In this document: positions 1 to 51,836 of the stretch, in pieces | Position numbering within the stretch: the stretch's first letter is position 1 | How the letters are laid out: every line of letters begins with the position of its first letter | Sequence record: NZ_CP085772.1 | Reading direction: 5' to 3' (one strand) | Source of the DNA: a plasmid | Length of the DNA stretch: 51,836 bases | The notes under the pieces: model-generated | What the model was told of the DNA's origin: nothing | Databases searched by the model: none | What the model saw: the letters and a program-made list of their open reading frames with translations, nothing else | Translations under genes and position numbers: made by a program

Positions 1-813
1 GCTTTTCGAGCTCATCCTCAGCTTCTGTTCGAAGACCTACGTATTCTGGCCATCGATTTCGATCCGCAGGCATCTCTGACAATGTTCCTGAGCCATGAAA
101 ATTCAGTGGGCCTGGTTGAAAATACGGCTGCTCAGGCCATGCTCCAGAACGTGTCTCGTGAAGAATTACTTTCCGATTTTATAGTACCGTCTATTATCCC
201 TGGTGTTGATGTAATCCCCGCTTCCATTGACGATGCATTCCTTGCTGAAGGCTGGAAGGGATTGTGTGAAGAACATCTTCCAGGGAAAAATATTCATGCT
301 GTGCTTAAAGATAACATTATCGATAAGCTCCAGCATGACTACGACTTTATTTTCCTTGATAGTGGTCCTCACCTTGATGCGTTCCTGAAAAACTGTATTG
401 GGGCGGCAGACCTGATGTTGACCCCTCTTCCACCGGCTACGGTTGATTTTCATTCTTCCCTGAAGTTTGTGGCCAGCCTCCCTGCCCTCATAGATTCCAT
501 TGAAATGGATGGGCACACCTGCAATCTCATCGGTAATGTCGGCTTCATGTCCAAGATCCTGAACAAGTCTGATCACAAAATTTGCCATAGTCAGGCCAAA
601 GAGGTTTTCGGTGCCGATATGCTAGACATGGTTCTGCCGAGACTGGATGGTTTCGAACGCTGTGGGGAGACTTTTGACACAGTTATTTCAGCAAATCCAG
701 CAACCTATGATGGAAGTACAGAGGCACTAAAAAGCGCAAAATCAGCAGCGGAAGACTTTGCGAAGGCAGTCTTTGATCGCATCGAGTTCATTCGTACTAA
801 CGGAGGTATGTGA
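1..813 (+). CDS. sopA: ParA/SopA-family partition ATPase, 5'-truncated by window edge (C-terminal ~270 aa)
   Basis: Open frame from nt 1. C-terminal region reads like F-plasmid SopA/type Ia ParA. Stop overlaps the sopB start (ATGA). Confidence 0.8.
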   Translation, partial: AFRAHPQLLFEDLRILAIDFDPQASLTMFLSHENSVGLVENTAAQAMLQNVSREELLSDFIVPSIIPGVDVIPASIDDAFLAEGWKGLCEEHLPGKNIHAVLKDNIIDKLQHDYDFIFLDSGPHLDAFLKNCIGAADLMLTPLPPATVDFHSSLKFVASLPALIDSIEMDGHTCNLIGNVGFMSKILNKSDHKICHSQAKEVFGADMLDMVLPRLDGFERCGETFDTVISANPATYDGSTEALKSAKSAAEDFAKAVFDRIEFIRTNGGM

Positions 814-1787
814 TGTCGAATGAGAAAAGAAAAACCATCGGCAGACAGTTAAATACCCAGGCGTCAATTGCGGAAATGACGGACACCGGTAGAAGCCAGG
901 TATTTACCTTAAAAACCGGCAGGAAGGTAACGTTCAGGTTTGTTCGGGTGCCTGCATCTGAAGTTGAAAGTAAGACCTTCGTAAACCAGGAAAACAACGG
1001 AAGAGATCAACTGGCACTGACCAGGGAGTCCCTGAAATCCATTATCCAGACGATTAAGTTTCAGCAGTTCTTTCCCTGTATTGGTATTAAGCAAAGTGAA
1101 AGGATTGAGATACTGGATGGTTCAAGACGGCGAGCCTCAGCAATTTTTGTCCGTTCAGGCCTTGATGTAATGGTTACCGAAGAGCATTTATCAGCTGATG
1201 AAGCTCGCCAACTGGCTAAAGATATCCAGACAGCTAAAGAACATAATCTTCGGGAGATTGGCCTGAGATTGATCGCTCTTAAAGAGTCCGGATTTAATCA
1301 AAAGGAAATTGCTGAACTGGAGGGGTTATCTCAAGCTAAAGTTACCAGGGCGCTGCAGGCGGCGGCCGTACCGCAAGACTTGATTTCTCTGTTCCCGGTT
1401 CAGTCGGAGCTATCGTTTAGTGACTATAAACTTCTTTTAGAAGTTAATGAAAAACTCAGTGAAAAGGGATTAACGCCTGAAGAACTCATTCAGTCTGTAT
1501 CAGCTCAGCTCGATGCAATTTTGAGTGAAGGCGAGCGACCAGAAGACGAACAGAAAGCCAGTATACTGAAGCTGATTTCTCAGGCATCTCAGGCATTGAT
1601 AGATCCATCTCCCAAGGAAAAGTCAGTGGTTTCCCCACTCTGGTCTTTTGAAGAAAAGGACAAGTTCGCGCGTAAGCGTGTGAAAGGGCGTACGCTGACT
1701 TATGAGTTTAGCCGTATGTCAAAAGTGATTCAGGATGAACTGGACAAGGCTATCAACGAGGTCCTTGACAGAAATTTGAGTCAATAA
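810..1787 (+). CDS. sopB: ParB/SopB-family centromere-binding partition protein
   Basis: 325 aa. ParB-like sequence, translationally coupled to sopA. Confidence 0.8.
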   Translation: MMSNEKRKTIGRQLNTQASIAEMTDTGRSQVFTLKTGRKVTFRFVRVPASEVESKTFVNQENNGRDQLALTRESLKSIIQTIKFQQFFPCIGIKQSERIEILDGSRRRASAIFVRSGLDVMVTEEHLSADEARQLAKDIQTAKEHNLREIGLRLIALKESGFNQKEIAELEGLSQAKVTRALQAAAVPQDLISLFPVQSELSFSDYKLLLEVNEKLSEKGLTPEELIQSVSAQLDAILSEGERPEDEQKASILKLISQASQALIDPSPKEKSVVSPLWSFEEKDKFARKRVKGRTLTYEFSRMSKVIQDELDKAINEVLDRNLSQ

Positions 1788-1796
1788 TTTCGCCAT

Positions 1797-1863
1797 GGCG
1801 ATTTCACATCTAACTTATTGTAATTAGGCAGTTTAGGCTGAGAATTTCAAGGTGAAATCGCCA
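1797..1863. repeat. Inverted repeat (12-bp arms tggcgatttcac / gtgaaatcgcca) downstream of sopB; no 43-bp sopC-type array present
   Basis: Perfect 12-bp arms about 43 bp apart, read directly. Confidence 0.4.
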
Positions 1864-1868
1864 AAGTT

Positions 1869-3140
1869 TTACGCCAGTTTCGCTGCAGGAATATCTGACC
1901 ATCGTGTCGTATAAGCAGGAGAAAGCATCTCCCGTTTCATTTGCCATTCCGGGGCAATACCCCGCCCCGCAAACCATACTTTACCCAGCCCTGAGTTGTT
2001 GATCCCGTCCAGAACCCTCATCAGCTCAGCACTGTGAGGGCGTGGCGGGCGTTCGTCGAACAGCTGCAGCTGCGAAACGCCGGAGCCGGTGAAGTCATTC
2101 AGCATAACTCCGGCTTTGGCATACCGGTGTCCATCCCTCCAGATACGCTCCAGAGCCGTTGTGGCGGCTGCAATGATGTCCCTGGTGTCCTGAGTGGGTG
2201 TAAGAAGTTTTTCCGTAGCCACGTTGCCGTAGTAAGGTTCTTTAACGGCGAACGGAGACGTTTTGATGAAAACGGAAATATGCCGGCAATACTGGTGCTC
2301 TTTACGCAGCTTTTCAGAGGCCCGCTCTGCGTGCTGACAGATAGCCTGACGGAGTGACTCGTACTCCGTGATCTTCACGCCAAAACTGCGGCTGCAGACA
2401 ATTTGCTGTTTCGTCGGAGGGGCTTCCTCAAGCGAAAGGCAGCTTTCCCCGTTCAGTTCACGTACCGTTCGCTCAAGGACCACAGAAAAATTTTTGCGGA
2501 TGAAGGCCGGGTTCGTCAGGGCGAGATCGAGCGCGGTCTTAATGCCCAGCACATTCAGCTTGCGTGCAATACGGTTACCCACCCCCCAGATTTCTTTAAC
2601 CGGCTGCAGTGAAAGCAGTTTCCGCGTTCTCTGCGGATTTCCCCTGGTCAGAGCAAGTACGCCACGAAGCTGTTTCCACTCTTTTGAGGCCCACTGGGCT
2701 GATTTTGCAAGGGTCTTCGTTGGTCCGGCGCCCACGCCAATGGTCAGGTGGGTACAGTCATACACGTGCTGACGCAGCTGCCGGCCGAAGTCCTCAAGCT
2801 CCATACAGTGCTCCACGCCGGTCAAATCGAGGAACATCTCATCAATTGAATACTGTTCCACTCTGGGGGCCAGTTCCTCCAGGCAGTTCATCACGCGCGC
2901 CGACATCGAGGCGTAAAGTTCATAGTTACTTGAAAACGAATATATTTTTTCCGGGTACCTTTCGTTTTTTATCTGAAACCACGGAGTTCCCATTTTGATC
3001 CAGGGCTTCGCCTCGGCACTGCGAGCGATTACGTTCCCGTCGTTGTTGCTCAGGACGACTATCGGCTTTCCTTTCAAATCCGGTCGGAAAACACGTTCAC
3101 AGCTGGCATAGAAGCTGTTCACATCGGCCAGGGCAAACAT
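1869..3140 (-). CDS. umuC: Error-prone DNA polymerase V subunit UmuC (Y-family polymerase)
   Basis: 423 aa. N-terminus [15 protein letters not shown] is diagnostic of UmuC/MucB. Confidence 0.9.
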
Positions 3141-3571
3141 CAGTACATCTCCCTCGGGCGGTGGATGATATGCGTGACGACGCCAAAGATATCAAGCTCG
3201 TCGGGGTCAGGATAAATCGGCGACCAGGAGGCATTCATGGGCTGCAGCGTCAGTCGAGGCGTCAGCAGAAGCCGTTTAACCGTAAACTCCCCCTGTACGC
3301 TGGCGACAACGATATCGCCGTGCCGCGGCTTTTCAGCACTGTCCACAACCAGCAGATCGCCATTGTACAGACTACCGTCCGCCATGCTGTCTCCGCTGGC
3401 ACGCAGGTAGTACGTCGCGCTCGGATGCCGTATGCAGTAATCATGGAGATCCAGATCGGACTCGACATAGTCAGCGGCAGGGCTGGGAAAACCGCAGCTG
3501 GCCAGATCGGCAAACAATGGATGGGCCTGTGGCGGGTGTTCTTTCCCGGTGCTGAAAAGCTGTAGCTTCAT
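3140..3571 (-). CDS. umuD: UmuD (LexA-like self-cleaving SOS protein)
   Basis: Start MKLQLF preceded by AGGAGG. Contains the S24 peptidase fold (GDSM..K). Overlaps umuC by 1 nt. The longer six-frame ORF (to 3952) is an artefactual upstream extension. Confidence 0.85.
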
Positions 3572-3596
3572 CTTTCCTCCTGACACTCTAATTTTA

Positions 3597-3612
3597 CTGG
3601 TTATGTATACAG
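3597..3612. promoter_or_regulatory. LexA (SOS) box-like palindrome CTGGTTATGTATACAG upstream of umuD
   Basis: CTG-N10-CAG palindrome. Other strand reads CTGTATACATAACCAG, one mismatch from CTGT-N8-ACAG. Lies ~25 bp upstream of the umuD ATG. Confidence 0.55.
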
Positions 3613-3613
3613 T

Positions 3614-5560
3614 GTGCGCCGGGAGACCGGTAGAGATCAAGGGGTGAAAGTCCCCGACCATTGAAGGACCAGCAATCCACAAGGTCCCCGAGTCATGCGT
3701 TGCATACCGCGAGGTATGGGGCGAAGCGTTGACAGGGGTGTTGACAGGCCAGCCATTGAGCCACGAAATGTATATTAAATTACCGGGTGCCGACGTTGTA
3801 CTGTTAACGGAAGGCAACATCATAGGGTGCGATACTGCGAGTGCCACATGGACCCGGCGGGGTCTGAGACCCTGGCATGTCAATACGATCTCTACGCGGG
3901 AACCGGGAGATCTCCCCTCTGACCATCTGCCAGTGTCGGAGATGGCCCGCACCGGGAAGACGAGGAGTCATAGCCGGTGATGTACGGAGAGGAGAAGTCG
4001 GACTCGCTCATAGTAGCGGCGAAGCAGGCGAACAACCCGAAAGGAGCGGAGTCAGTGGAGCGAAGGAGCGGGGCCAAGGGGAACGCGGAACAGCCACACA
4101 TGCGCCGGACACAGAGCCGGGAAAGCATGTCACAGAGGCTGTCACGCGTGCGGGAAGCTGCGAAGCAGCGGAAGAAAGAACGGTTTACAGCATTGTTCCA
4201 CCTGCTGACAGTCGAAGCACTGGAAGCCGCATTCCTCTCCCTGAGCAGGAAAGCGGCCGCCGGAGTGGATGGCATCAGGTGGATGGACTACGCCGGAAAC
4301 ATGAAGAACAACATAACAGATCTGCACCGGAGGCTACATCAGGGCAGCTACAGGGCGCAGCCCGGCAGGCGTCACTACATCCCAAAAGCGGATGGAAAAC
4401 AACGCCCGCTCGGCATCGCCTCGCTGGAGGACAAGATCGTCCAGTATGCGCTGGTGAAAATCCTGAACGCAGTCTATGAAAACGACTTTATGGGGTTCTC
4501 ATACGGGTTCAGACCCGGGCGAAGCCAGCACGATGCACTGGACGCACTGGCCACAGGGCTGGTACGCACTAACGTAAACTGGGTACTGGATGCCGACATC
4601 AGTCAGTTCTTTGACAGGGTGAGCCACGAATGGCTGATCAGGTTCACAGAGCATCGGATCGGCGACCGGAGGGTAATCAGGCTCATACGTAAGTGGCTCA
4701 CAGCCGGGACGTCGGAGGAGGGTCAATGGCGAGCAACGGAGGAAGGCACCCCACAGGGTGCGGTCATCTCACCGCTGCTGGCAAACATATACCTCCACTA
4801 CGTCTTCGATCTGTGGGCGCATCAGTGGCGACGTCGCTATGCCACAGGCAATGTGGTAATGGTCAGATACGCCGATGACATCGTCATCGGGTTCGACAAA
4901 CGATACGATGCCCGGCGCTTCCGTATAGCCATGCAGCGCAGACTGAGGGAGTTCGGACTCACGGTTCACCCGGAGAAAACCCGTCTGATGGAGTTCGGCC
5001 GCTTCGCTGCCGAAAACCGTGCCATCAGGGGAAAAGGCAAACCAGAAACGTTCAACTTCCTCGGGTTCACGCACATCAGCGGGAAAGATCGCAACGGCAG
5101 GTTCATGCTGATACGAAAGACCCGCCGGGATCGGATGACGGCAACTCTGAAAGCCATCAAAGACGGTCTGCGAAGGCGCTGGCATTACTCAATCCCCGAA
5201 CAGGGAAAATGGCTCAGGAGAGTGGTTCAGGGATACCTGAACTATCACTCGGTACCGGGCAACTTCCCCACCATGCAGAAGTTCAGGACACACGTAACAA
5301 ACCTCTGGCGCCGGGCGCTCAGGCGCAGGAGCCAGAAGGATGATACGACCTGGACGAAAGCAAACAAACTGGCAGCCGCATGGCTACCAAGGGTTCGGGT
5401 TCTTCATCCATGGCCTGTGGAGCGGTTCACCGCCAGACACCCGAGGCAGGAGCCCGGTGCGTAAATCGCGCACGCCGGGATCTGTGCGGGGGGTATCCGG
5501 TAACGGGTATCCCTACCGCGACATATTTAACAGCGTGACGATAATCCAGATCGCCTGCCG
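3614..5560 (+). mobile_element. Bacterial group II intron (retroelement), complete or nearly complete; 3' boundary approximate
   Basis: Starts GTGCG (or GTGTG at 3612). The 5' ribozyme domains span about 360 nt. The RT/maturase ORF lies in domain IV. About 96 nt remain after the ORF stop for domains V-VI before IS1 begins. Confidence 0.75.
3977..5464 (+). CDS. ltrA: Group II intron-encoded reverse transcriptase/maturase (no recognisable C-terminal HNH endonuclease domain)
   Basis: RT motifs present, including YADD (VMVRYADDIVIGF) and the X/maturase region. 495 aa. Confidence 0.9.
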   Translation: MMYGEEKSDSLIVAAKQANNPKGAESVERRSGAKGNAEQPHMRRTQSRESMSQRLSRVREAAKQRKKERFTALFHLLTVEALEAAFLSLSRKAAAGVDGIRWMDYAGNMKNNITDLHRRLHQGSYRAQPGRRHYIPKADGKQRPLGIASLEDKIVQYALVKILNAVYENDFMGFSYGFRPGRSQHDALDALATGLVRTNVNWVLDADISQFFDRVSHEWLIRFTEHRIGDRRVIRLIRKWLTAGTSEEGQWRATEEGTPQGAVISPLLANIYLHYVFDLWAHQWRRRYATGNVVMVRYADDIVIGFDKRYDARRFRIAMQRRLREFGLTVHPEKTRLMEFGRFAAENRAIRGKGKPETFNFLGFTHISGKDRNGRFMLIRKTRRDRMTATLKAIKDGLRRRWHYSIPEQGKWLRRVVQGYLNYHSVPGNFPTMQKFRTHVTNLWRRALRRRSQKDDTTWTKANKLAAAWLPRVRVLHPWPVERFTARHPRQEPGA

Positions 5561-5747
5561 GGTAATGGTGCCAACTTACTGATTTAGTGTACGATGGTGT
5601 TTTTGAGGTGCTCCCGTGGCTTCCATCTCCATCAGTTGTCCCTCCTGCTCAGCTACTGAAGGCGTGGTGCGTAACGGTAAAAGTACTGCCGGACATCAGC
5701 GCTATCTCTGCTCTCACTGCCGTAAAACATGGCAGCTACAGTTCACT
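5561..5747 (+). mobile_element. IS1 fragment (IRL plus insA 5' end), truncated by IS903B insertion
   Basis: ggtaatggtgccaacttactgatttagtgtacgatggtg... matches the IS1 left end and the start of insA. Homology stops at the IS903 IR. Confidence 0.8.
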
Positions 5748-5756
5748 GGTAATGGG

Positions 5757-6812
5757 GCTTTGTTGAATAAATCAGATTTCGGGTAAGTCTCCCCCGTAGC
5801 GGGTTGTGTTTTCAGGCAATACGCACGCTTTCAGGCATACCTGCTTTCGTCATTTTGTTCAGCGCTCGTACCAGGGCCATAGCCTCCGCAACCTGACCAT
5901 CGTAGTCACGCAGCGTCAGTGAACCCCCGAACAGCTGTTTTACCCGGTACATCGCCGTTTCCGCTATCGAGCGACGGTTGTAATCTGTTGTCCATTTCCA
6001 CCGCGCATTACTCCCGGTCAGCCGCTGATTAGCCACTGCACGGTTACGGTCTGCATATTCACCGGGCCAGTAACCCGCACCTTTTCGGGGTGGGCTAAGC
6101 GCGCTGATTTTCTTACGCCGCAGTTCATCGTGACAGAGCCGGGTGTCGTAAGCGCCGTCTGCCGATGCTGCCCTGATTTTTCTGTGAGTCTGCCGGATAA
6201 GACCCGGGAAGGCTTCTGAGTCCGTCACATTGTTCAGCGACAGGTCTGCACAGATGATTTCATGTGTTTTGCTGTCAACTGCCAGATGCAACTTTCGCCA
6301 TATACGACGGCGTTCCTGGCCATGCTTTTTGACTTTCCACTCGCCTTCACCGAAGACCTTCAGCCCGGTGGAATCAATCACCAGATGCGCGATTTCACCC
6401 CGGGTGAACGTTTTGAAACTGACATTAACCGACTTTGCGCGCCTGCTGACACTGGTGTAATCCGGGCAGCGCAACGGAACATTCATCAGTGTAAAAATGG
6501 AATCAATAAAGCCCTGCGCAGCGCGCAGGGTCAGCCTGAACACGCGTTTAATGACCAGAACGGTGGTGATGGCGAGATCAGAATAGCGCTGAGGTCTTCC
6601 CCGTGATGAAGGCGTTGCCGACTCATACCAGGCCTGAATAGCTTCATCATCCAGCCAGAAAGTTATGGAGCCACGGTTGATGAGGGCTTTATTGTAGGTG
6701 GGCCAGTTGGTGATTTTGAACTTTTGCTTTGCCACGGAATGGTCTGTGTTGTCGGGAGGATGCGTGATCTGATCCTTCAACTCAGCAAAAGTTCGATTTA
6801 TTCAACAAAGCC
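5757..6812 (-). mobile_element. IS903B (IS5 family) copy 1
   Basis: 18-bp terminal IRs GGCTTTGTTGAATAAATC at both ends. Length about 1056 bp. Confidence 0.9.
5812..6780 (-). CDS. tnpA: IS903B transposase
   Basis: 322 aa, N-terminus MKDQITHPPDNTDHSVAKQKF, DDE motif present. Confidence 0.9.
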   Translation of the reverse strand: MKDQITHPPDNTDHSVAKQKFKITNWPTYNKALINRGSITFWLDDEAIQAWYESATPSSRGRPQRYSDLAITTVLVIKRVFRLTLRAAQGFIDSIFTLMNVPLRCPDYTSVSRRAKSVNVSFKTFTRGEIAHLVIDSTGLKVFGEGEWKVKKHGQERRRIWRKLHLAVDSKTHEIICADLSLNNVTDSEAFPGLIRQTHRKIRAASADGAYDTRLCHDELRRKKISALSPPRKGAGYWPGEYADRNRAVANQRLTGSNARWKWTTDYNRRSIAETAMYRVKQLFGGSLTLRDYDGQVAEAMALVRALNKMTKAGMPESVRIA

Positions 6813-6841
6813 CATTAGATCTGCTTTTGCCAAAAAAACGG

Positions 6842-7279
6842 CTAGTTTTTTCTGGGTTTACCCAAACCAAAGGCACCGGCATTCACTATAAACGAGGCCT
6901 TTCTGATCGGCGTATCGATATCAAATATGGGGTTTTCAGCACGCCTTCTTTCAAAGTACTTATTTCTCTCCGATTCATTTTTAAAAGCGCTACCTGTCCT
7001 TGCAATCCTCTCCTGAATAAGCATCTTTTCATGCTCAGCCTTTTTGGTTGAGTTGGCCTTAGCGAGATTCTTTTCAAGGGATTTCGTATGCTTTTTTATA
7101 TGCTTTCTCAACCTAGCTTTATGGCCAAATGAGAGTTTACATATCGGACAAGTGAATAATTCTTCCATAAGCTTCATGAGTGTAAGGGGAAGGTTATATT
7201 TACCATAGCATTCCTTGTCCGAACTGCCATGCGATGGTCCACCGGGGCAATGAGGCAAAGCCGTTGTCTGTGGAAGCAC
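6842..7279 (-). CDS. Small basic protein with a canonical C2H2 zinc-finger motif (F-x-C-x2-C-x3-F-x5-L-x2-H-x3-H); start codon uncertain
   Basis: FTCPICKLSFGHKARLRKHIKKH followed by a K/R/E-rich tail. A near-identical copy lies at 15128..15604. Confidence 0.5.
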   Translation of the reverse strand: MLPQTTALPHCPGGPSHGSSDKECYGKYNLPLTLMKLMEELFTCPICKLSFGHKARLRKHIKKHTKSLEKNLAKANSTKKAEHEKMLIQERIARTGSAFKNESERNKYFERRRAENPIFDIDTPIRKASFIVNAGAFGLGKPRKN

Positions 7280-7349
7280 TACGCGGCATGATGAGCGTCG
7301 TCAGTTGCACACCGGCAAAGACGTGAAACACTTTTAACCGGAGCCAGTC

Positions 7350-7628
7350 ATGCGCGTTGCCGAAAGCATCATCCTCGATGCCCTCACTCGCGGAGGATGC
7401 ATCAAAACCTTTTACCGCATATCCTCACGGCAGGCTGCTGAATCGGCCACGCGGATACCTGAGGGGTATATTCTGGAGTCGCCCGGCGAGCGGGAAGATA
7501 TTGTGCTCAGCCATGCGGACTTTCATGCACTGGAGAAGCAGCTGGAGCAGAAGGAAACCTGGGAGCAGGTGGTCGGTGTGACCTGTTTTGGTGGGGCAAC
7601 CTGGCAGCTGAGAGCCGGGTCCGTGTGA
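7350..7628 (+). CDS. Hypothetical 92-aa protein (duplicated at 15636..15917)
   Basis: ORF with start MRVAESII. Conserved in both copies of the module. Confidence 0.4.
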   Translation: MRVAESIILDALTRGGCIKTFYRISSRQAAESATRIPEGYILESPGEREDIVLSHADFHALEKQLEQKETWEQVVGVTCFGGATWQLRAGSV

Positions 7629-7890
7629 TGAGTGGCTGAGGTGCCGAAATAATTCTTTTATTTCAGCAGTGGCATTTCTGCAGTCCACGACTACAGTCTT
7701 CTCACCGGATGCATTGTGACTGTCCCACACTCCGGGGATTTGCTCCCTTTGACGAACCACAATTGTGTCCGGCCAGCCTTTCACGCTGGCTTTTTTTCGC
7801 ACAACTCTGTTCAGACTGAGTCTGAATGGTCATCTCCCTGCCCTGCCCGTTTACGCTGATGGCCAGACAGGGAGCGCCAGGAAAGAATGG

Positions 7891-8844
7891 TTAGTGGCGG
7901 ATCTGCGCCAGGTCGTCTTCCGTCAGGCCGGTCATTTTCATAACGGTATTGCGGTCAATGCCGTTATGCAGCATGGTACGGGCAATTTTCAGAGTGGCCT
8001 GACGCTCACCTTCTGAACGGCCCTTTTCAATACCCCGTTGTTCACCGAGCTGGATGCCCTGCTCAATCCCCTTCTGGATACCCTTCTGCTCAAGCTGTTG
8101 TGCGATGGTCATGAGTGCGTCTCCGTGTTGCGGCACACGCTGTGCCAGTTCGCGTACAAAGGCTTCGGCGTCAGCTGTCTCGCCTGCCTGGAGTATATAG
8201 TGTACCAGCGATATGACCTGGGATGAAGACAGATAGCCGGCCAGCAAAATGGGCGCCAGCCGGTCAACCAGTTCAGCGAGGTCGCGCTGGTGAATATGTT
8301 TCTGCAGTAAGGTCAGAGCGGCCATACTGCGGTGGCCGGCGATGTCATCATCCGGAATAACGGTCACATCAACCAGCGGGAAAGCGCCGCTGTAGAGTGT
8401 GCCTGCCAGCGCCGGGTCGTCAAACTCATCCAGCCAGCGGGTGGAATACGGATACGGGCTGCGTTTACCGGTATAGAACAGGACCGGTATCACCAGGGGC
8501 AGCTTCTTATGGCCCGCTTCCAGATGGCGCTGCATGGCGGCTACCGCGTAACGTATCAGGCGAAACGCCATGTGCCTGTCAGGCGACGACTGGTGCTCAA
8601 TGAGCACGTGAACGTAGCCGTCACCACCGGTGGTTTTCAGGCTGTAGAGGACGTCGCTGAAATACTGGCGGAGGTCATCCTCAACGAACGAGCCGGATTC
8701 CAGTTTCAGCGTGCTGAGGTCGCAGATGGCCTGCAGCTCAGCGGGCAAATGCAACTTCATAAAATCCCGGGCAATATCCGGCTGCGTCAGGAACTGCCTG
8801 AACGTGGCATCGTGGGGTGTGGGGGTGCTGTTTTTCTTCATCAT
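7891..8844 (-). CDS. rpn: Rpn-family recombination-promoting nuclease (YhgA-like PD-(D/E)XK transposase_31)
   Basis: Start MMKKNSTPTPHDATFRQFL. C-terminal IQKGIEQGIQLGEQRGIEKG repeat typical of the RpnA-E family. Confidence 0.75.
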   Translation of the reverse strand: MMKKNSTPTPHDATFRQFLTQPDIARDFMKLHLPAELQAICDLSTLKLESGSFVEDDLRQYFSDVLYSLKTTGGDGYVHVLIEHQSSPDRHMAFRLIRYAVAAMQRHLEAGHKKLPLVIPVLFYTGKRSPYPYSTRWLDEFDDPALAGTLYSGAFPLVDVTVIPDDDIAGHRSMAALTLLQKHIHQRDLAELVDRLAPILLAGYLSSSQVISLVHYILQAGETADAEAFVRELAQRVPQHGDALMTIAQQLEQKGIQKGIEQGIQLGEQRGIEKGRSEGERQATLKIARTMLHNGIDRNTVMKMTGLTEDDLAQIRH

Positions 8845-9013
8845 CAGCCCTGGCTCTGAAAAATGACCCGGGTATGCTATCACAGGCAGGAGCAGCACAT
8901 AATGGCCAGTCAGATGATGATGTATTTCTTTCCCGTAAGGCCGCTCAGTCTATATTCTTGCATATCAATCATTCAGGATGCCGGACAACTCACGTTTGCG
9001 AACAGAGAGATCG

Positions 9014-9634
9014 TTATTTGTTAGCGCTGGAGCAGACCCGAATTACTGTCATTTTAGAAACGCCCGCCAGGCGAGCTGTTTCTCGCAGCGATTTTCCATT
9101 GACCAGGCGCAGAGTGCGTATCAGTTCATGTTTCTGCGCATCGGCCACCCTGCCCCGGTATTTTCCTTCAGCTTTCGCCTTACTGATACCCTCTGACTGT
9201 CGACGTCGACGGTCTTCGTAATCTTTTCGGGCAATAGCGGCCAGCATATCCAGCATCATGCCATTTACGGCCTTCAGCATGCTTCGGGTAAAGTCATCAC
9301 TTACTGTGCTGGATAGCGCCAGATGGCTGGTCGGTAGATCAAGACTGACGATGGCCAGCTGCTTGTCTGTAATTTGCTTTCTGAGTGTCTCCCAGCCTGC
9401 ATCATCCAGGCGAGTGAGCCTGTCGACCTGTTCAATGAGAATCACATCACCAGGTTCCGCATCACCAAGAAGCCTGATCAGTTCAGGAAGATTCATTGTC
9501 GTACCGGAGACATTATCGATATACCAGCCAGCAATACGGTGTCCATGTTGGTTTGCAAACGCCTTCAGTGCATTTTTTGCCCGGCTGGCATCCTGTTCTG
9601 AAGTGGATGCCCGGAGGTAACCAAAAACGAACAT
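9014..9634 (-). CDS. Serine recombinase (resolvase/invertase family)
   Basis: MFVFGYLRASTSEQ catalytic-Ser N-terminus. C-terminal HTH. Confidence 0.8.
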   Translation of the reverse strand: MFVFGYLRASTSEQDASRAKNALKAFANQHGHRIAGWYIDNVSGTTMNLPELIRLLGDAEPGDVILIEQVDRLTRLDDAGWETLRKQITDKQLAIVSLDLPTSHLALSSTVSDDFTRSMLKAVNGMMLDMLAAIARKDYEDRRRRQSEGISKAKAEGKYRGRVADAQKHELIRTLRLVNGKSLRETARLAGVSKMTVIRVCSSANK

Positions 9635-9635
9635 T

Positions 9636-9740
9636 TTTTGTCCTAGTGGTAACATTTAAGTGGTACTGTTCATTATGGTATCACTTAAGTGGTAACAATA
9701 AAACTACCCGATACCTCTTGAGGTGGTACATATGAACTAT
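9636..9740. promoter_or_regulatory. Putative res site: four copies of AGTGGTA / TTAAGTGGTA motif upstream of the resolvase gene
   Basis: agtggtaaca, ttaagtggtac, ttaagtggtaac and gaggtggtaca lie within about 100 bp. Confidence 0.4.
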
Positions 9741-9780
9741 ACCCTAATGTGACATATTGGCGAGTGGTCTAGGATTGGTT

Positions 9781-9805
9781 AATAAAAAAGCCAGGGAATC
9801 CTGGC
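9781..9805 (-). terminator. Rho-independent terminator (gccagg-gaat-cctggc + T-run on minus strand)
   Basis: Perfect 6-bp stem followed by TTTTTTATT in the minus-strand transcript. Confidence 0.5.
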
Positions 9806-9823
9806 TCTTGGGTGAGCTGGTTG

Positions 9824-9901
9824 TTAGAAGAACCAGCGAATTAACTCTAAAAGCACAATGAGCGCTTTCAGAGCCTGGATGACTTTTGTAAGAGTCTCCA
9901 T
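9824..9901 (-). CDS. Candidate type I toxin, DinQ-like 25-aa hydrophobic peptide METLTKVIQALKALIVLLELIRWFF
   Basis: Strong RBS AAGGAGAG 6 nt upstream of ATG. Terminator immediately downstream. The ALIxLLELIR core resembles E. coli DinQ. Confidence 0.4.
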   Translation of the reverse strand: METLTKVIQALKALIVLLELIRWFF

Positions 9902-10166
9902 TTTCTCTCCTTTTCTGGAGAGTAGAACACCGAATGAACCCTTCCACTCTGTCATTCGGTTTTTAATCTTTAATGTCAGTTAAAGATAGTTCCACTCAGG
10001 TAATGGTACTGACTCAGCACCACCTGTTAGTCAGCCAGAGTCTAATCAATGTGTTAGCTGGCTCTTGTAAATCAGATTGATCAGAGTAAAGAGTGGGGGG
10101 TATCATTCAACCGTCAGTTAAAGATAGTTCCATTCCAGATCTGAGTACCAGCTTAGTTTTGGATGT

Positions 10167-10197
10167 AAAAAAGCCCGATCACCAGTCGGGCTTTTTT
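10167..10197. terminator. Bidirectional intrinsic terminator hairpin (A-run, gcccga...tcgggc, T-run)
   Basis: aaaaaagcccgatcaccagtcgggctttttt. Confidence 0.45.
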
Positions 10198-10250
10198 ACA
10201 TCTAAACCCGCTTGAAGCCTTTGACCTGCCCCCACGATTAGATACAACAC

Positions 10251-11084
10251 TCAGTTAGTAACGTCGGAATCTTCATTCTCAGAATGACCCTTTCTCCAGC
10301 CCGCTGCAAATTCAGACGGTGTCTGATAATTCAGCGTGGAGTGCGGGCGGCATTCGTTATAATCCTGCCGCCAGTCATTAATAATTTTCCTGGCATGAAC
10401 GATATCGCTGAACCAGTGCTCATTCAAACATTCATCGCGAAATCGTCCGTTAAAGCTCTCAATAAATCCGTTCTGCGTTGGCTTGCCCGGCTGGATTAAG
10501 CGCAACTCAACACCATGCTCAAAGGCCCATTGATCCAGTGCACGGCAAGTGAACTCCGGCCCCTGGTCAGTTCTTATCGTCGCCGGATAGCCTCGAAACA
10601 GTGCAATGCTGTCCAGAATACGCGTGACCTGAACGCCTGAAATCCCAAAGGCAACAGTGACCGTCAGGCATTCCTTTGTGAAATCATCGACGCAGGTAAG
10701 ACACTTGATCCTGCGACCGGTGGAAAGTGCGTCCATGACGAAATCCATCGACCAGGTCAGATTGGGCGCCGCCGGACGGAGCAGCGGCAGACGTTCTGTT
10801 GCCAGCCCTTTACGACGTCTTCTGCGTTTTACGCCCAGGCCACTGAGGTGATAAAGCCGGTACACGCGCTTATGATTAACATGAAGCCCTTCACGGCGCA
10901 GCAACTGCCAAATACGACGGTAGCCAAAACGCCTGCGCTCCAGTGCCAGCTCAGTGATGCGCCCTGATAAATGCGCATCAGCAGCCGGACGGTGAGCCTC
11001 ATAGCGGCAGGTCGACAGGGATAAACCTGTAAGCCTGCAGGCACGACGTTGCGACAGACCGGTCGCATCACACATCAACATCAC
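10251..11084 (-). CDS. IS3-family transposase OrfB (DDE integrase core), expressed by -1 frameshift with OrfA
   Basis: 277 aa, rve-type core with DDE motif. Confidence 0.85.
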
Positions 11085-11107
11085 GGCTTCCCGCTTCTGG
11101 TCTGTCG

Positions 11108-11371
11108 TCAGTACTTTCGCCCAAGAGCCACCTGAAGCGCCTCTTTATCCAGCATGGCTTCGGCAAGCAGCTTCTTGAGTCTGGTGTTCTCTTCCTCAAG
11201 CGACTTCAGGCGCTTAACTTCAGGCACCTCCATACCGCCATACTTCTTACGCCAGGTGTAAAACGTGGCATCGGAAATGGCATGCTTGCGGCAGAGTTCA
11301 CGGGCGGGTACCCCAGCTTCGGCTTCGCGGAGAATACTGATGATCTGTTCGTCGGAAAAACGCTTCTTCAT
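11108..11371 (-). CDS. IS3-family transposase OrfA (HTH)
   Basis: 87 aa, [20 protein letters not shown]... leucine-zipper tail. Confidence 0.85.
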
Positions 11372-11665
11372 GGGGATGTCCTCATGTGGCTTATGAAGAC
11401 ATTACTAACATCGGGGTGTACTAATCAACGGGGAGCAGGTCACCTTATCATCCGCTGCCTTGACCCCAATTATGGGTTAATTTATTACTGTAACGCATTC
11501 CTAATAATCGCGATTTTATTGATCTAGAACAAAGTAAAAATGTCAGAGTACAAGTGAAGGGCGCTTGCGCTAAATGTAAATTTATACGATTAAAAAAAGA
11601 TCATTTTTACTACTAACAATTATTCTTGTTCTTAGTCATTCATCTGAAAGGTAATGCTTCCAAAT

Positions 11666-12721
11666 GGCTTTGTTGAATAAATCGAACTTTTGCTGAGTTG
11701 AAGGATCAGATCACGCATCCTCCCGACAACACAGACCATTCCGTGGCAAAGCAAAAGTTCAGAATCACCAACTGGTCCACCTACAACAAAGCTCTCATCA
11801 ACCGTGGCTCCCTCACTTTCTGGCTGGATGATGGGGCGATTCAGGCCTGGTATGAGTCGGGAACGCCTTCATCACGAGGAAGGCCCCAGCGCTATTCTGA
11901 TCTCGCCATCACCACCGTTCTGGTGATTAAACGCGTATTCCGGCTGACCCTGCGGGCTGCGCAGGGTTTTATTGATTCCATTTTTGCCCTGATGAACGTT
12001 CCGTTGCGCTGCCCGGATTACACCAGTGTCAGTAAGCGGGCAAAGTCGGTTAATGTCAGTTTCAAAACGTCCACCCGGGGTGAAATCGCACACCTGGTGA
12101 TTGATTCCACCGGGCTGAAGGTCTTTGGTGAAGGCGAATGGAAAGTCAGAAAGCACGGCAAAGAGCGCCGTCGTATCTGGCGAAAGTTGCATCTTGCTGT
12201 TGACAGCAACACACATGAAGTTGTCTGTGCAGACCTGTCGCTGAATAACGTCACGGACTCAGAAGCCTTCCCGGGCCTTATCCGGCAGACTCACAGAAAA
12301 ATCAGGGCAGCCGCGGCAGACGGGGCTTACGACACCCGGCTCTGTCACGATGAACTGCGGCGTAAGAAAATCAGCGCGCTTATCCCGCCCCGAAAAGGTG
12401 CAGGTTACTGGCCCGGTGAATATGCAGACCGTAACCGTGCAGTGGCTAATCAGCGAATGACCGGGAGTAATGCGCGGTGGAAATGGACAACGGAATATAA
12501 CCGTCGCTCGATAGCGGAAACGGCAATGTACAGAATGAAGCAGTTGTTGGGAGATTCACTGACGCTGCGTGACTACGATGGTCAGGTAGCGGAAGCTATG
12601 GCCCTGGTACGAGCGCTGAACAAAATGACGAAAGCAGGTATGCCTGAAAGCGTGCGTATTGCCTGAAAATCCAGCCAGCTACAGGGTCGTTCGCACGAAA
12701 TCTTATTTATTCAACAAAGCC
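11666..12721 (+). mobile_element. IS903B copy 2 (inverted relative to copy 1)
   Basis: IRs GGCTTTGTTGAATAAATC / gatttattcaacaaagcc-like. 1056 bp. Confidence 0.9.
11698..12666 (+). CDS. tnpA: IS903B transposase
   Basis: 322 aa, about 95% identical to the copy-1 transposase. Confidence 0.9.
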   Translation: MKDQITHPPDNTDHSVAKQKFRITNWSTYNKALINRGSLTFWLDDGAIQAWYESGTPSSRGRPQRYSDLAITTVLVIKRVFRLTLRAAQGFIDSIFALMNVPLRCPDYTSVSKRAKSVNVSFKTSTRGEIAHLVIDSTGLKVFGEGEWKVRKHGKERRRIWRKLHLAVDSNTHEVVCADLSLNNVTDSEAFPGLIRQTHRKIRAAAADGAYDTRLCHDELRRKKISALIPPRKGAGYWPGEYADRNRAVANQRMTGSNARWKWTTEYNRRSIAETAMYRMKQLLGDSLTLRDYDGQVAEAMALVRALNKMTKAGMPESVRIA

Positions 12722-13092
12722 GATTACCACCTGAAACCAGGTCTATATAGGCCAAAAGTTCATCTGATACTTTTGCGGTTATTGTTGGCATTCAGTCCTC
12801 ACTTTGTGCATTTTTTAAACGAAAAAAGGGTGTCTAATACGGTGAAATCATAGTATTACCAAAGTAATAAATAAAAAATTCTTTAAATCAGTAAGTTAGA
12901 TTGGATTTGTAATACCTGGGTAATACCGCAGCATGGCTAAATTTGGTTTTTTTTCTTTTAAATCAGTGGTATAGCGTGATTTATCACGCTGCGTTAGGTG
13001 TATAGCAGGTTAAGGGATAAAAAATCATCTTTTTTTGGTAGGGCGATCTCCGTAGGTTAAGGGTCATTTGGCTAAAAAGCGTCCTATTCTTT

Positions 13093-13116
13093 GATGGTCA
13101 TGCTTGCATGACCATC
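13093..13116. promoter_or_regulatory. Perfect palindrome gatggtcatgc-ttg-gcatgaccatc (operator-like)
   Basis: 11-bp arms, read directly. Confidence 0.35.
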
Positions 13117-13126
13117 TGAGCAACCA

Positions 13127-13269
13127 AAAACTACAGATAAACTACAAAAAACGTTTTGCCTTAGTGTTGGTAGACTACAAATAGACTACAATAAAACTAC
13201 AAAGAAACTACAAAAAACGTGACAGACTACAAAGAGACTACAAGAAAACTACAGATAAACTACAAAACT
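13127..13269 (+). repeat. About ten direct repeats with 11-bp period (core ACTACAA), arranged 2 + 4 + 4, immediately upstream of a promoter: centromere/operator-like iterons
   Basis: aaactacagat aaactacaaaa ... agactacaaat agactacaata aaactacaaag aaactacaaaa ... actacaaagag actacaagaaa actacagataa actacaaaact. Confidence 0.6.
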
Positions 13270-13272
13270 CGA

Positions 13273-13301
13273 TTGACCCCTTCTTACGAGTGTTGTAGAG
13301 T
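13273..13301 (+). promoter_or_regulatory. Sigma70-like promoter (TTGACC-17 bp-TAGAGT) directly abutting the repeat array
   Basis: -35/-10 spacing read from sequence. GGGGG RBS and ATG at 13325 follow. Confidence 0.4.
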
Positions 13302-13324
13302 CATTTTCATACAACGGGGGGGTT

Positions 13325-13714
13325 ATGAATAAACCAGCAGATCTGAAACCCCGCAACTTATCGGCTGCTGTCAGATTGCGCCTAAATGAAATCGAGAACT
13401 GGCTGGACAGAGGGCTAACGCGGCATGAAATTGCTGAAATCCTCGACAGCGAATACAGCTTTTCGGTAACAGCCAAAGGGCTTGAGATGGCACTGTATAG
13501 AACGCGGCAAAACCGAAAAAATGTATTACACAATACACATGATAAGAGTAGCGCGAAGGGTGCAGCGGAAAGTGTATTGCACAATACACAACCGTCTGAG
13601 CCTGAAGCGCAGGAAAGTGAAAAAGCAGAGAGTCCCGGCATTATTGATAAAGAATTCTTCAATAAAATCGGTGAGGATTTCAACCCTAAGAAGTTCAACA
13701 AAAAATTCTGGTAA
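13325..13714 (+). CDS. Small HTH-like DNA-binding protein (ParR/StbA-like candidate), C-terminus clipped by IS1 (last 4 codons + stop supplied by the IS1 IR)
   Basis: 129 aa. RLRLNEIENWLDRGLTRHEIAEIL is HTH-like. The ORF runs into the IS1 terminal IR. Confidence 0.45.
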   Translation: MNKPADLKPRNLSAAVRLRLNEIENWLDRGLTRHEIAEILDSEYSFSVTAKGLEMALYRTRQNRKNVLHNTHDKSSAKGAAESVLHNTQPSEPEAQESEKAESPGIIDKEFFNKIGEDFNPKKFNKKFW

Positions 13715-13724
13715 TGACTCCAAC

Positions 13725-14108
13725 TTACTGATAGTGTTTTATGTTCAGATAATGCCCGATGACTTTGTCATGCAGCTCCACCGATTTTGAGAACGACAGC
13801 GACTTCCGTCCCAGCCTTGCCAGATGCTGCCTCAGATTCAGGTTATGCCGCTCAATTCGCTGCGTATATCGCTTGCTGATTACGTGCAGCTTTCCCTTCA
13901 GGCGTGATTCATAAAGCGGCCAGCCATCCGTCATCCATACCACGACCTCAAAGGCCGACAGCAGGCCCGGAAGACGCTCCAGCGTGGCCAGCGTGCGTTC
14001 ACCGAATACGTGCGCCACAACCGTCCTCCGTATCCTGCCAGCGCTGGCGTGATTTAGCGCCGACGTAACCCCACTGTTCGTCCATTTCCGCGCAAACAAT
14101 GACGTCAC
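13725..14108 (-). CDS. insB: IS1 InsB' (fused to InsA by frameshift)
   Basis: IS1 transposase C-terminal frame. Confidence 0.8.
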
Positions 14109-14129
14109 TGCCCGGTTGTATGCGTGAGT

Positions 14130-14405
14130 TTACCGACTGCGGCCTGAGTTTTTTAAGTGTCGTAAAATCGTGTTGAGGCCAACGCCCATAATGCGTGCAC
14201 TGGCGCGACATCCGACGCCATTCATGGCCATATCAATAATTTTCTGGTGTGTACCGGGCTGAGAGGCGGTGTAAGTGAACTGAAGCTGCCATGTTTTACG
14301 GCAGTGAGAGCAGAGATAGCGCTGATGTCCGGCAGTACTTTTACCGTTACGCACCACGCCTTCAGTAGCTGAACAGGAGGGACAGCTGATAGAAACAGAA
14401 GCCAC
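14130..14405 (-). CDS. insA: IS1 InsA
   Basis: 91 aa [23 protein letters not shown]. Confidence 0.85.
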
Positions 14406-14471
14406 TGGAGCACCTCAAAACCACCATCATACACTAAATCAGCAAGTTGGTAGCATTACCAAAAAGTGAAT

Positions 14472-15104
14472 AACTTAAAAACATCGGCGCAAGCGCCTCA
14501 AAAGTAGCTCCCATCGCTTCGCGACGGGCCCCGACCGGAGAACCACATTAGTTACAGCATTCAAAAGGAAGTTCATCATAAACCAGCGCCGGTTTGCCGG
14601 CCAGGTGCCCCTCCCCACCACTGAAAAGCGCCGCCGCCCCCGGCCGAAGGCCGGGGAACACCATCGCTTTAGAATGGCGGATGTTGTAACTAGATCTTGT
14701 CATTGCTGTGGGTGGTGTTGCTTTTCGTTCTGGCGTACACGCTCGTAAGCGGCCCTAACGGCCCGCTAACGCGGAGATACGCCCCGACTGCGGCTATCGC
14801 CTTGTCGTGACCACTCCGACCGCGCACAGCAGCTTCTGTATCGTTTTTAGCGGGTTTGTTCTGGGCTTAGCAGTGTGGGGGATTATTACGGCTGAAGCCG
14901 TAATGCTTTTTTCGTCCTCGCTTCGCTGCGGGGGTCTCCGGCGCATGGCGCCTCCCATGCGCTGACGCGCATCAAAAACCCGTCCCCTGCGCCACTTGTG
15001 TCTGACGCACGCGAGAGTCCGCTGCGGCAAAAAACAAGAAGAGAGCTAGACGAAGGTCGCTCAGCTCCCCGTAATTTTTTATATACTCACCACGGGGACA
15101 TTAG
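14472..15104. other. GC-rich non-coding segment with multiple perfect hairpins; possible oriT/leading-region (ssi/Frpo-like) remnant
   Basis: Hairpins ccccggcc-gaa-ggccgggg, gcggccc-taac-gggccgc and ggcgcatggcgcc. Also ctgtgggtggtgttgcttttcg, which resembles an F-family nic region. Confidence 0.25.
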
Positions 15105-15127
15105 ATCTGCTTTTGCCAAAAAAACGG

Positions 15128-15604
15128 CTAGTTTTTTCTGGATTTACCCAAACCAAAGGCACCGGCATTCACTATAAACGAGGCCTTTCTGATCGGCGTA
15201 TCGATATCAAATATGGGGTTTTCAGCACGCCTTCTTTCAAAGTACTTATTTCTCTCCGATTCATTTTTAAAAGCGCTACCTGTCCTTGCAATCCTCTCCT
15301 GAATAAGCATCTTTTCATGCTCAGCCTTTTTGGTTGAGTTGGCCTTAGCGAGATTCTTTTCAAGGGATTTCGTATGCTTTTTTATATGCTTTCTCAACCT
15401 AGCTTTATGGCCAAATGAGAGTTTACATATCGGACAAGTGAATAATTCTTCCATAAGCTTCATGAGTGTAAGGGGAAGGTTATATTTACCATAGCATTCC
15501 TTGTCCGAACTGCCATGCGATGGTCCACCGGGGCAATGAGGCAAAGCCGTTGTCTGTGGAAGCACTACGCGGCATGATGAGCGTCGCCAGTTGCACACCG
15601 GCAA
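15128..15604 (-). CDS. C2H2 zinc-finger-motif protein, copy 2 (start uncertain)
   Basis: Near-identical to 6842..7279 (one K->S change near the C-terminus). Confidence 0.5.
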   Translation of the reverse strand: MPVCNWRRSSCRVVLPQTTALPHCPGGPSHGSSDKECYGKYNLPLTLMKLMEELFTCPICKLSFGHKARLRKHIKKHTKSLEKNLAKANSTKKAEHEKMLIQERIARTGSAFKNESERNKYFERRRAENPIFDIDTPIRKASFIVNAGAFGLGKSRKN

Positions 15605-15635
15605 AGACGTGAAACACTTTTAACCGGAGCCAGTC

Positions 15636-15917
15636 ATGCGCGTTGCCGAAAGCATCATCCTCGATGCCCTCACTCGCGGAGGATGCATCAAAACCTTTTA
15701 CCGCATATCCTCACGGCAGGCTGCTGAATCGGCCACGCGGATACCTGAGGGGTATATTCTGGAGTCGCCCGGCGAGCGGGAAGATATTGTGCTCTCGCGC
15801 GCGGACTTTCATGCGCTGGAGAAGCTGCTGGAGCAGAAGGAAACCTGGGAGCAGGTGGTCGGTGTGACCTGTTTTGGTGGGGCAACATGGCAGCTGAGAC
15901 CGACTGTACAGAGCTGA
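15636..15917 (+). CDS. Hypothetical 93-aa protein, copy 2
   Basis: Same as 7350..7628 with a few substitutions. Confidence 0.4.
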   Translation: MRVAESIILDALTRGGCIKTFYRISSRQAAESATRIPEGYILESPGEREDIVLSRADFHALEKLLEQKETWEQVVGVTCFGGATWQLRPTVQS

Positions 15918-15970
15918 ACAACTGAGATTTAAGACCTGGGAATCAGTAAGACTGAAGGGAGGTATCTGTT

Positions 15971-16582
15971 ATGACGCTGACAGAAAAAACAGGCCATCTG
16001 GCATGGTGTGCACTGGTCGCGCTGGCACTGGCCAGACAGGAGCAGGGAGAACTCTCTCCCGCACAGGAAAATCTCTTTCTCACCCGCTGGCTCGCGGCAG
16101 CACTGAAGCAACGGCGATTCTCGCGCGATGTGGCACAGGATATCGGGTGGTTACTGAATCAGGGGCGTTTGCTGGGTGTGAGAGCTAAGCTGGCCGACAA
16201 ACTGGGCTATGTCTGGCGCTCCTGCAGCGGCGAGTTGACTGAACAGAACGACATGTTCCGCCTGACGTATGCGCTGGAAACAGCGAAAGACATGGGCTGG
16301 AATTACCGCGTAATGAGCGACAGAGAATGGGCCGGACGATATGCTTTGGTACTCAATCCTGGAGTAAACGGTGTTTATCTCTTACGGACAAACCTTGATG
16401 CCGCTTTTGACGACAATGGCCAACAGACAAATCCGCTGACAGTACGTCTGACAGGGAACGTAACTGGGATAATGAAACTGTTAAATCGCTGTGGCTGGCA
16501 GGCTGAGCCTGAGTCTGATGCCTCCCTGCCCCACCAGTTTTCACTGATGGCCCGGCAGGGAGTGCCAGGAAAGGGGGATTAG
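15971..16582 (+). CDS. Hypothetical 203-aa protein (present only in copy 2 of the module)
   Basis: Strong RBS GGGAGG. No recognisable motif. Confidence 0.45.
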   Translation: MTLTEKTGHLAWCALVALALARQEQGELSPAQENLFLTRWLAAALKQRRFSRDVAQDIGWLLNQGRLLGVRAKLADKLGYVWRSCSGELTEQNDMFRLTYALETAKDMGWNYRVMSDREWAGRYALVLNPGVNGVYLLRTNLDAAFDDNGQQTNPLTVRLTGNVTGIMKLLNRCGWQAEPESDASLPHQFSLMARQGVPGKGD

Positions 16583-16712
16583 TGGCGGATTTGTGCCAGG
16601 TCATCTTCAGTCAGACCGGTCATTTTCATGACAGTATTGCGGTCAATGCCGTTCTGCAGCATGGTACGGGCAATTTTCAGAGTGGCCTGACGCTCACCTT
16701 CTGAACGGCCTA
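16583..16712 (-). pseudogene. Rpn-family nuclease 3' remnant (last ~42 codons only)
   Basis: About 90% identical to 7891..8020. Upstream part replaced by unrelated sequence. Confidence 0.6.
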
Positions 16713-16920
16713 TTAGCGTGTGCTCCGGTGGTTTGCACATGCGCAAATTTTTCAGCCCAAAGGAGGCTAATCATCACGGGGATTACGTTCAAATCCCCTG
16801 CGCCCTCTTGCTGCCCATTCAGCATTGAGTACTGAATCGCCACGGGTTTAACAGACACCTCAGAGTCATTTAAGATGGCTTAAAGAGAGGTGCCCATGAG
16901 CGGTAAGCGTTATCCCGAAG

Positions 16921-17740
16921 GGCACTGTTGCAAAGTTAGCGATGAGGCAGCCTTTTGTCTTATTCAAAGGCCTTACATTTCAAAAACTCTGCTTACCAGG
17001 CGCATTTCGCCCAGGGGATCACCATAATAAAATGCTGAGGCCTGGCCTTTGCGTAGTGCACGCATCACCTCAATACCTTTGATGGTGGCGTAAGCCGTCT
17101 TCATGGATTTAAATCCCAGCGTGGCGCCGATTATCCGTTTCAGTTTGCCATGATCGCATTCAATCACGTTGTTCCGGTACTTAATCTGTCGGTGTTCAAC
17201 GTCAGACGGGCACCGGCCTTCGCGTTTGAGCAGAGCAAGCGCGCGACCATAGGCGGGCGCTTTATCCGTGTTGATGAATCGCGGGATCTGCCACTTCTTC
17301 ACGTTGTTGAGGATTTTACCCAGAAACCGGTATGCAGCTTTGCTGTTACGACGGGAGGAGAGATAAAAATCGACAGTGCGGCCCCGGCTGTCGACGGCCC
17401 GGTACAGATACGCCCAGCGGCCATTGACCTTCACGTAGGTTTCATCCATGTGCCACGGGCAAAGATCGGAAGGGTTACGCCAGTACCAGCGCAGCCGTTT
17501 TTCCATTTCAGGCGCATAACGCTGAACCCAGCGGTAAATCGTGGAGTGATCGACATTCACTCCGCGTTCAGCCAGCATCTCCTGCAGCTCACGGTAACTG
17601 ATGCCGTATTTGCAGTACCAGCGTACGGCCCACAGAATGATGTCACGCTGAAAATGCCGGCCTTTGAATGGGTTCATGTGCAGCTCCATCAGCAAAAGGG
17701 GATGATAAGTTTATCACCACCGACTATTTGCAACAGTGCC
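16921..17740 (-). mobile_element. IS26 copy A (820 bp)
   Basis: 14-bp IRs GGCACTGTTGCAAA at both ends. Confidence 0.95.
16973..17677 (-). CDS. tnpA: IS26 transposase Tnp26
   Basis: MNPFKGRHFQRDIILWAVRWY... 234 aa from the MNPF start. Confidence 0.95.
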   Translation of the reverse strand: MNPFKGRHFQRDIILWAVRWYCKYGISYRELQEMLAERGVNVDHSTIYRWVQRYAPEMEKRLRWYWRNPSDLCPWHMDETYVKVNGRWAYLYRAVDSRGRTVDFYLSSRRNSKAAYRFLGKILNNVKKWQIPRFINTDKAPAYGRALALLKREGRCPSDVEHRQIKYRNNVIECDHGKLKRIIGATLGFKSMKTAYATIKGIEVMRALRKGQASAFYYGDPLGEMRLVSRVFEM

Positions 17741-17965
17741 GGAAAAATCCCCTTCGCTGTTTCCCAGACCAGTAAAATCAAACCGGAGAACGGCGATAGC
17801 ATTCTCTGTCAGTTTCCGCGCAATACGCGCCGCGCCTTTGAGGTCTTTGCCACACGTAAAACAATGAGCTAACAGCGCAAACGCTTTAGGATTTTCAGGA
17901 AGTTCAAGCAATCCGGCCAGTTCTTCACCAGCCGCATTTTTGAACGTAAATTTTAGTTTTTTCAT
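17741..17965 (-). pseudogene. alpha/beta-hydrolase gene, N-terminal fragment (split by IS26-mediated inversion; remainder at 31631..32166)
   Basis: MKKLKFTFKNAAGEELAGLLELP... frame runs into the IS26 IR. An 8-bp inverted TSD links it to 31631. Confidence 0.75.
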
Positions 17966-18205
17966 AGGATATTCCAGGTCTTAAACTGATTTCATATGTT
18001 TGATCGCAGGGAAAAATAATCTTCTGCTCTGCATCTGGCATTACGCGTTTTCCTTCCTCTACTGGGGATGTGAAACAGAATTCATTCCGAATGCCTGTCC
18101 TCACCTTCCAGTTTGAAAGCTGATTATTGCTTCCTGTTCGGTGATCACTTACGCTATGCTACCAACTAGATGGTAGTTTACAAGAATTTTATGAGGTCTC
18201 ACTGA

Positions 18206-19075
18206 ATGGCCAATTGCGCGCTCATTCTTAAAATATCCCTGGCAATGCTGGCGTTTGCTGCAAACTCTATTCTGTGCCGTCTGGCCCTGCAGGGAGGCCA
18301 CATTGATCCCCTTTCATTCAGCAGCCTCAGGCTGGCCAGTGGTGCACTCGTCCTGTCACCTTTCTTGTTTTATCACGCAAAAACTACATTATCGCTGTGG
18401 CGTCCGCTGAGCGGATTTTACCTCATGGTGTACGCAGTGCTCTTCTCTGTCGCCTATATCCATCTCGATACCGGGGCAGGTGCGCTGTTACTTTTTGGTG
18501 CCGTACAGTTTGCGATGGTGATCCACGGATTATTTAAAGGGGAATCACTCTCCGTTATGCGGGCTTGCGGTTTAGTTATTGCTCTGGCAGGAATTGCTGC
18601 CCTGCTGTTACCCGGGGCGAAGGCACCGCCGCTTTACAGTGCACTTATGATGATCGTTGCCGGATTAGCCTGGGCCGCCTATTCCGTCAGGGGGAGGGCG
18701 GGCCAGGCGGCCGGGGCTTCAACGGCGGCAAATTTTGTACTCGCCACGCCGATGGCTCTCGCTCTTTCGTTGCTGTTTATGAAGCAGGGTCACTATGATG
18801 CTGCGGGCATTGCTTTGTCATTGCTGTCCGGTGCCGCCGCCTCAGCCGGTGCATATGTATTGTGGTATACCCTTTTACCCTCTCTCGGCTCTATCACCGC
18901 CAGTACCCTTCAGCTCAGCGTTCCCTGTCTGGCAATGCTAGGGGGTGTGGTATTCCTGGATGAATCACTGACGGTCAGAACGATATTTTCTGCCCTGGCG
19001 GTGCTGACTGGCATTGTGATGGTGACACGCGAGAAATCCCCCCGTCAGTCGATGACAAAGGCGAGAGAACCTTAA
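18206..19075 (+). CDS. EamA/DMT-superfamily transporter
   Basis: 289 aa, ten predicted TM segments. Typical EamA repeats. Confidence 0.7.
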   Translation: MANCALILKISLAMLAFAANSILCRLALQGGHIDPLSFSSLRLASGALVLSPFLFYHAKTTLSLWRPLSGFYLMVYAVLFSVAYIHLDTGAGALLLFGAVQFAMVIHGLFKGESLSVMRACGLVIALAGIAALLLPGAKAPPLYSALMMIVAGLAWAAYSVRGRAGQAAGASTAANFVLATPMALALSLLFMKQGHYDAAGIALSLLSGAAASAGAYVLWYTLLPSLGSITASTLQLSVPCLAMLGGVVFLDESLTVRTIFSALAVLTGIVMVTREKSPRQSMTKAREP

Positions 19076-19208
19076 TAACGCAATTAATTCATGCAGTTGT
19101 GATGATTCTCTTATGTTAATCACACGAGCCAGTTTTCCCGCTCCGGCATCAGACTGACAGTAATACTGAGGTCGACGTTTCTGACTACACCTAAGGCAGG
19201 TTTATGAA

Positions 19209-19336
19209 ATGAAATATGATTTTGATGAGTACGTAAGCAGAGAGAAAACAGACAGTCTCACCGTGGACGGCTGGCGGGAATACCTGTTTTCGGGACAGTC
19301 CGAATTTGCAATGCGGTATCCGGCAGAAGGGCTAAT
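19209..19336 (+). pseudogene. malY/patB-like PLP-dependent C-S lyase, N-terminal fragment (interrupted by transposon)
   Basis: MKYDFDEYVSREKTDSLTVDGW resembles the MalY/PatB N-terminus. The frame continues across the insertion into 24815..25910. Confidence 0.7.
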
Positions 19337-19535
19337 TGTAACGGCTCGCAATCGAAATCCTTCGGGCTCGCAATCAGCGCAATTTTCGGCTCAGATTAAG
19401 TGACAATGAAAATCCTCACAGGCTCACATTAAGTGATAATGAGCTCGCGTTTATCTTTTCCGGCTCGCCATTCATTGCCTCGGGCTCACAATAAATGCAA
19501 ATGAAAATTCTCCCATTGCGTCACCAGTAGATAAT

Positions 19536-20195
19536 TTATTGCTTCTTATGCTGGCGAAACAGGGCTGTCAAGACCCTTTCAATCATCTCTTTCACCACCT
19601 CAGATTTCGGACGCTCCAGCGCCGTCAACGCCAACCCTTTTTCCAGTGTGATAATAAAACAGGCAAACGCTTCAGGAGCAAGGTAAGCAGGCAGCTCTCC
19701 ACATTGCTGCGCCTCTCGCGCTTCGTTTTCCAGCCACTGGGTAAATGCCTGCCTTTCATCGCGTAATTGTGCGGCAAGGCCTCCTTCATCAATCTGGAAA
19801 GCCAGTGCGGAAAAGGTCATGGCGCACCCCAACGGTTTACCGTCACAACTGAACAACGTAAAGGCGTCATGAAGAAAATGACGCATCCGTTGTTCGAAAG
19901 TTTGTGTTTGATCCTGCAGACACTGTTCCAGCCCCCCCAACCAGTGCTGGCGGTAATACATAAGCGCCGCCGCATACATCCCCTCTTTGTTACCGAAGGC
20001 CAGATACAGCGATGGAGGTTTCATTCCGGTTACATGGGTCAGGTCTGCTATCGAGGTTGAGGCATATCCCTTTTGCGCAAAAACCTGAAATAACGCCTCC
20101 GCCAGCTTATCTGATGAGATGAGTTTTGGCCTGCCAGTTTTTTTCTTTTCAATCATGGAGATAGCCTTATCTTTTAACTTAATCATTATGTTCAT
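19536..20195 (-). CDS. TetR-family transcriptional regulator (transposon cargo)
   Basis: N-terminal HTH GRPKLISSDKLAEALFQVFAQKGY. Confidence 0.7.
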   Translation of the reverse strand: MNIMIKLKDKAISMIEKKKTGRPKLISSDKLAEALFQVFAQKGYASTSIADLTHVTGMKPPSLYLAFGNKEGMYAAALMYYRQHWLGGLEQCLQDQTQTFEQRMRHFLHDAFTLFSCDGKPLGCAMTFSALAFQIDEGGLAAQLRDERQAFTQWLENEAREAQQCGELPAYLAPEAFACFIITLEKGLALTALERPKSEVVKEMIERVLTALFRQHKKQ

Positions 20196-20296
20196 AGTAT
20201 CATGTTTTATAGTTATCGCTAAAAAACAATTGCATCACTGAAATATTTACCTTATATTTTTTATTGATCACTACAAAATACGAACGGGATAGGCGT

Positions 20297-20563
20297 ATGA
20301 GAAAGTTCATTATTGCTGCAATATTGAGTCTGAGCATCCTGCCCGTGCTGACACAGGCATCAACCGAAATCAACAATTCTCACCAGTGCGAATTGCTTCG
20401 CCTTGGGAGCATCAGTGTTTCAGGTGGCACGATTGATGAGTTGACTAGCAAGCTTGCAGCAAAAGCAGAAAAATCAGGCGCCGATTATTTCCGCATCACT
20501 TATTTAAATACCAATGCCCATGGATATGCCACTGCAACGCTATACGACAATGCAGGCGCTTAG
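20297..20563 (+). CDS. DUF1471 (YdgH/BhsA/McbA-family) small periplasmic stress protein (cargo)
   Basis: Signal peptide plus GADYFRIT motif typical of the family. Confidence 0.6.
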   Translation: MRKFIIAAILSLSILPVLTQASTEINNSHQCELLRLGSISVSGGTIDELTSKLAAKAEKSGADYFRITYLNTNAHGYATATLYDNAGA

Positions 20564-20655
20564 CTGCAACATAAATTTGACAAGTTAATCTGTTACATAA
20601 GGGATGTGTGGCTACAGAACCCTTATGGCTTTTTACATACGCAAAGGAAAATATT

Positions 20656-21132
20656 ATGAAAACAAACATTAAAGCGCTGTTTTTTGCTTCGCACCTGGCT
20701 TTATTTGGCGTGGGTTTCGGTGTCGGTATCTATGTACTGCCTATCCTCACCGCTGAGAAAAACTCCAGTGCTGATGAAATTAAGGAAGTTAAAAATAATG
20801 CCCGCTACACGGGGGCATTTTTTAAAAACCAAAAAGGGAGTAATGCTGTTCACTGGGTTGATGGAAAGCTGTATGTCTCCGATCAAGAAATCGCATTTGA
20901 AGGTAGCATTGCTCCAGGTCCGGATTACAAGATCTATCTGACCAAAACCCAGGCTGATGATCGTAATTCATTTTTAAAAATAAAAGAAGAATCATTATAT
21001 ATAGGTGATTTGAAAAACTACGGCAACTTCAAAAAGAACCTGCCAAATGGTGTCAATATTGATGAATACACCACTGTGCAAATCTGGTGCGAAAAATTCG
21101 AGCAATTTATTGGTTCAGCCCAATACAGGTAG
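20656..21132 (+). CDS. Hypothetical N-terminal-TM-anchored protein, possibly DM13-domain (cargo)
   Basis: RBS AAAGGAAA. N-terminal TM helix. C-terminal domain of unknown function. Confidence 0.4.
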   Translation: MKTNIKALFFASHLALFGVGFGVGIYVLPILTAEKNSSADEIKEVKNNARYTGAFFKNQKGSNAVHWVDGKLYVSDQEIAFEGSIAPGPDYKIYLTKTQADDRNSFLKIKEESLYIGDLKNYGNFKKNLPNGVNIDEYTTVQIWCEKFEQFIGSAQYR

Positions 21133-21329
21133 TGGGGTAAAACACGGGTTACTGGAGTTATTTTCGCAAACAGATCATGACGCTCTCTGTGTGACTGGCG
21201 CAATGATCACCGGATACGCTCGCAATTAAGGCTATCGGACCTTAAGACTCTGTCAAAATAGATAAACTGGAATATCCATTTACCCATATGGGGTCGTCTG
21301 GCGTACTGCAATTCAGTCAGCAAATCTCA

Positions 21330-21470
21330 TGGAGTAAAATCGTATTTTATGGGTGCACCCAAAGCATACAGTTTGGTGAGACAGTTTTTCTGTCTCATTT
21401 GGATTGTTTTTGTCTCATCTGCATGTTACGTTTTCCTCATCTAGAGTCTAACGAGACATTTTTCATAACA
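21330..21470. promoter_or_regulatory. Putative res site upstream of tnpR (TGTCTCA repeats including inverted pair tgagacag-ttttt-ctgtctca)
   Basis: Three TGTCTCA-type motifs within about 120 bp. Confidence 0.45.
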
Positions 21471-22031
21471 ATGGCTTTTTACGGTTATGCCCGGGTTTCA
21501 ACCAACGACCAGGATCTGGATTTGCAAATACAGACGCTTCGCGCCGCTGGCTGCGAAATCATCCGTTCAGAAAAAGCGAGCGGGACCAGCCGCGATGGAC
21601 GAACTGAGCTGCAACTGTTGCTGGATTTTCTGCGTAAGGGAGACACGCTGATTGTCACGCGAGTCGATCGCCTGGCCCGTAGCATTAAAGATTTGCAGGA
21701 TATCGTGTATGCCCTGAATCAGCAGGGCATTACCCTCAAGGCAACAGAACAACCTGTGGATACGCGCACCGCAGCAGGTAAGGCGTTTCTGGATATGCTG
21801 GGTGTCTTCGCTGAGTTTGAAACCAACCTGCGCCGTGAACGCCAGTTGGAAGGTATCGCTGCCGCAAAAGCCCGCGGGGTTTATCAGGGGCGCAAACCGC
21901 GCATCGATCCTGTTGAGGTCCGTCGGTTGTACGTTGAAGAGAAAATGGGCGCAACGGCGATTTCTCGCCAACTGGGGATCGGTCGAGCCTCGGTCTATCG
22001 TGTGCTGGACCGCGATGAGCAGCCGGCGTAA
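21471..22031 (+). CDS. tnpR: Serine resolvase TnpR/BinL-like
   Basis: MAFYGYARVSTNDQ catalytic N-terminus. 186 aa. Confidence 0.85.
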   Translation: MAFYGYARVSTNDQDLDLQIQTLRAAGCEIIRSEKASGTSRDGRTELQLLLDFLRKGDTLIVTRVDRLARSIKDLQDIVYALNQQGITLKATEQPVDTRTAAGKAFLDMLGVFAEFETNLRRERQLEGIAAAKARGVYQGRKPRIDPVEVRRLYVEEKMGATAISRQLGIGRASVYRVLDRDEQPA

Positions 22032-23676
22032 GGCCATTCCAACCGATTCTTTGTTGCAACTGCGACAACGGCTTGACCGTCTGCCACCAAAAAGTCCGGA
22101 ACGCGCGGCCCAGATCACCGCGATGGCGCTACTCTATTGCATTTCCGTCACCACCGTCTATCGTACACTCCGTGCCTTCCAGAAACCTCACATTGCACAC
22201 CGGCGTGATCACGGGAAACCCCGGATACTGCCGCCGTCCGAACTCGAATATTATTGTGAACTGATCGCTGCATTGAAATTACGTACCACCAATAAAGCCG
22301 GTCGTCATCTGTCCACGACGCGTGCCATTCAGTTGCTCGAAGAACATGGTGTGGAAACGACTCAGGGGCTGGTTAAACTTCCAAAGGGGTTGTTGCGCAG
22401 GCCAACGGTTAACCGCTATTTGTCCCTGTTCCGACTCGATCACTCACGTCTGTTACGGGAGCCACCGGCAGCGCGGTTCCAGGCTGAGTGCAGTAATGAC
22501 TGCTGGCAGTTCGATATGTCGCCCTCTGATCTCAAATATATCGAATGTCCTGAGTGGATTGATCCGGCCCGTGGACAACCTACCCTGATGTTATTCAGCG
22601 TGGTGGACGATCGCAGCGGGGTTAATTACCAGGAATACCGCTGTGTGTATGGCGAAGATGCGGAGTCTGCCTTGCGTTTTCTGTTTAATGCCATGGCGCC
22701 TAAAAGTCATCCGGAGATGTCTCTCCAGGGGCGACCGAAAATGCTGTACCTCGATAATGGCCCGGTGGCGAAAAGCCATGTCTTCCAGAATGTGATGCAG
22801 GCGCTGCAGATTGACTGGCAGACACATATGCCGGCAGGCAAGGATGGCACCCGCACCACAGCCCGGTCAAAAGGCAAGGTTGAGCGCCCGTTCCGTTCCG
22901 TCAAAGAAGCCCACGAAACGCTGTATCATTTTCATAAGCCGGAGACTGAACAGCAGGCGAATGAATGGCTCTGGAACTACCTGATACGCTATAACGCACA
23001 ACGACATCGCAGCGAAAAGCATTCCCGTGAGGAAGATTGGCTGATGCATTTGCCACCAAAGGGAGTGCAGGACATGTGCACCTGGGAACAGTACTGTCGC
23101 TTTGCCCGGGAGCCGGAGTCTCGCAAGGTGGGTATCGATGCCCGCATAACGATTGACGGGACAGCTTACGAAGTCGAACCCGACATGGCGGGTGAAACTG
23201 TTATCCTGCTGTGGGGCCTCTTTGATGACGAAATGTTCGTGGAGTTTGACGGTGAAAAGTGGGGGCCTTATTTTCCTGTTTCCGGCCCGATACCTCTGCA
23301 CCGCTATCGGGCATTCAAACGCGGAAAAGCAGCGGTGCGGGCAGACCGTATCCAGTCATTGGCTCGGCAACTGAACTTACCTATCAGCGCCCTGTCCGGT
23401 TGTGACCTCAAACTGGTGGCCGATAGCGTTCAGAGCACGCGGGTGTTGCCACATCAACCCTTCGAGTCCACAGCGTTTGAATACTGTTTTCCTACCCCGG
23501 TGGCAGCGAAGCTGGCTATTGCGGCTGATCTGGCCACACCGCTGGCGAAATTATCGGATGAAGACAAGGCGTTTATCGACCAAGTACTGACAGACACGCT
23601 GATCCGCAGTGAGGTATTTGCCCGGGTCAGGGAGTATTTCCGCAACACCCAATCAGGAGAGGATCATGCGGGTTGA
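22015..23676 (+). CDS. tniA: DDE transposase, TniA/TnsB/Tn552 p480-like (rve core)
   Basis: 553 aa. D,D(35)E integrase core region around DCWQFD....LYLDNGP....E. Confidence 0.8.
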   Translation: MSSRRKAIPTDSLLQLRQRLDRLPPKSPERAAQITAMALLYCISVTTVYRTLRAFQKPHIAHRRDHGKPRILPPSELEYYCELIAALKLRTTNKAGRHLSTTRAIQLLEEHGVETTQGLVKLPKGLLRRPTVNRYLSLFRLDHSRLLREPPAARFQAECSNDCWQFDMSPSDLKYIECPEWIDPARGQPTLMLFSVVDDRSGVNYQEYRCVYGEDAESALRFLFNAMAPKSHPEMSLQGRPKMLYLDNGPVAKSHVFQNVMQALQIDWQTHMPAGKDGTRTTARSKGKVERPFRSVKEAHETLYHFHKPETEQQANEWLWNYLIRYNAQRHRSEKHSREEDWLMHLPPKGVQDMCTWEQYCRFAREPESRKVGIDARITIDGTAYEVEPDMAGETVILLWGLFDDEMFVEFDGEKWGPYFPVSGPIPLHRYRAFKRGKAAVRADRIQSLARQLNLPISALSGCDLKLVADSVQSTRVLPHQPFESTAFEYCFPTPVAAKLAIAADLATPLAKLSDEDKAFIDQVLTDTLIRSEVFARVREYFRNTQSGEDHAG

Positions 23677-24634
23677 GGTAATGGAACATTATGGACTGGC
23701 GCAACCAATCGATCAGGCCGGTTACTATGAGACGGCTCACCATAAGCAGCTTATCAAGGATATCCGCGGTGCTATCCACGAAGGCCGGTTAATTGCCGTT
23801 TGTGGTGTGGTTGGCAGCGACAAGACAGTCACTCTGCGGCGTTTGCAGCAGCGTCTCAGGGAGGAAAATAAAATTACCGTAGCTCGCTCCCTGTCGATTG
23901 AAAAGCACAATATTAAACTGGCCACGCTCATCAACGCGCTCTTTTACGATTTGACGCAGGATAAACAGGTTCAGATCCCCAAACAGGGCGAACGACGCGA
24001 GCGTGAGTTACAGGAACTGGTCAAAAAAGGAAAGCGGCCAGTGGCATTGTTTGTTGATGAAGCGCATGACCTGAACGGGCATACACTGATCGGACTCAAA
24101 AGGCTGATGGAAGTTGTGGAGGACGGTGGCGGCCGGCTGTCGGTTGTTCTGGCCGGTCACCCCAAACTGCGCAATGACCTGCGACGCCCGACTATGGAGG
24201 AGATCGGTTATCGCACGGATATCTTTACGCTGGATGGGATCACCGGTAGCCAACGGGAATATATTCAGTGGCTACTGAAAACCAGTATGGGGAAAGGCAA
24301 GCCGGAAGACATTCTGACCGCCGACGCCCTCGACCTGCTGGCGATGAAACTACGTACCCCACTTCAGGTTCAACTACATCTGACGCTGGCCCTGGAGGCC
24401 GGTTATCAGACGGGAGAAAAGCCGATAACCGCCGCCCTGGTTGAATCGGTACTTTCCCGCCAGCTTGACGATTTGGAGCCGACATTAACGCGTCATGGTT
24501 ATCGACTGAAAGACATGGTGGAGCAGTTTGATGCCAAACCGGCAGAAATCAGGGCCATGTTCAACCATCAGCTCGACCCTGCTCGAACAGCAGAACTGCG
24601 GGACAGGATGCTGGCGGTGGGGCTCCCGATATGA
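23666..24634 (+). CDS. tniB: AAA+ ATP-binding transposition protein TniB-like
   Basis: Walker A GVVGSDKT, Walker B LFVDEAH. Stop abuts the right IR. Confidence 0.8.
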   Translation: MRVEVMEHYGLAQPIDQAGYYETAHHKQLIKDIRGAIHEGRLIAVCGVVGSDKTVTLRRLQQRLREENKITVARSLSIEKHNIKLATLINALFYDLTQDKQVQIPKQGERRERELQELVKKGKRPVALFVDEAHDLNGHTLIGLKRLMEVVEDGGGRLSVVLAGHPKLRNDLRRPTMEEIGYRTDIFTLDGITGSQREYIQWLLKTSMGKGKPEDILTADALDLLAMKLRTPLQVQLHLTLALEAGYQTGEKPITAALVESVLSRQLDDLEPTLTRHGYRLKDMVEQFDAKPAEIRAMFNHQLDPARTAELRDRMLAVGLPI

Positions 24635-24814
24635 CGAATTTCATTTGCAGTTATTGTGAGCCGAAGGAAATGGAATGCGAGCCGAAAAAGATAAACGCGA
24701 GCTCATTGTCACTTAATGTGAGCCCGGGAGGATTTTCATTGTCACTTAATCTGAGCCGAAAATTGCGCTGATTGCGAGCCCGGGGGATTTCGATTGCGAG
24801 CCGTTACAGCTAAT

Positions 24815-25910
24815 CAACCTCTGGGTTGCTGACATGGCTTTTGCCACACCAGAGCCGATTCTTCAGGCCATCAGAGACCGTCTGGATAGAAAAATACTCG
24901 GCTACACTAAAATCTACGACGAAGAATACTATGAGATCTTTGGCAGCTGGTGTGAGCGACAATATGGTCACCGTTTCAAAACGGAAGACATTGTGCTGTC
25001 TCCGGGCATTATTCCCGCGCTGAACCGTCTCGTCCCGCTTCTGACCGACATGGATGACAGTATTCTTATTATGACGCCTTCATATGGCCCGTTTAAAAAG
25101 GCGGGTGAATACAGTCAGCGTCGCGTGGTGTACTCGGCGTTAAAAAAATCAGCAGGCGGCTGGGAACCTGACTGGGAAGACTTTGCACGCAAAGCCAGTC
25201 AGGCCGATTTACGTGTGAAAATTCTTTTCCTGTGTAATCCGCATAACCCGACCGGACGAGTCTGGCGGCCTGATGAACTTAAGCGGATTATTGAAATTTG
25301 CCTGGCCAATGACATCTGGGTGATATCTGACGAAATTCACTGCGACCTGTCCCGAAGCGGTATCGGTCATACACCGGCCGCCTCTCTTTTCCCTGATTCT
25401 ACACGCATTATTACCTGCATGTCCTCGAGTAAAACATTCAATCTGGCCGGGAATTTGTTGGCAAATATCATTATTCCGGATCCCGGTGTCAGAAGCGAGT
25501 GGCGTCTCAGACACGACGAGTTCATCTCTCCACTGAGCCTGGCAGCAAACAAAGCGGCGTGGAGTGAATGTGATGACTGGCTTGTCCATCTGAGGGAATA
25601 TATTGACGGCAATTTCCAGTACCTGCACGACTATCTCAAAAGCTATTTACCCGAAACCAGGTTCTCGATCCCCGAAGGGACATATCTGGCCTGGATAGAT
25701 ATTAGCCGCTACCTGCCCGACACCGCAGGTGAGGATTTATCGCTGTATTTTGCCCGGGAGTCAGGGGTCCTTCTTGAAGGGGGCTTGCTGTTTGTCGACA
25801 ATGGGGACGGATATATCCGGTTAAATCTGGCCTGCCCACGGAGTATGCTGACAGCAGGGATGAAAAGAATTTCACAGGTACTGCGGATACCGGCTCCTCA
25901 TCGTGTATAA
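24815..25910 (+). pseudogene. malY/patB-like C-S lyase, C-terminal ~365 codons (continuation of 19209..19336)
   Basis: DMAFATPEPILQAIRDRL aligns with MalY DMDFATAPCIIEAL. Class I/II aminotransferase fold. Confidence 0.75.
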
Positions 25911-26053
25911 CCCCTTTCTCTCTGGCCGTTTTGTCCTGTCAGGATGTCGTCAGAACCCGGCATAACACCCTGTGCCGGGAACACAAAAGGCACGGATGAA
26001 CAGGTCGTGAATATTCTTAGTGAAGCCTGCTGATGACATGTCTGGCGACAAAA

Positions 26054-26084
26054 AAATGCCGCCCTTAAGGGGCGGCTTATGCCA
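26054..26084 (-). terminator. Intrinsic terminator gccgccc-ttaa-gggcggc + T7 (for the SDR gene; also follows malY on +)
   Basis: Read directly. Confidence 0.55.
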
Positions 26085-26095
26085 GCGTCACGGGG

Positions 26096-26869
26096 TTATC
26101 GTCTGACCGCCATGATGCCCGCATCGACATCCCAGATAGCGCCCGTCACCCATGAGGTTTTGTCAGACAACAGGAAGAGAATAGTGTTTGCCACATCTTC
26201 GGCAGTTCCGACGCGTCCCAGCGGGTGGAAATCGTTCAGCGACTTCATAGCATCTGCGATATCCGCTTTGTCCATGAAGCCTTCGTATATCGGCGTATGA
26301 ACAATCCCGGGAGACACCGCGTTGACACGAATACCCGCGCTGGCCAGCTCAATCGCCAGATTACGCGTCAGGGCATGCAGACCCGCTTTTGCCATTGAAT
26401 AGGCCGAGGCCGGCGAGTCACCCAGTGCAGCCTGAGCACCAATCGAACCGACGTTGACGATAGACCCTTCGAGCTTCGCGGCGAGCATGTTCTTCACGAC
26501 ATCCTGTGTAATAAAGAACGTGGCTCGGTTCAGCGAAAGATACATGTCATAATCGGCAAAGCTGTGCTCGGTAAATCCTTTGGGCATGAAGATACCGGCG
26601 GCATTCACCATCAGGCTGATATCGTGATGGTGAGCATTAATTTCCTGACGGATAGTTTCCATACCTTCTTCGGTCATCAGGTTCGCCGCGATGACCGCAA
26701 CCGGTCCCAGAGGGCTCAGTTCTTTTTGCACCGCTTCGGCTTTGTCTTTTTTATTCCCGGTCAGCACGACACTGCCGCCCGCTTCCAGTACCATGCGTGC
26801 CACGGCCAGGCCCATGCCGCTGGTACCGCCGACGACGAGCAGTTTTTTACCTTTGAAAAAAGTGTTCAT
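26096..26869 (-). CDS. SDR-family oxidoreductase
   Basis: GGTSGMG Rossmann motif. 257 aa. Confidence 0.8.
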   Translation of the reverse strand: MNTFFKGKKLLVVGGTSGMGLAVARMVLEAGGSVVLTGNKKDKAEAVQKELSPLGPVAVIAANLMTEEGMETIRQEINAHHHDISLMVNAAGIFMPKGFTEHSFADYDMYLSLNRATFFITQDVVKNMLAAKLEGSIVNVGSIGAQAALGDSPASAYSMAKAGLHALTRNLAIELASAGIRVNAVSPGIVHTPIYEGFMDKADIADAMKSLNDFHPLGRVGTAEDVANTILFLLSDKTSWVTGAIWDVDAGIMAVRR

Positions 26870-26934
26870 TTTCTGACTCCATTACTGGTGGGTAAGACGT
26901 TGCCGGCAGCGTGAAACTGCCGGCGGTTGACGGA

Positions 26935-27636
26935 TTAAATACTGCAGCCATCCGTTCCGCAGGTCTGACCCGCAGTGGCTGAAAATTCGGTTTGCTGTTC
27001 ATCCCAGACCTGACGCAGGGCATTCAAAAAGTTATCTGCTGCCTGAGCCCCGCTGATGGCATATTTTTCGTTCATCACAAAAACCGGAACGCCGCTGAGG
27101 CCAATAGACTGTGCGTGGGCTTCATCGTCGGAAACGGTGGCGCGAAAATCGTCATTTTCCAGGGCGGCTTCAGCGTCAGCTTTCGGCATACCGGCTTCTA
27201 CGGCCATGGCAACGAGCTGCTGACGGTCAAAGAGAGAGCGACCTTCGGTGATACTGCCATGATAAAAACGTTCTTCCACCGTGTCCGCAATTCCGGCCTT
27301 ACGCGCGGCAACCAGCAGGGTGTGTGCATCTTCTGTATCACCAAACATCATGCCGTCGAAGTTGTAGATCAGACCTTCAGATTTACCGGCGGTGCCCACC
27401 TGATTCATCATCAGCTCCGCTGAATGCTGACTGCCCAGCTTTTTAACGATGGCATCCTTAAAAGGCATCGCGGGAGTACCACCGGCCAGACGGTAGCTGT
27501 GATGGCGGATCACCACCTGGTCGCGAAATTCAAAGCGATTCAGACCCTGTTCAAATCTTTTTTTAGCAATCCAGCACCACGGGCAGACCAAATCTGACCA
27601 GATATCGATGGTAAGGGTGGGTTTCAGCGTTTGCAT
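26935..27636 (-). CDS. DsbA/FrnE-like thiol oxidoreductase (2-hydroxychromene-2-carboxylate isomerase family)
   Basis: CPWC active site near the N-terminus. Confidence 0.75.
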   Translation of the reverse strand: MQTLKPTLTIDIWSDLVCPWCWIAKKRFEQGLNRFEFRDQVVIRHHSYRLAGGTPAMPFKDAIVKKLGSQHSAELMMNQVGTAGKSEGLIYNFDGMMFGDTEDAHTLLVAARKAGIADTVEERFYHGSITEGRSLFDRQQLVAMAVEAGMPKADAEAALENDDFRATVSDDEAHAQSIGLSGVPVFVMNEKYAISGAQAADNFLNALRQVWDEQQTEFSATAGQTCGTDGCSI

Positions 27637-27701
27637 AATGATTCCTCAAAGACGTTGGGCGGTCGGTTCTCACTTATCAGAGAACCGCGACCGTATGGGA
27701 T

Positions 27702-28808
27702 TTATTGCGCCTGCCAGACCGGGTAATCGGTATAGCCTTTTTCCGGGGAACCACTGACGCCGTAGTAGGTGGCGCGGTCACTTTCTGCCAGTGGCCAGCC
27801 GTTTTGCATTCTTTCAACCAGATCCGGGTTAGCGATGTAGGGCACACCAAATGCCACCAGATCCAGCTCATCATCTTCCAGAGCCTGCTCTGCGATATCA
27901 CGGGTAAAACCGCCGGCAGCGATGATGGTGCCTTTAAACGTGTTGCGAAAACGGCGGCGGAAGCCTTCCGGAAGTGGCGCTTTGGTGTACACCGGCTGAT
28001 AGTAAAGGTGTACGTAGGCCAGTTCCCGCTGACCGAGCGCGTCGGTGATGGCTGACCAGGTTTGCTCTTCACCTTCATACGGCGCGAGGTCATAAATGCG
28101 GCCGAACGGTGACAGGCGCACGGCAACGTGGCTGTTACCCACGGCTTCCGCCACGGCGTCAATGGTCTCCAGCAGGAAACGCTGACGATTTTCCACCGAG
28201 CCGCCGTATTCGTCGGTGCGGGTGTTCAGTTCGCTACTGAGGAACTGGTCAAAGATGAATCCGTTTGCCGCCATGATTTCCACGCCGTCAAAGCCGGCTT
28301 CCATCGCCAGGCGTGCGGAGTGCACGAAGTCTGCAGTGATGCGTTTAACTTCATGCGTTTCCAGCGCGCGTGGCTGGCTTGGTACAACCGGGCCCGGTTC
28401 TCCGGATTCGGTCAGCGCAAAAACGGTGGTATTGACCGCCTGAACGGTGCCCGCTGAAACCGGCGCTATGTGGCCTGGCTGAAGAGAGACGTGAGACATA
28501 CGGCCGACGTGCCAGAGCTGCGCGAAAATACGGCCACCTTTGGCGTGAACCGCTTGTGTCACTTTACGCCAGCCCTGGACGTGTTCGTCGTTGTAGATAC
28601 CAGGGGTATAAAGGTAACCCCGGCCTTCTTCTGAAACCGGCATCCCTTCGGTGATGAGCAGGCCAGCAGAAGCACGCTGTGCATAGTACAAAGCCACGAC
28701 CTCATCCGGCACGTCATTCATGGTGCGGGTGCGGGTCATCGGTGCCATGACTACACGGTTTTTTAACGCCAGGCCAGACAGATTGTAGGGGGTGAAAAGC
28801 TTACTCAT
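27702..28808 (-). CDS. NADH:flavin oxidoreductase / Old Yellow Enzyme (alkene/N-ethylmaleimide reductase-like)
   Basis: Start MSKLFTPYNLSGLALKNRVVMAPMTR. OYE signature. The six-frame ORF extends further upstream, but this start fits the protein family. Confidence 0.8.
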   Translation of the reverse strand: MSKLFTPYNLSGLALKNRVVMAPMTRTRTMNDVPDEVVALYYAQRASAGLLITEGMPVSEEGRGYLYTPGIYNDEHVQGWRKVTQAVHAKGGRIFAQLWHVGRMSHVSLQPGHIAPVSAGTVQAVNTTVFALTESGEPGPVVPSQPRALETHEVKRITADFVHSARLAMEAGFDGVEIMAANGFIFDQFLSSELNTRTDEYGGSVENRQRFLLETIDAVAEAVGNSHVAVRLSPFGRIYDLAPYEGEEQTWSAITDALGQRELAYVHLYYQPVYTKAPLPEGFRRRFRNTFKGTIIAAGGFTRDIAEQALEDDELDLVAFGVPYIANPDLVERMQNGWPLAESDRATYYGVSGSPEKGYTDYPVWQAQ

Positions 28809-29021
28809 CGTATACCTCACAAAAAACAAAAAGGAGTATCCCGGCAGGGATTTGCACAGCCCGGCAGTATCATCGACTGGACGTCGCGCACTGGAGTTGC
28901 ATAAACATCTGATGGGTGGCAATATGCCAACCATCTAGTAGGTAGGTCAATGGGTGTGTCGTATTTTTTTGTCATAACGCAGCCATTCCTGAATTGTCAC
29001 TCATTTTGCGAGGTCATCACC

Positions 29022-29351
29022 ATGCGTACATTAACAGCTTATAACGAAGATAATTTCCGCCAGATAGAGCAGTACAAAGGAATATCGGTGGTACGTTTCT
29101 CTGCACCCTGGTGTCCGCCCTGTCAGGCCAGCGAAGAAATGTTCAGTCAGTTTGCAGACCGGCTCGATAGAGATATTCAGGTGGGGAAAGTCAATGTAGA
29201 TCAGGCGCCGGTGCTGACAACCAAATACGAGATCTGGGGGCTGCCGTCTGTGCTGATATTTCATGAAGGGCAATTAGTTAAACGCATACCGGGTGTGAAA
29301 CCTGCATCGGTATATGCTCAGGCTATTGCGGACATAAAAAAAGGGCAGTAA
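29022..29351 (+). CDS. Thioredoxin
   Basis: WCPPCQ active site. Confidence 0.8.
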   Translation: MRTLTAYNEDNFRQIEQYKGISVVRFSAPWCPPCQASEEMFSQFADRLDRDIQVGKVNVDQAPVLTTKYEIWGLPSVLIFHEGQLVKRIPGVKPASVYAQAIADIKKGQ

Positions 29352-29380
29352 TGCCCTTTTAACGTGGAATTTATTAATGC

Positions 29381-29719
29381 TTAACCGCGTGCCTGACCGA
29401 CGGCATCCAGAGTGCGGGCTGAATGAATGACCGCCGCGCCAGCGTTGAGGTTAATCGCCACGCCCAGCGCTTCAGCAATTTCAGCGTCGGTTGCACCGGC
29501 TTTCACAGCGGCGTCGGCGTGAAAAGCAATACAGCCGTCGCAGCGGGTTGTGACTGCGCACGCCAGGGCAATGAGTTCACGCACTTTTGCGCCCAAAAGG
29601 TCAGTTTTGTTACCTGCGTTGCCCAGGGCAACCACGCCTTTCATGGTCTCGGGGGTCAGTTTGCCCAACTCGCCTAAACGTTGCATTAACTCTGAGCGAT
29701 AGTTGTTCCAGTCCAGCAT
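29381..29719 (-). CDS. Carboxymuconolactone decarboxylase/AhpD-family peroxidase-like protein
   Basis: CDGCIAFH motif. Confidence 0.7.
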   Translation of the reverse strand: MLDWNNYRSELMQRLGELGKLTPETMKGVVALGNAGNKTDLLGAKVRELIALACAVTTRCDGCIAFHADAAVKAGATDAEIAEALGVAINLNAGAAVIHSARTLDAVGQARG

Positions 29720-29723
29720 AGTG

Positions 29724-30305
29724 TCATTCTCCTGAATGAGGGGTATTAAGAAGCAGTTTTATATACTTAAGGCTGTTGGCGAAGACTTCGGGTCTGGCCG
29801 TTGCATGCGCCACTACGCTTGAGCCTTCACAGACATTAATGATCATCAAAGCAATATCTGATGGTTCGGCATGGGATGAAAACTCACCTGACTCCATGCC
29901 CGCCCTGACGACTTTTGTGAGCCACTCGATTTGCATATCGAAATAAAGTGATGTCTGTACAGTAATTGCCTGAGGCAGATTGGCGGTCTCTGCTGACAAC
30001 GCACAACACAGTGGCAGTAGCGAAGCTTTATGGCTTTGCGCGAAGATATCGATGTAAGCCGCAATTCTTCTCTCCGCGCTTTTCTCAGTCGCCTCTATCT
30101 GCTCAAATACGCGTTGTGTATCAGAGAACGCCTGTATTACCACCTGCTCACCCAGAATATCTTTGGTCGGGAAATGGTGATGAATACTGGCCTTGGTGAT
30201 ACCCACTATTTTTGATAAATCAGCATAGCTGAATACTGAATACCCTTTTTCGCGCATCAGGTGTTCTGCTTCGCTGAGCAGCCGTTCCCGTGTCATGGTT
30301 GTCAT
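29724..30305 (-). CDS. TetR-family regulator
   Basis: HTH YSVFSYADLSKIVGITKASIHHHF. Confidence 0.75.
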   Translation of the reverse strand: MTTMTRERLLSEAEHLMREKGYSVFSYADLSKIVGITKASIHHHFPTKDILGEQVVIQAFSDTQRVFEQIEATEKSAERRIAAYIDIFAQSHKASLLPLCCALSAETANLPQAITVQTSLYFDMQIEWLTKVVRAGMESGEFSSHAEPSDIALMIINVCEGSSVVAHATARPEVFANSLKYIKLLLNTPHSGE

Positions 30306-30446
30306 AATTACTCCATATAATCTACTAGTTGATAGATTATATTGTTGCTATTTTTCCGTAGCAAGTTGTATCACTGACTCAGTATCGTGCAGAGCTGAAC
30401 GTCACTGCCATCCTGCATTCTGAATGGCAGCATTACATCTCTGACA

Positions 30447-30810
30447 TCACGCCAGGCGTGTAATCATTTCAACCGGATTAGCCAGAGTATCGTGGATTGG
30501 CGAATTCTTTTGCATTTCGCTGACCAGCGCTTCTAACTCCTCGCGACTGGCGGTCTTGCTCGTAAGGTGAACATCGACGCGAATAGATTTCGCACCTTTA
30601 CGCACGTTGCTGTCCAGCCCAAGGAAGCCGTTGAGGTTGATATCGAAATTAAGATCCAGCTCGATACCGTCCAGGTCGATCCCTTTTTCAGCAGCCATCA
30701 TGGTAAGGGTGGCGGTATAACAGCCAGCCAGCGCCTGCATGATGTATTCAGTCGGGCTCATGCCGGTATCGGTGCCGAGTAAACCTGCGGGTTCATCACC
30801 GATATTAGAA
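30447..30810 (-). pseudogene. OsmC/Ohr-family protein gene; N-terminus may be clipped by IS26 copy B
   Basis: OsmC-like sequence. The ORF runs to the IS26 boundary. Confidence 0.5.
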
Positions 30811-31630
30811 GGCACTGTTGCAAATAGTCGGTGGTGATAAACTTATCATCCCCTTTTGCTGATGGAGCTGCACATGAACCCATTCAAAGGCCGGCATTTT
30901 CAGCGTGACATCATTCTGTGGGCCGTACGCTGGTACTGCAAATACGGCATCAGTTACCGTGAGCTGCAGGAGATGCTGGCTGAACGCGGAGTGAATGTCG
31001 ATCACTCCACGATTTACCGCTGGGTTCAGCGTTATGCGCCTGAAATGGAAAAACGGCTGCGCTGGTACTGGCGTAACCCTTCCGATCTTTGCCCGTGGCA
31101 CATGGATGAAACCTACGTGAAGGTCAATGGCCGCTGGGCGTATCTGTACCGGGCCGTCGACAGCCGGGGCCGCACTGTCGATTTTTATCTCTCCTCCCGT
31201 CGTAACAGCAAAGCTGCATACCGGTTTCTGGGTAAAATCCTCAACAACGTGAAGAAGTGGCAGATCCCGCGATTCATCAACACGGATAAAGCGCCCGCCT
31301 ATGGTCGCGCGCTTGCTCTGCTCAAACGCGAAGGCCGGTGCCCGTCTGACGTTGAACACCGACAGATTAAGTACCGGAACAACGTGATTGAATGCGATCA
31401 TGGCAAACTGAAACGGATAATCGGCGCCACGCTGGGATTTAAATCCATGAAGACGGCTTACGCCACCATCAAAGGTATTGAGGTGATGCGTGCACTACGC
31501 AAAGGCCAGGCCTCAGCATTTTATTATGGTGATCCCCTGGGCGAAATGCGCCTGGTAAGCAGAGTTTTTGAAATGTAAGGCCTTTGAATAAGACAAAAGG
31601 CTGCCTCATCGCTAACTTTGCAACAGTGCC
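30811..31630 (+). mobile_element. IS26 copy B (inverted relative to A)
   Basis: IRs GGCACTGTTGCAAA. Confidence 0.95.
30874..31578 (+). CDS. tnpA: IS26 transposase
   Basis: Identical to the copy-A protein. Confidence 0.95.
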   Translation: MNPFKGRHFQRDIILWAVRWYCKYGISYRELQEMLAERGVNVDHSTIYRWVQRYAPEMEKRLRWYWRNPSDLCPWHMDETYVKVNGRWAYLYRAVDSRGRTVDFYLSSRRNSKAAYRFLGKILNNVKKWQIPRFINTDKAPAYGRALALLKREGRCPSDVEHRQIKYRNNVIECDHGKLKRIIGATLGFKSMKTAYATIKGIEVMRALRKGQASAFYYGDPLGEMRLVSRVFEM

Positions 31631-32166
31631 ATTTTTCCAACACCAACTTCTCATCCAATATTTCGGACCTGCTTTGCGCGGTAGATTATCTCCGCCGACA
31701 GTACGAAGCGCCTTCTTTGCTCATCGGCCATAGCCTGGGGGGATCGGCCATTCTGTCTATTGCCGGCGAAGTTCCTGAGGCAAAGGCCGTTGTCACCATA
31801 GGATCACCCGGAGAACTGACACACGTAAAACGTCTTTTTAAGGATGATGTTGAAAACATTAACCAGCATGGAGCCTATCCCGTTGAGCTGGCCGGGCGGG
31901 TATTTACCTTAAAGAAACAGATGCTGGACAATATTCAGGAACACAAAATCGCTCATAAGGTGTTCGCCATGAACAAGCCTCTGCTTATTTTTCATGCGAC
32001 TGAGGATGATACTGTGTTAATTGAGCAGGCCGAAAAAATATTCAAAGCAGCAAAGCATCCCAAGAGTTTCATTTCGTTGGGTAAGGCGGATCACCTTCTG
32101 ACTCATGCTCAGGATGCTGAATACGTTGCCGATATCATTATATCGTGGAGCGAATGTTACCTATAA
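31631..32166 (+). pseudogene. alpha/beta-hydrolase gene, C-terminal fragment (GHSLGG nucleophile elbow)
   Basis: Frame is open from the IS26 boundary. Flank atttttcc is the reverse complement of the flank at 17741. Confidence 0.75.
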
Positions 32167-32540
32167 ACAGAGTAAATGCGTTCAAACTCGTAGCGCAGAG
32201 GGCGATTTTCTGCAGAGATCGGACGCTGTTTATGCTGGACTGATTTTGCGATAAAGGCTTAGGCCGATGCATACAGGCGGGGCTGAATAAGGGTGAGGCC
32301 CTTGGGCGAGCATCCTTCATGCACCGGCTGAATGAAATCAGGGATCTGGGGGTGGGAGGATCAGCGTTACCACGCCACCGGCGCTGACACTACATACGGC
32401 GGCGATAACACTCTGGAATACGGTTTATATAGAAAGAACCATTGAGCCGCTTAAGCAAAAAGGAGTCCCTGTTAATGAACTGCTGGTCTCTCATCCTTCT
32501 CCACTGCTGTACAAAATATAGTCTTAGCGTGGGATAATTA

Positions 32541-33867
32541 ATGAGATGGTCACTCCCTCCTTCCCGGTACTATGCTGAGGACAGGCTTTCATTCGGAGAA
32601 CTATCATGGAAAACATTGCGCTCATTGGTATCGATCTGGGTAAAAACTCTTTCCATATTCATTGCCAGGATCGTCGCGGGAAGGCTGTTTACCGTAAAAA
32701 ATTTACCCGGCCAAAGTTGATCGAATTTTTGGCGACATGCCCCGCTACAACCATCGCAATGGAAGCCTGTGGCGGTTCTCACTTTATGGCACGCAAGTTG
32801 GAAGGGTTGGGGCATTCCCCAAAGCTGATATCACCACAATTTGTCCGCCCGTTCGTTAAAAGCAATAAAAACGACTTTGTCGACGCCGAAGCTATTTGTG
32901 AAGCTGCATCGCGTCCGTCTATGCGTTTTGTGCAGCCCAGAACGGAATCTCAGCAGGCAATGCGGGCTCTGCATCGTGTCCGTGAATCCCTGGTTCAGGA
33001 TAAGGTAAAAACAACCAATCAAATGCATGCTTTTCTGCTGGAATTTGGTATCAGCGTTCCGCGAGGTGCTGCCGTTATTAGTCGACTGAGTACCCTTCTT
33101 GAGGACAGTAGTTTGCCTCTTTATCTCAGCCAGTTACTGCTGAAATTACAACAGCATTATCACTATCTTGTTGAGCAGATTAAAGATCTGGAATCTCAGT
33201 TGAAACGAAAGTTGGACGAAGATGAGGTTGGACAGCGCTTGCTGAGTATTCCCTGCGTTGGAACGCTGACTGCCAGTACTATTTCAACTGAGATTGGCGA
33301 CGGGAAGCAGTACGCCAGCAGCCGTGACTTTGCGGCGGCAACAGGGCTGGTACCCCGACAGTACAGCACGGGAGGTCGGACGACATTGTTAGGGATTAGC
33401 AAGCGGGGCAACAAAAAGATCCGAACTTTGTTGGTTCAGTGTGCCAGGGTATTCATACAAAAACTGGAACACCAGTCTGGCAAGTTGGCCGACTGGGTCA
33501 GGGAGTTGTTGTGTCGGAAAAGCAACTTTGTCGTCACCTGTGCTCTGGCAAACAAGCTGGCCAGAATAGCCTGGGCACTGACGGCGCGACAGCAAACTTA
33601 CGAAGCATAAAGGCAGAAATACACCAGTTTAAACAATCATTCATCTGGTTTTGCGAATACTGATATTGATGATACTAACGGCCCACCGGCCTGTTGAGGA
33701 ACCTGTAAAACGGAAAGGCTCATTGAAGCCGTATATTTTCTGGAGGTTCATCAGGCGCGGAACTCATCGAGGCGCGGGAATAAAATCCCATTCAGACGCC
33801 GGATAGATTCAAGCAAGCCAACTTGTCGTCAAAATCGGTGTTGCAAAAACGGGAGTGACCATAGATT
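32541..33867 (+). mobile_element. IS5075/IS4321-like element (IS110 family, IS1111 group) inserted in a Tn21-type terminal IR
   Basis: Subterminal IRs atggtcactccc/gggagtgaccat. Flanked by the IR halves cttagcgtggg... and cgttttctgagacgacccc. Confidence 0.8.
32606..33610 (+). CDS. IS110-family transposase
   Basis: 334 aa, MENIALIGIDLGKNSFHIH. Confidence 0.9.
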   Translation: MENIALIGIDLGKNSFHIHCQDRRGKAVYRKKFTRPKLIEFLATCPATTIAMEACGGSHFMARKLEGLGHSPKLISPQFVRPFVKSNKNDFVDAEAICEAASRPSMRFVQPRTESQQAMRALHRVRESLVQDKVKTTNQMHAFLLEFGISVPRGAAVISRLSTLLEDSSLPLYLSQLLLKLQQHYHYLVEQIKDLESQLKRKLDEDEVGQRLLSIPCVGTLTASTISTEIGDGKQYASSRDFAAATGLVPRQYSTGGRTTLLGISKRGNKKIRTLLVQCARVFIQKLEHQSGKLADWVRELLCRKSNFVVTCALANKLARIAWALTARQQTYEA

Positions 33868-33914
33868 CGTTTTCTGAGACGACCCCTAGCGGTGCGTACA
33901 ATGAAGCCTTTATG

Positions 33915-34136
33915 TTAAATAGGGGCTTTTGTTGTCCGGAAAAGGCTGAGCAAAAATACGATAAACAGTGTCATACCGGTAACCAGCATGACATAGCCGG
34001 CTGTTGGGTTATAAGTCAGACAGAAGGCTGTGCAGGCACTGGGGGCGTGTATGCGAAAAAGCCCGGCAAAACACAGACTGGCCGAGAGTCCGTAAAATAA
34101 CGATCCTGCGATAACGGTCAGCATAATTCTAAACAT
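33915..34136 (-). CDS. Small hypothetical membrane protein
   Basis: Two predicted TM helices. Confidence 0.3.
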   Translation of the reverse strand: MFRIMLTVIAGSLFYGLSASLCFAGLFRIHAPSACTAFCLTYNPTAGYVMLVTGMTLFIVFLLSLFRTTKAPI

Positions 34137-34330
34137 TGTCCCTTTGTCCCTTTGACCCTAATCATCCTCATCTTTTTTCTAATATGCCCCTTAAAATCAG
34201 GATGTTGATTGTTTTGTATGCAAGAAATGGACTAAAGAAATTTGTTTGTGATCCCATTCTCGTTTCTGCATATGAACAAAAAAGCCCCGCACATGGGCGG
34301 GGCTGAATGCTGCGAGTCTGCGACGGTGAC

Positions 34331-34825
34331 TTATCCCGGAAGCGTCCAGTCAGGTCGTTCAAAATGGCAGGTATAGCCGTTGGGATTATGCTGCAGGTAA
34401 TCCTGATGCTCTGGCTCTGCAGACCAGAACTCACCGGCCTGCTCTACTTCTGTCACCACGACTCCGGGCCAGACTCCTGAATCATCTATTTCACGGATAA
34501 GCTGGTTTGCCTGCTGCTTTTGCTCCTCTGTGGTGAAAAAGATGGCTGAGCGGTAGCTTGAGCCGACGTCATTACCCTGACGAAGTATTGTTGTAGGGTT
34601 GTGAATACTAAAGAAATATTCCAGTAGTTTTCGGTAGCTCAGTTTATCCGGGGAATACACCACCTTCACCGCCTCCGCATGTCCTGGGTGGTGCTGGTAT
34701 GTCGGGTTATCATTACGTCCGCCGGTATAGCCCACTTCGGTGCTGACCACGCCATTGAGTTTGCGGATCAGCTCCTGGACACCCCAGAAACAACCACCGG
34801 CAAGGATTGCCACATCAGTTTTCAT
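34331..34825 (-). CDS. msrA: Peptide methionine sulfoxide reductase MsrA
   Basis: GCFWG active-site motif. Start [11 protein letters not shown]. Confidence 0.85.
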
Positions 34826-35276
34826 GCTTATCTCCTTTCTCAAACAGGGGAAGAAATTCACCGTATCCTTCTGTTTCCAGAGCGCCTTTCGGGATAAAAC
34901 GCAGTGAAGCCGAGTTAATGCAGTAACGTAATCCACCGGTATCCTGTGGCCCGTCAGGGAAGACGTGTCCCAGATGGCTGTCACCGTGATGGGAACGCAC
35001 TTCAGTACGCACCATGCCGTGACTGAGGTCGCTCAGGTTGCGGACGTTGTTTTCCACTGGTTTGCTGAATGCCGGCCAGCCACAGCCCGAATCAAATTTG
35101 TCCTTCGACGAGAACAGTGGCTCACCGGAGACGATATCCACGTACAGTCCGTCCTCAAAGTGGTCGTCATATTCTCCGGTAAACGGGCGCTCAGTGGCGC
35201 TTTTCTGGGTGACGCTGAACTGCAGTTCCGTCAGTGCCTGAATGGTCTGTGGGTCTTTTTTATACGGTTTGTTCAT
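34815..35276 (-). CDS. msrB: Peptide methionine sulfoxide reductase MsrB
   Basis: SelR/MsrB motifs ([14 protein letters not shown]). Confidence 0.85.
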
Positions 35277-35510
35277 ATCGCTCTCCTGACAAATCTCACT
35301 CACCGGGACGGGTCCTGCTCATGAATAAGATCCAGATAGTGTTTTTCAAAGTCCGGGTTGGCGGGGAGCGACTTATTTTCCAGGTAGCGCTCTAAAAAGT
35401 AGCGGGGAGTGATCCCCGCCCGAAAGGCGGCTTCCATGCCTCTCACCATGAACCCGGGAGTGGTGTCATATTTGCTGGCCAGAAATATCAGGCTGCTGCG
35501 TAATTCAGGG

Positions 35511-36017
35511 TCACCCCATGGCTGACAATGCGTCAGACGAGCGGGGTTTGTGCACGGCGCTGAGTTGCTTCGCCCTCCGGTTAATCAGTGTCCGTCGCAG
35601 GTCATGACGCAACAGCACCAGTCCAGCCCCAATCAGAAGAACATCCTTGATAATGAAGCTGTCAATGCGACCCAGCTGCGGCAGAAGGCTCAGGGTGACG
35701 ATGCCGGTGCCTGCCACCATCAGGGCGCCTGCTGCACCCACTGCCGGCCGGAAAAATCCGGCAATCAGGGCCAGAAGGGTGATATTTTCCACCACGCCGA
35801 GTGCGTAGCTGAGCCCCTGAACGCCGAGAGCCGGATACAGCGCACCGAGCCAGGTGCCTGGCAGCAGGTGGTGAAGGGCATTGGCCTCGAAGGCAAACCA
35901 TTTGTAGGTGCCAAACAGGGCGAAGATGAAAATCACTGACAGCCGCAGAACCATAATGTCCAGGCCTGACGTTTTACGAAGTAACCGGCGCAGTTGTGTC
36001 TCGACGTTATTTTTCAT
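35511..36017 (-). CDS. DoxX/DUF417-like membrane protein
   Basis: Four TM helices. Confidence 0.5.
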   Translation of the reverse strand: MKNNVETQLRRLLRKTSGLDIMVLRLSVIFIFALFGTYKWFAFEANALHHLLPGTWLGALYPALGVQGLSYALGVVENITLLALIAGFFRPAVGAAGALMVAGTGIVTLSLLPQLGRIDSFIIKDVLLIGAGLVLLRHDLRRTLINRRAKQLSAVHKPRSSDALSAMG

Positions 36018-36047
36018 GGTGTGTGTCCTTTTATTTTCGTTTTGTGT

Positions 36048-36308
36048 TTATGCAAACAGCGTGGCGCGGGCATGAACGAAACGGGCCTGCTCAAGCTCAG
36101 AAATCAGATAAGCGGCAGCGCCATGTTCAAGGGCTTCGCGGATAACCTCCCGCTCCAGCTCATCCACGGAAGACACCCAGCCAACAGAGAGTGTACGGAC
36201 CGGTACCAGAGCTGCTTTTTCTTCCTCAGTAAGATCGGATTTGATGATGACCGGTCCATGGGCTTTACGGGTGAAGACAGCGATAACGTCGTTGATAAGT
36301 GCTTTCAT
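36048..36308 (-). CDS. Hypothetical 86-aa protein
   Basis: ORF only. Confidence 0.35.
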   Translation of the reverse strand: MKALINDVIAVFTRKAHGPVIIKSDLTEEEKAALVPVRTLSVGWVSSVDELEREVIREALEHGAAAYLISELEQARFVHARATLFA

Positions 36309-36520
36309 GATGATGCCCCCTGCATGTCTGTTTTATTGTGTTGTCGTGTTGTTAATATTTATTCTACCTACCAGTAGATAGATTGGCAAGGGGTAACTGG
36401 AAATTAAACGCAAGGAAAGTCTTAATGTCTTCTGAGGCCCCCGGAATACAGGCGTTGTCAGCGGTGATTTTTTTGAGTGCTGGCTGCCCCGGTTAAACCG
36501 GGGCAGCCACAGGCGTGGCT

Positions 36521-37078
36521 TTACGGGCGGGAGAGTAGCTGAATAAGCGCGCTCATGGTGCGGGAACAGGCATCATGAGGAGGGATCCGATTGAGCATCA
36601 GGGCCCCTTTAATGGCGCTGCCGATGATAATGGCCACGTCAGCCGGCTCAGCAGTAAAAGCCAGTTCACCGCTTTCACGACCCGAAACCAGCACACTGGT
36701 CAGGATGCGCAGGTCGGTTTGTGCCAGTCGTGAGGTGGCTTTCTGAAGAGGTTCTTCAAACAGGGCGCTGTCGGACAGCATGGCGTGAATGCCACACATC
36801 TGGCCGCTGTCGGCGCATTTGAGAAATGCGTCCATATAACCCTGCAGACGGGCTTTACCCGGTGGCAGCTGTAACAGGGCAGCTTCCAGTTTCAGCAGGC
36901 TGGCCTCCTTGTATTCACAATAGGCAAGCCCGAGGTCGGTTTTGGTCTGAAAATGGTAATGGATACTGGCCTTCCGTATTCCCAGACCGTCAGCGAGATC
37001 AGCATAGCTGAAGCCCTGGTAGCCGTTCTGCTGGATAAGGGTATCAGTCAGTTCAATCAGACTGTCATGGGTGGACAT
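36521..37078 (-). CDS. TetR-family regulator
   Basis: HTH GYQGFSYADLADGLGIRKASIHYHF. Confidence 0.75.
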   Translation of the reverse strand: MSTHDSLIELTDTLIQQNGYQGFSYADLADGLGIRKASIHYHFQTKTDLGLAYCEYKEASLLKLEAALLQLPPGKARLQGYMDAFLKCADSGQMCGIHAMLSDSALFEEPLQKATSRLAQTDLRILTSVLVSGRESGELAFTAEPADVAIIIGSAIKGALMLNRIPPHDACSRTMSALIQLLSRP

Positions 37079-37174
37079 AATGTTCTCCTGGCACCTGCGG
37101 GTGCCTGTTATTCAGACACAACTGCGCCCGGAAACCAGAAGGGTTCCGGGCGCAGTTGCGAGGGTAACGGGTAT

Positions 37175-37441
37175 TCAACGATACAGGACAGCGGTACCGG
37201 AAAGTTTATTCATACCGGTGGCACTGGTGATGCGGTAGTGTGTGGCCCCGGCATCAGCGGCTTTCATATCCAGTGAGGCCACCAGGTCATCCAGGGTGGT
37301 GAAGCCACCGGAAGAGACCACCCCAATTTTTTGCAGCGATGCTGCTTCGCTGCGGGAAACCATTTGCGGGCTGGCGGCATAGCTCAGTGCGCTGGCGGAC
37401 AGGGCGATGATGGCAAGGGTGGTTTTGATGATGTTTTTCAT
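37175..37441 (-). CDS. DUF1471 (YdgH/BhsA/McbA-family) periplasmic protein
   Basis: Start MKNIIKTTLAIIALSASA. GATHYRIT motif. Confidence 0.6.
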   Translation of the reverse strand: MKNIIKTTLAIIALSASALSYAASPQMVSRSEAASLQKIGVVSSGGFTTLDDLVASLDMKAADAGATHYRITSATGMNKLSGTAVLYR

Positions 37442-37557
37442 GATGACGCTCCTGATGTTCTGTTGTGTGTTTTTGTTTGTGTGTCGTGTTGTTAAAATCA
37501 AATATACCAACCAGTAGATAGGTTGGCAAGTGTTAATTGGGGTCCGCTTGGAAAACG

Positions 37558-38884
37558 AATCTATGGTCACTCCCGTTTTTGCAACACCGATTTTGACGAC
37601 AAGTTGGCTTGCTTGAATCTATCCGGCGTCTGAATGGGATTTTATTCCCGCGCCTTGATGAGTTCCGCGCCTGATGAACCTCCAGAAAATATACGGCTTC
37701 AATGAGCCTTTCCGTTTTACAGGTTCCTCAACAGGCCGGTGGGCCGTTAGTATCATCAATATCAGTATTCGCAAAACCAGATCAGTAATTCTTTAAACCG
37801 GTGTATTTCTGCCGTTATGCTACATAAGTTTGCTGTCGTGCCGTTAGGGCCCAGGCTATTCTGGCCAGCTTGTTTGCCAGAGCACAGGTGACGACAAAGT
37901 TGCTTTTCCGGCACAGTAAATCCCTGACCCAATCGGCCAATTTGCCAGACTGGTGTTCCAGTTTTTGTATGAATACCCTGGCACATTGAACCAACAAAGT
38001 TCGGATCTTTTTATTACCTCGCTTACTAATTCCCAGCAATGTCGTCCTACCTCCCGTGCTGTACTGCCGAGGTACAAGCCCTGTTGCCGCCGCAAAGTCA
38101 CGGCTGCTGGCGTACTGCTTCCCGTCGCCAATCTCAGTTGAAATAGTACTCGCTGTCAGTGTTCCGACGCAGGGAATGCTCAGCAAGCGCTGTCCAACCT
38201 CATCTTCGTCCAACTTTCGTTTCAACTGGGATTCCAAATCTTTAATCTGCTCAACAAGATAGTGATAATGCTGTTGTAATTTCAGCAATAACTGGCTGAG
38301 GTAAAGAGGCAAACTATTATCCTCAAGAATGGTACTCAGTCGGCTAATAACGGCAGCTCCTCGGGGAACGCTAATGCCAAATTCCAGCAGAAAAGCATGC
38401 ATTTGATTGGTTGTTTTTACCTTATCCTGAACCAGGGATTCACGGACACGATGCAGAGCCCGCATTGCCTGCTGAGATTCCGTTCTGGGCTGCACAAAAC
38501 GCATAGACGGACGCGATGCAGCTTCACAAATAGCTTCGGCGTCGACAAAGTCGTTTTTATTGCTTTTAACGAACGGGCGGACAAATTGTGGTGATATCAG
38601 CTTTGGGGAATGCCCCAACTCTTCCAACTTGCGTGCCATAAAGTGAGAACCGCCACAGGCTTCCATTGCGATGGTTGTAGCGGGGCATGTCGCCAAAAAT
38701 TCGATCAACTTTGGCCGGGTAAATTTTTTACGGTAAACAGCCTTCCCGCGACGATCCTGGCAATGAATATGGAAAGAGTTTTTACCCAGATCGATACCAA
38801 TGAGCGCAATGTTTTCCATGATAGTTCTCCGAATGAAAGCCTGTCCTCAGCATAGTACCGGGAAGGAGGGAGTGACCATCTCAT
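37558..38884 (-). mobile_element. IS5075/IS4321-like element copy 2, inserted in the terminal IR of a Tn3-family transposon
   Basis: Outer IR half ggggtccgcttggaaaacg at 37539-37557. Inner half ...ttatcccacgctaag next to the tnpA stop. Confidence 0.8.
37815..38819 (-). CDS. IS110-family transposase
   Basis: 334 aa, a few substitutions relative to copy 1. Confidence 0.9.
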   Translation of the reverse strand: MENIALIGIDLGKNSFHIHCQDRRGKAVYRKKFTRPKLIEFLATCPATTIAMEACGGSHFMARKLEELGHSPKLISPQFVRPFVKSNKNDFVDAEAICEAASRPSMRFVQPRTESQQAMRALHRVRESLVQDKVKTTNQMHAFLLEFGISVPRGAAVISRLSTILEDNSLPLYLSQLLLKLQQHYHYLVEQIKDLESQLKRKLDEDEVGQRLLSIPCVGTLTASTISTEIGDGKQYASSRDFAAATGLVPRQYSTGGRTTLLGISKRGNKKIRTLLVQCARVFIQKLEHQSGKLADWVRDLLCRKSNFVVTCALANKLARIAWALTARQQTYVA

Positions 38885-38897
38885 TAATTATCCCACG

Positions 38898-40483
38898 CTA
38901 AGACTGTTTTTTGTACAAAGCGGTATCGACTGTACGTAATGAGCGGTATTTTCCGGATCCCAGCTTAAGATTATTACGCCAGACGTAATCTCCACTCAGA
39001 TTGATATGTTCCCAGCCCAGGGGAGAAAGATGAGAGACCAGTTGCTCATTTATCGGGATACCCTTTCGTTTTAGTGACTCAATAGCTCTTTCTATATATA
39101 CCGTGTTCCACAACGTGATCGCTGCTGTCAGTAATGTCAGCCCGCTGGCGCGATAACTCTGATTCTCCAGCCCACGATCCCTTATTTCACCCAGACGGTG
39201 CAAAAAGACCGCTCGCGCAAGGGCATTACGGGCCTCACCCTTATTCAGCCCCGCCTGCACGCGTCGGCGCAGACCGGGATCACGGAACCAGTCCAGCATA
39301 AATAGTGTCCGTTCGATGCGGCCAATCTCTCTCAGCGCTTTGGCAAGTCCATTCTGTTTTGGGTAACTGGCTAACTTTTTCATCATCAGTGATGCGGTGA
39401 CTGTCCCCTGCTTAATCGAGGTTGCCAGGCGCAATACCTCATCCCAGTGCGACTCAATGTCTTTGATATTTAGGCAGGTTGTTGATATGACAGACTGAAG
39501 CCCCGGATAGCGCTCGGCCTTTCCATGAATAAACAGCCGCTTGTCATGAAGATCACGGATCCTTGGCGCAAAAGCGAATCCCAGCAGGTGCATCAGGGCG
39601 AAAACATGTTCAGTGAAGCCTGCGGTATCGGTGTAATGCTCGGTAATTTCCAGATCGCTTTCATGGTACAGCAGGCCATCAAGCACGTGGGTTGAGTCGC
39701 GCACCCGGCTGATCACTTTGGCGTAGAACGGGCTGTATTGGTCTGAGATATGCGTATAAATCTGCACGCCCGGCTCCTGACCATATTTAAGATTGACCTG
39801 ACCGGCATAACGTCCGTGACTGCCTACCCGAAAGTTCTGCCCGTCTGACGACGATGTTGTCCCGTCGCCCCAGAATGCGGCCAGAGGCCGCTCTTTCTGT
39901 GCGTTGACCAGCTCGGCCAGTGCCGCTGAATAAGTTTCATCCCTGATGTACCATGCCTGAATACCTTCGAGTGACGATCTTGTGGCCCCAGGGCAGGATT
40001 CCGCCATTTTTGTCAGCCCAAGGTTGATGCCGTCAGCCAGAATGGTGGTCAGCAACAGTCTTCCGTCTTTTGGTCTGACGTTATTATTTTTGAGGTGCGC
40101 GAAGTGACGCGTAAATCCCGTCCAGCTATCAACTTCTTCCAGTATCTCCGTAATTTTCGGATGGGGAAGCATGCCATAGACCAAATCTGCAAAGGGCGAA
40201 ACACCTGAAGGAACGCTGTTCTCCAGTGGAGTGATTTTTACGCCTTTATCTGAGATATCTACATCGGGCAAATCACCGGCAAGCGCCATCGCGTTAACTT
40301 CTTCCAGCCGAGATGCAAGAAGAGTCATACGGGCCTGAAGGTATGCCTGGCTATCGGTCTGAACGGCCAACTGTAACTGGTCATTATGTCGGGATTTCTC
40401 AAACTCAGCAGTCGGGATGAGATAATCATCAAAATTTTTGTAGCGGCGCGATCCTTTTACCCAGATATCACCGGAACGTAATG
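38898..40483 (-). pseudogene. tnpA: Tn3-family transposase TnpA, C-terminal ~528 codons; 5' part removed by IS26 copy C
   Basis: DDE region of a Tn3-family TnpA. The ORF runs into the IS26 IR. Confidence 0.8.
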
Positions 40484-41303
40484 GGCACTGTTGCAAAGTT
40501 AGCGATGAGGCAGCCTTTTGTCTTATTCAAAGGCCTTACATTTCAAAAACTCTGCTTACCAGGCGCATTTCGCCCAGGGGATCACCATAATAAAATGCTG
40601 AGGCCTGGCCTTTGCGTAGTGCACGCATCACCTCAATACCTTTGATGGTGGCGTAAGCCGTCTTCATGGATTTAAATCCCAGCGTGGCGCCGATTATCCG
40701 TTTCAGTTTGCCATGATCGCATTCAATCACGTTGTTCCGGTACTTAATCTGTCGGTGTTCAACGTCAGACGGGCACCGGCCTTCGCGTTTGAGCAGAGCA
40801 AGCGCGCGACCATAGGCGGGCGCTTTATCCGTGTTGATGAATCGCGGGATCTGCCACTTCTTCACGTTGTTGAGGATTTTACCCAGAAACCGGTATGCAG
40901 CTTTGCTGTTACGACGGGAGGAGAGATAAAAATCGACAGTGCGGCCCCGGCTGTCGACGGCCCGGTACAGATACGCCCAGCGGCCATTGACCTTCACGTA
41001 GGTTTCATCCATGTGCCACGGGCAAAGATCGGAAGGGTTACGCCAGTACCAGCGCAGCCGTTTTTCCATTTCAGGCGCATAACGCTGAACCCAGCGGTAA
41101 ATCGTGGAGTGATCGACATTCACTCCGCGTTCAGCCAGCATCTCCTGCAGCTCACGGTAACTGATGCCGTATTTGCAGTACCAGCGTACGGCCCACAGAA
41201 TGATGTCACGCTGAAAATGCCGGCCTTTGAATGGGTTCATGTGCAGCTCCATCAGCAAAAGGGGATGATAAGTTTATCACCACCGACTATTTGCAACAGT
41301 GCC
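40484..41303 (-). mobile_element. IS26 copy C
   Basis: IRs GGCACTGTTGCAAA. No TSD (flanks acgtaatg and tgcttttc). Confidence 0.95.
40536..41240 (-). CDS. tnpA: IS26 transposase
   Basis: Identical protein. Confidence 0.95.
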   Translation of the reverse strand: MNPFKGRHFQRDIILWAVRWYCKYGISYRELQEMLAERGVNVDHSTIYRWVQRYAPEMEKRLRWYWRNPSDLCPWHMDETYVKVNGRWAYLYRAVDSRGRTVDFYLSSRRNSKAAYRFLGKILNNVKKWQIPRFINTDKAPAYGRALALLKREGRCPSDVEHRQIKYRNNVIECDHGKLKRIIGATLGFKSMKTAYATIKGIEVMRALRKGQASAFYYGDPLGEMRLVSRVFEM

Positions 41304-42143
41304 TGCTTTTCTGCTGGAATTTGGCATTAGCGTTCCCCGAGGAGCTGCCGTTATTAGCCGACTGAGTACCATTCTTGAGGATAATAGTTTGCCTCTTTAC
41401 CTCAGCCAGTTATTGCTGAAATTACAACAGCATTATCACTATCTTGTTGAGCAGATTAAAGATTTGGAATCCCAGTTGAAACGAAAGTTGGACGAAGATG
41501 AGGTTGGACAGCGCTTGCTGAGCATTCCCTGCGTCGGAACACTGACAGCGAGTACTATTTCAACTGAGATTGGCGACGGGAAGCAGTACGCCAGCAGCCG
41601 TGACTTTGCGGCGGCAACAGGGCTTGTACCTCGGCAGTACAGCACGGGAGGTAGGACGACATTGCTGGGAATTAGTAAGCGAGGTAATAAAAAGATCCGA
41701 ACTTTGTTGGTTCAATGTGCCAGGGTATTCATACAAAAACTGGAACACCAGTCTGGCAAATTGGCCGATTGGGTCAGGGATTTACTGTGCCGGAAAAGCA
41801 ACTTTGTCGTCACTTGTGCTCTGGCAAACAAGCTGGCCAGAATAGCCTGGGCCCTAACGGCACGACAGCAAACTTATGTAGCATAACGGCAGAAATACAC
41901 CGGTTTAAAGAATTACTGATCTGGTTTTGCGAATACTGATATTGATGATACTAACGGCCCACCGGCCTGTTGAGGAACCTGTAAAACGGAAAGGCTCATT
42001 GAAGCCGTATATTTTCTGGAGGTTCATCAGGCGCGGAACTCATCAAGGCGCGGGAATAAAATCCCATTCAGACGCCGGATAGATTCAAGCAAGCCAACTT
42101 GTCGTCAAAATCGGTGTTGCAAAAACGGGAGTGACCATAGATT
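41304..42143 (+). mobile_element. IS5075/IS4321-like element, 3' ~840 bp only (5' removed by IS26 C); followed by IR half ccgttttctgaggcgacccc
   Basis: Transposase frame starts mid-protein (FLLEFGISVPRGAAV). Ends ...gggagtgaccatagatt. Confidence 0.8.
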
Positions 42144-42284
42144 CCGTTTTCTGAGGCGACCCCTATCTGGATAGCAACCTGTTTTAGCTCAGGAGGGAGG
42201 TGTTCCAGATTGATATGATTATCACCCGAAATGTCATCATCCGGACTTTCGAAGAGCCAGCCGTAACTCATAAGGTCTCCTGTT

Positions 42285-42488
42285 CTATTTCACAAATTTC
42301 CAGACACCTGACGGTACCCGGTCATACAACTTTCCCATCGTCATCTCCGCCAGCCGGTGATCAACCGCGGCATTGAAATGCTCAAGCTCATCATCTGACA
42401 GAGAATATTTATTTTTTTCTATAATCCTTTCCAGGGTTTCCTTCGATGTACAGCGCCGTAGTCGTAAAATCCATTCCTGTTTCGTCAT
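42285..42488 (-). CDS. hha: Hha/YmoA-family haemolysin-expression-modulating protein
   Basis: [67 protein letters not shown] closely parallels Hha. Confidence 0.7.
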
Positions 42489-42521
42489 TGGTTTTTTATA
42501 TCCTTAGGTGTCCCGGTAGTT

Positions 42522-42893
42522 TCATTTTGGAAGAAGCTTTCCTTTCAGCCAGTTATGAGTGAACCATTTTGCATATATGATGTAACCCACAAAAGTTAAG
42601 AGTGCGGACAGACTATATATCCGGAGAACAGGTACCACGTGATGAAAACGTATCATCTGACCGGATTCATCTGCCAGACTCATTAATACATTGCTGTATG
42701 TTTCAGTCTGAAAAAACTCGTAGTAAGGTACCATCACAACATGAAGAAAAAATAAATTAAGCAGATACGTCAGAGAAAACGCGTGTTCCTGCCCGTTATA
42801 GGGCGCATACTGCGCAAAGGCGAACATCCATCCGGTGAAAAGCAGAAAACACATCGTTAAATACACCACCACCCATATCGCTGTTTTCATCAC
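42522..42893 (-). CDS. Hypothetical integral membrane protein (123 aa)
   Basis: Four hydrophobic segments. Confidence 0.4.
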   Translation of the reverse strand: MMKTAIWVVVYLTMCFLLFTGWMFAFAQYAPYNGQEHAFSLTYLLNLFFLHVVMVPYYEFFQTETYSNVLMSLADESGQMIRFHHVVPVLRIYSLSALLTFVGYIIYAKWFTHNWLKGKLLPK

Positions 42894-42933
42894 TGCCCCT
42901 CAGTTATATAATTTTTCTGTAACGCAAATTTCT

Positions 42934-43428
42934 TCAGGCGTTATGGCCCGTGCCGTTCTGCTTCAGATAATCACTGATGCTCAGGCCGGACAAGCGAATT
43001 TTATCAGAAATCTCCCTGAACTGCTCCTCCCAGCCGTCCTGCAGCTCCCTGATTGCCGCGATCTGGAAAGCAACACTGAAAGGCGTTCTGCCCAGTTTCT
43101 CGGAAAGCCAGAACAGATGCCTGCCAATCTCTTCGTCCGGTACCGAATCGAGCGCATCACTCAGTAAGGTTTTTTCGTCTTCCTGCCAGGGATGACCGGC
43201 TCGCGGAAAACGCGGATCAGGCTGGCGGTCTTTTTTCTCCCTTTTTTCCCGTCTGGCAACGGTCGGCGCATCGCCTTTTTTCAAGCCGACGCGCGCTTTC
43301 ATGGCGCCGATAGCGGCGACGGCCAGTACCAGCGTTTCACGCTCCTGGCGCGTGAGCAGGCTGTCCTCGCAAATCAGGGTGTTCAGGTTATCGATCAGCT
43401 TATTCAGCCCGGGTTCAGTGACTTTCAT
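42934..43428 (-). CDS. Hypothetical protein (164 aa)
   Basis: ORF with coiled/charged middle region. Confidence 0.35.
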   Translation of the reverse strand: MKVTEPGLNKLIDNLNTLICEDSLLTRQERETLVLAVAAIGAMKARVGLKKGDAPTVARREKREKKDRQPDPRFPRAGHPWQEDEKTLLSDALDSVPDEEIGRHLFWLSEKLGRTPFSVAFQIAAIRELQDGWEEQFREISDKIRLSGLSISDYLKQNGTGHNA

Positions 43429-43458
43429 TTTATGCTCATATTCCTTGTGTGGTGGCGA

Positions 43459-44031
43459 TCAGTCCCGGCTCTCATTCACCTGGACGGTGACCGGCAGGCC
43501 TGCATCAAAACAGGCCTGATACCAGCTGGCCACCTGCAGGGGATCGCCCTCTTTTATCCGGCGTATGCCGCCGGCATCCGTCAGCTGCAGGCAGGTGGTA
43601 CCGTCCAGACGGATCACGTAGGCCGCTTCCCTGATCGTGTAATGGCCGTCATCCAGCTGCAGCTCCACCGCGTCACCGGCAGCCGTCTGGCGTAACGGCA
43701 GACGCCGGACGTCTGTCAGTCGTTTTCGTGCCGTTTCAGCCTCGCGTGCTTCCTGGAAGAGCGGTTCTGCAGTGCAGCGACCGGCCTCCGTCAGCTCGAC
43801 GGCCAGCTGCAGGTTCGGGGCGCGCAGGGTGCGCAGCCAGCCCGCGGCTTCCATGCGCCGGCAGGAGGCGCGCAGGTTCGGCCCGTACACCGGGGCGTCC
43901 CCGCCCTGCTCCAGCACCCGCTCAATATCCCGCGTCGCCACCGGGCCCGGCCGTTTCGCATCAAGGGCGGCCAGCACAATCAGCACCCGGCGCTGCAGCG
44001 GCGACGGACGTCGGGATTTTTCCCGCATCAT
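43459..44031 (-). CDS. Putative winged-helix DNA-binding regulator (190 aa)
   Basis: N-terminal RPSPLQRRVLIVLAAL...ATRDIERVL is wHTH-like. Confidence 0.35.
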   Translation of the reverse strand: MMREKSRRPSPLQRRVLIVLAALDAKRPGPVATRDIERVLEQGGDAPVYGPNLRASCRRMEAAGWLRTLRAPNLQLAVELTEAGRCTAEPLFQEAREAETARKRLTDVRRLPLRQTAAGDAVELQLDDGHYTIREAAYVIRLDGTTCLQLTDAGGIRRIKEGDPLQVASWYQACFDAGLPVTVQVNESRD

Positions 44032-44285
44032 TGTCCCTCATTCCTCTGGGAAATGAGCGTTTTAAGCCGTTTATAGTCTGCTTCGACCCGTGTTGTGGCC
44101 AGGCCAGTGTGTCCACGCAGCGCCAGGAGATACCAGAAGCGGAGGATGTCATGAGCCTTGTTCACTTCCCAGACATAATGGGTGCCATCCCTGCGAAAAT
44201 CGCATTGCTTTATTTCCTCTTCTGCCATCTGCGTCATCTGCTCATAGCTGAGCGAAAACAACATATCTTCATACATCCTGCACAC
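44028..44285 (-). CDS. Hypothetical 85-aa protein
   Basis: Translationally coupled to the 43459 gene. Confidence 0.3.
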   Translation of the reverse strand: MCRMYEDMLFSLSYEQMTQMAEEEIKQCDFRRDGTHYVWEVNKAHDILRFWYLLALRGHTGLATTRVEADYKRLKTLISQRNEGQ

Positions 44286-44700
44286 TCCGTCTGAACATGT
44301 CCGGTTTAATCAAAAATCATACTTCGTATAATTTACATCACATTTAGAAAACATCATATCAGATATGATTTTATAATTAATGAAAAATATCACATTCAGT
44401 ATGATTTTATGTACTTGGCTTGATTATCATATCCTTTGCGCGTTTCCCGCCGTGCAGATCCGAAAATTGTCTTAAGCGGATCCGCACGTCTTCTTTTATG
44501 AATGGTAGTCCCCCTATACCGTAATTTTTCTGCCCCTCTGTGCATTACAAGCCGTTGTTTAACATTCTCAATCGTTTATGCTTTGAGGGTCTGTCAGCAC
44601 AGCGACAGATACATCGTCCAGCCGGGCATTCTGTCCGGGGGACAAAACATCAAAACGATGGAGATTAAGCCTATGGCTTATGTTAATCCTTATATGAAAG

Positions 44701-45402
44701 GTGGTGGAAAATATGAGTTCAAAATCAGGGGTAAACCCAAACGACGAAGTTAATCAGACTGTTGAAACTTCTCTAAATGCAGGCATGAATGAACAGGACG
44801 TGGCATCTCTCGATAAAATCGGGAAGTTACAGGACGAACAGCTCCAGCGGTGCGGAATGACTGTGCCATCAGGAACTGAGGTGTTCCGGCTTCAGCTCGG
44901 TAGTCACGGCGGAAGCAGTGTCTTTTTCAATCGTAATGGCGAGGATTGCCGTTACAGTCTTAATGATGGTGAGAATGGCTCTATGTACGTGGCCAAAACT
45001 CCCGACACGGCAATGAAGGAAGTTTTTCAGCATAAAACAGGGCTCAGGGAATCAGATCTCGATAATTACATAATGGGTACAGTAGTCATTGAGAAAGATA
45101 TTCGGGTCCTTCAGGTCAGTAAGCTGATTAAATGCAGTGATTTAAGGTTGAATGATGTAACAACTTCAACACGTGCAGTGACTCATCAACTGGCTGAAAA
45201 AGTTCATTCAGCAGGGTTTGATGGAATGGAGTTTCCGTCAAATGTCACCAGTGACCCATGCCTTGTGCTATGGCATGACGATCCGGCCGGAACCGGGATG
45301 GCCATAACCCGGAGCCAGACAAGTCTCAGTCAGTTTGAGTATCAGGGTAAGGAAGCGGCAGATATTCTTGTTTATGACCTGGGAATTCCTGTTGAGGAAT
45401 AA
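44701..45402 (+). CDS. Hypothetical 233-aa protein
   Basis: ORF. No confident family assignment. Confidence 0.4.
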   Translation: MVENMSSKSGVNPNDEVNQTVETSLNAGMNEQDVASLDKIGKLQDEQLQRCGMTVPSGTEVFRLQLGSHGGSSVFFNRNGEDCRYSLNDGENGSMYVAKTPDTAMKEVFQHKTGLRESDLDNYIMGTVVIEKDIRVLQVSKLIKCSDLRLNDVTTSTRAVTHQLAEKVHSAGFDGMEFPSNVTSDPCLVLWHDDPAGTGMAITRSQTSLSQFEYQGKEAADILVYDLGIPVEE

Positions 45403-45433
45403 TTGATAAAGGGGGGGCAAGCACCCCCTTTCA

Positions 45434-46123
45434 TTAAACGGCGTTCTGTGTGCCATAGTTGCGAGCCAGCCGGCGTAATTCATTCATCACTTTTTCATCC
45501 GGATTGCCTTTCAGAACCTCGGCGACGGTAAACGAACGCCCTGCAGGGTTCAGCCCATCCAGGACAGTATTTCTCTGTTCCATAAAGAAAGAATACTTCA
45601 TTCGGTCACTGAAGCTGCTCAGCATAGTCAGCAGTTCGGCCACACCCCGGAGCACGCCTTTGTCCGAGATCCCTTCCTCATCAGTAAACTGAAACACCGG
45701 GTAGTAAAACTCACCGTCAATATCAAGAGCAAGTAACTGATCGGTATCTTTCCAGGTTTTAACTGTGGGTTTACTCTTGCCCACCATTTCTGCAGCTTTA
45801 GCTGAGGTGTAAACCCCGCCGTCATTTTCCAGTCTCTGAAGGAAAAGGGCCTTACTGTGTAAACGTCGCTGCTGACGTTTTTTTTCAGGCGTCAGGCTGT
45901 TAACTGCGCGATTTTCAAGTAACTTCAGGATGACATCCATGGTAAAAACCGCATCGGTATTCCCCATACTTTCAGGAGCAATCGGTGTTTTACCTGACCG
46001 AACTTCCTCTACCAGATCCTGAAAAAAATTCTCAAGACGCTCTGCAGCAATGCTGTTGTCCAAAAAATTATGCATAGTGGAGGAACGATCATTACCGTTT
46101 CGTTTTTGAGTTGATGTGTTCAT
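45434..46123 (-). CDS. Hypothetical protein with internal HTH (229 aa), convergent with previous gene
   Basis: HTH-like YTSAKAAEMVGKSKPTVKTW. Confidence 0.4.
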   Translation of the reverse strand: MNTSTQKRNGNDRSSTMHNFLDNSIAAERLENFFQDLVEEVRSGKTPIAPESMGNTDAVFTMDVILKLLENRAVNSLTPEKKRQQRRLHSKALFLQRLENDGGVYTSAKAAEMVGKSKPTVKTWKDTDQLLALDIDGEFYYPVFQFTDEEGISDKGVLRGVAELLTMLSSFSDRMKYSFFMEQRNTVLDGLNPAGRSFTVAEVLKGNPDEKVMNELRRLARNYGTQNAV

Positions 46124-46651
46124 AAAACCTCCTTTTCGATTTCATGCTTTATAGACTACGTTAAATCGTTAAGTTGTGCAAGTTTTGTTCTCACCCCACC
46201 TTTTATAGTTTTTAACTATTGATTATTGAATTTTCTTCGGTATTAATTATTTCGTCATTTGAGATCCGAAAAAAGGTTGTTCCGGATCTGCTTTCCGGCC
46301 TCCGGTGCGCAGCGGCCCGGAAACACAAGATGTAGCGGTGTTCCTGGCTGACGATGACGCTAGATGTTGTGTCCCTCCCCTGCCCCGTGACCCGGCGCGC
46401 AGCAGCAGAAAACAGTGCTTCGCTTACTTCCTGACCGTGGTACACTTCCGGAAACTGCGGAATAACATAAAAGTCGGATCTGGCCGGAATGGCCATCCGG
46501 TAATTTAATTACGTGGTTATATGGCTGCTTATTATTTTAGTATGTGAAAATCACTCTCGTGAAAGTCACTGTCGAGACAGAGTGGCACTCATCTGACGAT
46601 GATTGAGGTGTGGTAAAATTGCACGGCTAACTATTCAACTGAGGAAAGGAC

Positions 46652-47002
46652 ATGTTTACTGCATTCAATGAGAGAAATGATTTCAGTTATGCTTTTGAAA
46701 AAATCCGTAATGCGATTTCCGCGCCAGGAGAAAATAATCTTTATGCTGCAACAGAATTAGGTCTTGGCATTCTGCTCCGTAAATACGAGCAGTTTCGCCA
46801 GGAACTGGATGCGGCCGGTGAGCTGGGAAACTGGGAATATGATCTCGATACCTACAATCACTGTATTGCGGTGCTGCAACGTTACTTCACCGGCAATCCA
46901 TCCGGACTGACAGAACGTGATGCCCGGATTTACAGCCATTACCTGCAGACTGAGCACAAAAGGTTTGTGAAACTGGCTGAAGAGCTGGCTGCCGGCCGCT
47001 GA
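46652..47002 (+). CDS. Hypothetical 116-aa protein
   Basis: RBS GAGGAAAGG. ORF. Confidence 0.4.
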   Translation: MFTAFNERNDFSYAFEKIRNAISAPGENNLYAATELGLGILLRKYEQFRQELDAAGELGNWEYDLDTYNHCIAVLQRYFTGNPSGLTERDARIYSHYLQTEHKRFVKLAEELAAGR

Positions 47003-47052
47003 CTACGGACAGAGGGCGGGATTTCTCAGGAATATAAAGGGGTAAATGATCA

Positions 47053-47796
47053 ATGACTGATATACAGGCCGCAACTGAGAGTATAGTTGCTGCGACATCC
47101 CATCCGGTTTCCGTACAGCTGATTAATCAAGGGGCGGGGATCTGGGGAAACGTGGCAACCGGGCTTATCACTGGCCTGCTTACTGGGGGTATAACACTCA
47201 CTGGCATCTGGCTGACACATTATTTCACGCTTAAGCGTGAGAGACAGGCGTCAGAAGATAAAATGAAAAAGGAACTGCATTACATTGCCACCGAGTTGGT
47301 ATTCATGCTTGAACGGTATGCTGAGGGTTGTTTCCGGGTTGTGACGGATGACGGCCAGGATGATGATGCCCCCCAGCCTGAGAGAAAAGCTGTCACGAAT
47401 TACCCTGAACTGAATCTGATCGATGTCTCCGGTGACTGGCGGACTTTAGAGCCACGTCTTATGTATCGCATCCGTGAACTGCCGGTGCTCCAGGATGAGG
47501 CCCACAGGGCAATTGCATATGCCGCCGAATACTCCGACCCTCCTTGGCATAAGGACTATTTCAGGGAACGGCAGTATCAGTTCACGCGCTTGGGCATCAA
47601 CGCTGTCATTCTTGCCGTCCGTCTGCGCAAGGCAACCGGGATGCCCGAAACACGTCTTACAGGTCATGATGAATGGTCTGCAGTTTCCGTGTTTCGTAAA
47701 GTCTGGAGACGCGAAAGAGCCCTGCGCGCTGCTGAAGCTACCCGCAACAGGGAGTGGAATCAAGTAGTGATACCTGATGGAATGTCAAACCAATGA
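47053..47796 (+). CDS. Hypothetical membrane-anchored protein (247 aa)
   Basis: One TM helix (residues ~35-60). Overlaps the next gene by 4 nt. Confidence 0.4.
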   Translation: MTDIQAATESIVAATSHPVSVQLINQGAGIWGNVATGLITGLLTGGITLTGIWLTHYFTLKRERQASEDKMKKELHYIATELVFMLERYAEGCFRVVTDDGQDDDAPQPERKAVTNYPELNLIDVSGDWRTLEPRLMYRIRELPVLQDEAHRAIAYAAEYSDPPWHKDYFRERQYQFTRLGINAVILAVRLRKATGMPETRLTGHDEWSAVSVFRKVWRRERALRAAEATRNREWNQVVIPDGMSNQ

Positions 47797-48569
47797 GCGG
47801 CCTCTTATCATATTCTCACCCGCAGCAGCCGGCGCAAATGCCGGTGGCCATTGACTATCCCGCCGCGCTGGCCCTGCGCCAGATGGCGCTCGTTCAAGAT
47901 GAACTACCGAAATACCTGCTGGCACCGGAAGTCAGCGCCCTGCTCCATTATGTGCCCGATTTGCACCGCAAGATGCTGCTGGCAACCCTCTGGAACACCG
48001 GCGCACGTATCAACGAGGCGCTGGCGCTGACCCGGGGGGATTTTTCGCTGTCCCCACCGTATCCGTTCGTGCAGTTGGCCACGCTCAAACAACGAGCGGA
48101 GAAATCGGCCAGAACAGCAGGCCGTGCCCCAGCAGGCAGTCAGGCCCACCGTCTGGTGCCCCTCTCCGATCACCAGTACGTCAGCCAGCTGCAGATGATG
48201 GTGGCCACCCTGAAAATTCCCCTCGAAAGACGAAACAAACGCACCGGCAGAATGGAGAAGGCGCGTATCTGGGAGATCACAGACCGTACCGTCCGCACCT
48301 GGCTTAGCGAAGCGGTGGAAGCCGCAGCGGCCGACGGGGTGACGTTCTCAGTACCGGTGACCCCCCATACGTTCCGTCACTCCTACGCGATGCACATGCT
48401 GTATGCCGGCATACCACTGAAGGTTTTGCAGAGCCTGATGGGCCACAAATCGATTAGCTCGACGGAAGTCTATACGAAGGTGTTTGCACTTGATGTTGCT
48501 GCGCGGCATCGAGTTCAGTTTCAGATGCCCGAAGCGGATGCGGTAGCCATGCTGAAAGGGAATATTTAA
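47793..48569 (+). CDS. Tyrosine site-specific recombinase (phage integrase family; plasmid resolvase ResD-like)
   Basis: C-terminal HTFRHSYAMHML...LMGHKSISSTEVYT (R-H-R-Y catalytic motifs). Confidence 0.75.
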   Translation: MSGLLSYSHPQQPAQMPVAIDYPAALALRQMALVQDELPKYLLAPEVSALLHYVPDLHRKMLLATLWNTGARINEALALTRGDFSLSPPYPFVQLATLKQRAEKSARTAGRAPAGSQAHRLVPLSDHQYVSQLQMMVATLKIPLERRNKRTGRMEKARIWEITDRTVRTWLSEAVEAAAADGVTFSVPVTPHTFRHSYAMHMLYAGIPLKVLQSLMGHKSISSTEVYTKVFALDVAARHRVQFQMPEADAVAMLKGNI

Positions 48570-48626
48570 GTACTTAGGAGAATGATGCTGGCGAACGTCA
48601 TGCTCGCCGGTGAGGTCTGTCAGAAG

Positions 48627-48917
48627 TTATCTGGACCAGCTGACGGGAATATCTGCTCTGTATTCCTCATACTGCTCATAGATCGCATGCTGAAGCATCG
48701 TAATACGTTCTGACAACCTGTTGGCGTCCGACATATGCCGCCATTCCCCCTCAATAGTGGTTTTCTGTCCATCCGGGAGATTGAGCGTGATCAATACCTT
48801 TGTATCACGAATAATCACCCCGTCAGTGAAAGAATTAAGACCACTCCTTACGGTATTATCTATCTGTATAGTTTCAAGTTTCATCTTGTTACCTCCTGTT
48901 GACCGGATCCCAAGCAT
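48627..48917 (-). CDS. Hypothetical 96-aa protein
   Basis: ORF only. Confidence 0.3.
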   Translation of the reverse strand: MLGIRSTGGNKMKLETIQIDNTVRSGLNSFTDGVIIRDTKVLITLNLPDGQKTTIEGEWRHMSDANRLSERITMLQHAIYEQYEEYRADIPVSWSR

Positions 48918-49444
48918 AGATATCTGAATTCAAGTTGCCTAGTGAAATGTCTGGATATGCCGCATTTTTCCCCTTATACAGTGAAGCTGGCCAAAGGCCA
49001 GCCCGCATGGATTTATCGCTTTTGCCAGTTGATCAGCATGGCAAGGAACAGGATTGTTGCCCCCTGAGAAGCTGTCAGGAAAGTTTCTAGCAATGACATC
49101 ATCGTAAAACTCCGCATTATTAATTTTAGGTGTGTGACTCAGGGGCCTTAGTCCCCCTTTTACAGGAAGTAGTGTTCTGTCACGACGGGAGCCAGGGTTA
49201 ATAAAAACGATTCGAATATGTCTGCAGGGACGATAGAAATCTTCGTGCGGGTTGTCTCGCTGTAGCGGGCTCTGGAGAGCGACTCGGGGAGGAGTAGTAT
49301 CTTCCGCCCACGGATATGATCGAGCCAGCAGTGCTCGCCGCAGCCGAGCGACAGGGCGAAGCCCCGAGTGAGCGAGGAAGCACCATGGAACAAAACTTAT
49401 AAATTCTGCTTACGCTAAATGCCTGAAAAATCACCTCCCTCTCG

Positions 49445-49725
49445 GGGTTATCCACTTATCCACGGGCATATTTTTATAAAGTATTTTTTTATTCTTTTTC
49501 TATATTTTACACCTTTTAGGGAGCCTGAAAGCCGCGTACAGTGCGGCCTGAGAGGGGGCCTGTATGGGCAACTGGTAAACATAATATGGGAAATTAATCA
49601 CGTATCCGTGGGTTTTGTGTCAACAAGCTATGGGATACGCATCAACAAGCTATGGGAAAGAGGTCAAGTTCAGTTCTCAATTATCCACTTGTGGATAAAG
49701 TGCAGATTTTTCCGGTGGATAACTA
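49445..49725. promoter_or_regulatory. Replication-origin-like region: DnaA boxes (TTATCCACT, TTATCCACG, TTATCCACTTGTGGATAA, GTGGATAAC), AT-rich stretch, and two 24-bp-period repeats related (inverted) to the downstream iterons
   Basis: DnaA-box matches read directly. tcaacaagctatggga occurs twice. Confidence 0.55.
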
Positions 49726-49795
49726 TCGCGATAGCTTGCAATTTCTGTTTTCACTGTCATTATGGGTGGGTAAAAATTTACCCATAGGCATTGAA

Positions 49796-50518
49796 ATGGA
49801 TACTCAAGCACTCTTGCCAGCTACTAAAACGTTTAAAAAACGCGCCAGTATAAAGCAATCTAACGAATTGACCGAAGCTGCATATTACCTGCCTCTTCAG
49901 GCAAAACGTGTGCTGTGGTTATGCCTCATGCAGGCCTATTTTAATGACAACCAGGAAGATGACTCTGACGTATTGCCGCTCTTCAAAATCAGCGTTTCCG
50001 ATTACGTCAAATACTTCAATGTCGCTACGTCTGTCGCCAGTCGTGATGTGAAGGCTGGGGTAAATGCTCTGGGCGAATCAACGGTTACCTTTTATCCAAA
50101 AGAAGGTGAGTTTGAAGAAGTTAAACGTCCGTGGCTGGCTGAAGCAGGAATGAAGCGAGGTCGGGGTTCCTGGCAGATTGAATTTAACTACAAGGTCATG
50201 CCATTCCTTGTCGGCTTAACCTCCCAGTTCACTACCTATTCTCTCTATGACTGTGGCCAGCTTAATAGTGTTCGTGTCATCCGGCTTTATGAAAGCCTGT
50301 GTCAGTTCCGGAGCACTGGTGTCTGGATCACCACACATGACTGGTTATGTGAAAGGTTTATGCTCCCTGCCTCGCAGAAAAACAATATTGCGGAAATGAA
50401 GCGTACCTTCCTGGAACCTGCTCTGAAGAAAATTAATGAGAAGACGCCATTAAAGGTAACATATACCACTGAAGAAGATGGTCGCTTGCTGTTTAATTTT
50501 CTTGATAAAAAACAATAG
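49796..50518 (+). CDS. repB: Rep_3-family iteron-binding replication initiator (RepB/RepE-like); start codon uncertain (the six-frame ORF begins at 49652, inside the DnaA boxes)
   Basis: Overall similarity to RepFIB/RepE-type initiators. Sits between an origin-like region and the iterons. Confidence 0.7.
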   Translation: MDTQALLPATKTFKKRASIKQSNELTEAAYYLPLQAKRVLWLCLMQAYFNDNQEDDSDVLPLFKISVSDYVKYFNVATSVASRDVKAGVNALGESTVTFYPKEGEFEEVKRPWLAEAGMKRGRGSWQIEFNYKVMPFLVGLTSQFTTYSLYDCGQLNSVRVIRLYESLCQFRSTGVWITTHDWLCERFMLPASQKNNIAEMKRTFLEPALKKINEKTPLKVTYTTEEDGRLLFNFLDKKQ

Positions 50519-50607
50519 CCTGTATTTTTTATTTCCTCCCCCTTAGTTTGTTGCTGACATATGGGGGGATACTAAAATTGCTGTATTTCCCATAGTGCTT
50601 GCCTAAC

Positions 50608-51128
50608 TTGACCTGTTTCCCGCAATCCCGGCTGTCCGCGTAGTTGACCTGTTTCCCACAGTCCCGGATGTCTGTAAAGTTGACCTGTTTTCCACAGTCC
50701 TGGCCGTCCGCGGAGTTGACCTGTTTCCCACAGTCCTGGCCGTCCGCGGAGTTGACCTGTTTCCCACAGTCCCGGACGTCTGCAAAGTTGACCTGTTTCC
50801 CACAGTCCTGGCCGTCCGCGGAGTTGACCTGTTTCCCACAGTCCCGGACGTCTGCAAAGTTGACCTGTTTCCCACAGTCCCGGACGTCTGCAAAGTTGAC
50901 CTGTTTCCCACAGTCCGGGCCGTCTGCAAAGTTGACCTGTTTCCCACAGTCCGGGCCGTCCGCGGAGTTGACTTGTTTCCCACACTCCCGGCCATCCGTG
51001 AAGTTGACCTGTTTCCCATAGTCCGGGCCGTCCGTGAAGTTGACCTGTTTCCCATAGTCCGGGCCGTCCGCGAAGTTGACCTGTTTCCCATAGTCCTGAG
51101 CGTCCATAAAGTTGACCTGTTTCCCACA
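50608..51128 (+). repeat. About 14.5 tandem 36-bp iterons (core AGTTGACCTGTTTCCCACAGTCC) downstream of rep: incA/incC-like copy-control array
   Basis: Direct repeats read from sequence. Variable positions are confined to about 8 nt per unit. Confidence 0.85.
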
Positions 51129-51443
51129 GAGGATGGAAAACTCTTCTTGTGCTGAGCGTAAGAGCTATCTGCCGGAACGGTTCCTCTTCGCTTCCTCGCC
51201 AGTTCGCTCGCTACGCTCGGTTACATGGCTGCGGCGAGCGCTGATACCTTTCTCTATACCCTTTTGTACGACTTGTTGTGTGATGGTCATAAGTGCGTCT
51301 GCGTGTTGCGGCACTGTGATTGAGTGGCACGCCCGTCGAACTTCTCCCCCCTCCTGTTGAGAGCGAAATCAAAACAATATGATTTTTTGCTTGCAACATG
51401 ACTCTTTTTGTTCAAAATGACAAAAAACGTCATGAGGTGATAA

Positions 51444-51836
51444 ATGAACAATATTGAGCAGTTACGGAAAGTTGCTACACGTGCAGGTAAGCTTCTGACA
51501 TCTTTGAGCGAGAGTATCCGCCAGCAAAAAGAGGAATTGAAGCTTACCGAGTTCTATCAGGAATACAGCAAAGCCGCTCTGTATAAGCTGCCTAAGCTCA
51601 GTAAAGGCAGTGTTGAGTATGCTGTGGCCGAAATGGAAGCCGGTGGCTACATTTTCAAAAAGAAACCTTCTGGTAATACGATGAAATACGCGATGACGAT
51701 TCAGAATGTCATCGATCTGTATAACCACCGTAAAGTACCCAAGTACAGGGATCGCTTTGATAAAGCCTTTACGATTTTTGTATGTAATCTTAAAGGTGGT
51801 GGTTCCAAGACAGTTTCTACCGCTTCATTATCACAT
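51444..51836 (+). CDS. parA: ParA-family partition ATPase, 5' portion (type Ia with N-terminal HTH extension), truncated by window end
   Basis: RBS GAGGTG. Deviant Walker A CNLKGGGSKT at the end of the window. Confidence 0.8.
   Translation, partial: MNNIEQLRKVATRAGKLLTSLSESIRQQKEELKLTEFYQEYSKAALYKLPKLSKGSVEYAVAEMEAGGYIFKKKPSGNTMKYAMTIQNVIDLYNHRKVPKYRDRFDKAFTIFVCNLKGGGSKTVSTASLSH

Follow-up and report, generated by a model that had tools for sequence, protein, structure and literature searches.

Group II intron S.ma.I1 in the LexA operator of a plasmid umuDC operon: the SOS box as an apparent homing site

Introduction

Class IIC group II introns home to terminators or integron attC sites, where they recognize a DNA stem-loop together with a very short IBS1 and use no EBS2. 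Those that have been described, such as B.h.I1 and the IIC-attC intron S.ma.I2, lack an endonuclease and colonize a recurrent, non-coding palindromic motif; their target is a motif and not a gene, so that damage to the host is avoided. Introns of the Ll.LtrB and EcI5 type have an endonuclease domain, and their homing is confined to one allele of a single gene; they pair EBS2 and EBS1 with 12–14 nt of the 5′ exon and insert precisely, with no duplication of the target. In some group II introns, Ll.LtrB among them, the intron protein is known to recognize the distal part of the 5′ exon. A third group of mobile elements, comprising integron integrases, SXT-type elements, lambdoid and 186-type prophages and colicin plasmids, is LexA-controlled and damage-inducible through LexA boxes of its own.

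The intron considered here, S.ma.I1, was reportedly first seen by Kulaeva et al. (Mutat Res, 1998) in the promoter region of a mucAB-like operon on plasmid R471a. It is entered in the bacterial group II intron database as a Serratia marcescens intron, is annotated in plasmids of Klebsiella, Enterobacter and Raoultella as well as in the genome of K. pneumoniae ATCC BAA-2146, and has been labelled group IIB (PMC5517477). Hudson et al. (2014) listed eight copies with a ‘preference for promoters’, and their File S1 puts these 7 bp past predicted transcription starts and ahead of ribosome-binding sites; neither ‘LexA’ nor ‘SOS’ occurs in the text of that supplement. A description of LexA-box homing by group II introns was not found in the literature searched, which was that outside subscription.

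Results

A full-length S.ma.I1 copy with base-exact junctions

A group II intron occupies positions 3614–5522 (+ strand) of the window, by which we mean the whole stretch of plasmid DNA analysed (51,836 nucleotides, record NZ_CP085772.1). Its ribozyme core, domains I–IV, was matched at 3647–3872 (+) over the full Rfam model RF02005 (group-II-D1D4-6, model positions 1–225) with 186.6 bits and E = 9e-55, the gathering score being 49, and the ribozyme part is small, with ∼420 nt outside the open reading frame. Domain IV holds that reading frame (3980–5464, +), which encodes a reverse transcriptase/maturase of 494 aa (RVT_1, E = 4.6e-47; NCBIfam TIGR04416, group II RT/maturase, 376 bits at a cut-off of 300 bits). 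In a PDB search, the closest solved structures to this protein are group II intron reverse transcriptases, and the IIC, IIB and IIA enzymes all score alike. Domain profile searches of the reading frame returned no HNH or other endonuclease domain. Domains V and VI were taken from a fold, the Rfam domain V/VI model RF00029 giving no match to the intron even at E ≤ 1. The fold of 5450–5519 (−44 kcal/mol, z = −2.8) contains a 34-nt domain V-like hairpin with a 2-nt bulge (∼5450–5483, +) and a candidate domain VI hairpin (5486–5519, +) with a bulged A5515, 7 nt from the 3′ end; the 3′ terminus CTACCGCGA(C/T) and the domain V/VI features are conserved in relatives.

Both junctions could be placed to the base by comparison with the intron-free allele of NZ_CP155710.1 (L002), whose empty site reads tactggttatgcatacagt|atatttaacag. 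The two exons join exactly there, and the insertion produced no target duplication. The intron is thus 1909 nt long (GTGCG...CCGCGAC), beginning with GTGCG at 3614 and ending with ...GAC at 5522, and has the conserved 5′ GUGYG and 3′ AY termini. A sequence-only reading of this DNA had offered two 5′ ends, GTGCG at 3614 or GTGTG at 3612; the empty allele settled the matter for the first and ruled out the second. The same reading had called the element a group II intron without an obvious HNH endonuclease domain, which the RF02005 match, the RT/maturase reading frame, the exact empty site and the profile searches all bear out.

The intron is 99.7–100% identical to copies in plasmids, chromosomes and prophages. 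The copy in p602815-CTXM (NZ_MZ753460.1), entered as S.ma.I1 by the authors who described that plasmid (PMC11783820), shares 99.7% identity with it, and the published length is 1910 nt (PMC4147364) compared with 1909 nt in the window. On sequence grounds the element is therefore S.ma.I1, with nothing about it that differs; the identification rests on near-identity to a published copy, and the name is that used in PMC11783820, PMC4147364 and PMC4048246.

The insertion point lies inside the umuDC LexA operator

The genes on the left of the intron are intact and lie on the − strand: umuD (143 aa, 3140–3571; Peptidase_S24, and so annotated in homologous plasmids), whose transcription leads away from the intron, and a umuC-like Y-family polymerase gene (423 aa, 1869–3140; matches to IMS, IMS_C, IMS_HHH and DUF4113). 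As LexA consensus we used the gammaproteobacterial SOS box, a 20-bp palindrome TACTG(TA)5CAGTA with a CTG-N10-CAG core. The palindrome CTGGTTATGTATACAG at 3597–3612, upstream of umuD, is the core of such a box (3595–3614), and a CTG-N10-CAG scan of all 51.8 kb of the window, allowing up to 7 mismatches to the consensus, found no other LexA-like box. The motif scan and the empty allele together show that the intron was inserted between positions 19 and 20 of the box, one base, T3613, separating core and intron, so the earlier statement that the intron touches the operator is correct. Of the 20 bp, 19 are retained at 3595–3613 (TACTGGTTATGTATACAGT), where they also form the intron's 5′ exon with IBS2 and IBS1, and position 20 is replaced by the first G of the intron. 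The empty allele carries the full 20-mer ending in CAGTA (TACTGGTTATGTATACAGTA), the occupied one ends in CAGTG, and mismatches to the consensus rise from 3 before the insertion to 4 after it.

The 3′ exon (5523–5560, +) is the remaining 38 bp of the native umuD–parM intergenic region. Its first base is box position 20 (A); in the empty allele it follows the box without a break, and in a further plasmid (L001) it runs on to parM. Beyond it lie an IS1 remnant, the left end only (5561–5747, +; aligned as far as 5747 with the IS1X3 annotated in L005), and a 1057-bp IS903-like element of the IS5 family (5756–6812, −; transposase 5812–6780, NF033579 344.7 bits; terminal repeats at 5756 and 6795–6812). 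Both elements had been recognized on this side of the intron in the sequence-only reading, but its order of events, IS1 being hit by IS903B, was not borne out: no 9-bp target duplication was found at the IS903-like element (flanks tggtaatgg versus cattagatc), and a simple insertion of IS903 into IS1 is thus not supported by the flanks.

S.ma.I1 occupies the same position in LexA boxes at many loci

The plasmid allele is common and no peculiarity of a single plasmid. A junction-specific probe picked out at least 1726 PLSDB records with the occupied junction, against 1055 in which the site is empty; a count by ≥80% coverage (4105 records) was rejected because the intron alone could satisfy it. 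In 60 distinct 5′ flanks, drawn from plasmids, chromosomes and prophages and including many homologous prophage loci, so that independent homing events number fewer than 60, the copies follow TACTGTATATA(A/T)A(A/T)ACAGT|A, that is, the same position of the box. CAG at −4 to −2 is present in 60/60 flanks and CTG at −17 to −15 in 58/60 (the two exceptions are L018, gtg, and L109, atg), T-19 in 55 and A-18 in 56 of the 60, and position +1 is A in 32/33. Information is high only from −19 to −1, and the consensus of the 60 target sites is the LexA consensus.

The chromosomal umuDC operator of Escherichia coli, a box that is an experimentally defined operator, is also occupied (TACTGTATATAAAAACAGT|A) in 13 of 5426 genomes, with NZ_CM151386.1 as an example of such an insertion. 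At least 10 distinct occupied sites were found in species genomes and 66 loci in prophage contigs, and the genes downstream of occupied boxes encode UmuD (plasmid, chromosome, prophage), DinI/Tum-like, GyrI(SbmC)-like and cloacin/colicin proteins. Both orientations relative to the gene occur. Most copies are sense to the SOS gene, lying downstream of the operator and ∼20 nt upstream of the start codon. In L099 and L129, introns stand head-to-tail in tandem, spaced exactly 1909 nt apart, which fits re-homing into a retained operator. Together with the many identical copies at distinct sites, these tandems speak indirectly for splicing and retromobility of the intron. S.ma.I1 and a sister of 93% identity are always at this same LexA-box position, at many unrelated loci. 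A betaproteobacterial relative of 69% identity also targets LexA boxes, with a gene for an integrase N-terminal domain downstream, and relatives more distant than this one do not target them.

Since one and the same intron recurs at this position of the box in 60 distinct flanks, we infer that its adjacency to the operator is not a matter of chance and that the LexA operator is the normal landing site of S.ma.I1. The sequence-only reading had taken the insertion near a palindrome to be incidental, whereas the LexA box is the homing site wherever S.ma.I1 occurs. We conclude, with a probability of about 0.8, that the window element is an intact copy of S.ma.I1 that retrohomed into the LexA operator of the plasmid umuDC operon.

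Probable recognition of the operator by EBS–IBS pairing

The pairings that could be drawn indicate that the operator is recognized by ordinary sequence-specific EBS–IBS pairing and not as a hairpin. EBS1 (ACUGUU), in a hairpin loop at 3800–3805 (+), can pair with (A)ACAGU, the conserved right half-site, at −6/−5 to −1. Loop and 5′ exon covary: among lineages that differ in their targets, at least 10 show complementarity between the loop, at intron positions 180–190, and the final 5–8 nt of the 5′ exon, the EBS1/IBS1 pairs including ACUGUU/AACAGU, UACUGUG/CACAGUA, GUUUCC/GGAGAC, CUGUUG/CAACAG, UGUCAC/GUGACA, CUGACC/GGUCAG, UAAGCG/CGCUUA and UCAUCC/GGAUGA, among others. A probable EBS2 (AUGUAUAU, 3768–3775, +), an internal-loop segment upstream of EBS1, would pair with the (TA)n spacer of the box from about −13 to −6. 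This candidate forms eight Watson–Crick pairs with the site of L018, and the homologous segment of the L028 relative, GAGAUGUC, pairs with GACAUCUU over 8 bp. Elsewhere the pairing is imperfect, with 7 bp including two G–U in the window box and only five contiguous pairs in the E. coli box, and the register is ambiguous in AT-rich boxes.

From these pairings, the intron RNA would read ∼13 nt of the operator and then reverse-splice after CAGT. Since the intron protein has no endonuclease domain, cDNA synthesis is presumably primed from a replication-fork strand, as in other endonuclease-less introns. The half-sites probably set the choice of strand: the + strand offers ACAGT and the umuD-sense strand CCAGT, which would account for the intron being antisense to umuD.

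The RNA pairings found leave one feature of the target unexplained, namely why its left half-site is so strongly conserved. There is hardly any variation from −19 to −14, information collapses at −20, and no intron segment stands out, at a conserved position, as complementary to the left half-site. Such a pattern would be expected if the intron protein, or LexA bound to the DNA, read the left half-site (TACTG, −19 to −15) while RNA pairing covered the right part only, the recognized unit then being the complete operator and not ∼13 nt; the reading of the distal 5′ exon by the protein in Ll.LtrB provides a precedent by analogy. However, the same conservation is expected if TATATA-A-ACAGT sequences exist essentially only as selected LexA boxes, and the two sites without CTG, L018 and L109, are occupied all the same, the former having the best EBS2 match. 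A scan of ∼1.1 Mb (1.12 Mb) for the right part only, a small sample searched with a permissive motif, gave nine unoccupied non-LexA matches and 17 matches with CTG; occupied boxes read on their other strand account for most of these 17. On balance we consider protein-guided or LexA-dependent recognition improbable, while regarding it as the strongest competitor to recognition by EBS–IBS pairing.

Recognition of structure, in the manner of class IIC, would have the palindromic operator fold in single-stranded DNA and the intron insert beside the hairpin. The palindromic target, the small ribozyme part and the absence of an endonuclease domain from the protein agree with it, and the sequence-only reading had likewise compared the element with introns that home to terminators and attC sites. 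That likeness did not hold up. The insertion is inside the palindrome and not downstream of a hairpin, and IBS1 is the right arm itself, which cannot pair with both EBS1 and the left arm. Moreover, an EBS2-like segment exists, the same EBS1 loop serves relatives whose targets are not palindromic, and S.ma.I1 bears the group IIB label in the literature. Class IIC introns are recognized by the lack of an EBS2 and by insertion just 3′ of a terminator or attC stem-loop, whereas the window intron has a candidate EBS2 and inserts at an operator, not after a terminator; a structural mode of recognition is very unlikely. Least credible of all is a single ancestral accident beside the umuDC operator that then spread with the plasmid backbone, since, although the at least 1726 records share the allele with nearly identical flanks, consistent with descent, the same box position is occupied at many loci that share no homology (chromosomal umuDC, sbmC-like, dinI-like, colicin and several prophage genes) and in both gene orientations.

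Predicted effects on umuDC and on expression of the intron

In the window the intron is antisense to umuD. Because umuD keeps the CTG-N10-CAG core and the 24 bp that separate the box from the start codon, LexA binding at the window box is probably retained. The box whose predicted binding is at issue reads TACTGGTTATGTATACAGTG. In the umuD sense, position 1 of the box was changed from T to C by the insertion, and intron sequence has taken the place of everything upstream of the box, so that any −35 or UP element now lies 1.9 kb off, in agreement with what the sequence-only reading said of the upstream context and of the −35 region. As a result of both changes, the strength of the umuD promoter is probably altered. 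The comparison with intron-free plasmids that had been proposed did recover the empty site but not the ancestral promoter: consensus scans of either strand, in the occupied or the empty allele, recognized no sigma-70 promoter for umuD or for the intron. Constitutive read-through into umuDC from the intron, another of the outcomes envisaged, would require transcription antisense to the intron, since the intron is antisense to umuD. For sense copies at other sites, which lie downstream of the operator, intron transcription should consequently be repressed by LexA and induced by DNA damage.

Discussion

The element is known and the plasmid allele is common, so that the observation at this single locus is ordinary; its interest lies in the reason for the adjacency of intron and operator. 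Like the class IIC and IIC-attC introns, S.ma.I1 is endonuclease-less and colonizes a recurrent non-coding palindromic motif, but it differs from them in inserting inside the palindrome, in its EBS1 of 5–6 nt and probable EBS2 of 8 nt, and in its IIB label. It shares with Ll.LtrB and EcI5 the EBS2/EBS1 mode of pairing, precise insertion without duplication and, possibly, a distal 5′ exon read by the protein. Unlike these introns, which home to one allele of one gene, it has as its site a transcription-factor operator that is repeated across a regulon. Its sense copies are predicted to be damage-inducible, as LexA-controlled mobile elements are; whereas those elements carry their own LexA boxes, S.ma.I1 would gain such control by inserting into the operators of others.

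Taken together, these features raise the possibility that introns of the S.ma.I1 type are parasites of the SOS regulon, combining LexA-controlled expression, damage-triggered homing, re-tuning of SOS genes and recognition of the whole box. We put this combination forward tentatively, at a little under an even chance. If true, reverse-splicing just downstream of the −10 element would place the intron RNA and its reverse transcriptase under LexA, and DNA damage, including that caused by quinolones, would trigger expression and further homing into SOS operators of plasmids, prophages and chromosomes. Insertion would then re-tune mutagenesis (umuDC), prophage induction (tum), colicin release and integron recombination (intI), and the resulting 1.9-kb homologies would be able to recombine SOS loci. 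If the whole 20-bp box is recognized, its left half by the protein or with the aid of LexA, this would be the first known retroelement that homes to a transcription-factor operator.

The system is well defined and open to experiment: its 20-bp target is known, empty as well as occupied alleles occur in nature, and there are tandem re-insertions. The control regions that the intron has entered are those of umuDC, prophage-induction, colicin and possibly integron genes, on plasmids and prophages of clinically important Klebsiella, Enterobacter and E. coli, and its many identical copies are substrates for recombination between SOS loci. Homing to LexA operators would represent a new niche strategy for bacterial retroelements, beside terminators, attC sites and insertion sequences, and, if the reading as SOS-regulon parasites is true, the expression and spread of a retroelement would be tied to the antibiotic-induced DNA-damage response.

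Insertion of S.ma.I1 in the umuDC operator

The window carries intact umuC (1869-3140, minus strand) and umuD (3140-3571, minus strand), both assigned by protein domain matches, and a sole LexA-type box, the 20-bp TACTGGTTATGTATACAGTG at 3595-3614, 24 nt from the umuD start codon. The group II intron proposed in a sequence-only reading is borne out by a ribozyme domain I-IV core (3647-3872, plus strand; Rfam RF02005, 186.6 bits) and by a 494-aa reverse transcriptase/maturase ORF (3980-5464, plus strand; RVT_1; TIGR04416 at 376 bits, cut-off 300), whose nearest solved structures, by sequence comparison with a structure database, are group II intron reverse transcriptases. A domain profile search found no endonuclease domain in this protein, in agreement with the proposed lack of an HNH endonuclease. 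Folding of the intron 3' end placed a domain V-like hairpin, which has a bulge of 2 nt, 3' of the ORF, followed by a domain VI hairpin whose bulged A (5515) lies 7 nt before the intron end; the Rfam D5/D6 model gave no score on the window intron.

Using a chimeric 'intron-free' query, the uninterrupted site was found in 1055 plasmid records. In the intron-free plasmid NZ_CP155710.1 (comparison locus L002) the empty allele reads tactggttatgcatacagt^atatttaacag (caret, insertion point) and continues to parM. Since this allele joins both exons, the intron spans 3614-5522 (1909 nt, GTGCG...CCGCGAC), without target duplication, and separates LexA-box position 19 from position 20. The suggested comparison with intron-free plasmids thereby fixes both boundaries and confirms that the intron touches the umuDC LexA operator, while excluding the alternative start considered earlier, GTGTG at 3612. 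A junction-specific probe detected the occupied allele in at least 1726 plasmid records, mostly Klebsiella and Enterobacter.

The intron is 99.7% identical to the copy in plasmid p602815-CTXM (NZ_MZ753460.1), named S.ma.I1 by its authors (PMC11783820); K. pneumoniae ATCC BAA-2146 carries an annotated 'group II intron S.ma.I1' of 1910 nt (PMC4147364), and another plasmid paper labels S.ma.I1 a group IIB intron (PMC5517477). Judged by its sequence, the window element is this already known, named intron. Two copies at the plasmid umuD site (L005 on pLS45-3, 2496-4404; L014, 2635-4543) begin with GTTCACC, not GTGCGCC, and the annotation of the L005 reverse transcriptase gene includes an internal stop; both look like decaying, probably immobile copies.

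Directly 3' of the intron lie 38 bp of native intergenic DNA (5523-5560), then the first 187 bp of an IS1, aligning to the IS1X3 annotated at the same junction in pLS45-3, and an IS903-like IS5-family element (5756-6812). Successive hits by IS1 and IS903B had been proposed for this side; both elements are present, but simple nested insertion is not supported, as no 9-bp duplication was found around the IS903-like element. Because, in addition, a second, inverted IS903-like IS5-family copy starts at 11666, the sequence points to rearrangement and suggests an inversion or deletion between the two copies, which bracket ~4.8 kb with an Rpn-family nuclease, a serine recombinase and an IS3 element. 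An Rfam IS1222 frameshift element (11024-11141, minus strand, 156.6 bits) lies inside the IS3-family transposase gene (10251-11084, minus strand).

LexA operators as a recurrent target

Operator adjacency is the rule for S.ma.I1. A 99.8% identical copy occupies the E. coli chromosomal umuDC operator (TACTGTATATAAAAACAGT^A), sense to umuD, in 13 of 5426 complete genomes. More distinct sites came from a protein-based scan of species genomes (L006-L084), and 66 additional loci from viral and prophage contigs (L085-L150). In a target profile built on 60 distinct 30-nt 5' flanks, CAG at -4 to -2 is present in every flank and CTG at -17 to -15 in 58; information content stays high between -19 and -1 and drops away at -20. 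The base at +1 is A in 32/33, G being tolerated at one natural site (L004/L131). The consensus of the 60 flanks, TACTGTATATA(A/T)A(A/T)ACAGT^A, is a LexA box. By sequence similarity, genes starting ~20 nt downstream of occupied boxes are classical SOS genes; the classes found are UmuD homologues (start ~20 nt 3' of the intron), DinI-like and 146-aa DinI/Tum-like proteins (phrog_189), GyrI(SbmC)-like proteins, a cloacin/colicin and a 79-aa prophage family of unknown function (phrog_3893).

At L098 the intron has taken the first of a pair of tandem operators: a second LexA-type box, TACTGTATGCATGAACAGTG, follows directly 3' of it, with a UmuD homologue downstream. Introns 100% identical to the window copy also occur on short contigs with enterobacterial flanks (dinI-like, sbmC-like, colicin; L006, L007, L011, L012, L013, L023, L024, L009/L022) in assemblies labelled Streptomyces, Actinomadura, Microbacterium, Kitasatospora, Pedobacter, Flammeovirga, Arthrobacter and Eggerthellaceae; these contigs are almost certainly contaminants.

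Head-to-tail copies exactly 1909 nt apart were found in L099 (four, 6088-11860) and L129 (two, 1103-3057), joined to one another at ...CCGCGAC^GTGCGCC... and preceded by only one LexA box. These tandems are consistent with the product expected of repeated re-homing into the retained 19-nt operator, or possibly with an assembly artefact. Chimeric flanks were seen at L008 (2635-4543; plasmid umuD 5' exon, unrelated 3' exon) and L128 (prophage-type 5' exon, plasmid umuD-parM 3' exon), which suggests that copies of the intron at separate SOS loci have undergone homologous recombination; such recombination was likewise inferred from PacBio reads by Hudson et al. 2014.

Target recognition

Every lineage examined has, at intron positions 180-190, a hairpin loop whose sequence complements the final 5-8 nt of the 5' exon and changes along with the target; because of this, EBS1 is placed at 3800-3805 by sequence. 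In S.ma.I1, ACUGUU pairs with AACAGU. A betaproteobacterial relative (69% protein identity) is inserted behind position 20 of LexA-type boxes (L025-L027), once upstream of an integrase N-terminal domain, and its one-base shift is explained by the pairing of UACUGUG with CACAGUA. Relatives at 64% identity or below use targets unrelated to the LexA box. Other lineages pair GUUUCC with GGAGAC, CUGUUG with CAACAG, UGUCAC with GUGACA, CUGACC with GGUCAG, UAAGCG with CGCUUA and UCAUCC with GGAUGA. A 64% alphaproteobacterial relative with EBS1 UGUCAC targets TTACGGTGACA^ at at least 7 sites in one genome, apparently another multi-copy, motif-specific homing pattern. In Alphaproteobacteria MAGs (L036-L042, L067, L076) a 64% relative has at least 8 copies, each after TTACGGTGACA.

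Between an internal-loop segment (AUGUAUAU, 3768-3775) and the L018 site (-13 to -6) there are 8 Watson-Crick pairs; in L028 the homologous segment, GAGAUGUC, has GACAUCUU (-14 to -7) as its pairing partner. The window segment is a probable EBS2, whose pairing is shorter or includes G-U in most AT-rich box spacers, the window's included, with an ambiguous register. Since EBS1 and the candidate EBS2 pair with the 5' exon, targeting would follow the conventional route of RNA-DNA pairing, here with the operator's right two-thirds. No intron pairing was found to account for the near-invariant -19 to -14. Genomes may offer such sequences solely as functional LexA boxes, which would generate this invariance; a direct reading of the left half-site by the intron protein or by LexA seems unlikely, and a small scan did not separate the two. 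IIC-type hairpin recognition, and with it the earlier likening to structure-homing introns, was rejected, as IBS1 is the palindrome's own right arm.

Orientation and SOS genes

Roughly two-thirds of distinct 3' flanks have the start of a gene, oriented like the intron, less than 50 nt away, which puts the intron after a LexA-controlled promoter/operator and before the ribosome-binding site. In Hudson et al. 2014, 5/8 copies were placed 7 bp past a predicted transcription start, LexA being unmentioned. Sense-oriented copies should be transcribed only upon LexA cleavage. The window copy is an exception, being antisense to umuD, likely because the plus strand has ACAGT and the umuD-sense strand CCAGT. 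Comparison of the occupied and empty alleles upholds the view that everything upstream of the box, in the umuD sense, is now intron; the CTG-N10-CAG core remains beside umuD, with T changed to C at what is box position 1 in the umuD sense. A consensus scan of both alleles found no sigma-70 promoter. Biofilms of Marinobacter atlanticus up-regulate four group II intron reverse transcriptases alongside a set containing SOS genes (PMC8233155). This may be an independent hint of SOS-linked intron expression.

The S.ma.I1 element and the plasmid umuDC allele are known, and the locus itself is ordinary. In the open literature searched, we found no link of a group II intron to SOS/LexA boxes as target. 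An intron insertion in the R471a mucAB-like promoter was reportedly described in 1998. The closest prior statement is a supplementary note on 'preference for promoters' (Hudson et al. 2014). Operator homing by the S.ma.I1 clade would be a new form of known site-specific retrohoming, a reading well supported by the comparisons, and the novelty would lie in the operator as the homing site of an intron clade, not in a single plasmid locus.

Follow-up and report, generated by a model that had tools for sequence, protein, structure and literature searches.

Drosophila GAGA factor and plant SUPERMAN each contain one classical C2H2 zinc finger, and their affinity for DNA depends on the basic segments adjacent to it; a lone C2H2 finger usually binds DNA only weakly, and the ligand of such fingers may also be RNA or a protein. 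The H-x3-H spacing of the two histidines is that of the classical, DNA-type finger, as opposed to the jaz/matrin type that binds double-stranded RNA. The bacterial zinc-binding protein Ros has a larger globular fold. In Ros, the spacer between the cysteines and the histidines comprises nine residues and a third histidine is present (C-x2-C-x9-H-x3-H-H), and MucR has been characterized as an H-NS-like silencer (PMC9779718). The Rpn proteins, which are pertinent to the neighborhood described here, are toxic antiphage nucleases under the control of small proteins (PMC10400941).

In the stretch of plasmid DNA analyzed here (sequence record NZ_CP085772.1, 51,836 nucleotides; hereafter, the window), FTCPICKLSFGHKARLRKHIKKH is encoded in both copies of a gene for a small C2H2 protein. 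An earlier note on this DNA had equated the two copies with long open reading frames on the minus strand, at 6842-7279 (145 aa; copy 1) and 15128-15604 (158 aa; copy 2); these frames exist but over-extend, and the actual gene encodes 108 amino acids starting at MEELF, in agreement with the PGAP annotation and with the starts of diverged homologues. With the stop codon, copy 1 occupies 6842-7168 (minus strand; a PGAP coding sequence of 327 nt) and copy 2 occupies 15128-15454 (minus strand); a second candidate ATG lies three codons upstream of the MEELF start, at 7177 in copy 1. Copy 2 is the common allele, with the C-terminus GLGKSRKN, and the copy 1 allele carries the replacement S105P within the GLGKSRK tail, at a position that is otherwise invariant. 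The PGAP name of the protein is already "C2H2-type zinc finger protein". In NCBIfam, no model matches this protein, the adjacent 92-aa ORF or the DUF2913 protein encoded nearby, and in PHROGs, four families annotated as being of unknown function match these three proteins and a 330-aa neighbor very strongly. A literature search by protein accessions returned nothing, and the gene is mentioned only as a passenger of a 5,408-bp IS26-flanked module (PMC7913926).

The N-terminal part of the protein, residues 5-27 (7088-7156, minus strand; copy 2, 15374-15442), conforms to the pattern F-x-C-x2-C-x3-F-x5-L-x2-H-x3-H, with the ligands and core residues F5, C7, C10, F14, L20, H23 and H27 and a Cys-to-His spacer of 12 residues (C-x2-C-x12-H-x3-H). 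The Pfam family zf-C2H2 (PF00096) is matched with an E-value of 8e-5 and a score of 23.3-23.4 bits, which is below the 25.2-bit gathering threshold of that family; a profile of the plasmid family matched solved C2H2 fingers in PDB with an E-value of 9.6e-6, and its matches in PDB and among 1.84 billion proteins were eukaryotic poly-zinc-finger proteins, aligned over positions 2-28 only. The AlphaFold2 model, a prediction built from an alignment of three sequences, has a mean pLDDT of 77, with block means of 83-95 across residues 1-30, and comprises strands at 5-6 and 13-14 and helices at 17-58 and 65-78. When this model was compared with PDB using Foldseek, the top 50 matches were all classical C2H2 fingers, aligned over 23-30 columns, with an RMSD of at most 1.0 Å in about 37 of the 50 and 1.1-2.1 Å in the remainder; the identity to single fingers of ZBTB7A, BCL11A, Zif268 and CTCF was 30-46%. 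A fold search of BFVD yielded weak matches at the level of the finger only, and the Ros/MucR family of Pfam was not matched at E-values up to 0.1. The beta-beta-alpha fold supposed in the earlier note is indeed the one that was modeled, and its assignment of the finger to the classical type rather than to the Ros/MucR variant is borne out by the 12-residue spacer, as opposed to nine in Ros, by the Pfam match and by the PDB neighbors. Residues 5-27 are accordingly modeled as one classical C2H2 finger, with zinc binding predicted.

The remainder of the protein resembles no known family: for the C-terminal 80 residues, there was no match in Pfam at E-values up to 10 or in the PDB profile search. 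In the model, the helix of the finger runs on into a charged helix about 40 residues long, followed by a second conserved helix (GSxFxN..ERNxYF) and a tail, GAFGLGKSRK followed by N or H. The whole protein is very basic (pI 10.0-10.3 (10.2); 26 Lys and Arg versus 12 Asp and Glu; net charge about +14), with a net charge of +6 in the first 30 residues, the finger included, and +3 more in residues 31-60, within the helix that comes next; with so basic a protein, a DNA-mimic mechanism of anti-restriction, which calls for a strongly acidic surface as in ArdA or Ocr, is unlikely. Dimerization is not supported, since a clear heptad pattern is absent from the long helix. The tail, GAFGLGK(S/P)RKN (residues 98-108; 6845-6877, minus strand; copy 2, 15131-15163), is predicted to be disordered, with pLDDT below 50 for residues 88-103 and 106-108, and G98, G101, L102, G103, K104, R106 and K107 are invariant in six relatives, with F or Y in position 100. 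This tail may dock a partner. The similarity of its GLGK to the ParA-activating peptide of ParB was considered and set aside because there is no ParA partner nearby and only four residues are alike.

An exhaustive HMMER search detected only about six relatives, apart from the eukaryotic poly-zinc-finger proteins that align with positions 2-28. In relatives with 77%, 49% and 45% identity, the Cys and His ligands and the hydrophobic core are retained, and C7, C10, H23 and H27 are invariant in the relatives P0008, P0021 and P0026, so that the constancy of the ligands anticipated in the earlier note holds down to 45% identity. In a fourth relative, with about 40% identity (contig L007), the gene is frameshifted, and the finger with its ligands is present in the shifted frame. 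Among the relatives, position 14 is occupied by F, V or L, and all four that are full-length have L20. In the comparison with the relative encoded on contig L003, dN/dS is 0.20, and against the more distant members the synonymous sites are saturated. The C2H2 gene is a real gene under selection that encodes a 108-aa, very basic protein. In PLSDB, it is present on 807 plasmids, 739 of them from Klebsiella; neither the gene nor related loci were found in the 185,579 species-representative genomes of GTDB, and the family is absent from the phage collections IMG/VR and INPHARED.

Comparison of the surroundings of these genes indicates that the C2H2 gene moves as a self-contained cassette of approximately 0.45-0.5 kb that consists of a short leader, the coding sequence and a hairpin or terminator. 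In copy 2, the cassette is delimited by blastn against L049, a sister IncFII(K) plasmid with a gene for a 243-aa HNH protein: the 510 bp at 14992-15501 (minus strand), with a short 5' leader, the coding sequence and a 3' hairpin, stand in place of 834 bp of L049 (4037-4870) that include most of the HNH gene. The insertion junction is identical in both window copies, and the cassette of copy 1 (6813-7215, minus strand) has its 3' end cut by IS903. Of the cassette, 460 bp (15493-15034) are shared, at 85% identity, with L003, a circular contig of 2,019 bp in which the C2H2 gene is one of only two genes. On contig L002, the C2H2 gene with 23 bp upstream and 83 bp downstream is inserted in a small-plasmid backbone with a Phd/YoeB pair, and the flanks of this insert match a 4,976-bp plasmid (L054) that itself lacks the gene. 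On the other backbones in general, the relatives neighbor a resolvase, Phd/YoeB or a ribbon-helix-helix (RHH) gene. The GC content of the C2H2 gene is 0.40, compared to 0.55-0.58 in the neighboring block of the 93-aa ORF, DUF2913 and Rpn. A cassette of the integron type was rejected: inspection by eye revealed no attC core sites (RYYYAAC or GTTRRRY) at the cassette ends, and no hairpin is common to the 3' flanks of the five lineages compared.

In the Klebsiella lineage, this cassette was received by a small islet of nuclease genes that has, in sister plasmids, the order HNH, 93-aa ORF, DUF2913 and convergent Rpn and adjoins the flank of the IncFII(K) origin. Most of the apparent intergenic spacer next to the C2H2 gene is a 3' remnant of the HNH endonuclease gene (7216-7326, plus strand; copy 2, 15502-15612), recognizable by its translation (CPNCHAMVHRGNEAKPLSVEALRGMMS...) and by homology to the protein of L049; the HNH protein matches Pfam HNH (E-value 2.6e-7) and the PADLOC model mREase_IV (E-value 2.9e-8) and so resembles type IV restriction endonucleases. 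The ORF annotated as a "cytoplasmic protein" (7350-7628, plus strand, 92 aa; copy 2, 15636-15917, 93 aa) is located, in sister plasmids, downstream of the HNH gene and in the same orientation. The DUF2913 gene (15971-16582, plus strand, 203 aa; PF11140, E-value 1.4e-18), for which the AlphaFold2 model has a pLDDT of 45, is complete in copy 2; the earlier note had considered it intercalated there, whereas it is copy 1 that lost the gene, retaining the last 17 codons (7835-7885). Conversely, the Rpn gene, coding for a YhgA-like PD-(D/E)XK recombination-promoting nuclease, is complete next to copy 1 (7891-8844, minus strand; PF04754, E-value 6.5e-85; TIGR01784, E-value 1.6e-80), with the four-residue repeats KGIQ/KGIE/QGIQ near the C-terminus of the product, and is followed by a serine recombinase/resolvase (9014-9655, minus strand), in the same order as at other DUF2913-Rpn loci. 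Next to copy 2, there is a 3' remnant of rpn with about the last 42 codons (16579-16740/16746, minus strand), an RpnS-like 53-aa ORF that is also called as a gene in other records. All the reading frames described in the earlier note, namely, both long ORFs, the 92/93-aa ORFs, Rpn, the 203-aa ORF and the rpn remnant, are present.

The duplication that includes the C2H2 gene spans about 806 bp (6813-7617 versus 15099-15902), with an identity of approximately 98.6-100%, and a second duplicated stretch of 189-207 bp (7816/7834-8022 versus 16506/16522-16710) is 88-89% identical. The cassette of copy 1 is truncated 29 bp past the stop codon by an IS5/IS903-family element (5812-6812, minus strand), and the segment with copy 2 is bounded by IS1 on the left (13710-14460, minus strand) and by IS26 on the right (16921-17740, minus strand). 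The two copies were separated later by recombination in the DUF2913/rpn region together with the activity of IS903, IS1 and IS26. The GC-rich, hairpin-rich DNA before copy 2 (14461-14991; left end cut by IS1), which had been taken for a remnant of an oriT or leading region, is instead homologous to the stretch that lies downstream of repA in intact IncFII(K) plasmids (L004, in which about 360 bp more lead to the end of repA, and L049, positions 3647-4036); about 350 bp of this flank are common to many IncFII(K) plasmids without the C2H2 gene.

Taken as a whole, these observations seem to be best explained by a selected, basic C2H2 protein that is encoded in a mobile cassette and serves as a nucleic-acid-binding accessory factor, an explanation to which we give about an even chance. 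Set against it, a search beside the gene revealed neither a binding site nor an operator repeat nor a consensus promoter, and the spacer has no convincing repeats. Binding of nucleic acid by the C2H2 protein is itself probable: it would involve the finger and the adjoining basic helix, much as in GAGA factor, with DNA as the most likely ligand, and the conserved tail would be a short peptide by which the protein docks a partner or acts on it. Overall, we envisage a small regulator, or an accessory factor that coats DNA, carried by the plasmid and possibly active in counter-defense, rather than a component of an Rpn machine. A far more specific version, which we regard as decidedly unlikely, is that the single finger tethers GAFGLGKSRK to DNA and so neutralizes or regulates nuclease immunity (Rpn, HNH, DUF2913) or otherwise protects plasmid DNA; the protein would then represent a new class of accessory factors carried by a mobile 0.45-kb unit and, perhaps, descended from a eukaryotic finger that was transferred in ancient times.

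The foremost alternative, although unlikely, is that the C2H2 protein has a function within the islet, as a transcriptional regulator or direct inhibitor of Rpn, HNH or DUF2913 in immunity or counter-defense. Small genes within defense islets are often regulators or anti-defense genes, and the C2H2 gene is located among those for an mREase_IV-like HNH protein, DUF2913 and Rpn, the last of which belongs to a class of nucleases controlled by small proteins (PMC10400941). The relative on L007, too, adjoins a DUF2913 gene, with 36% identity. However, DUF2913 convergent with Rpn is a conserved pair that lacks the C2H2 gene in plasmids of Salmonella, E. coli and Pantoea; the rpn next to the C2H2 gene is reduced to the 53-aa remnant in about 670 plasmids; the HNH gene was destroyed by the cassette rather than joined to it; the GC content of the C2H2 gene is discordant with that of the islet; and other relatives reside on tiny plasmids beside an RHH gene, a toxin-antitoxin pair or a resolvase. 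The C2H2-Rpn module proposed in the earlier note is not supported as a functional unit, given the replacement of HNH by a low-GC cassette and the wide spread of DUF2913-Rpn without the C2H2 gene, and the expected synteny with rpn is not seen for the relatives on L002, L003, L006, L007 and L008, all short contigs of 1.6-5.2 kb. The adjacency of the C2H2 gene and Rpn appears to be largely a historical accident, in which most of the HNH gene of a pre-existing islet gave way to the cassette. The juxtaposition with DUF2913 in two diverged members, the window lineage and L007, hints at a link to the islet that the accidental-neighbor reading does not explain.

It is very unlikely that the protein is an accessory factor of replication or copy-number control that binds origin DNA or an antisense-RNA control duplex, loosely like Rom. 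The gene is about 1 kb from repA in IncFII(K) plasmids and is oriented toward the origin flank, and in L003 it faces a 520-bp region, free of annotated genes and common to many plasmids of 1.9-7 kb, that is presumably the origin; a structured RNA could be bound by the basic finger-plus-helix. Nevertheless, thousands of IncFII(K) plasmids possess the origin flank but not the C2H2 gene, sister small plasmids replicate without it, no Rfam family, including the ColE1-type RNAI, was detected on the small contigs, L003 among them, at gathering thresholds, and the H-x3-H spacing is that of DNA-binding fingers.

Less credible still, and highly improbable, is a device for protein-protein contact or metal-bridged oligomerization in which CxxC and the long helix that follows it resemble the zinc hook of Rad50/SMC, as the sole PADLOC match of the C2H2 protein, a weak one to the central coiled coil of LmuB (residues 5-78, E-value 6.3e-5), might suggest. 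Both histidines are invariant at the classical spacing, the model and all its structural neighbors are beta-beta-alpha fingers, the helix lacks a heptad pattern, and only six residues precede C7, so that there is no antiparallel coiled coil that could flank a hook.

We see only a very remote chance that the protein is an early anti-defense factor of the leading-region type, possibly delivered through conjugative type IV secretion by its basic C-terminal tail. It is small, plasmid-restricted and endowed with a conserved basic C-terminus, and of the 807 plasmids with the gene, 515 are classified as conjugative. Under the polarity of F-type transfer, however, the replicon end of the plasmid enters the recipient late, and it is to this end, not to the leading region as had been supposed, that the gene order of pKDO1 (traI-traX-finO-repA-C2H2) assigns the gene; the neighboring hairpin-rich DNA is the replicon flank rather than oriT, plasmids of 2-5 kb that are non-mobilizable carry the gene as well, and the DNA-mimic class is excluded by the charge. 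Equally remote is a hitch-hiking ORF without current function, spread only by the IS26-mobilized block on successful Klebsiella plasmids: about 95% of the copies on plasmids show an identity of 99% or more, truncations or frameshifts affect many database entries, and neither a consensus sigma-70 promoter nor a Shine-Dalgarno sequence is evident, but purifying selection, the conservation of the protein across saturated synonymous divergence and the retention of the gene on a 2-kb plasmid speak against such a passenger.

The selected, nucleic-acid-binding accessory factor that we favor is encoded on over 800 plasmids of known sequence, for the most part IncFII(K)/IncR resistance plasmids of clinical Klebsiella, and the fact that it has reached even very small plasmids, in the manner of a cassette, suggests a direct benefit to plasmids. 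Should it modulate nuclease defenses or the handling of plasmid DNA, a new fold would be added to the repertoire of plasmid counter-defense and regulation. Among the described systems, the Rpn antiphage nucleases, which include the plasmid protein RpnP2, are represented at the locus by a full member with the four-residue repeats (7891-8844), and the 53-aa ORF at 16579 corresponds to the RpnS end of Rpn genes; the C2H2 protein has no similarity to Rpn, and the linkage is secondary. That mobile elements of bacteria and archaea carry classical-type fingers is already known from viral C2H2 proteins such as PDB 2wbt ("B-129") and those of Citrobacter phage Merlin and Halorubrum tailed virus 4; these are weak structural or profile neighbors of the plasmid protein, with no significant full-length similarity, and none of them has the C-terminal GAFGLGKSRK module. 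Ros and MucR are bacterial DNA-binding proteins that have basic flanks around a single Cys2His2 zinc site, features predicted for the plasmid protein from sequence and model, but Ros is alpha-proteobacterial and has the shorter spacer. GAGA factor and SUPERMAN are eukaryotic nuclear factors, to which the plasmid protein shows no sequence relationship beyond the finger. The finger being a clean bacterial representative of the classical rather than the Ros type, the protein could serve as a convenient model for single C2H2 fingers outside eukaryotes. With the TFIIIA/Zif268-type proteins, it shares the spacing, the F/L core and a predicted fold mostly within 1 Å; by contrast, it has one finger, placed at the extreme N-terminus without a TGEKP linker and continued by a long charged helix and then by a C-terminal region peculiar to this protein, and it is encoded on enterobacterial plasmids.

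Both open reading frames that the earlier note had marked on the minus strand (6842-7279 and 15128-15604) are present, each containing FTCPICKLSFGHKARLRKHIKKH, within a duplicated block of approximately 806 bp (6813-7617 vs 15099-15902) that harbors few differences; a second repeated stretch (7816/7834-8022 vs 16506/16522-16710) is 88-89% identical. These long ORFs exceed the true gene: given that the PGAP CDS is 327 nt long and that all diverged homologues have a start equivalent to MEELF, we place the C2H2 gene at 6842-7168 (copy 1) and 15128-15454 (copy 2), both on the minus strand, each encoding 108 amino acids with the finger at residues 5-27. The two proteins are distinguished by a single codon, which yields S105P in copy 1 (codon 105, window 6851-6853).

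The identification of the finger as a classical C2H2 one, not a Ros/MucR variant, is borne out by the spacing, the conservation and the predicted fold. The match to the Pfam zf-C2H2 profile (E 8e-5, 23.3 bits) falls below the gathering score of 25.2 bits. The AlphaFold2 model (mean pLDDT 77), which was the fold check proposed at the outset, shows a finger, with strands at residues 5-6 and 13-14 and with a helix that begins at residue 17 and extends to residue 58; a second helix (65-78) and a disordered tail follow. All of the top 50 Foldseek matches in the PDB are classical C2H2 fingers, most with RMSD of at most 1.0 A and with 27-46% identity, the E-values being non-significant because the finger domain is very short. 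A family profile searched against the PDB matched ZBTB7A, CTCF, Zif268 and others, with E-values down to 9.6e-6, and yielded no match for the C-terminal 80 residues. The protein is strongly basic (pI 10.2, net charge about +14), the charge being concentrated in the first 30, finger-bearing residues and in the tail; it contains a conserved GSxFxN..ERNxYF helix and ends in an invariant, strictly C-terminal and predicted disordered GAFGLGKSRK[NH] peptide. The predicted architecture comprises one classical finger and, next to it, a long charged helix, in which no heptad pattern suggestive of a coiled coil was detected. Ser105Pro of copy 1 falls within the otherwise invariant GLGKSRK part of the tail.

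The family is tiny, with 25 matching clusters among 5.8 billion clustered proteins, most of them truncated or frameshifted forms of one Klebsiella allele. When 1.84 billion representatives were searched exhaustively with HMMER, only P0026, a full-length relative with 45% identity, and two C-terminal fragments were added, and all remaining matches were eukaryotic multi-finger proteins aligned over profile positions 2-28. The finger belonging to the fragment on contig L007 is encoded in a shifted frame just upstream, and that on contig L008 probably also has an upstream finger with a broken frame. The zinc ligands are kept in the homologues, C7, C10, H23 and H27, together with L20, being invariant in the four full-length relatives. 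The C2H2 ORF is a selected protein-coding gene, with dN/dS of 0.20 in the comparison with the 77% identical relative; synonymous sites are saturated in the comparisons with the 45-49% relatives. The gene was not found in 185,579 species-representative genomes, IMG/VR or INPHARED, and in metagenomes this one Klebsiella allele made up 28 of the 30 loci, with 99-100% identity.

In the copy 2 arrangement, which is found in 672 PLSDB plasmids, the IncFII(K) repA and about 1 kb of origin flank are followed by the C2H2 gene, convergent with repA, and then by a divergent 93-aa ORF and the DUF2913 gene, on which a 53-aa Rpn C-terminal remnant and genes for 330-aa and 51-aa proteins of unknown function converge. 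These flanks recur in sister IncFII(K) plasmids (L048-L051), where the position of the C2H2 gene is taken by a gene for a 243-aa HNH endonuclease, co-directional with the 93-aa ORF. By blastn, positions 4037-4870 of one of these plasmids (L049, intact HNH gene at 4232-4963) are replaced by window 14992-15501 (510 bp), and the homology picks up again within the final 93 bp of the HNH gene. When translated, the apparent intergenic spacer in both copies (7216-7326 and 15502-15612, plus strand) reads CPNCHAMVHRGNEAKPLSVEALRGMMS..., the HNH C-terminus. The product of the HNH gene has matches to Pfam HNH (E 2.6e-7) and to PADLOC models of type IV methyl-directed restriction (mREase_IV-like, E 2.9e-8), and since the gene is intact in the sister plasmids, the incoming cassette eliminated a putative gene for type IV restriction. 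The same junction is present in both copies, which implies that they derive from one insertion event. The GC content of the C2H2 CDS is 0.40, vs 0.55-0.58 in the 92-aa ORF, DUF2913 and rpn. In 67 plasmids the arrangement is that of copy 1, rpn being complete and joined by a resolvase, and the Ser105Pro variant accompanies it. The 203-aa ORF that had been taken for an insertion into copy 2 is DUF2913; copy 1 retains only its last 17 codons and, accordingly, lost this gene without any gain in copy 2.

Relatives are also found on small replicons. A 2,019-bp contig (L003, K. pneumoniae GCA_054180725.1) carries the 77% relative; because the homology to the window crosses the contig ends, L003 is apparently a circular plasmid of 2 kb. 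The common block spans 460 bp and consists of the CDS with 39 bp before its ATG and 94 bp after it, a hairpin lying in the latter. The only two called genes of L003 encode the C2H2 protein and a 134-aa RHH/DUF1778-type protein; approximately 1.2 kb, including the latter gene, is common to a 2,173-bp Klebsiella plasmid with two other small ORFs and no C2H2 gene. The gene-free positions 2-523 (about 520 bp) are common to many enterobacterial plasmids of 1.9-7 kb, at about 83-94% identity depending on the record, and gave no Rfam match at gathering thresholds. The 49% relative (L002) has flanks in common with a 4,976-bp Klebsiella plasmid, in which other DNA lies between them; the block specific to the gene extends no more than 23 bp upstream of it and 83 bp downstream. 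No attC-like cores were detected at the cassette ends and no common 3' hairpin among the five lineages.

These contexts do not support the proposal that the C2H2 gene and rpn form a linked module. Other relatives adjoin a resolvase (L006), DUF2913 and IS66 (L007) or a DUF5375 gene (L008), and DUF2913-rpn loci of Salmonella, E. coli/Klebsiella and Pantoea, followed by a resolvase and parAB, lack the C2H2 gene. What is conserved is a convergent pair of DUF2913 (PF11140) and rpn, overlapping by 4 bp at their ends (window 15971-16582, plus strand, with 16579-16740, minus strand; also L039 and L040-L044). The Rpn neighbour in the window is an ordinary member, by Pfam and NCBIfam matches, of a family of antiphage nucleases that combine a toxin with an intragenic antitoxin (PMC10400941). 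The Rpn study is not among the literature found to mention DUF2913, so the partnership may be undescribed, and it could matter for Rpn toxin/antitoxin biology. The 53-aa stand-alone ORF at 16579-16740 (minus strand) corresponds to the RpnS end of Rpn, its final ~42 residues (PF27070 in precomputed matches on L045 and L049); it is kept beside DUF2913 in about 670 plasmids in which the 330-aa and 51-aa genes occupy the place of the nuclease part, and may represent either a leftover or an RpnS-like antitoxin that stands alone. The complete rpn harbors, at 7996-8079 (minus strand), four-residue repeats (KGIQ KGIE QGIQ LGEQ RGIE KGRS EGER) in the C-terminal helix, a run of the hypervariable type reported to tune RpnS-RpnL pairing. 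Beside the C2H2/DUF2913 pair of L007, three consecutive genes (2804-5105, minus strand) encode proteins of 276, 141 and 348 aa without Pfam domains, the first with a marginal PADLOC PDC-S54 match (E 1e-3); this run is a possible candidate for a defence operon.

Nor does the GC-rich region before copy 2 represent an oriT or leading-region remnant: intact IncFII(K) plasmids have the sequence of 14461-14991, here cut by IS1 at its left end, on the downstream side of repA, and ~350 bp of it are common to thousands of IncFII(K) plasmids without the cassette. The gene order of plasmid pKDO1 is traI-traX-finO-...-repA-C2H2. F-type transfer has an established polarity and, given this order, the C2H2 gene lies far from the leading region. 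The segments that hold the two copies are bounded by IS903, IS1 and IS26, and a 5,408-bp IS26-flanked module with the C2H2 gene has been described inside a resistance region (PMC7913926). Elsewhere, the window contains group II intron domains D1-D4 (RF02005, 186.6 bits; 3647-3872, plus strand) followed by a 495-aa ORF (3977-5464, plus strand), labeled ltrA reverse transcriptase/maturase in a near-identical record; an IS1222-type programmed-frameshift element (RF00383, 156.6 bits; 11024-11141, minus strand) in an IS3-family element at ~10251-11371; and, between an IS5-family copy and IS1, a 129-aa ORF (13325-13714, plus strand) with a match to the plasmid stabilisation protein StbA (NCBIfam NF041290, E 2.3e-60).

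The protein probably binds nucleic acid by means of its finger together with the basic helix, much as single-finger proteins with basic extensions depend on these, and the GAFGLGKSRK tail would provide a peptide for docking or an effector function. A DNA-mimic mechanism is rejected in view of the strongly basic charge. The nuclease-islet setting, the location of the L007 relative beside DUF2913 and the retention on very small plasmids are compatible with a regulatory or counter-defence role; neither operator-like repeats nor a consensus promoter were found near the gene, and we consider it rather improbable that the protein is a mobile finger-plus-peptide factor of this kind. The gene, structurally neat, is widespread among clinical plasmids and already annotated, the PGAP label 'C2H2-type zinc finger protein' being present in hundreds of records; no functional literature on the protein was found. 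The spacer between the Cys and His pairs in Ros/MucR is 9 residues (PMC9779718), and the 12-residue spacer of the C2H2 protein sets it apart from that group. Classical-type fingers have already been catalogued in prokaryotic mobile elements, for example, PDB 2wbt and the phage C2H2-type proteins in BFVD, and the protein described here is a further member of this known finger type, with a C-terminal module unmatched in the PDB.

Follow-up and report, generated by a model that had tools for sequence, protein, structure and literature searches.

The DinQ/Dql-AgrB family of type I toxin-antitoxin systems was defined by Kristiansen et al. in 2016. In its chromosomal K-12 member, dinQ-agrA/agrB (PMC3567139, PMC5066626), the toxin mRNA has a long, structured 5′ UTR with the stem-loops SL2 and SL4 and a Shine-Dalgarno (SD) hairpin, and a divergent sRNA of ~85 nt pairs through its free 5′ tail with a site that precedes the start codon by ~75-105 nt. 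The mechanism of dinQ has been described (PMC5066626), and dinQ-like genes borne on plasmids were described in 2016 (PMC5066626). In 2025, DqlB-agrB of pOXA-48 and of an IncX3 plasmid was reported, in which DqlB is toxic, agrB rescues the cells and the plasmids are stabilised (PMC12365149, PMC12317039).

We analyzed a 51.8-kb stretch of DNA from a resistance plasmid, referred to here as the window, and examined a locus on its minus strand where a 25-codon ORF (9901-9824) is accompanied by an SD sequence and a terminator. The locus is very probably a complete type I toxin-antitoxin module of the DinQ/Dql-AgrB family. Its peptide, UTR and sRNA are homologous to those of the family, its sRNA and UTR are complementary, and its promoter for the sRNA and both terminators are conserved. 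The signature peptide is there, as are a UTR with SL2, SL4 and the SD stem-loop and a divergent AgrB-type sRNA complementary to a site upstream of the SD, while the marks of DinQ proper, a 30-bit score, a LexA box and two tandem sRNA genes, are absent (the window has a single AgrB match). The lineage, recognizable by the peptide end “...LELIRWFF”, is thus a divergent DinQ/AgrB member and not a new kind of system. Its second known variant, a 79%-identical homologue on pGF47-C, keeps the ORF, the SD/anti-SD pair, the terminator stem, the sRNA stem and the sRNA promoter hexamers across 21% divergence.

The plasmid backbone is IncR-type, with the module beside a resolvase gene. As the original prediction had it, the locus lies between a resolvase with its res site and an IS3-family element, on a plasmid that also carries umuDC: the resolvase ORF occupies 9014-9655 on the minus strand, with repeated sites at 9644-9735, the IS3-family match starts at ~10207-10219 to the right of the module, and umuDC is at 1869-3571. 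The extent first proposed, 9781-10135, takes in the ORF and the repeats and needs lengthening on the right, where the sRNA and its terminator carry the edge of the module to 10199.

The toxin ORF (9824..9901, minus strand; ATG at 9901, TAA at 9826-9824) encodes the 25-residue peptide METLTKVIQALKALIVLLELIRWFF. The NCBIfam model for DinQ (NF041472, “damage-inducible type I toxin DinQ”, an equivalog with a curated cut-off of 30 bits) matched this peptide with 29.7 bits (E = 5.8e-7), just short of the cut-off, which was also missed by the 43-residue extended ORF (28.0 bits) and by the pGF47-C homologue (16.6 bits). The peptide is 52% identical to K-12 DinQ and 52-65% identical to DinQ and DinQ-like peptides overall. 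It has all six residues that are invariant in an alignment of DinQ, DinQ-like and DqlB peptides (I8, L11, L18, E19, I21 and R22), and it is hydrophobic, with a GRAVY of 1.23. These values bear out the earlier description of a DinQ-like peptide forming a single hydrophobic helix, and by analogy with DinQ and DqlB it is presumably an inner-membrane toxin. In pGF47-C the ORF has undergone an in-frame indel and synonymous changes and is nevertheless kept. For the extended ORF, a weak match to the newer Pfam family PF28061 (DinQ) is on record; another copy of Pfam gave no matches for the peptide or its longer database versions. No Hok, TisB, ShoB or Zor family of NCBIfam matched the peptide, and membership of DqlB (NF041473) was rejected at 15.4 bits against a cut-off of 35, the central AV.A..NA insert being missing. 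The listed ORF at 9824-9955 is the toxin ORF frame prolonged to an upstream ATG.

Comparison with the described members placed the locus within the family and apart from each of them. With K-12 dinQ it shares the ...ALI.LLELIR... core, the UTR architecture, the divergent sRNA with its free tail, a 5′ leader that can mask the target and a predicted anti-SD switch of the same kind. It differs from K-12 in being plasmid-borne, in having no LexA box, one sRNA gene rather than two and a different specificity sequence, in a duplex of 20-23 nt rather than 34 nt, in a peptide that ends in RWFF rather than RFLLQLLN, and in an ATG rather than a GUG start; moreover, its divergent units stand ~80-100 nt closer to each other, and it lacks the canonical toxin promoter. 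DqlB-agrB of pOXA-48 (IncL) and pOXA-484 (IncX3) also lies on plasmids, has one agrB-like sRNA and shares the UTR architecture, and the region of its sRNA promoter and start resembles that of the window (GACGGTTAAAT in pOXA-48, GACGGTTGAAT here). DqlB, however, is a 31-residue peptide with an AVVAVSN-type insert and 43-48% identity to the window peptide, and pOXA-48, unlike the window, has a recognizable TATACT toxin promoter and a 35-nt duplex.

The closest relatives by peptide, at 60-65% identity, are the plasmid-borne and chromosomal “...LELIRMFF” DinQ-like peptides of, for example, Citrobacter pS39-2, IncC pNDM-TAEC1, Serratia and Rahnella, which share the KALIVLLELIR core and the FF end with the window peptide and are named DinQ by PGAP. 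IncX1 pNMEC31_31 carries a K-12-type DinQ. At the IncX1 and pS39-2/pET49 loci, the dinQ-like gene also adjoins a recombinase gene and an AgrB-like sRNA is present (58-59 bits). Members of this group pass the NCBIfam cut-off (39-55 bits) and begin with MIDK or MGAFIDK, whereas the window peptide begins with METLTK; they have a TATAAT/GTTAGC promoter and an sRNA-target spacing of 187-242 nt, in contrast to the compact layout of the window, where the spacing is 135-138 nt. The hok/sok, zorO-orzO, shoB-ohsC and tisB-istR1 systems are alike in general design, with a small membrane toxin, a 5′ UTR that is both structured and processed, and an antisense RNA, and hok/sok also in post-segregational killing; by sequence and structure, the window locus belongs to none of them.

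The signals around the ORF are those of a toxin mRNA. The SD, GGAGAG (9910-9905, minus strand), is separated from the ATG by an AAA spacer, corresponds to sequence 4 of the dinQ model and aligns with the SD of the family. At 9784..9807, on the same strand, lies an intrinsic terminator, AGCCAGG-ATTC-CCTGGCT followed by T6, with a hairpin of -15.1 kcal/mol; the arrangement first read from the letters, a short ORF with an SD before it and a terminator after it, thus stands. A consensus scanner called no terminator at the locus, and probably missed this one because A-T pairs prolong the stem into the T run. In pGF47-C the toxin terminator is in the same place, and its stem differs yet is complementary (GGCCAGA/TCTGGCC).

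Upstream of the SD, the toxin UTR aligned over its full length with dinQ/dql UTRs, with 37 invariant columns in an alignment of 17 sequences. Among the records used, NC_019154 stood in for JN626286. RNAalifold found compensatory changes in 13 of the 24 consensus pairs, and the window retains all three stems. The SL2-like hairpin (10009..10034, minus strand), with the family-invariant motif ACAGGUGGUGCUG, was seen in the alignment and by RNAalifold and has compensatory pairs. The SL4-like hairpin (9930..9959, minus strand) is an inverted repeat, CCGAAUGA...UCAUUCGG, with a conserved GACAG loop motif; its stem covaries family-wide, one pair occurring as UA in 8 sequences, CG in 7, GU in 1 and AU in 1. 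The third stem, the SD hairpin, is formed with the anti-SD element GUUCUACUCUCC (9917..9928, minus strand), the equivalent of sequence 3, and appeared both in the RNAalifold consensus and in single folds; by folding, this element pairs through its 3′ part with the SD and through its 5′ part with GAGUGGAAC in the target. Both sides of the SD hairpin are changed in pGF47-C, where it reads CUCCCC/GGGGGA. When the UTR motif was searched for in a genome collection, ~60 of the 77 matches were chance matches outside Enterobacterales.

The 20-nt sequence GTCAGTTAAAGATAGTTCCA occurs as two exact copies, at 9975-9994 and 10113-10132, with a spacing of 138 bp, just as noted in the original prediction. 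The repeat stretches to 23 nt with 22 of 23 identical, and even with 3 mismatches allowed these were the only 2 matches in the window, against 0.00 expected (100 shuffles). Copy 1 (9975..9997, minus strand) is the sRNA target in the toxin 5′ UTR, with the sequence-2 equivalent GAGUGGAAC at 9997-9989. Copy 2 begins a putative AgrB-like antitoxin sRNA of ~87 nt (10113..10199, plus strand), made up of a single-stranded antisense tail (10113-10135), a stem-loop (10134-10163) and a terminator (10165-10199) whose hairpin is -30.1 kcal/mol. Rfam AgrB (RF02891) matched 10114-10199 over model positions 1-84 of 84 with 39.6 bits (E = 1.3e-4); the gathering threshold is 40 bits, and the match was absent from a scan at that threshold. 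The fold of the sRNA is the architecture of K-12 AgrB, with a free 5′ tail. A sub-threshold match of 37.0 bits lies in the same place in pGF47-C, where G-C replaces an A-U pair of the stem-loop, a compensatory change. The sRNA promoter, TTGATC-18 nt-TATCAT (10077..10106, plus strand), matches the consensus at 9 of 12 positions; in pGF47-C it reads TTGATT-18-TATCAT, with equal spacing and a different spacer sequence. The repeats had been likened to tandem agrA/agrB genes, and this held in so far as an agr-like sRNA does adjoin the toxin gene. The tandem arrangement itself was rejected, with one AgrB match only and the other repeat copy aligned with the UTR target position. Two other pairings were also rejected: ZorO/OrzO, suggested by the METLTK N-terminus (Rfam OrzO-P, 21.3 bits against 60, E = 2), and ShoB/OhsC (Rfam ohsC, 25.5 bits against 50, E = 0.44).

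Complementary RNAs transcribed divergently produce a direct repeat in the DNA, as at K-12 dinQ/agrB. When complementarity between the repeat-containing RNA and the toxin 5′ UTR was checked, as had been suggested, 20 nt were perfectly complementary (22 of 23 overall), the target lying ~75 nt upstream of the toxin start codon, and the 23-bp tail-target duplex came to -35.2 kcal/mol. In each of the 17 family loci examined, the target has a counterpart further upstream with 23-29 of 30 positions identical, and the sequence varies between lineages. In a 7×6 matrix, cognate sRNA/UTR pairs were the most stable, that of the window reaching -53.2 kcal/mol versus -23 to -39 kcal/mol with foreign sRNAs. 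Antisense and target are identical in both known variants of the lineage, so the pair shows no covariation within it.

We used folding calculations to examine the predicted SD switch. For K-12 dinQ, the probability that the SD is unpaired was 0.05 in the +1 RNA, 0.52 in the +44 RNA and 0.06 in the +44 RNA with the target blocked, figures that match the published behaviour of dinQ. The same calculation gave 0.20-0.29 for the free window UTR, 0.00 with the target blocked and 0.0 with a long 5′ leader; the SD was closed in folds whose 5′ end lay at 10104 or higher. Cofolding of sRNA and UTR gave a ΔΔG of -26.2 kcal/mol with the SD hairpin closed. For pGF47-C the values were 0.10-0.22 free versus 0.10 blocked, almost no difference between open and closed, so that thermodynamic support for the switch comes mainly from the window sequence. 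A candidate 5′ leader (10090..10113, minus strand), analogous to S1/sequence 1 and presumably transcribed, is predicted to pair with the target region. The leader-target duplex is -19.8 kcal/mol (z = -4.1; none of 300 shuffles reached this stability), the leader of pGF47-C pairs likewise (-18.5), and K-12 +1..+34 and the pOXA-48 leader act alike.

Together, these features suggest how the module would work. The minus strand would yield a structured mRNA of ~300 nt, the last part of which encodes the peptide, and the plus strand the AgrB-like sRNA, divergently and from its conserved sigma-70 promoter. In the absence of the sRNA, the target would pair with the anti-SD and the SD would stay partly accessible; binding of the sRNA would release the anti-SD to lock the SD in its hairpin, and the long sRNA-UTR duplex would be a likely substrate for RNase III. 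On plasmid loss the sRNA would not be replenished, the toxin would be translated, and the plasmid-free cell would be killed or arrested (post-segregational killing). We infer toxicity and a role in stabilising the plasmid, the latter being expected by analogy with DqlB-agrB.

The toxin promoter is the least clear part of the locus. A consensus scan of the minus strand returned no sigma-70 site of at least 9/12 (best candidates, 7-8/12), and scans together with the comparison of the window and pGF47-C gave no convincing minus-strand promoter between 10200 and 9990. The TATAAT and +1 GTTAGC block of the family, seen in 10 of 15 other loci, is absent from the lineage. A weak, speculative candidate for a toxin -10, TATCTT (10121..10126, minus strand; 7/12 matches), lies inside the sRNA gene and is also present in pGF47-C. 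Perhaps, though we hold this only tentatively, the toxin and sRNA units have collapsed onto each other, so that the RNAs of the two strands both start no more than a few nucleotides from 10113. In that case the promoter of each RNA would be embedded in the region transcribed into the other, around an imperfect palindrome at the start, and the toxin leader and sRNA tail, as near-copies, would compete for one UTR site. If true, this would explain the missing canonical promoter and would add a layer of toxin control undescribed for dinQ or dqlB, through promoter occlusion, or transcriptional interference, exerted by the strong sRNA promoter.

The same unrecognizable promoter, with its missing TATAAT/GTTAGC block, could instead mean that the module is a decaying remnant that lost toxin promoter and leader by a deletion of ~90 nt, leaving the sRNA alone functional, for instance as an orphan antitoxin against related toxins that other plasmids carry. 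The short sRNA-target spacing fits such a deletion, and the sRNA promoter is the best-conserved signal of the locus. We nevertheless consider a remnant improbable: the ORF, the SD hairpin and the toxin terminator are kept with compensatory and synonymous changes across the divergence between window and pGF47-C, and both retain the target-complementary leader segment. The sRNA, moreover, pairs far better with its own UTR than with foreign ones, and any cross-protection would therefore be weak.

A complete module might also serve stress rather than addiction, as a toxin that LexA represses and DNA damage induces alongside umuDC, in the manner of chromosomal dinQ. The closest curated match is indeed the damage-inducible DinQ, and the plasmid carries umuDC. 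An SOS-responsive module had been suggested from this context as one possibility, and here the original prediction found no support, since no CTG-N10-CAG box was found in 9700-10300, which makes SOS control unlikely; the K-12 control, CTGTATGATTATCCAG, was recovered at the dinQ promoter, and the umuDC of this plasmid has a candidate LexA box at 3597. LexA-type boxes are absent as well from the promoters of the plasmid relatives IncX1, pS39-2 and pOXA-48, and plasmid homologues act as addiction modules (PMC12365149, PMC12317039). An SOS toxin is therefore a very unlikely reading. That the 20-nt repeats are protein-binding sites (for the resolvase, for partition or iteron-like) beside a fortuitous ORF is scarcely credible, for although the locus adjoins the resolvase gene and its repeated sites, the 20-nt repeat is unrelated to those sites, its two copies coincide precisely with the AgrB 5′ tail and with the position that the UTR target takes in the family alignment, and the ORF has significant similarity to DinQ.

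We also asked where the addiction module favoured here occurs and how it is annotated. IncR and IncF-type plasmids of Klebsiella and Enterobacter carry the lineage. Neither the 25-residue toxin nor the sRNA is annotated in any of the carrier records examined; database entries exist only for the 43-residue extended ORF, a “hypothetical protein” on 613 contigs, and a homology search with it returned only near-identical “hypothetical proteins”. PGAP does name some plasmid dinQ-like genes DinQ or DqlB. The claim of novelty therefore survives for the lineage, unannotated in these records, and not for plasmid-borne dinQ-like genes, known since 2016, or for their role in addiction, shown in 2025. In a published survey, only 2 of 489 IncR plasmids (0.4%) had dqlB homologues, so the survey probably missed the window lineage.

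The module leaves the understanding of type I systems unchanged and is useful for annotation, where it reveals a blind spot: the peptide falls 0.3 bits short of the NCBIfam threshold and the sRNA 0.4 bits short of the Rfam one. IncR and IncF-type plasmids of Klebsiella and Enterobacter are major carriers of carbapenemase and ESBL genes, and an overlooked addiction module in the backbone would help to explain their persistence. It would also matter for plasmid-curing strategies; curing of pOXA-48 killed cells unless agrB was supplied. One of the carriers sampled has blaKPC-2. In at least one plasmid the ORF is separated from the sRNA and its target by an IS5-family insertion, which shows that the module can be disrupted.

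This locus belongs to the DinQ/Dql-AgrB family of type I toxin-antitoxin modules; it is a genuine member, and the copy in the window is apparently intact. The 25-codon minus-strand ORF, Shine-Dalgarno (SD) sequence and adjoining terminator of the original prediction were confirmed at 9910-9784. The toxin ORF (METLTKVIQALKALIVLLELIRWFF; ATG at 9901, stop at 9826-9824) is preceded by GGAGAG at 9910-9905 and followed directly by a terminator at 9807-9784, in which an AGCCAGG-ATTC-CCTGGCT hairpin (-15.1 kcal/mol by folding) leads into six T residues. A consensus terminator scanner did not pick up the latter element, probably because A-T pairs extend its stem into the T tract. The proposed resemblance of the peptide to DinQ was borne out by a match to the NCBIfam model "damage-inducible type I toxin DinQ" (E 5.8e-7; 29.7 bits, cut-off 30) and by the presence of six of six residues invariant in an alignment of 14 family peptides. 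The same alignment put it closest to the "...LELIRMFF" DinQ-like peptides (60-65% identity), followed by K-12 DinQ (52%) and DqlB (43-48%). The NCBIfam DqlB model scored only 15.4 (cut-off 35), and for the newer Pfam family PF28061 (DinQ) a weak match is recorded.

A 20-bp sequence occurring twice had been read as two tandem agr genes. The repeat itself was confirmed: the 20-mer TGGAACTATCTTTAACTGAC, read on the minus strand, has exact copies at 9994-9975 and 10132-10113 that extend to 23 nt (22/23 identical), and a search of the 51.8-kb window that tolerated three mismatches found no third match; from 100 shuffles, none would be expected. The tandem-gene picture is incorrect, since there is a single sRNA gene. 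Scanning 9000-11000 against Rfam placed AgrB (RF02891) on the plus strand at 10114-10199; the match covers the whole model (positions 1-84 of 84) and, at 39.6 bits (E 1.3e-4), falls just short of the gathering score of 40. Just upstream, also on the plus strand, lies a sigma-70-like promoter (TTGATC-18-TATCAT, 10077-10106), which would place the sRNA start at 10113 or 10114. The sRNA is predicted to consist of a single-stranded 5' tail of ~20 nt, one stem-loop and a strong terminator (-30.1 kcal/mol for the hairpin alone), a fold like that of K-12 AgrB. From the match, the promoter and the fold together, the copy at 10113-10135 is the antisense tail of one sRNA, and the copy at 9997-9975 lies in the toxin-mRNA 5' UTR, ~75 nt upstream of the ATG. 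When two RNAs are transcribed divergently and complement each other, their genes must share a direct repeat at the DNA level; at K-12 dinQ/agrB such a repeat is exact over 25 nt.

Relatives were drawn from four sources: a 79%-identical homologue on the E. coli plasmid pGF47-C, plasmid loci annotated as dinQ by PGAP, dqlB of pOXA-48, and 13 genuine enterobacterial loci picked out by scanning one genome per species for a motif. An upstream copy of the sRNA's own target was present at 17 of 17 loci (23-29 of 30 positions identical) and the target/antisense sequence differed from lineage to lineage, so sRNA and target have changed together. The envisaged complementarity between the repeat-bearing sRNA and the toxin 5' UTR was found, and in a duplex-energy matrix cognate pairs were clearly the most stable, the window UTR giving -53.2 kcal/mol with its own sRNA versus -23 to -39 with foreign ones. 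The window and pGF47-C have diverged by 21%, and the ORF has nonetheless been kept through five synonymous changes, conservative replacements of hydrophobic residues and an indel that preserves the frame. Also kept are the toxin terminator stem and the SD/anti-SD pair, which reads CUCUCC/GGAGAG in the window and CUCCCC/GGGGGA in pGF47-C, as well as an sRNA stem-loop pair changed from A-U to G-C and the sRNA promoter hexamers with their 18-nt spacing around a different spacer sequence.

Aligning 17 toxin 5' UTRs gave 37 invariant columns, and RNAalifold recovered SL2, SL4 and the SD hairpin known from dinQ, with compensatory changes at 13 of 24 consensus pairs; all three structures are kept in the window sequence. 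In the published dinQ model (PMC5066626), the active processed mRNA has its SD (sequence 4) exposed because sequence 3 is held by sequence 2, part of the AgrB target. Once AgrB binds, sequence 3 is released to pair with and block the SD, and RNase III cleaves the AgrB duplex. The primary transcript keeps its SD closed, its target being covered by the 5' end (sequence 1, stem S1). Equivalents are directly readable in the window, where GAGUGGAAC (9997-9989) can pair with GUUCUAC (9928-9922) and CUCUCC (9922-9917) with GGAGAG (9910-9905). If the dinQ model holds here, target/anti-SD pairing would leave the SD open, and bound sRNA would free the anti-SD to close it.

As a control, the mean SD-unpaired probability computed for K-12 was 0.05 from +1, 0.52 from +44 and 0.06 from +44 with the target blocked, in agreement with experiments. 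In the window, RNAs starting between 10086 and 10038 gave 0.20-0.29, blocking of the target brought the value to 0.00, and starts at or beyond 10098 gave 0.0-0.05. Cofolding sRNA and UTR gave a ddG of -26.2 kcal/mol with the SD hairpin closed. Because the same calculation showed little effect in pGF47-C, the modelled folds give an SD switch partial support. A 19-nt inverted repeat (9932-9950/10090-10108, 79% complementary) joins the candidate toxin leader to the SL4-like hairpin at its loop and 3' side. This pairing prevails in folds predicted for 5' ends at or beyond 10104, and it shows no clear conservation in pGF47-C.

By analogy, we infer that the window module would be toxic, mediate post-segregational killing and undergo RNase III cleavage. 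The dqlB-agrB modules of pOXA-48 and an IncX3 plasmid are toxic, rescued by agrB and stabilising (PMC12365149, PMC12317039). This kind of system is already known and validated on plasmids, so the window module adds a member to the DinQ/Dql-AgrB family; it warrants an annotation fix and would not surprise specialists. It represents a divergent, unannotated lineage, probably free of SOS control, whose promoters are compactly arranged and possibly overlap.

The suggested SOS responsiveness is unlikely: unlike K-12 dinQ, which has the LexA box CTGTATGATTATCCAG, the module has no LexA box anywhere in 9700-10300. The lineage also differs in lacking an agrA paralogue. A TATAAT -10 followed by a +1 GTTAGC, present in 10 of the 15 other loci, is absent, and no minus-strand toxin promoter above 7-8 of 12 consensus matches was found. 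The sRNA copy lies 135-138 nt from its target, compared with 187-242 nt in other loci. The target region has a complementary segment at 10113-10090 (-19.8 kcal/mol, z -4.1, 0 of 300 shuffles as stable), as it does in pGF47-C, and this pairing begins at the segment's first nucleotides, like S1 of K-12 and the pOXA-48 leader. The predicted pairing suggests that the toxin mRNA may start near 10112-10116, in which case each promoter would lie inside the other's transcribed region.

Elsewhere on the plasmid, CTGGTTATGTATACAG at 3597-3612 has the CTG-N10-CAG form of a LexA box and precedes the likely start of umuD by ~26 nt (umuD ~3140-3571, umuC 1869-3140, both minus), so umuDC is probably SOS-controlled, and the plasmid probably carries this one SOS-controlled operon together with a dinQ-like module without a box. 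A group II intron has inserted on the upstream side of umuD and the LexA-like box, within a few tens of bases of them, and may affect the umuDC promoter context; it was recognised by Rfam group-II-D1D4-6 (3647-3872, plus; 186.6 bits) and has an ORF for an ltrA-type reverse transcriptase (3977-5464, plus).

In PLSDB, 116 records contain the 431-bp module over at least 80% of its length; identity is 98% or more in nearly all of them, and most come from Klebsiella, Enterobacter, Raoultella and Citrobacter. Sixteen sampled carriers comprised 7 IncR (alone or with IncF or IncN), 8 IncF-type and 1 IncX5, and the usual neighbours were Rpn-family and resolvase genes. Entomohabitans teleogrylli and Raoultella ornithinolytica also encode the peptide, identical or with one residue changed, in their species-representative genomes. 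The module was annotated in none of the records examined; the 25-residue sequence was absent from the protein collection, and a 43-residue extended ORF was present only as a "hypothetical protein" (613 contigs). The pOXA-48 study reported dqlB homologues in only 2 of 489 IncR plasmids, which is hard to reconcile with 7 IncR-typed plasmids among the 16 carriers here; that survey probably missed this lineage, with the caveat that the two datasets differ.

Three direct and inverted copies of TGGTA(A/T)CA(T/C)TTAAGTGGTA at 9644-9735, upstream of the resolvase ORF (9014-9655, minus), resemble a res site and bear no relation to the toxin/sRNA repeat. On the other side, an IS3-family (ISSen4-like) element (~10207-10219 to ~11400), containing an IS1222-type programmed frameshift element (11024-11141, minus; 156.6 bits), starts only ~10-20 bp past the sRNA terminator, a point at which other carriers have different sequence (an IS5-family element). 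In the K. pneumoniae plasmid JXJF01000029.1 an IS5-family element (1053-2198) sits in the toxin 5' UTR, equivalent to window position 9968; the sRNA gene and target were not found within 2 kb, and automated gene calls run codons from the IS end into the toxin ORF and so report "hypothetical proteins" of 65-72 residues. This is a naturally disrupted copy. The DinQ-like ORFs of Erwinia tasmaniensis pET49 and IncC pNDM-TAEC1 had no AgrB match at E < 0.01 and are possibly degenerate or orphan toxins; in pET49 the stretch between sRNA terminator and target is apparently rearranged, and in pNDM-TAEC1 the ORF is immediately preceded by an IS1. Genes for site-specific recombinases (of the serine resolvase or tyrosine type) and for ParA-type partition proteins are repeated neighbours of dinQ-like modules (IncX1 pNMEC31_31, pS39-2, pET49 and IncFII loci), which suggests that a "stability island" layout recurs in different plasmid groups.

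Follow-up and report, generated by a model that had tools for sequence, protein, structure and literature searches.

A resolvase–transposase–ATPase unit transposon with long seven-site ends, inserted in a plasmid patB/malY-like gene

The window, a 51,836 nt stretch of a plasmid (sequence record NZ_CP085772.1), contains a complete unit transposon of approximately 5.5 kb at positions 19337–24808, inserted in a C-S lyase gene of the patB/malY type with a 6 bp target duplication. The element belongs to a large and highly conserved Proteobacterial family with a three-gene core (serine resolvase, DDE transposase and AAA+ ATPase), seven-site ends wherever these were aligned, and a 6 bp TA-centred target. 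The reading that joins these observations, a complete unit transposon of a three-gene family that moves by a replicative mechanism like those of Mu, Tn7 and IstB, here present as a copy crippled by a G52D substitution in its ATPase, is considered likely.

From left to right the element comprises the left inverted end (IRL), the cargo (TetR, DUF1471 and DM13), res, tnpR, tnpA, the AAA+ ATPase gene and the right inverted end (IRR). Six genes lie between the ends and each has been assigned; in agreement with the initial annotation, no ORF for a TniQ/TnsD-like protein is present. The features, in window coordinates, are as follows.

19209–19336, plus strand: 5′ part of the patB/malY-like C-S lyase gene (class I/II aminotransferase), the last 6 bp being the left copy of the target site duplication (TSD)
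19331–19336, unstranded: left TSD copy, GCTAAT, 6 bp
19337–19506, plus strand: IRL, tip TGTAAC, seven putative transposase-binding sites
19343, 19365, 19442 and 19462: putative short-type sites of IRL (GGCTCGCAAT-like)
19388, 19421 and 19483: putative long-type sites of IRL (GGCTCAcATTAAgTGAcAATGA)
19536–20195, minus strand: TetR/AcrR-family regulator (Pfam TetR_N, E 1.4e-9, and TetR_C_13), annotated in pKPN-b0b
20297–20563, plus strand: DUF1471 (YdgH/BhsA/YhcN-like) small periplasmic stress-family protein (Pfam PF07338, E 1e-13)
20656–21132, plus strand: protein with a DM13 domain and a hydrophobic segment at its N terminus (Pfam DM13, E 9.9e-20)
21337–21460, unstranded: predicted res, upstream of tnpR, conserved in all elements with the matching resolvase class
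21341–21370: candidate res subsite 1, imperfect palindrome CGTATTTTA..GGGTGCACCC..AAGCATACA
21377–21397: candidate res subsite 2, TGAGACAG-N5-CTGTCTCA
21411 (TGTCTC) and 21453 (GAGACA): candidate res subsite 3
21471–22031, plus strand: tnpR, serine resolvase, 186 aa (Pfam Resolvase, E 1.4e-39, and HTH_7)
22015–23676, plus strand: tnpA, DDE transposase, 553 aa, candidate catalytic residues D167, D247 and E290
23666–24634, plus strand: AAA+ ATPase of the ExeA/GspA and putatively the MuB type, 322 aa (Pfam AAA_22, E 1e-13)
23819–23821, plus strand: Walker A codon 52 of the ATPase, GAC (Asp) here and GGC (Gly) in the family
24639–24808, minus strand: IRR, with the seven-site layout of IRL counted from the tip at 24808
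24809–24814, unstranded: right TSD copy, GCTAAT, 6 bp
24815–25910, plus strand: 3′ part of the patB/malY-like gene (Pfam Aminotran_1_2, E 1.7e-37)

The two ends are each 170 nt long, 92 % complementary to one another, and carry the tips TGTAAC…GTTACA. The initial annotation had placed mutually reverse-complementary ends that start with TGT at 19337–19508 and 24635–24808, essentially equal to the boundaries measured here, and had described them as multi-site ends rich in sub-repeats. Each end indeed holds seven sites with a GCTC[A/G][C/G] core, at offsets of 7, 29, 52, 85, 106, 126 and 147 from the tip. The 24 nt tip TGTAACGGCTCGCAATCGAAATCC has two exact copies in the window, one per end and on opposite strands; shuffled sequences are expected to contain none. 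The direct repeat GCTAAT, likewise reported previously, is found on both flanks.

When 19209–19336 is joined to 24815–25910, a single uninterrupted ORF of 400 aa is obtained (junction ...RYPAEGLINLWVADMAFATPEP...), restoring the MalY/PatB-type frame as had been claimed. In public records, 24834–25910 is annotated as a 358 aa aminotransferase. A database check for the uninterrupted gene had also been proposed: the reconstructed 800 bp empty site is matched end to end in approximately 290 plasmid records, those listed being 100 % identical, and the gene is annotated there as an aminotransferase or as cystathionine beta-lyase PatB. The empty site, the 6 bp TSD and the conserved ends of homologous elements back the earlier description of a recent, simple insertion.

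The cargo had been described as a TetR regulator, a DUF1471 protein and a possibly DM13-like protein, and Pfam matches were obtained for all three. The start of the regulator gene is placed at 20186 in RefSeq, and the BhsA/YhcN matches of the DUF1471 protein in NCBIfam fall under cutoff.

The initial annotation had proposed a serine resolvase and a res site; the resolvase is present, and so is a res-like region. Identity of the resolvase is 37 % both to BinL of Tn552 and to TniR of Tn402, and tnpR overlaps tnpA by 17 nt. The palindrome-rich stretch upstream of tnpR is kept across relatives of the same resolvase class; the subsites listed above represent a candidate reading of these palindromes. 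Family backbones that are otherwise conserved carry one of three resolvase classes, homology between the window element and a Salmonella element begins at 21325, and one relative, L031, holds a nested Tn5053-like ‘res-hunter’ (893–9339 of L031) in the region equivalent to res. It may be that res doubles as an exchange point for cargo and resolvase modules. Separately, crossover at res was considered as the cause of truncated copies that end at element position 1936 and was rejected; the junction is an IS26 end, and thus IS26-mediated deletion rather than res recombination accounts for these copies.

Relatives of the element are encoded in 373 stretches of a one-genome-per-species collection, and 29 were delineated in a broad range of Proteobacteria, on plasmids and in genomes. 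Loss of the long ends from homologous elements had been named as evidence against a transposon; all 29 keep ends of approximately 165–210 nt. In the aligned ends the seven binding-site-like repeats are conserved, with a core pentamer that co-varies within elements. Family members range from 3.7 to 12 kb, the smallest consisting of the tnpR–tnpA–ATPase trio only, and cargo is always located between IRL and res. A perfect 6 bp TSD flanks 15 of the 29 delineated elements and is absent from the other 14; TA occupies positions 3–4 in all 44 distinct flank hexamers (consensus (C/G)(C/A)TAG(G/C)). The 15 mapped targets are such TA-centred hexamers in ordinary DNA, not res sites. It had been suggested that the same element be sought elsewhere with a different TSD: a copy with 3 SNPs lies at another site on an IncHI2 plasmid with the TSD CTTAAC, and in an element of 90 % identity that carries pyocin cargo the TSD is CCTAAT. 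The TSD-less elements with TA-centred flanks fit intramolecular replicative events or inter-copy recombination and prove neither.

The DDE transposase and AAA+ ATPase reported by the initial annotation are both present. Against Pfam the transposase yields a weak rve match only (E 0.002). Its best NCBIfam match is IS481 (E 1.2e-18, profile positions 12–272 of 284), and PGAP labels it ‘IS481 family transposase’. Together with TGT ends and a 6 bp target near the NCTAGN reported for the IS481 family (PMC6794481), these matches raise the possibility of an enlarged IS481-family transporter IS that is moved by its transposase alone, the ATPase and resolvase being passengers or plasmid-maintenance genes. 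However, the score against NF033577 (IS481) is 67.7 bits, far under the curated cutoff of 224 bits. IS481 elements are approximately 1 kb with a single transposase gene, whereas the transposase of the family exceeds theirs by approximately 200 aa and contains extra domains, each end spans 170 nt, and the minimal element measures 3.7 kb with three linked genes, the ATPase and resolvase apparently being obligatory partners. Of 71 loci, 68 have a resolvase gene directly next to tnpA, and in 64 of 66 the ATPase gene is likewise adjacent to it, a linkage of three overlapping genes that holds even in the cargo-free 3.7 kb elements, and the ATPase is more conserved among relatives than the transposase itself. 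An AlphaFold2 (AF2) model of moderate quality (pLDDT 75, pTM 0.53), built from an alignment that included diverged family members, indicates HTH, wHTH, RNase H core, beta-barrel and helical C-terminal domains, the barrel and C-terminal region resembling those of TnsB, IstA and MuA, and the C-terminal tail of the protein carries a conserved ...GEDHAG; a model from a shallow alignment (72–100 % identity) reached a pLDDT of 53.6 and was discarded. A mere enlarged IS481 element is therefore regarded as quite unlikely, and the three-gene transposon is preferred.

Further comparisons are found among transposable phages. The transposase matches PHROG 310 (E 6e-33) and is 24–27 % identical over approximately 350 aa to transposase A of B3, PM105 and Ps60 (E 3e-13). 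Mu-type phages, notably the B3-like Pseudomonas phages, encode an A-homologous transposase with HTH, RNase H core and beta-barrel, and have multi-site ends with TG…CA tips as in the family. The family differs from them in its size, in having a serine resolvase with res, and in its 6 bp TSD with central TA; no phage genes were found between the element ends. The ATPase gene has an 11 nt overlap with tnpA and extends as far as IRR, which its stop codon adjoins. The protein matches only AAA_22 and AAA_16 in Pfam and, among PHROGs, 296, ‘DNA transposition protein’ (E 3.7e-16); its family profile matches MuB (8xvb) weakly (E 1e-4, residues 19–170, the AAA core), and a tblastn search of the phage collection returned no match. 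When the transposase and the ATPase were each compared as single sequences with those of the PDB, no significant match was obtained. Similarity to TnsB–TnsC of Tn7/CAST and to IstA–IstB of IS21 is marginal (profile against PDB, E 0.004–0.01), the ATPase being unlike both IstB and TnsC by sequence. TnsA, TnsD/E and TniQ of Tn7/CAST are missing from the family element, which adds a resolvase.

The initial annotation had compared the element to both Tn552 and Tn5053, and the first comparison is the better of the two. On pMW2, Tn552 is arranged like the window element (cargo blaZ/blaR1–blaI, binL, p480, p271); the order tnpR–tniA–tniB, which had been noted to differ from that of canonical Tn5053, is thus not unusual. 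Its p480 is a probable remote homologue of the family transposase (hhalign probability 84.7 %, E 6.6e-6, 322 columns; BLASTP 27 % over 85 aa). The likeness is remote only, and p271 has no detectable relation to the ATPase (no BLASTP match; hhalign 2 %). Tn552 has 116 bp terminal inverted repeats and a 6–7 bp TSD, and often inserts in res sites, unlike the targets mapped for the family here. The window element is further distinguished by its 170 nt ends with seven sites, its TA-centred target and its Proteobacterial hosts.

A Tn5053/Tn402 ‘res-hunter’ that has lost TniQ and had its genes rearranged would likewise have a DDE transposase, an AAA+ ATPase and a serine resolvase with res, and the resolvase identity to Tn402 TniR given above would agree with such an origin. 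However, Mu-transpos_C (PF09299) is absent from the window transposase in Pfam searches, as are TniB (PF05621) from the ATPase and TniQ. With the identical tool the true TniA in L031 scores 1.6e-10 for PF09299, and TniA, TniB and TniQ there are clearly detected. By hhalign the ATPase reaches a probability of 0.5–0.6 % against two TniB proteins and the transposase 8–40 % against TniA (Tn402 TniA, 8 %). Tn5053/Tn402 elements have a 5 bp TSD, inverted repeats of approximately 25 bp and res targeting, as opposed to the 6 bp TSD, 170 nt ends, 15 non-res targets and three-gene minimal members of the family. The labels ‘Tn5053-like’, ‘TniA’ and ‘TniB-type’ given previously are accordingly not retained, and descent from a res-hunter is highly improbable.

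One named element shares the pairing of an ‘IS481-family’ transposase with a GspA/ExeA-type ATPase: Tn6049 of Cupriavidus metallidurans CH34, also found on pHS87a (PMC2864759, PMC4739549); no other was found in the open-access literature. Tn6049 is 3.5 kb long with 12 bp inverted repeats and a 4 bp duplication (PMC4739549). Its GspA is homologous to the ATPase (30 % identity over 151 aa; hhalign 95.9 %, E 5.6e-9), whereas its transposase is barely alignable (hhalign 7.9 %) and the pHS87a gene list includes no resolvase.

Movement of the family would proceed by replicative transposition followed by resolution. By analogy with Mu and Tn7, several transposase protomers would bind the seven sites of each end and pair the ends. 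The ATP-bound ATPase would coat or mark target DNA, as do MuB, TnsC and IstB, and would activate strand transfer, staggered by 6 bp, into a hexamer of the form (C/G)NTAN(G/C). Only the 3′ ends would be cut because a TnsA-like second nuclease is absent, replication would then give a cointegrate, and the serine resolvase would resolve it at res. Alternatively, movement might be non-replicative (cut-and-paste or copy-out), with the resolvase mainly serving plasmid multimers or module exchange; a flank-processing activity unrecognisable by sequence could make transposition conservative, and the resolvase could serve plasmid multimer resolution instead. Clean TSDs, an outcome of any DDE route, flank half of the elements; many copies reside on plasmids, where multimer resolution is useful; and the three resolvase classes imply that this module is exchangeable. 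However, the minimal 3.7 kb elements encode no TnsA-like or other second nuclease, the resolvase is retained in chromosomal copies too, and the 14 TSD-less elements, with TA-centred hexamers on both flanks, fit intramolecular replicative events. Non-replicative movement is thus judged unlikely, and the replicative route is favoured.

The P-loop of the window ATPase reads GVVGSDKT where the family has GVVGSGKT (G52D). The change is due to a single base: position 23820 is A here and G both in the same-site copy of pMS7884B and in the other-site copy of pBD-50-Eh_2, and the majority copy at the identical site differs from the window copy at this base only. The Walker A glycine is present in all four aligned relatives. 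The motif G..G.GKT is found in 118 of 120 homologue clusters, with Asp at that Gly in none of the 120. From general knowledge of P-loops, G52D probably inactivates the ATPase. The window copy is therefore probably immobile, a non-autonomous element whose movement would need ATPase supplied by a wild-type copy. For the window the practical upshot is that a patB-like plasmid gene has been inactivated by a transposon copy which one P-loop mutation has probably left unable to move. The substitution in Walker A, the family-wide TA-centred target and the wide spread of the family all go beyond the initial annotation.

No published name for the family was found in the open-access literature, and it is seemingly unnamed. 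We give an even chance to the broader proposal that it constitutes a major unclassified family of Proteobacterial transposons, with a TnsB/IstA-fold transposase, a MuB/ExeA-type ATPase, an exchangeable serine resolvase with res, seven-site ends of approximately 170–200 nt and an IS481-like TA-centred target, which spreads cargo across plasmids. As part of that proposal, and with the same even chance, the cargo would include virulence, bacteriocin, metal-resistance, toxin–antitoxin and other genes, the plasmids would include the Salmonella virulence plasmid, with an element beside spv, and annotators would be labelling the family ‘IS481 family transposase / ExeA family protein’. One relative does adjoin spv on Salmonella virulence plasmids. 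MITEPsy2 of P. syringae was considered as kin of the ends and proved unrelated, belonging with the Tn3 family. An ‘exeA-delta-IS481’ remnant that adjoins mcr-9 (PMC7825325) might be a further relative; the one locus inspected in this connection (H81) has no mcr-9 context.

If the family is truly unclassified, a common vehicle for accessory genes has been overlooked by annotation, one that is carried by plasmids of clinical and agricultural importance in Klebsiella, Enterobacter, Salmonella and Pseudomonas syringae. Element boundaries can be called from the TGTA(A/G)C tips, the seven-site ends and the 6 bp NNTANN duplication, which would improve analyses of cargo and of plasmid evolution. At 3.7 kb and three genes, the minimal member is a very small natural system that combines a TnsB/IstA-fold transposase and a putatively MuB-like ATPase with a strict dinucleotide-centred target and lacks a dedicated target selector; these traits would make it instructive to compare with Mu, Tn7/CAST and IS21.

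The region holds a single outstanding inverted repeat by repeat search, 19337–19506 and 24639–24808, with arms of 170 nt that are 92% complementary. The junctions read GCTAAT/TGTAACGGCTCGCAATCG... on the left and ...CGATTGCGAGCCGTTACA/GCTAAT on the right, the 6 bp direct repeat lying at 19331–19336 and 24809–24814. The 24 nt tip occurs at two sites only in the window, both of them element ends; shuffles expect none. With the element and one copy of the repeat taken out, 19209–19336 and 24815–25910 join as a single 400 aa ORF, which Pfam identifies as a class I/II aminotransferase (E 1.7e-37). The reconstructed 800 bp empty site is matched end to end in ~290 plasmid records, 100% identical in those listed, and the gene there is labelled aminotransferase or ‘cystathionine beta-lyase PatB’. 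The element at 19337–24808 is a clean, simple insertion. Its long reverse-complementary ends, flanking GCTAAT and interrupted malY/patB-like gene were all correctly read in the initial annotation, and the uninterrupted gene that it proposed to seek in databases exists.

The genes of the element, with coordinates from the RefSeq annotation of the identical element in pKPN-b0b mapped onto the window, and the repeat units upstream of tnpR are as follows.

Genes and putative res units of the element
19536–20186, minus strand, TetR regulator (RefSeq, Pfam)
20297–20563, DUF1471 protein (RefSeq, Pfam)
20656–21132, DM13 protein (RefSeq, Pfam)
within 21337–21460, res unit 1, CGTATTTTA...AAGCATACA around GGGTGCACCC
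within 21337–21460, res unit 2, TGAGACAG-N5-CTGTCTCA
within 21337–21460, res unit 3, TGTCTC...GAGACA
21471–22031, serine resolvase, tnpR (RefSeq, Pfam)
22015–23676, transposase, tnpA (RefSeq)
23666–24634, ATPase (RefSeq)

Pfam bears out the cargo first suggested (TetR, DUF1471, possibly DM13) as well as the serine resolvase. The resolvase and transposase genes overlap by 17 nt and the transposase and ATPase genes by 11 nt, and the ATPase stop codon directly abuts the right inverted repeat (IRR). In each end, seven sites share a GCTC[A/G][C/G] core and lie at tip offsets 7, 29, 52, 85, 106, 126 and 147, thus spaced ~21–22 bp apart with one step of 33 bp; four are short (GGCTCGCAAT) and three are long, of 22 bp (GGCTCAcATTAAgTGAcAATGA). 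From their sequence, the three inverted-repeat units at 21337–21460 probably constitute a three-subsite res. To the right of the insertion, from 26096 to ~30800 (also at 12760–16969 of comparison locus L001), a redox/electrophile-stress gene cluster surrounds the interrupted patB-like gene, with SDR, DsbA-family, alkene reductase, thioredoxin, carboxymuconolactone decarboxylase-family and TetR genes; MsrA lies close to the equivalent cluster in a related plasmid. The DUF1471 and DM13 cargo may, like this cluster, be stress-related.

In a scan of one genome per species, 373 stretches encode a relative of the transposase. The protein family is large: clustering at 50% identity gives 1,695 clusters at an E cutoff of 1e-3 and 253 at 1e-30. 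Eighty of the loci encoding a relative were fetched, and 29 elements of 3.67–12.1 kb were delineated by script. All 29 have TGTA...TACA tips and inverted repeats of 165–210 nt, and the seven-site layout is common to the aligned ends, so that the ends are conserved on homologous elements as predicted. The core pentamer varies among elements (GGCTC, GACCT or GGACT), all sites within one element changing together, as would be expected of protein-binding sites co-evolving with their transposase. Perfect 6 bp duplications flank 15 of the 29; the other 14 lack a target-site duplication (TSD), yet have TA-centred hexamers on both sides, a pattern that would fit intramolecular replicative events or recombination between copies. 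T-A occupies positions 3–4 in all 44 distinct flank hexamers, and their palindromic consensus, (C/G)(C/A)TAG(G/C), is close to the NCTAGN target rule of IS481-family elements (PMC6794481). The 15 TSD-flanked sites showed no wider target motif. The transposase gene is directly preceded by a serine resolvase gene in 68/71 loci and directly followed by the ATPase gene in 64/66. The smallest elements (~3.7 kb) consist of the left inverted repeat (IRL), res-tnpR, tnpA, ATPase and IRR and nothing else; in larger elements the cargo is invariably between IRL and res.

Public annotation calls the trio ‘IS481 family transposase’, ‘ExeA family protein’ and ‘recombinase family protein’. The transposase has a weak generic rve match in Pfam (E 0.002), scores 67.7 bits against NCBIfam IS481, under the 224-bit cutoff, and has no significant match among PDB sequences. 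It strongly matches the transposable-phage transposase family phrog_310 in PHROGs (E 5.8e-33) and, by tblastn, transposase A of B3-like Pseudomonas phages (24–27% identity over ~350 aa, E 3e-13). With diverged relatives included, AF2 gives a model (pLDDT 75, pTM 0.53) that has an HTH, a winged HTH, an RNase H core with D167/D247/E290, a beta-barrel and a helical region at the C terminus. In agreement, Foldseek relates the model to TnsB (E 1e-15), IstA (E 6e-15) and, over 498 columns, MuA (E 2.8e-7). With hhalign, the family profile gives 84.7% for Tn552 p480, 8–40% for TniA and 8% for the Tn6049 transposase. The ATPase matches AAA_22 in Pfam, phrog_296 ‘DNA transposition protein’ in PHROGs (E 3.7e-16) and, as a family profile, MuB (8xvb) across the whole AAA core (E 1e-4). 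Tn6049 encodes a homologue of it, a GspA-like ATPase (hhalign 95.9%), whereas no relation to TniB (0.5%) or Tn552 p271 (2%) was detectable by hhalign and Pfam gave no TniB match; the earlier ‘TniB-type’ label is therefore dropped. The core couples a transposase and AAA+ regulator pair of the Mu/Tn7/IS21 class, each from a lineage of its own, to a resolvase, an arrangement known from Tn552 and Tn5053. Its gene order recurs in Tn552 on pMW2, and thus the order that had seemed unusual is simply that of Tn552. Tn6049, the closest named element found (PMC2864759, PMC4739549), shares the ATPase type only; it differs in ends, TSD and transposase, and is without a resolvase. No name for the family was found in searches of open-access papers, and the chances are about even that a specialist database such as ISfinder or TnCentral already holds a member.

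The family is one of Mu/Tn552-style transposase, ATPase and resolvase transposons, with multi-site ends, a near-invariably linked gene trio, cargo placed beside res, and DDE-type insertion with a 6 bp stagger at TA-centred hexamers. Several transposase protomers on each end would form a paired-end complex; the ATP-bound ATPase would capture target DNA and activate strand transfer, and may provide target immunity. Transposition is probably replicative because no second-strand nuclease is encoded, and the resolvase would resolve the cointegrate at res, which would also mediate module exchange. An IS481-like solo transposase with passenger genes, or a non-replicative route in which the resolvase would act in plasmid maintenance, is less likely, since the near-constant gene linkage and the domain architecture speak against both.

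The element is present at 100% identity in at least 68 Klebsiella, Enterobacter, Raoultella and Leclercia plasmids, most copies sharing the window's site because of plasmid inheritance. The element has moved: other 6 bp flanks, which the initial annotation had proposed to look for, were found in Enterobacter hormaechei pBD-50-Eh_2 (IncHI2; 3 SNPs, different site, CTTAAC) and in a Serratia fonticola plasmid (90% identity, CCTAAT), where an S-type pyocin and immunity gene replace the TetR module. Salmonella virulence plasmids carry a 4.6 kb relative with 222 nt inverted repeats and carbonic anhydrase as the only cargo (7869–12486 of locus L003, Salmonella Typhimurium pSTY1-1808; almost 400 plasmid records of Salmonella have similar matches). 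Its transposition module, from res to the right end, has ~77.5% DNA identity to the window element. It lies ~1.6 kb upstream of spvR, is abutted on the right by an IS630-family element and lacks a TSD, its flanks being CCTAGT (left) and AATAGC (right). The carbonic anhydrase element is also in a Serratia marcescens plasmid (L004), and an E. hormaechei chromosome (L011) has a copy like it in size and end type. Plasmid p1448A-B of Pseudomonas savastanoi pv. phaseolicola 1448A holds a 5.4 kb relative (L006, 8014–13450; TSD GCTACC) with a YafQ/DinJ toxin–antitoxin pair among its cargo and an extra tandem copy of the long-type repeat in its left end. The mobile-element re-annotation of that strain lists just 1.4 kb of IS DNA in p1448A-B, and the relative therefore went unrecognised there (PMC3189936).

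Several IS26 copies lie in the window (16918–17740, ~820 bp from 30811, and 40480–41303). In BB1501_2, E. coli MDR_56 and others an IS26 end, GGCACTGTTGCAAA, cuts the element at its position 1936 (window 21272); in locus L089 the junction is at 5936/5937. IS26 is thus eroding copies of the transposon. A diverged copy (~77% identity) in Raoultella ornithinolytica pNUITM-VR1_2 (L091, 9322–11944) is cut by IS26 just upstream of the transposase, with loss of the resolvase and left end.

The window ATPase reads GVVGSDKT against GVVGSGKT in four aligned relatives. Over 6,072 bp, the sole difference from the same-site copy in pMS7884B is A rather than G at 23820, making codon 52 GAC instead of GGC; the other-site copy also has G at the equivalent position. 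G..G.GKT is kept in 118 of 120 ATPase homologue clusters, and Asp occurs in none. Among the 30 of 68 matches listed, only five plasmid records match the window without a difference and the remaining full-length ones score one mismatch lower, so the Asp52 form is apparently a minor sub-lineage. Replacement of the invariant P-loop glycine of Walker A by an acidic residue is expected to block nucleotide binding, and the window copy is probably crippled. Should transposition depend on this ATPase as it does on MuB, TnsC and IstB in their systems, the Asp52 copy cannot move on its own.

Three resolvase classes occur, at 76–100%, ~42% and ~38% identity to the window resolvase. The resolvase/res classes look unrelated (B 36, A 28 and C 4 in loci L009–L088), and the class B res contains a perfect palindrome, GTCCAACAAAC...GTTTGTTGGAC. 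The transposase/ATPase backbones carrying them are still 62–95% identical; the res-tnpR module has therefore been swapped, repeatedly. In Pseudomonas gessardii (L031, 893–9339) a Tn5053/Tn402-like mercury transposon with TniA, TniB, TniQ and MerA, 25 bp inverted repeats and flanks GCAAC/GCAAT interrupts the res-like region of a family member at a point ~100 bp upstream of tnpR. The Tn5053/Tn402 family reportedly targets functional res sites (Minakhina et al. 1999), and this typical ‘res-hunter’ behaviour lends indirect support to the region as a working res.

Cargo is highly diverse: bacteriocin and immunity, carbonic anhydrase, toxin–antitoxin pairs, ETX/MTX2-like toxin, ketoacyl synthase and ACP, TetR and MFS pump, hybrid histidine kinase, MerR with CDF and LspA, a radical SAM cluster, an Hcp–lysozyme fusion and a NicO transporter. 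The mcr-9 cassette runs mcr-9-wbuC-qseC-qseB-exeA, then truncated IS481 and IS26 (PMC7825325). The single candidate locus examined, H81, had no mcr-9 context. The ‘exeA plus IS481’ remnant beside mcr-9 could derive from a decayed family member; if so, mcr-9 would be former cargo.
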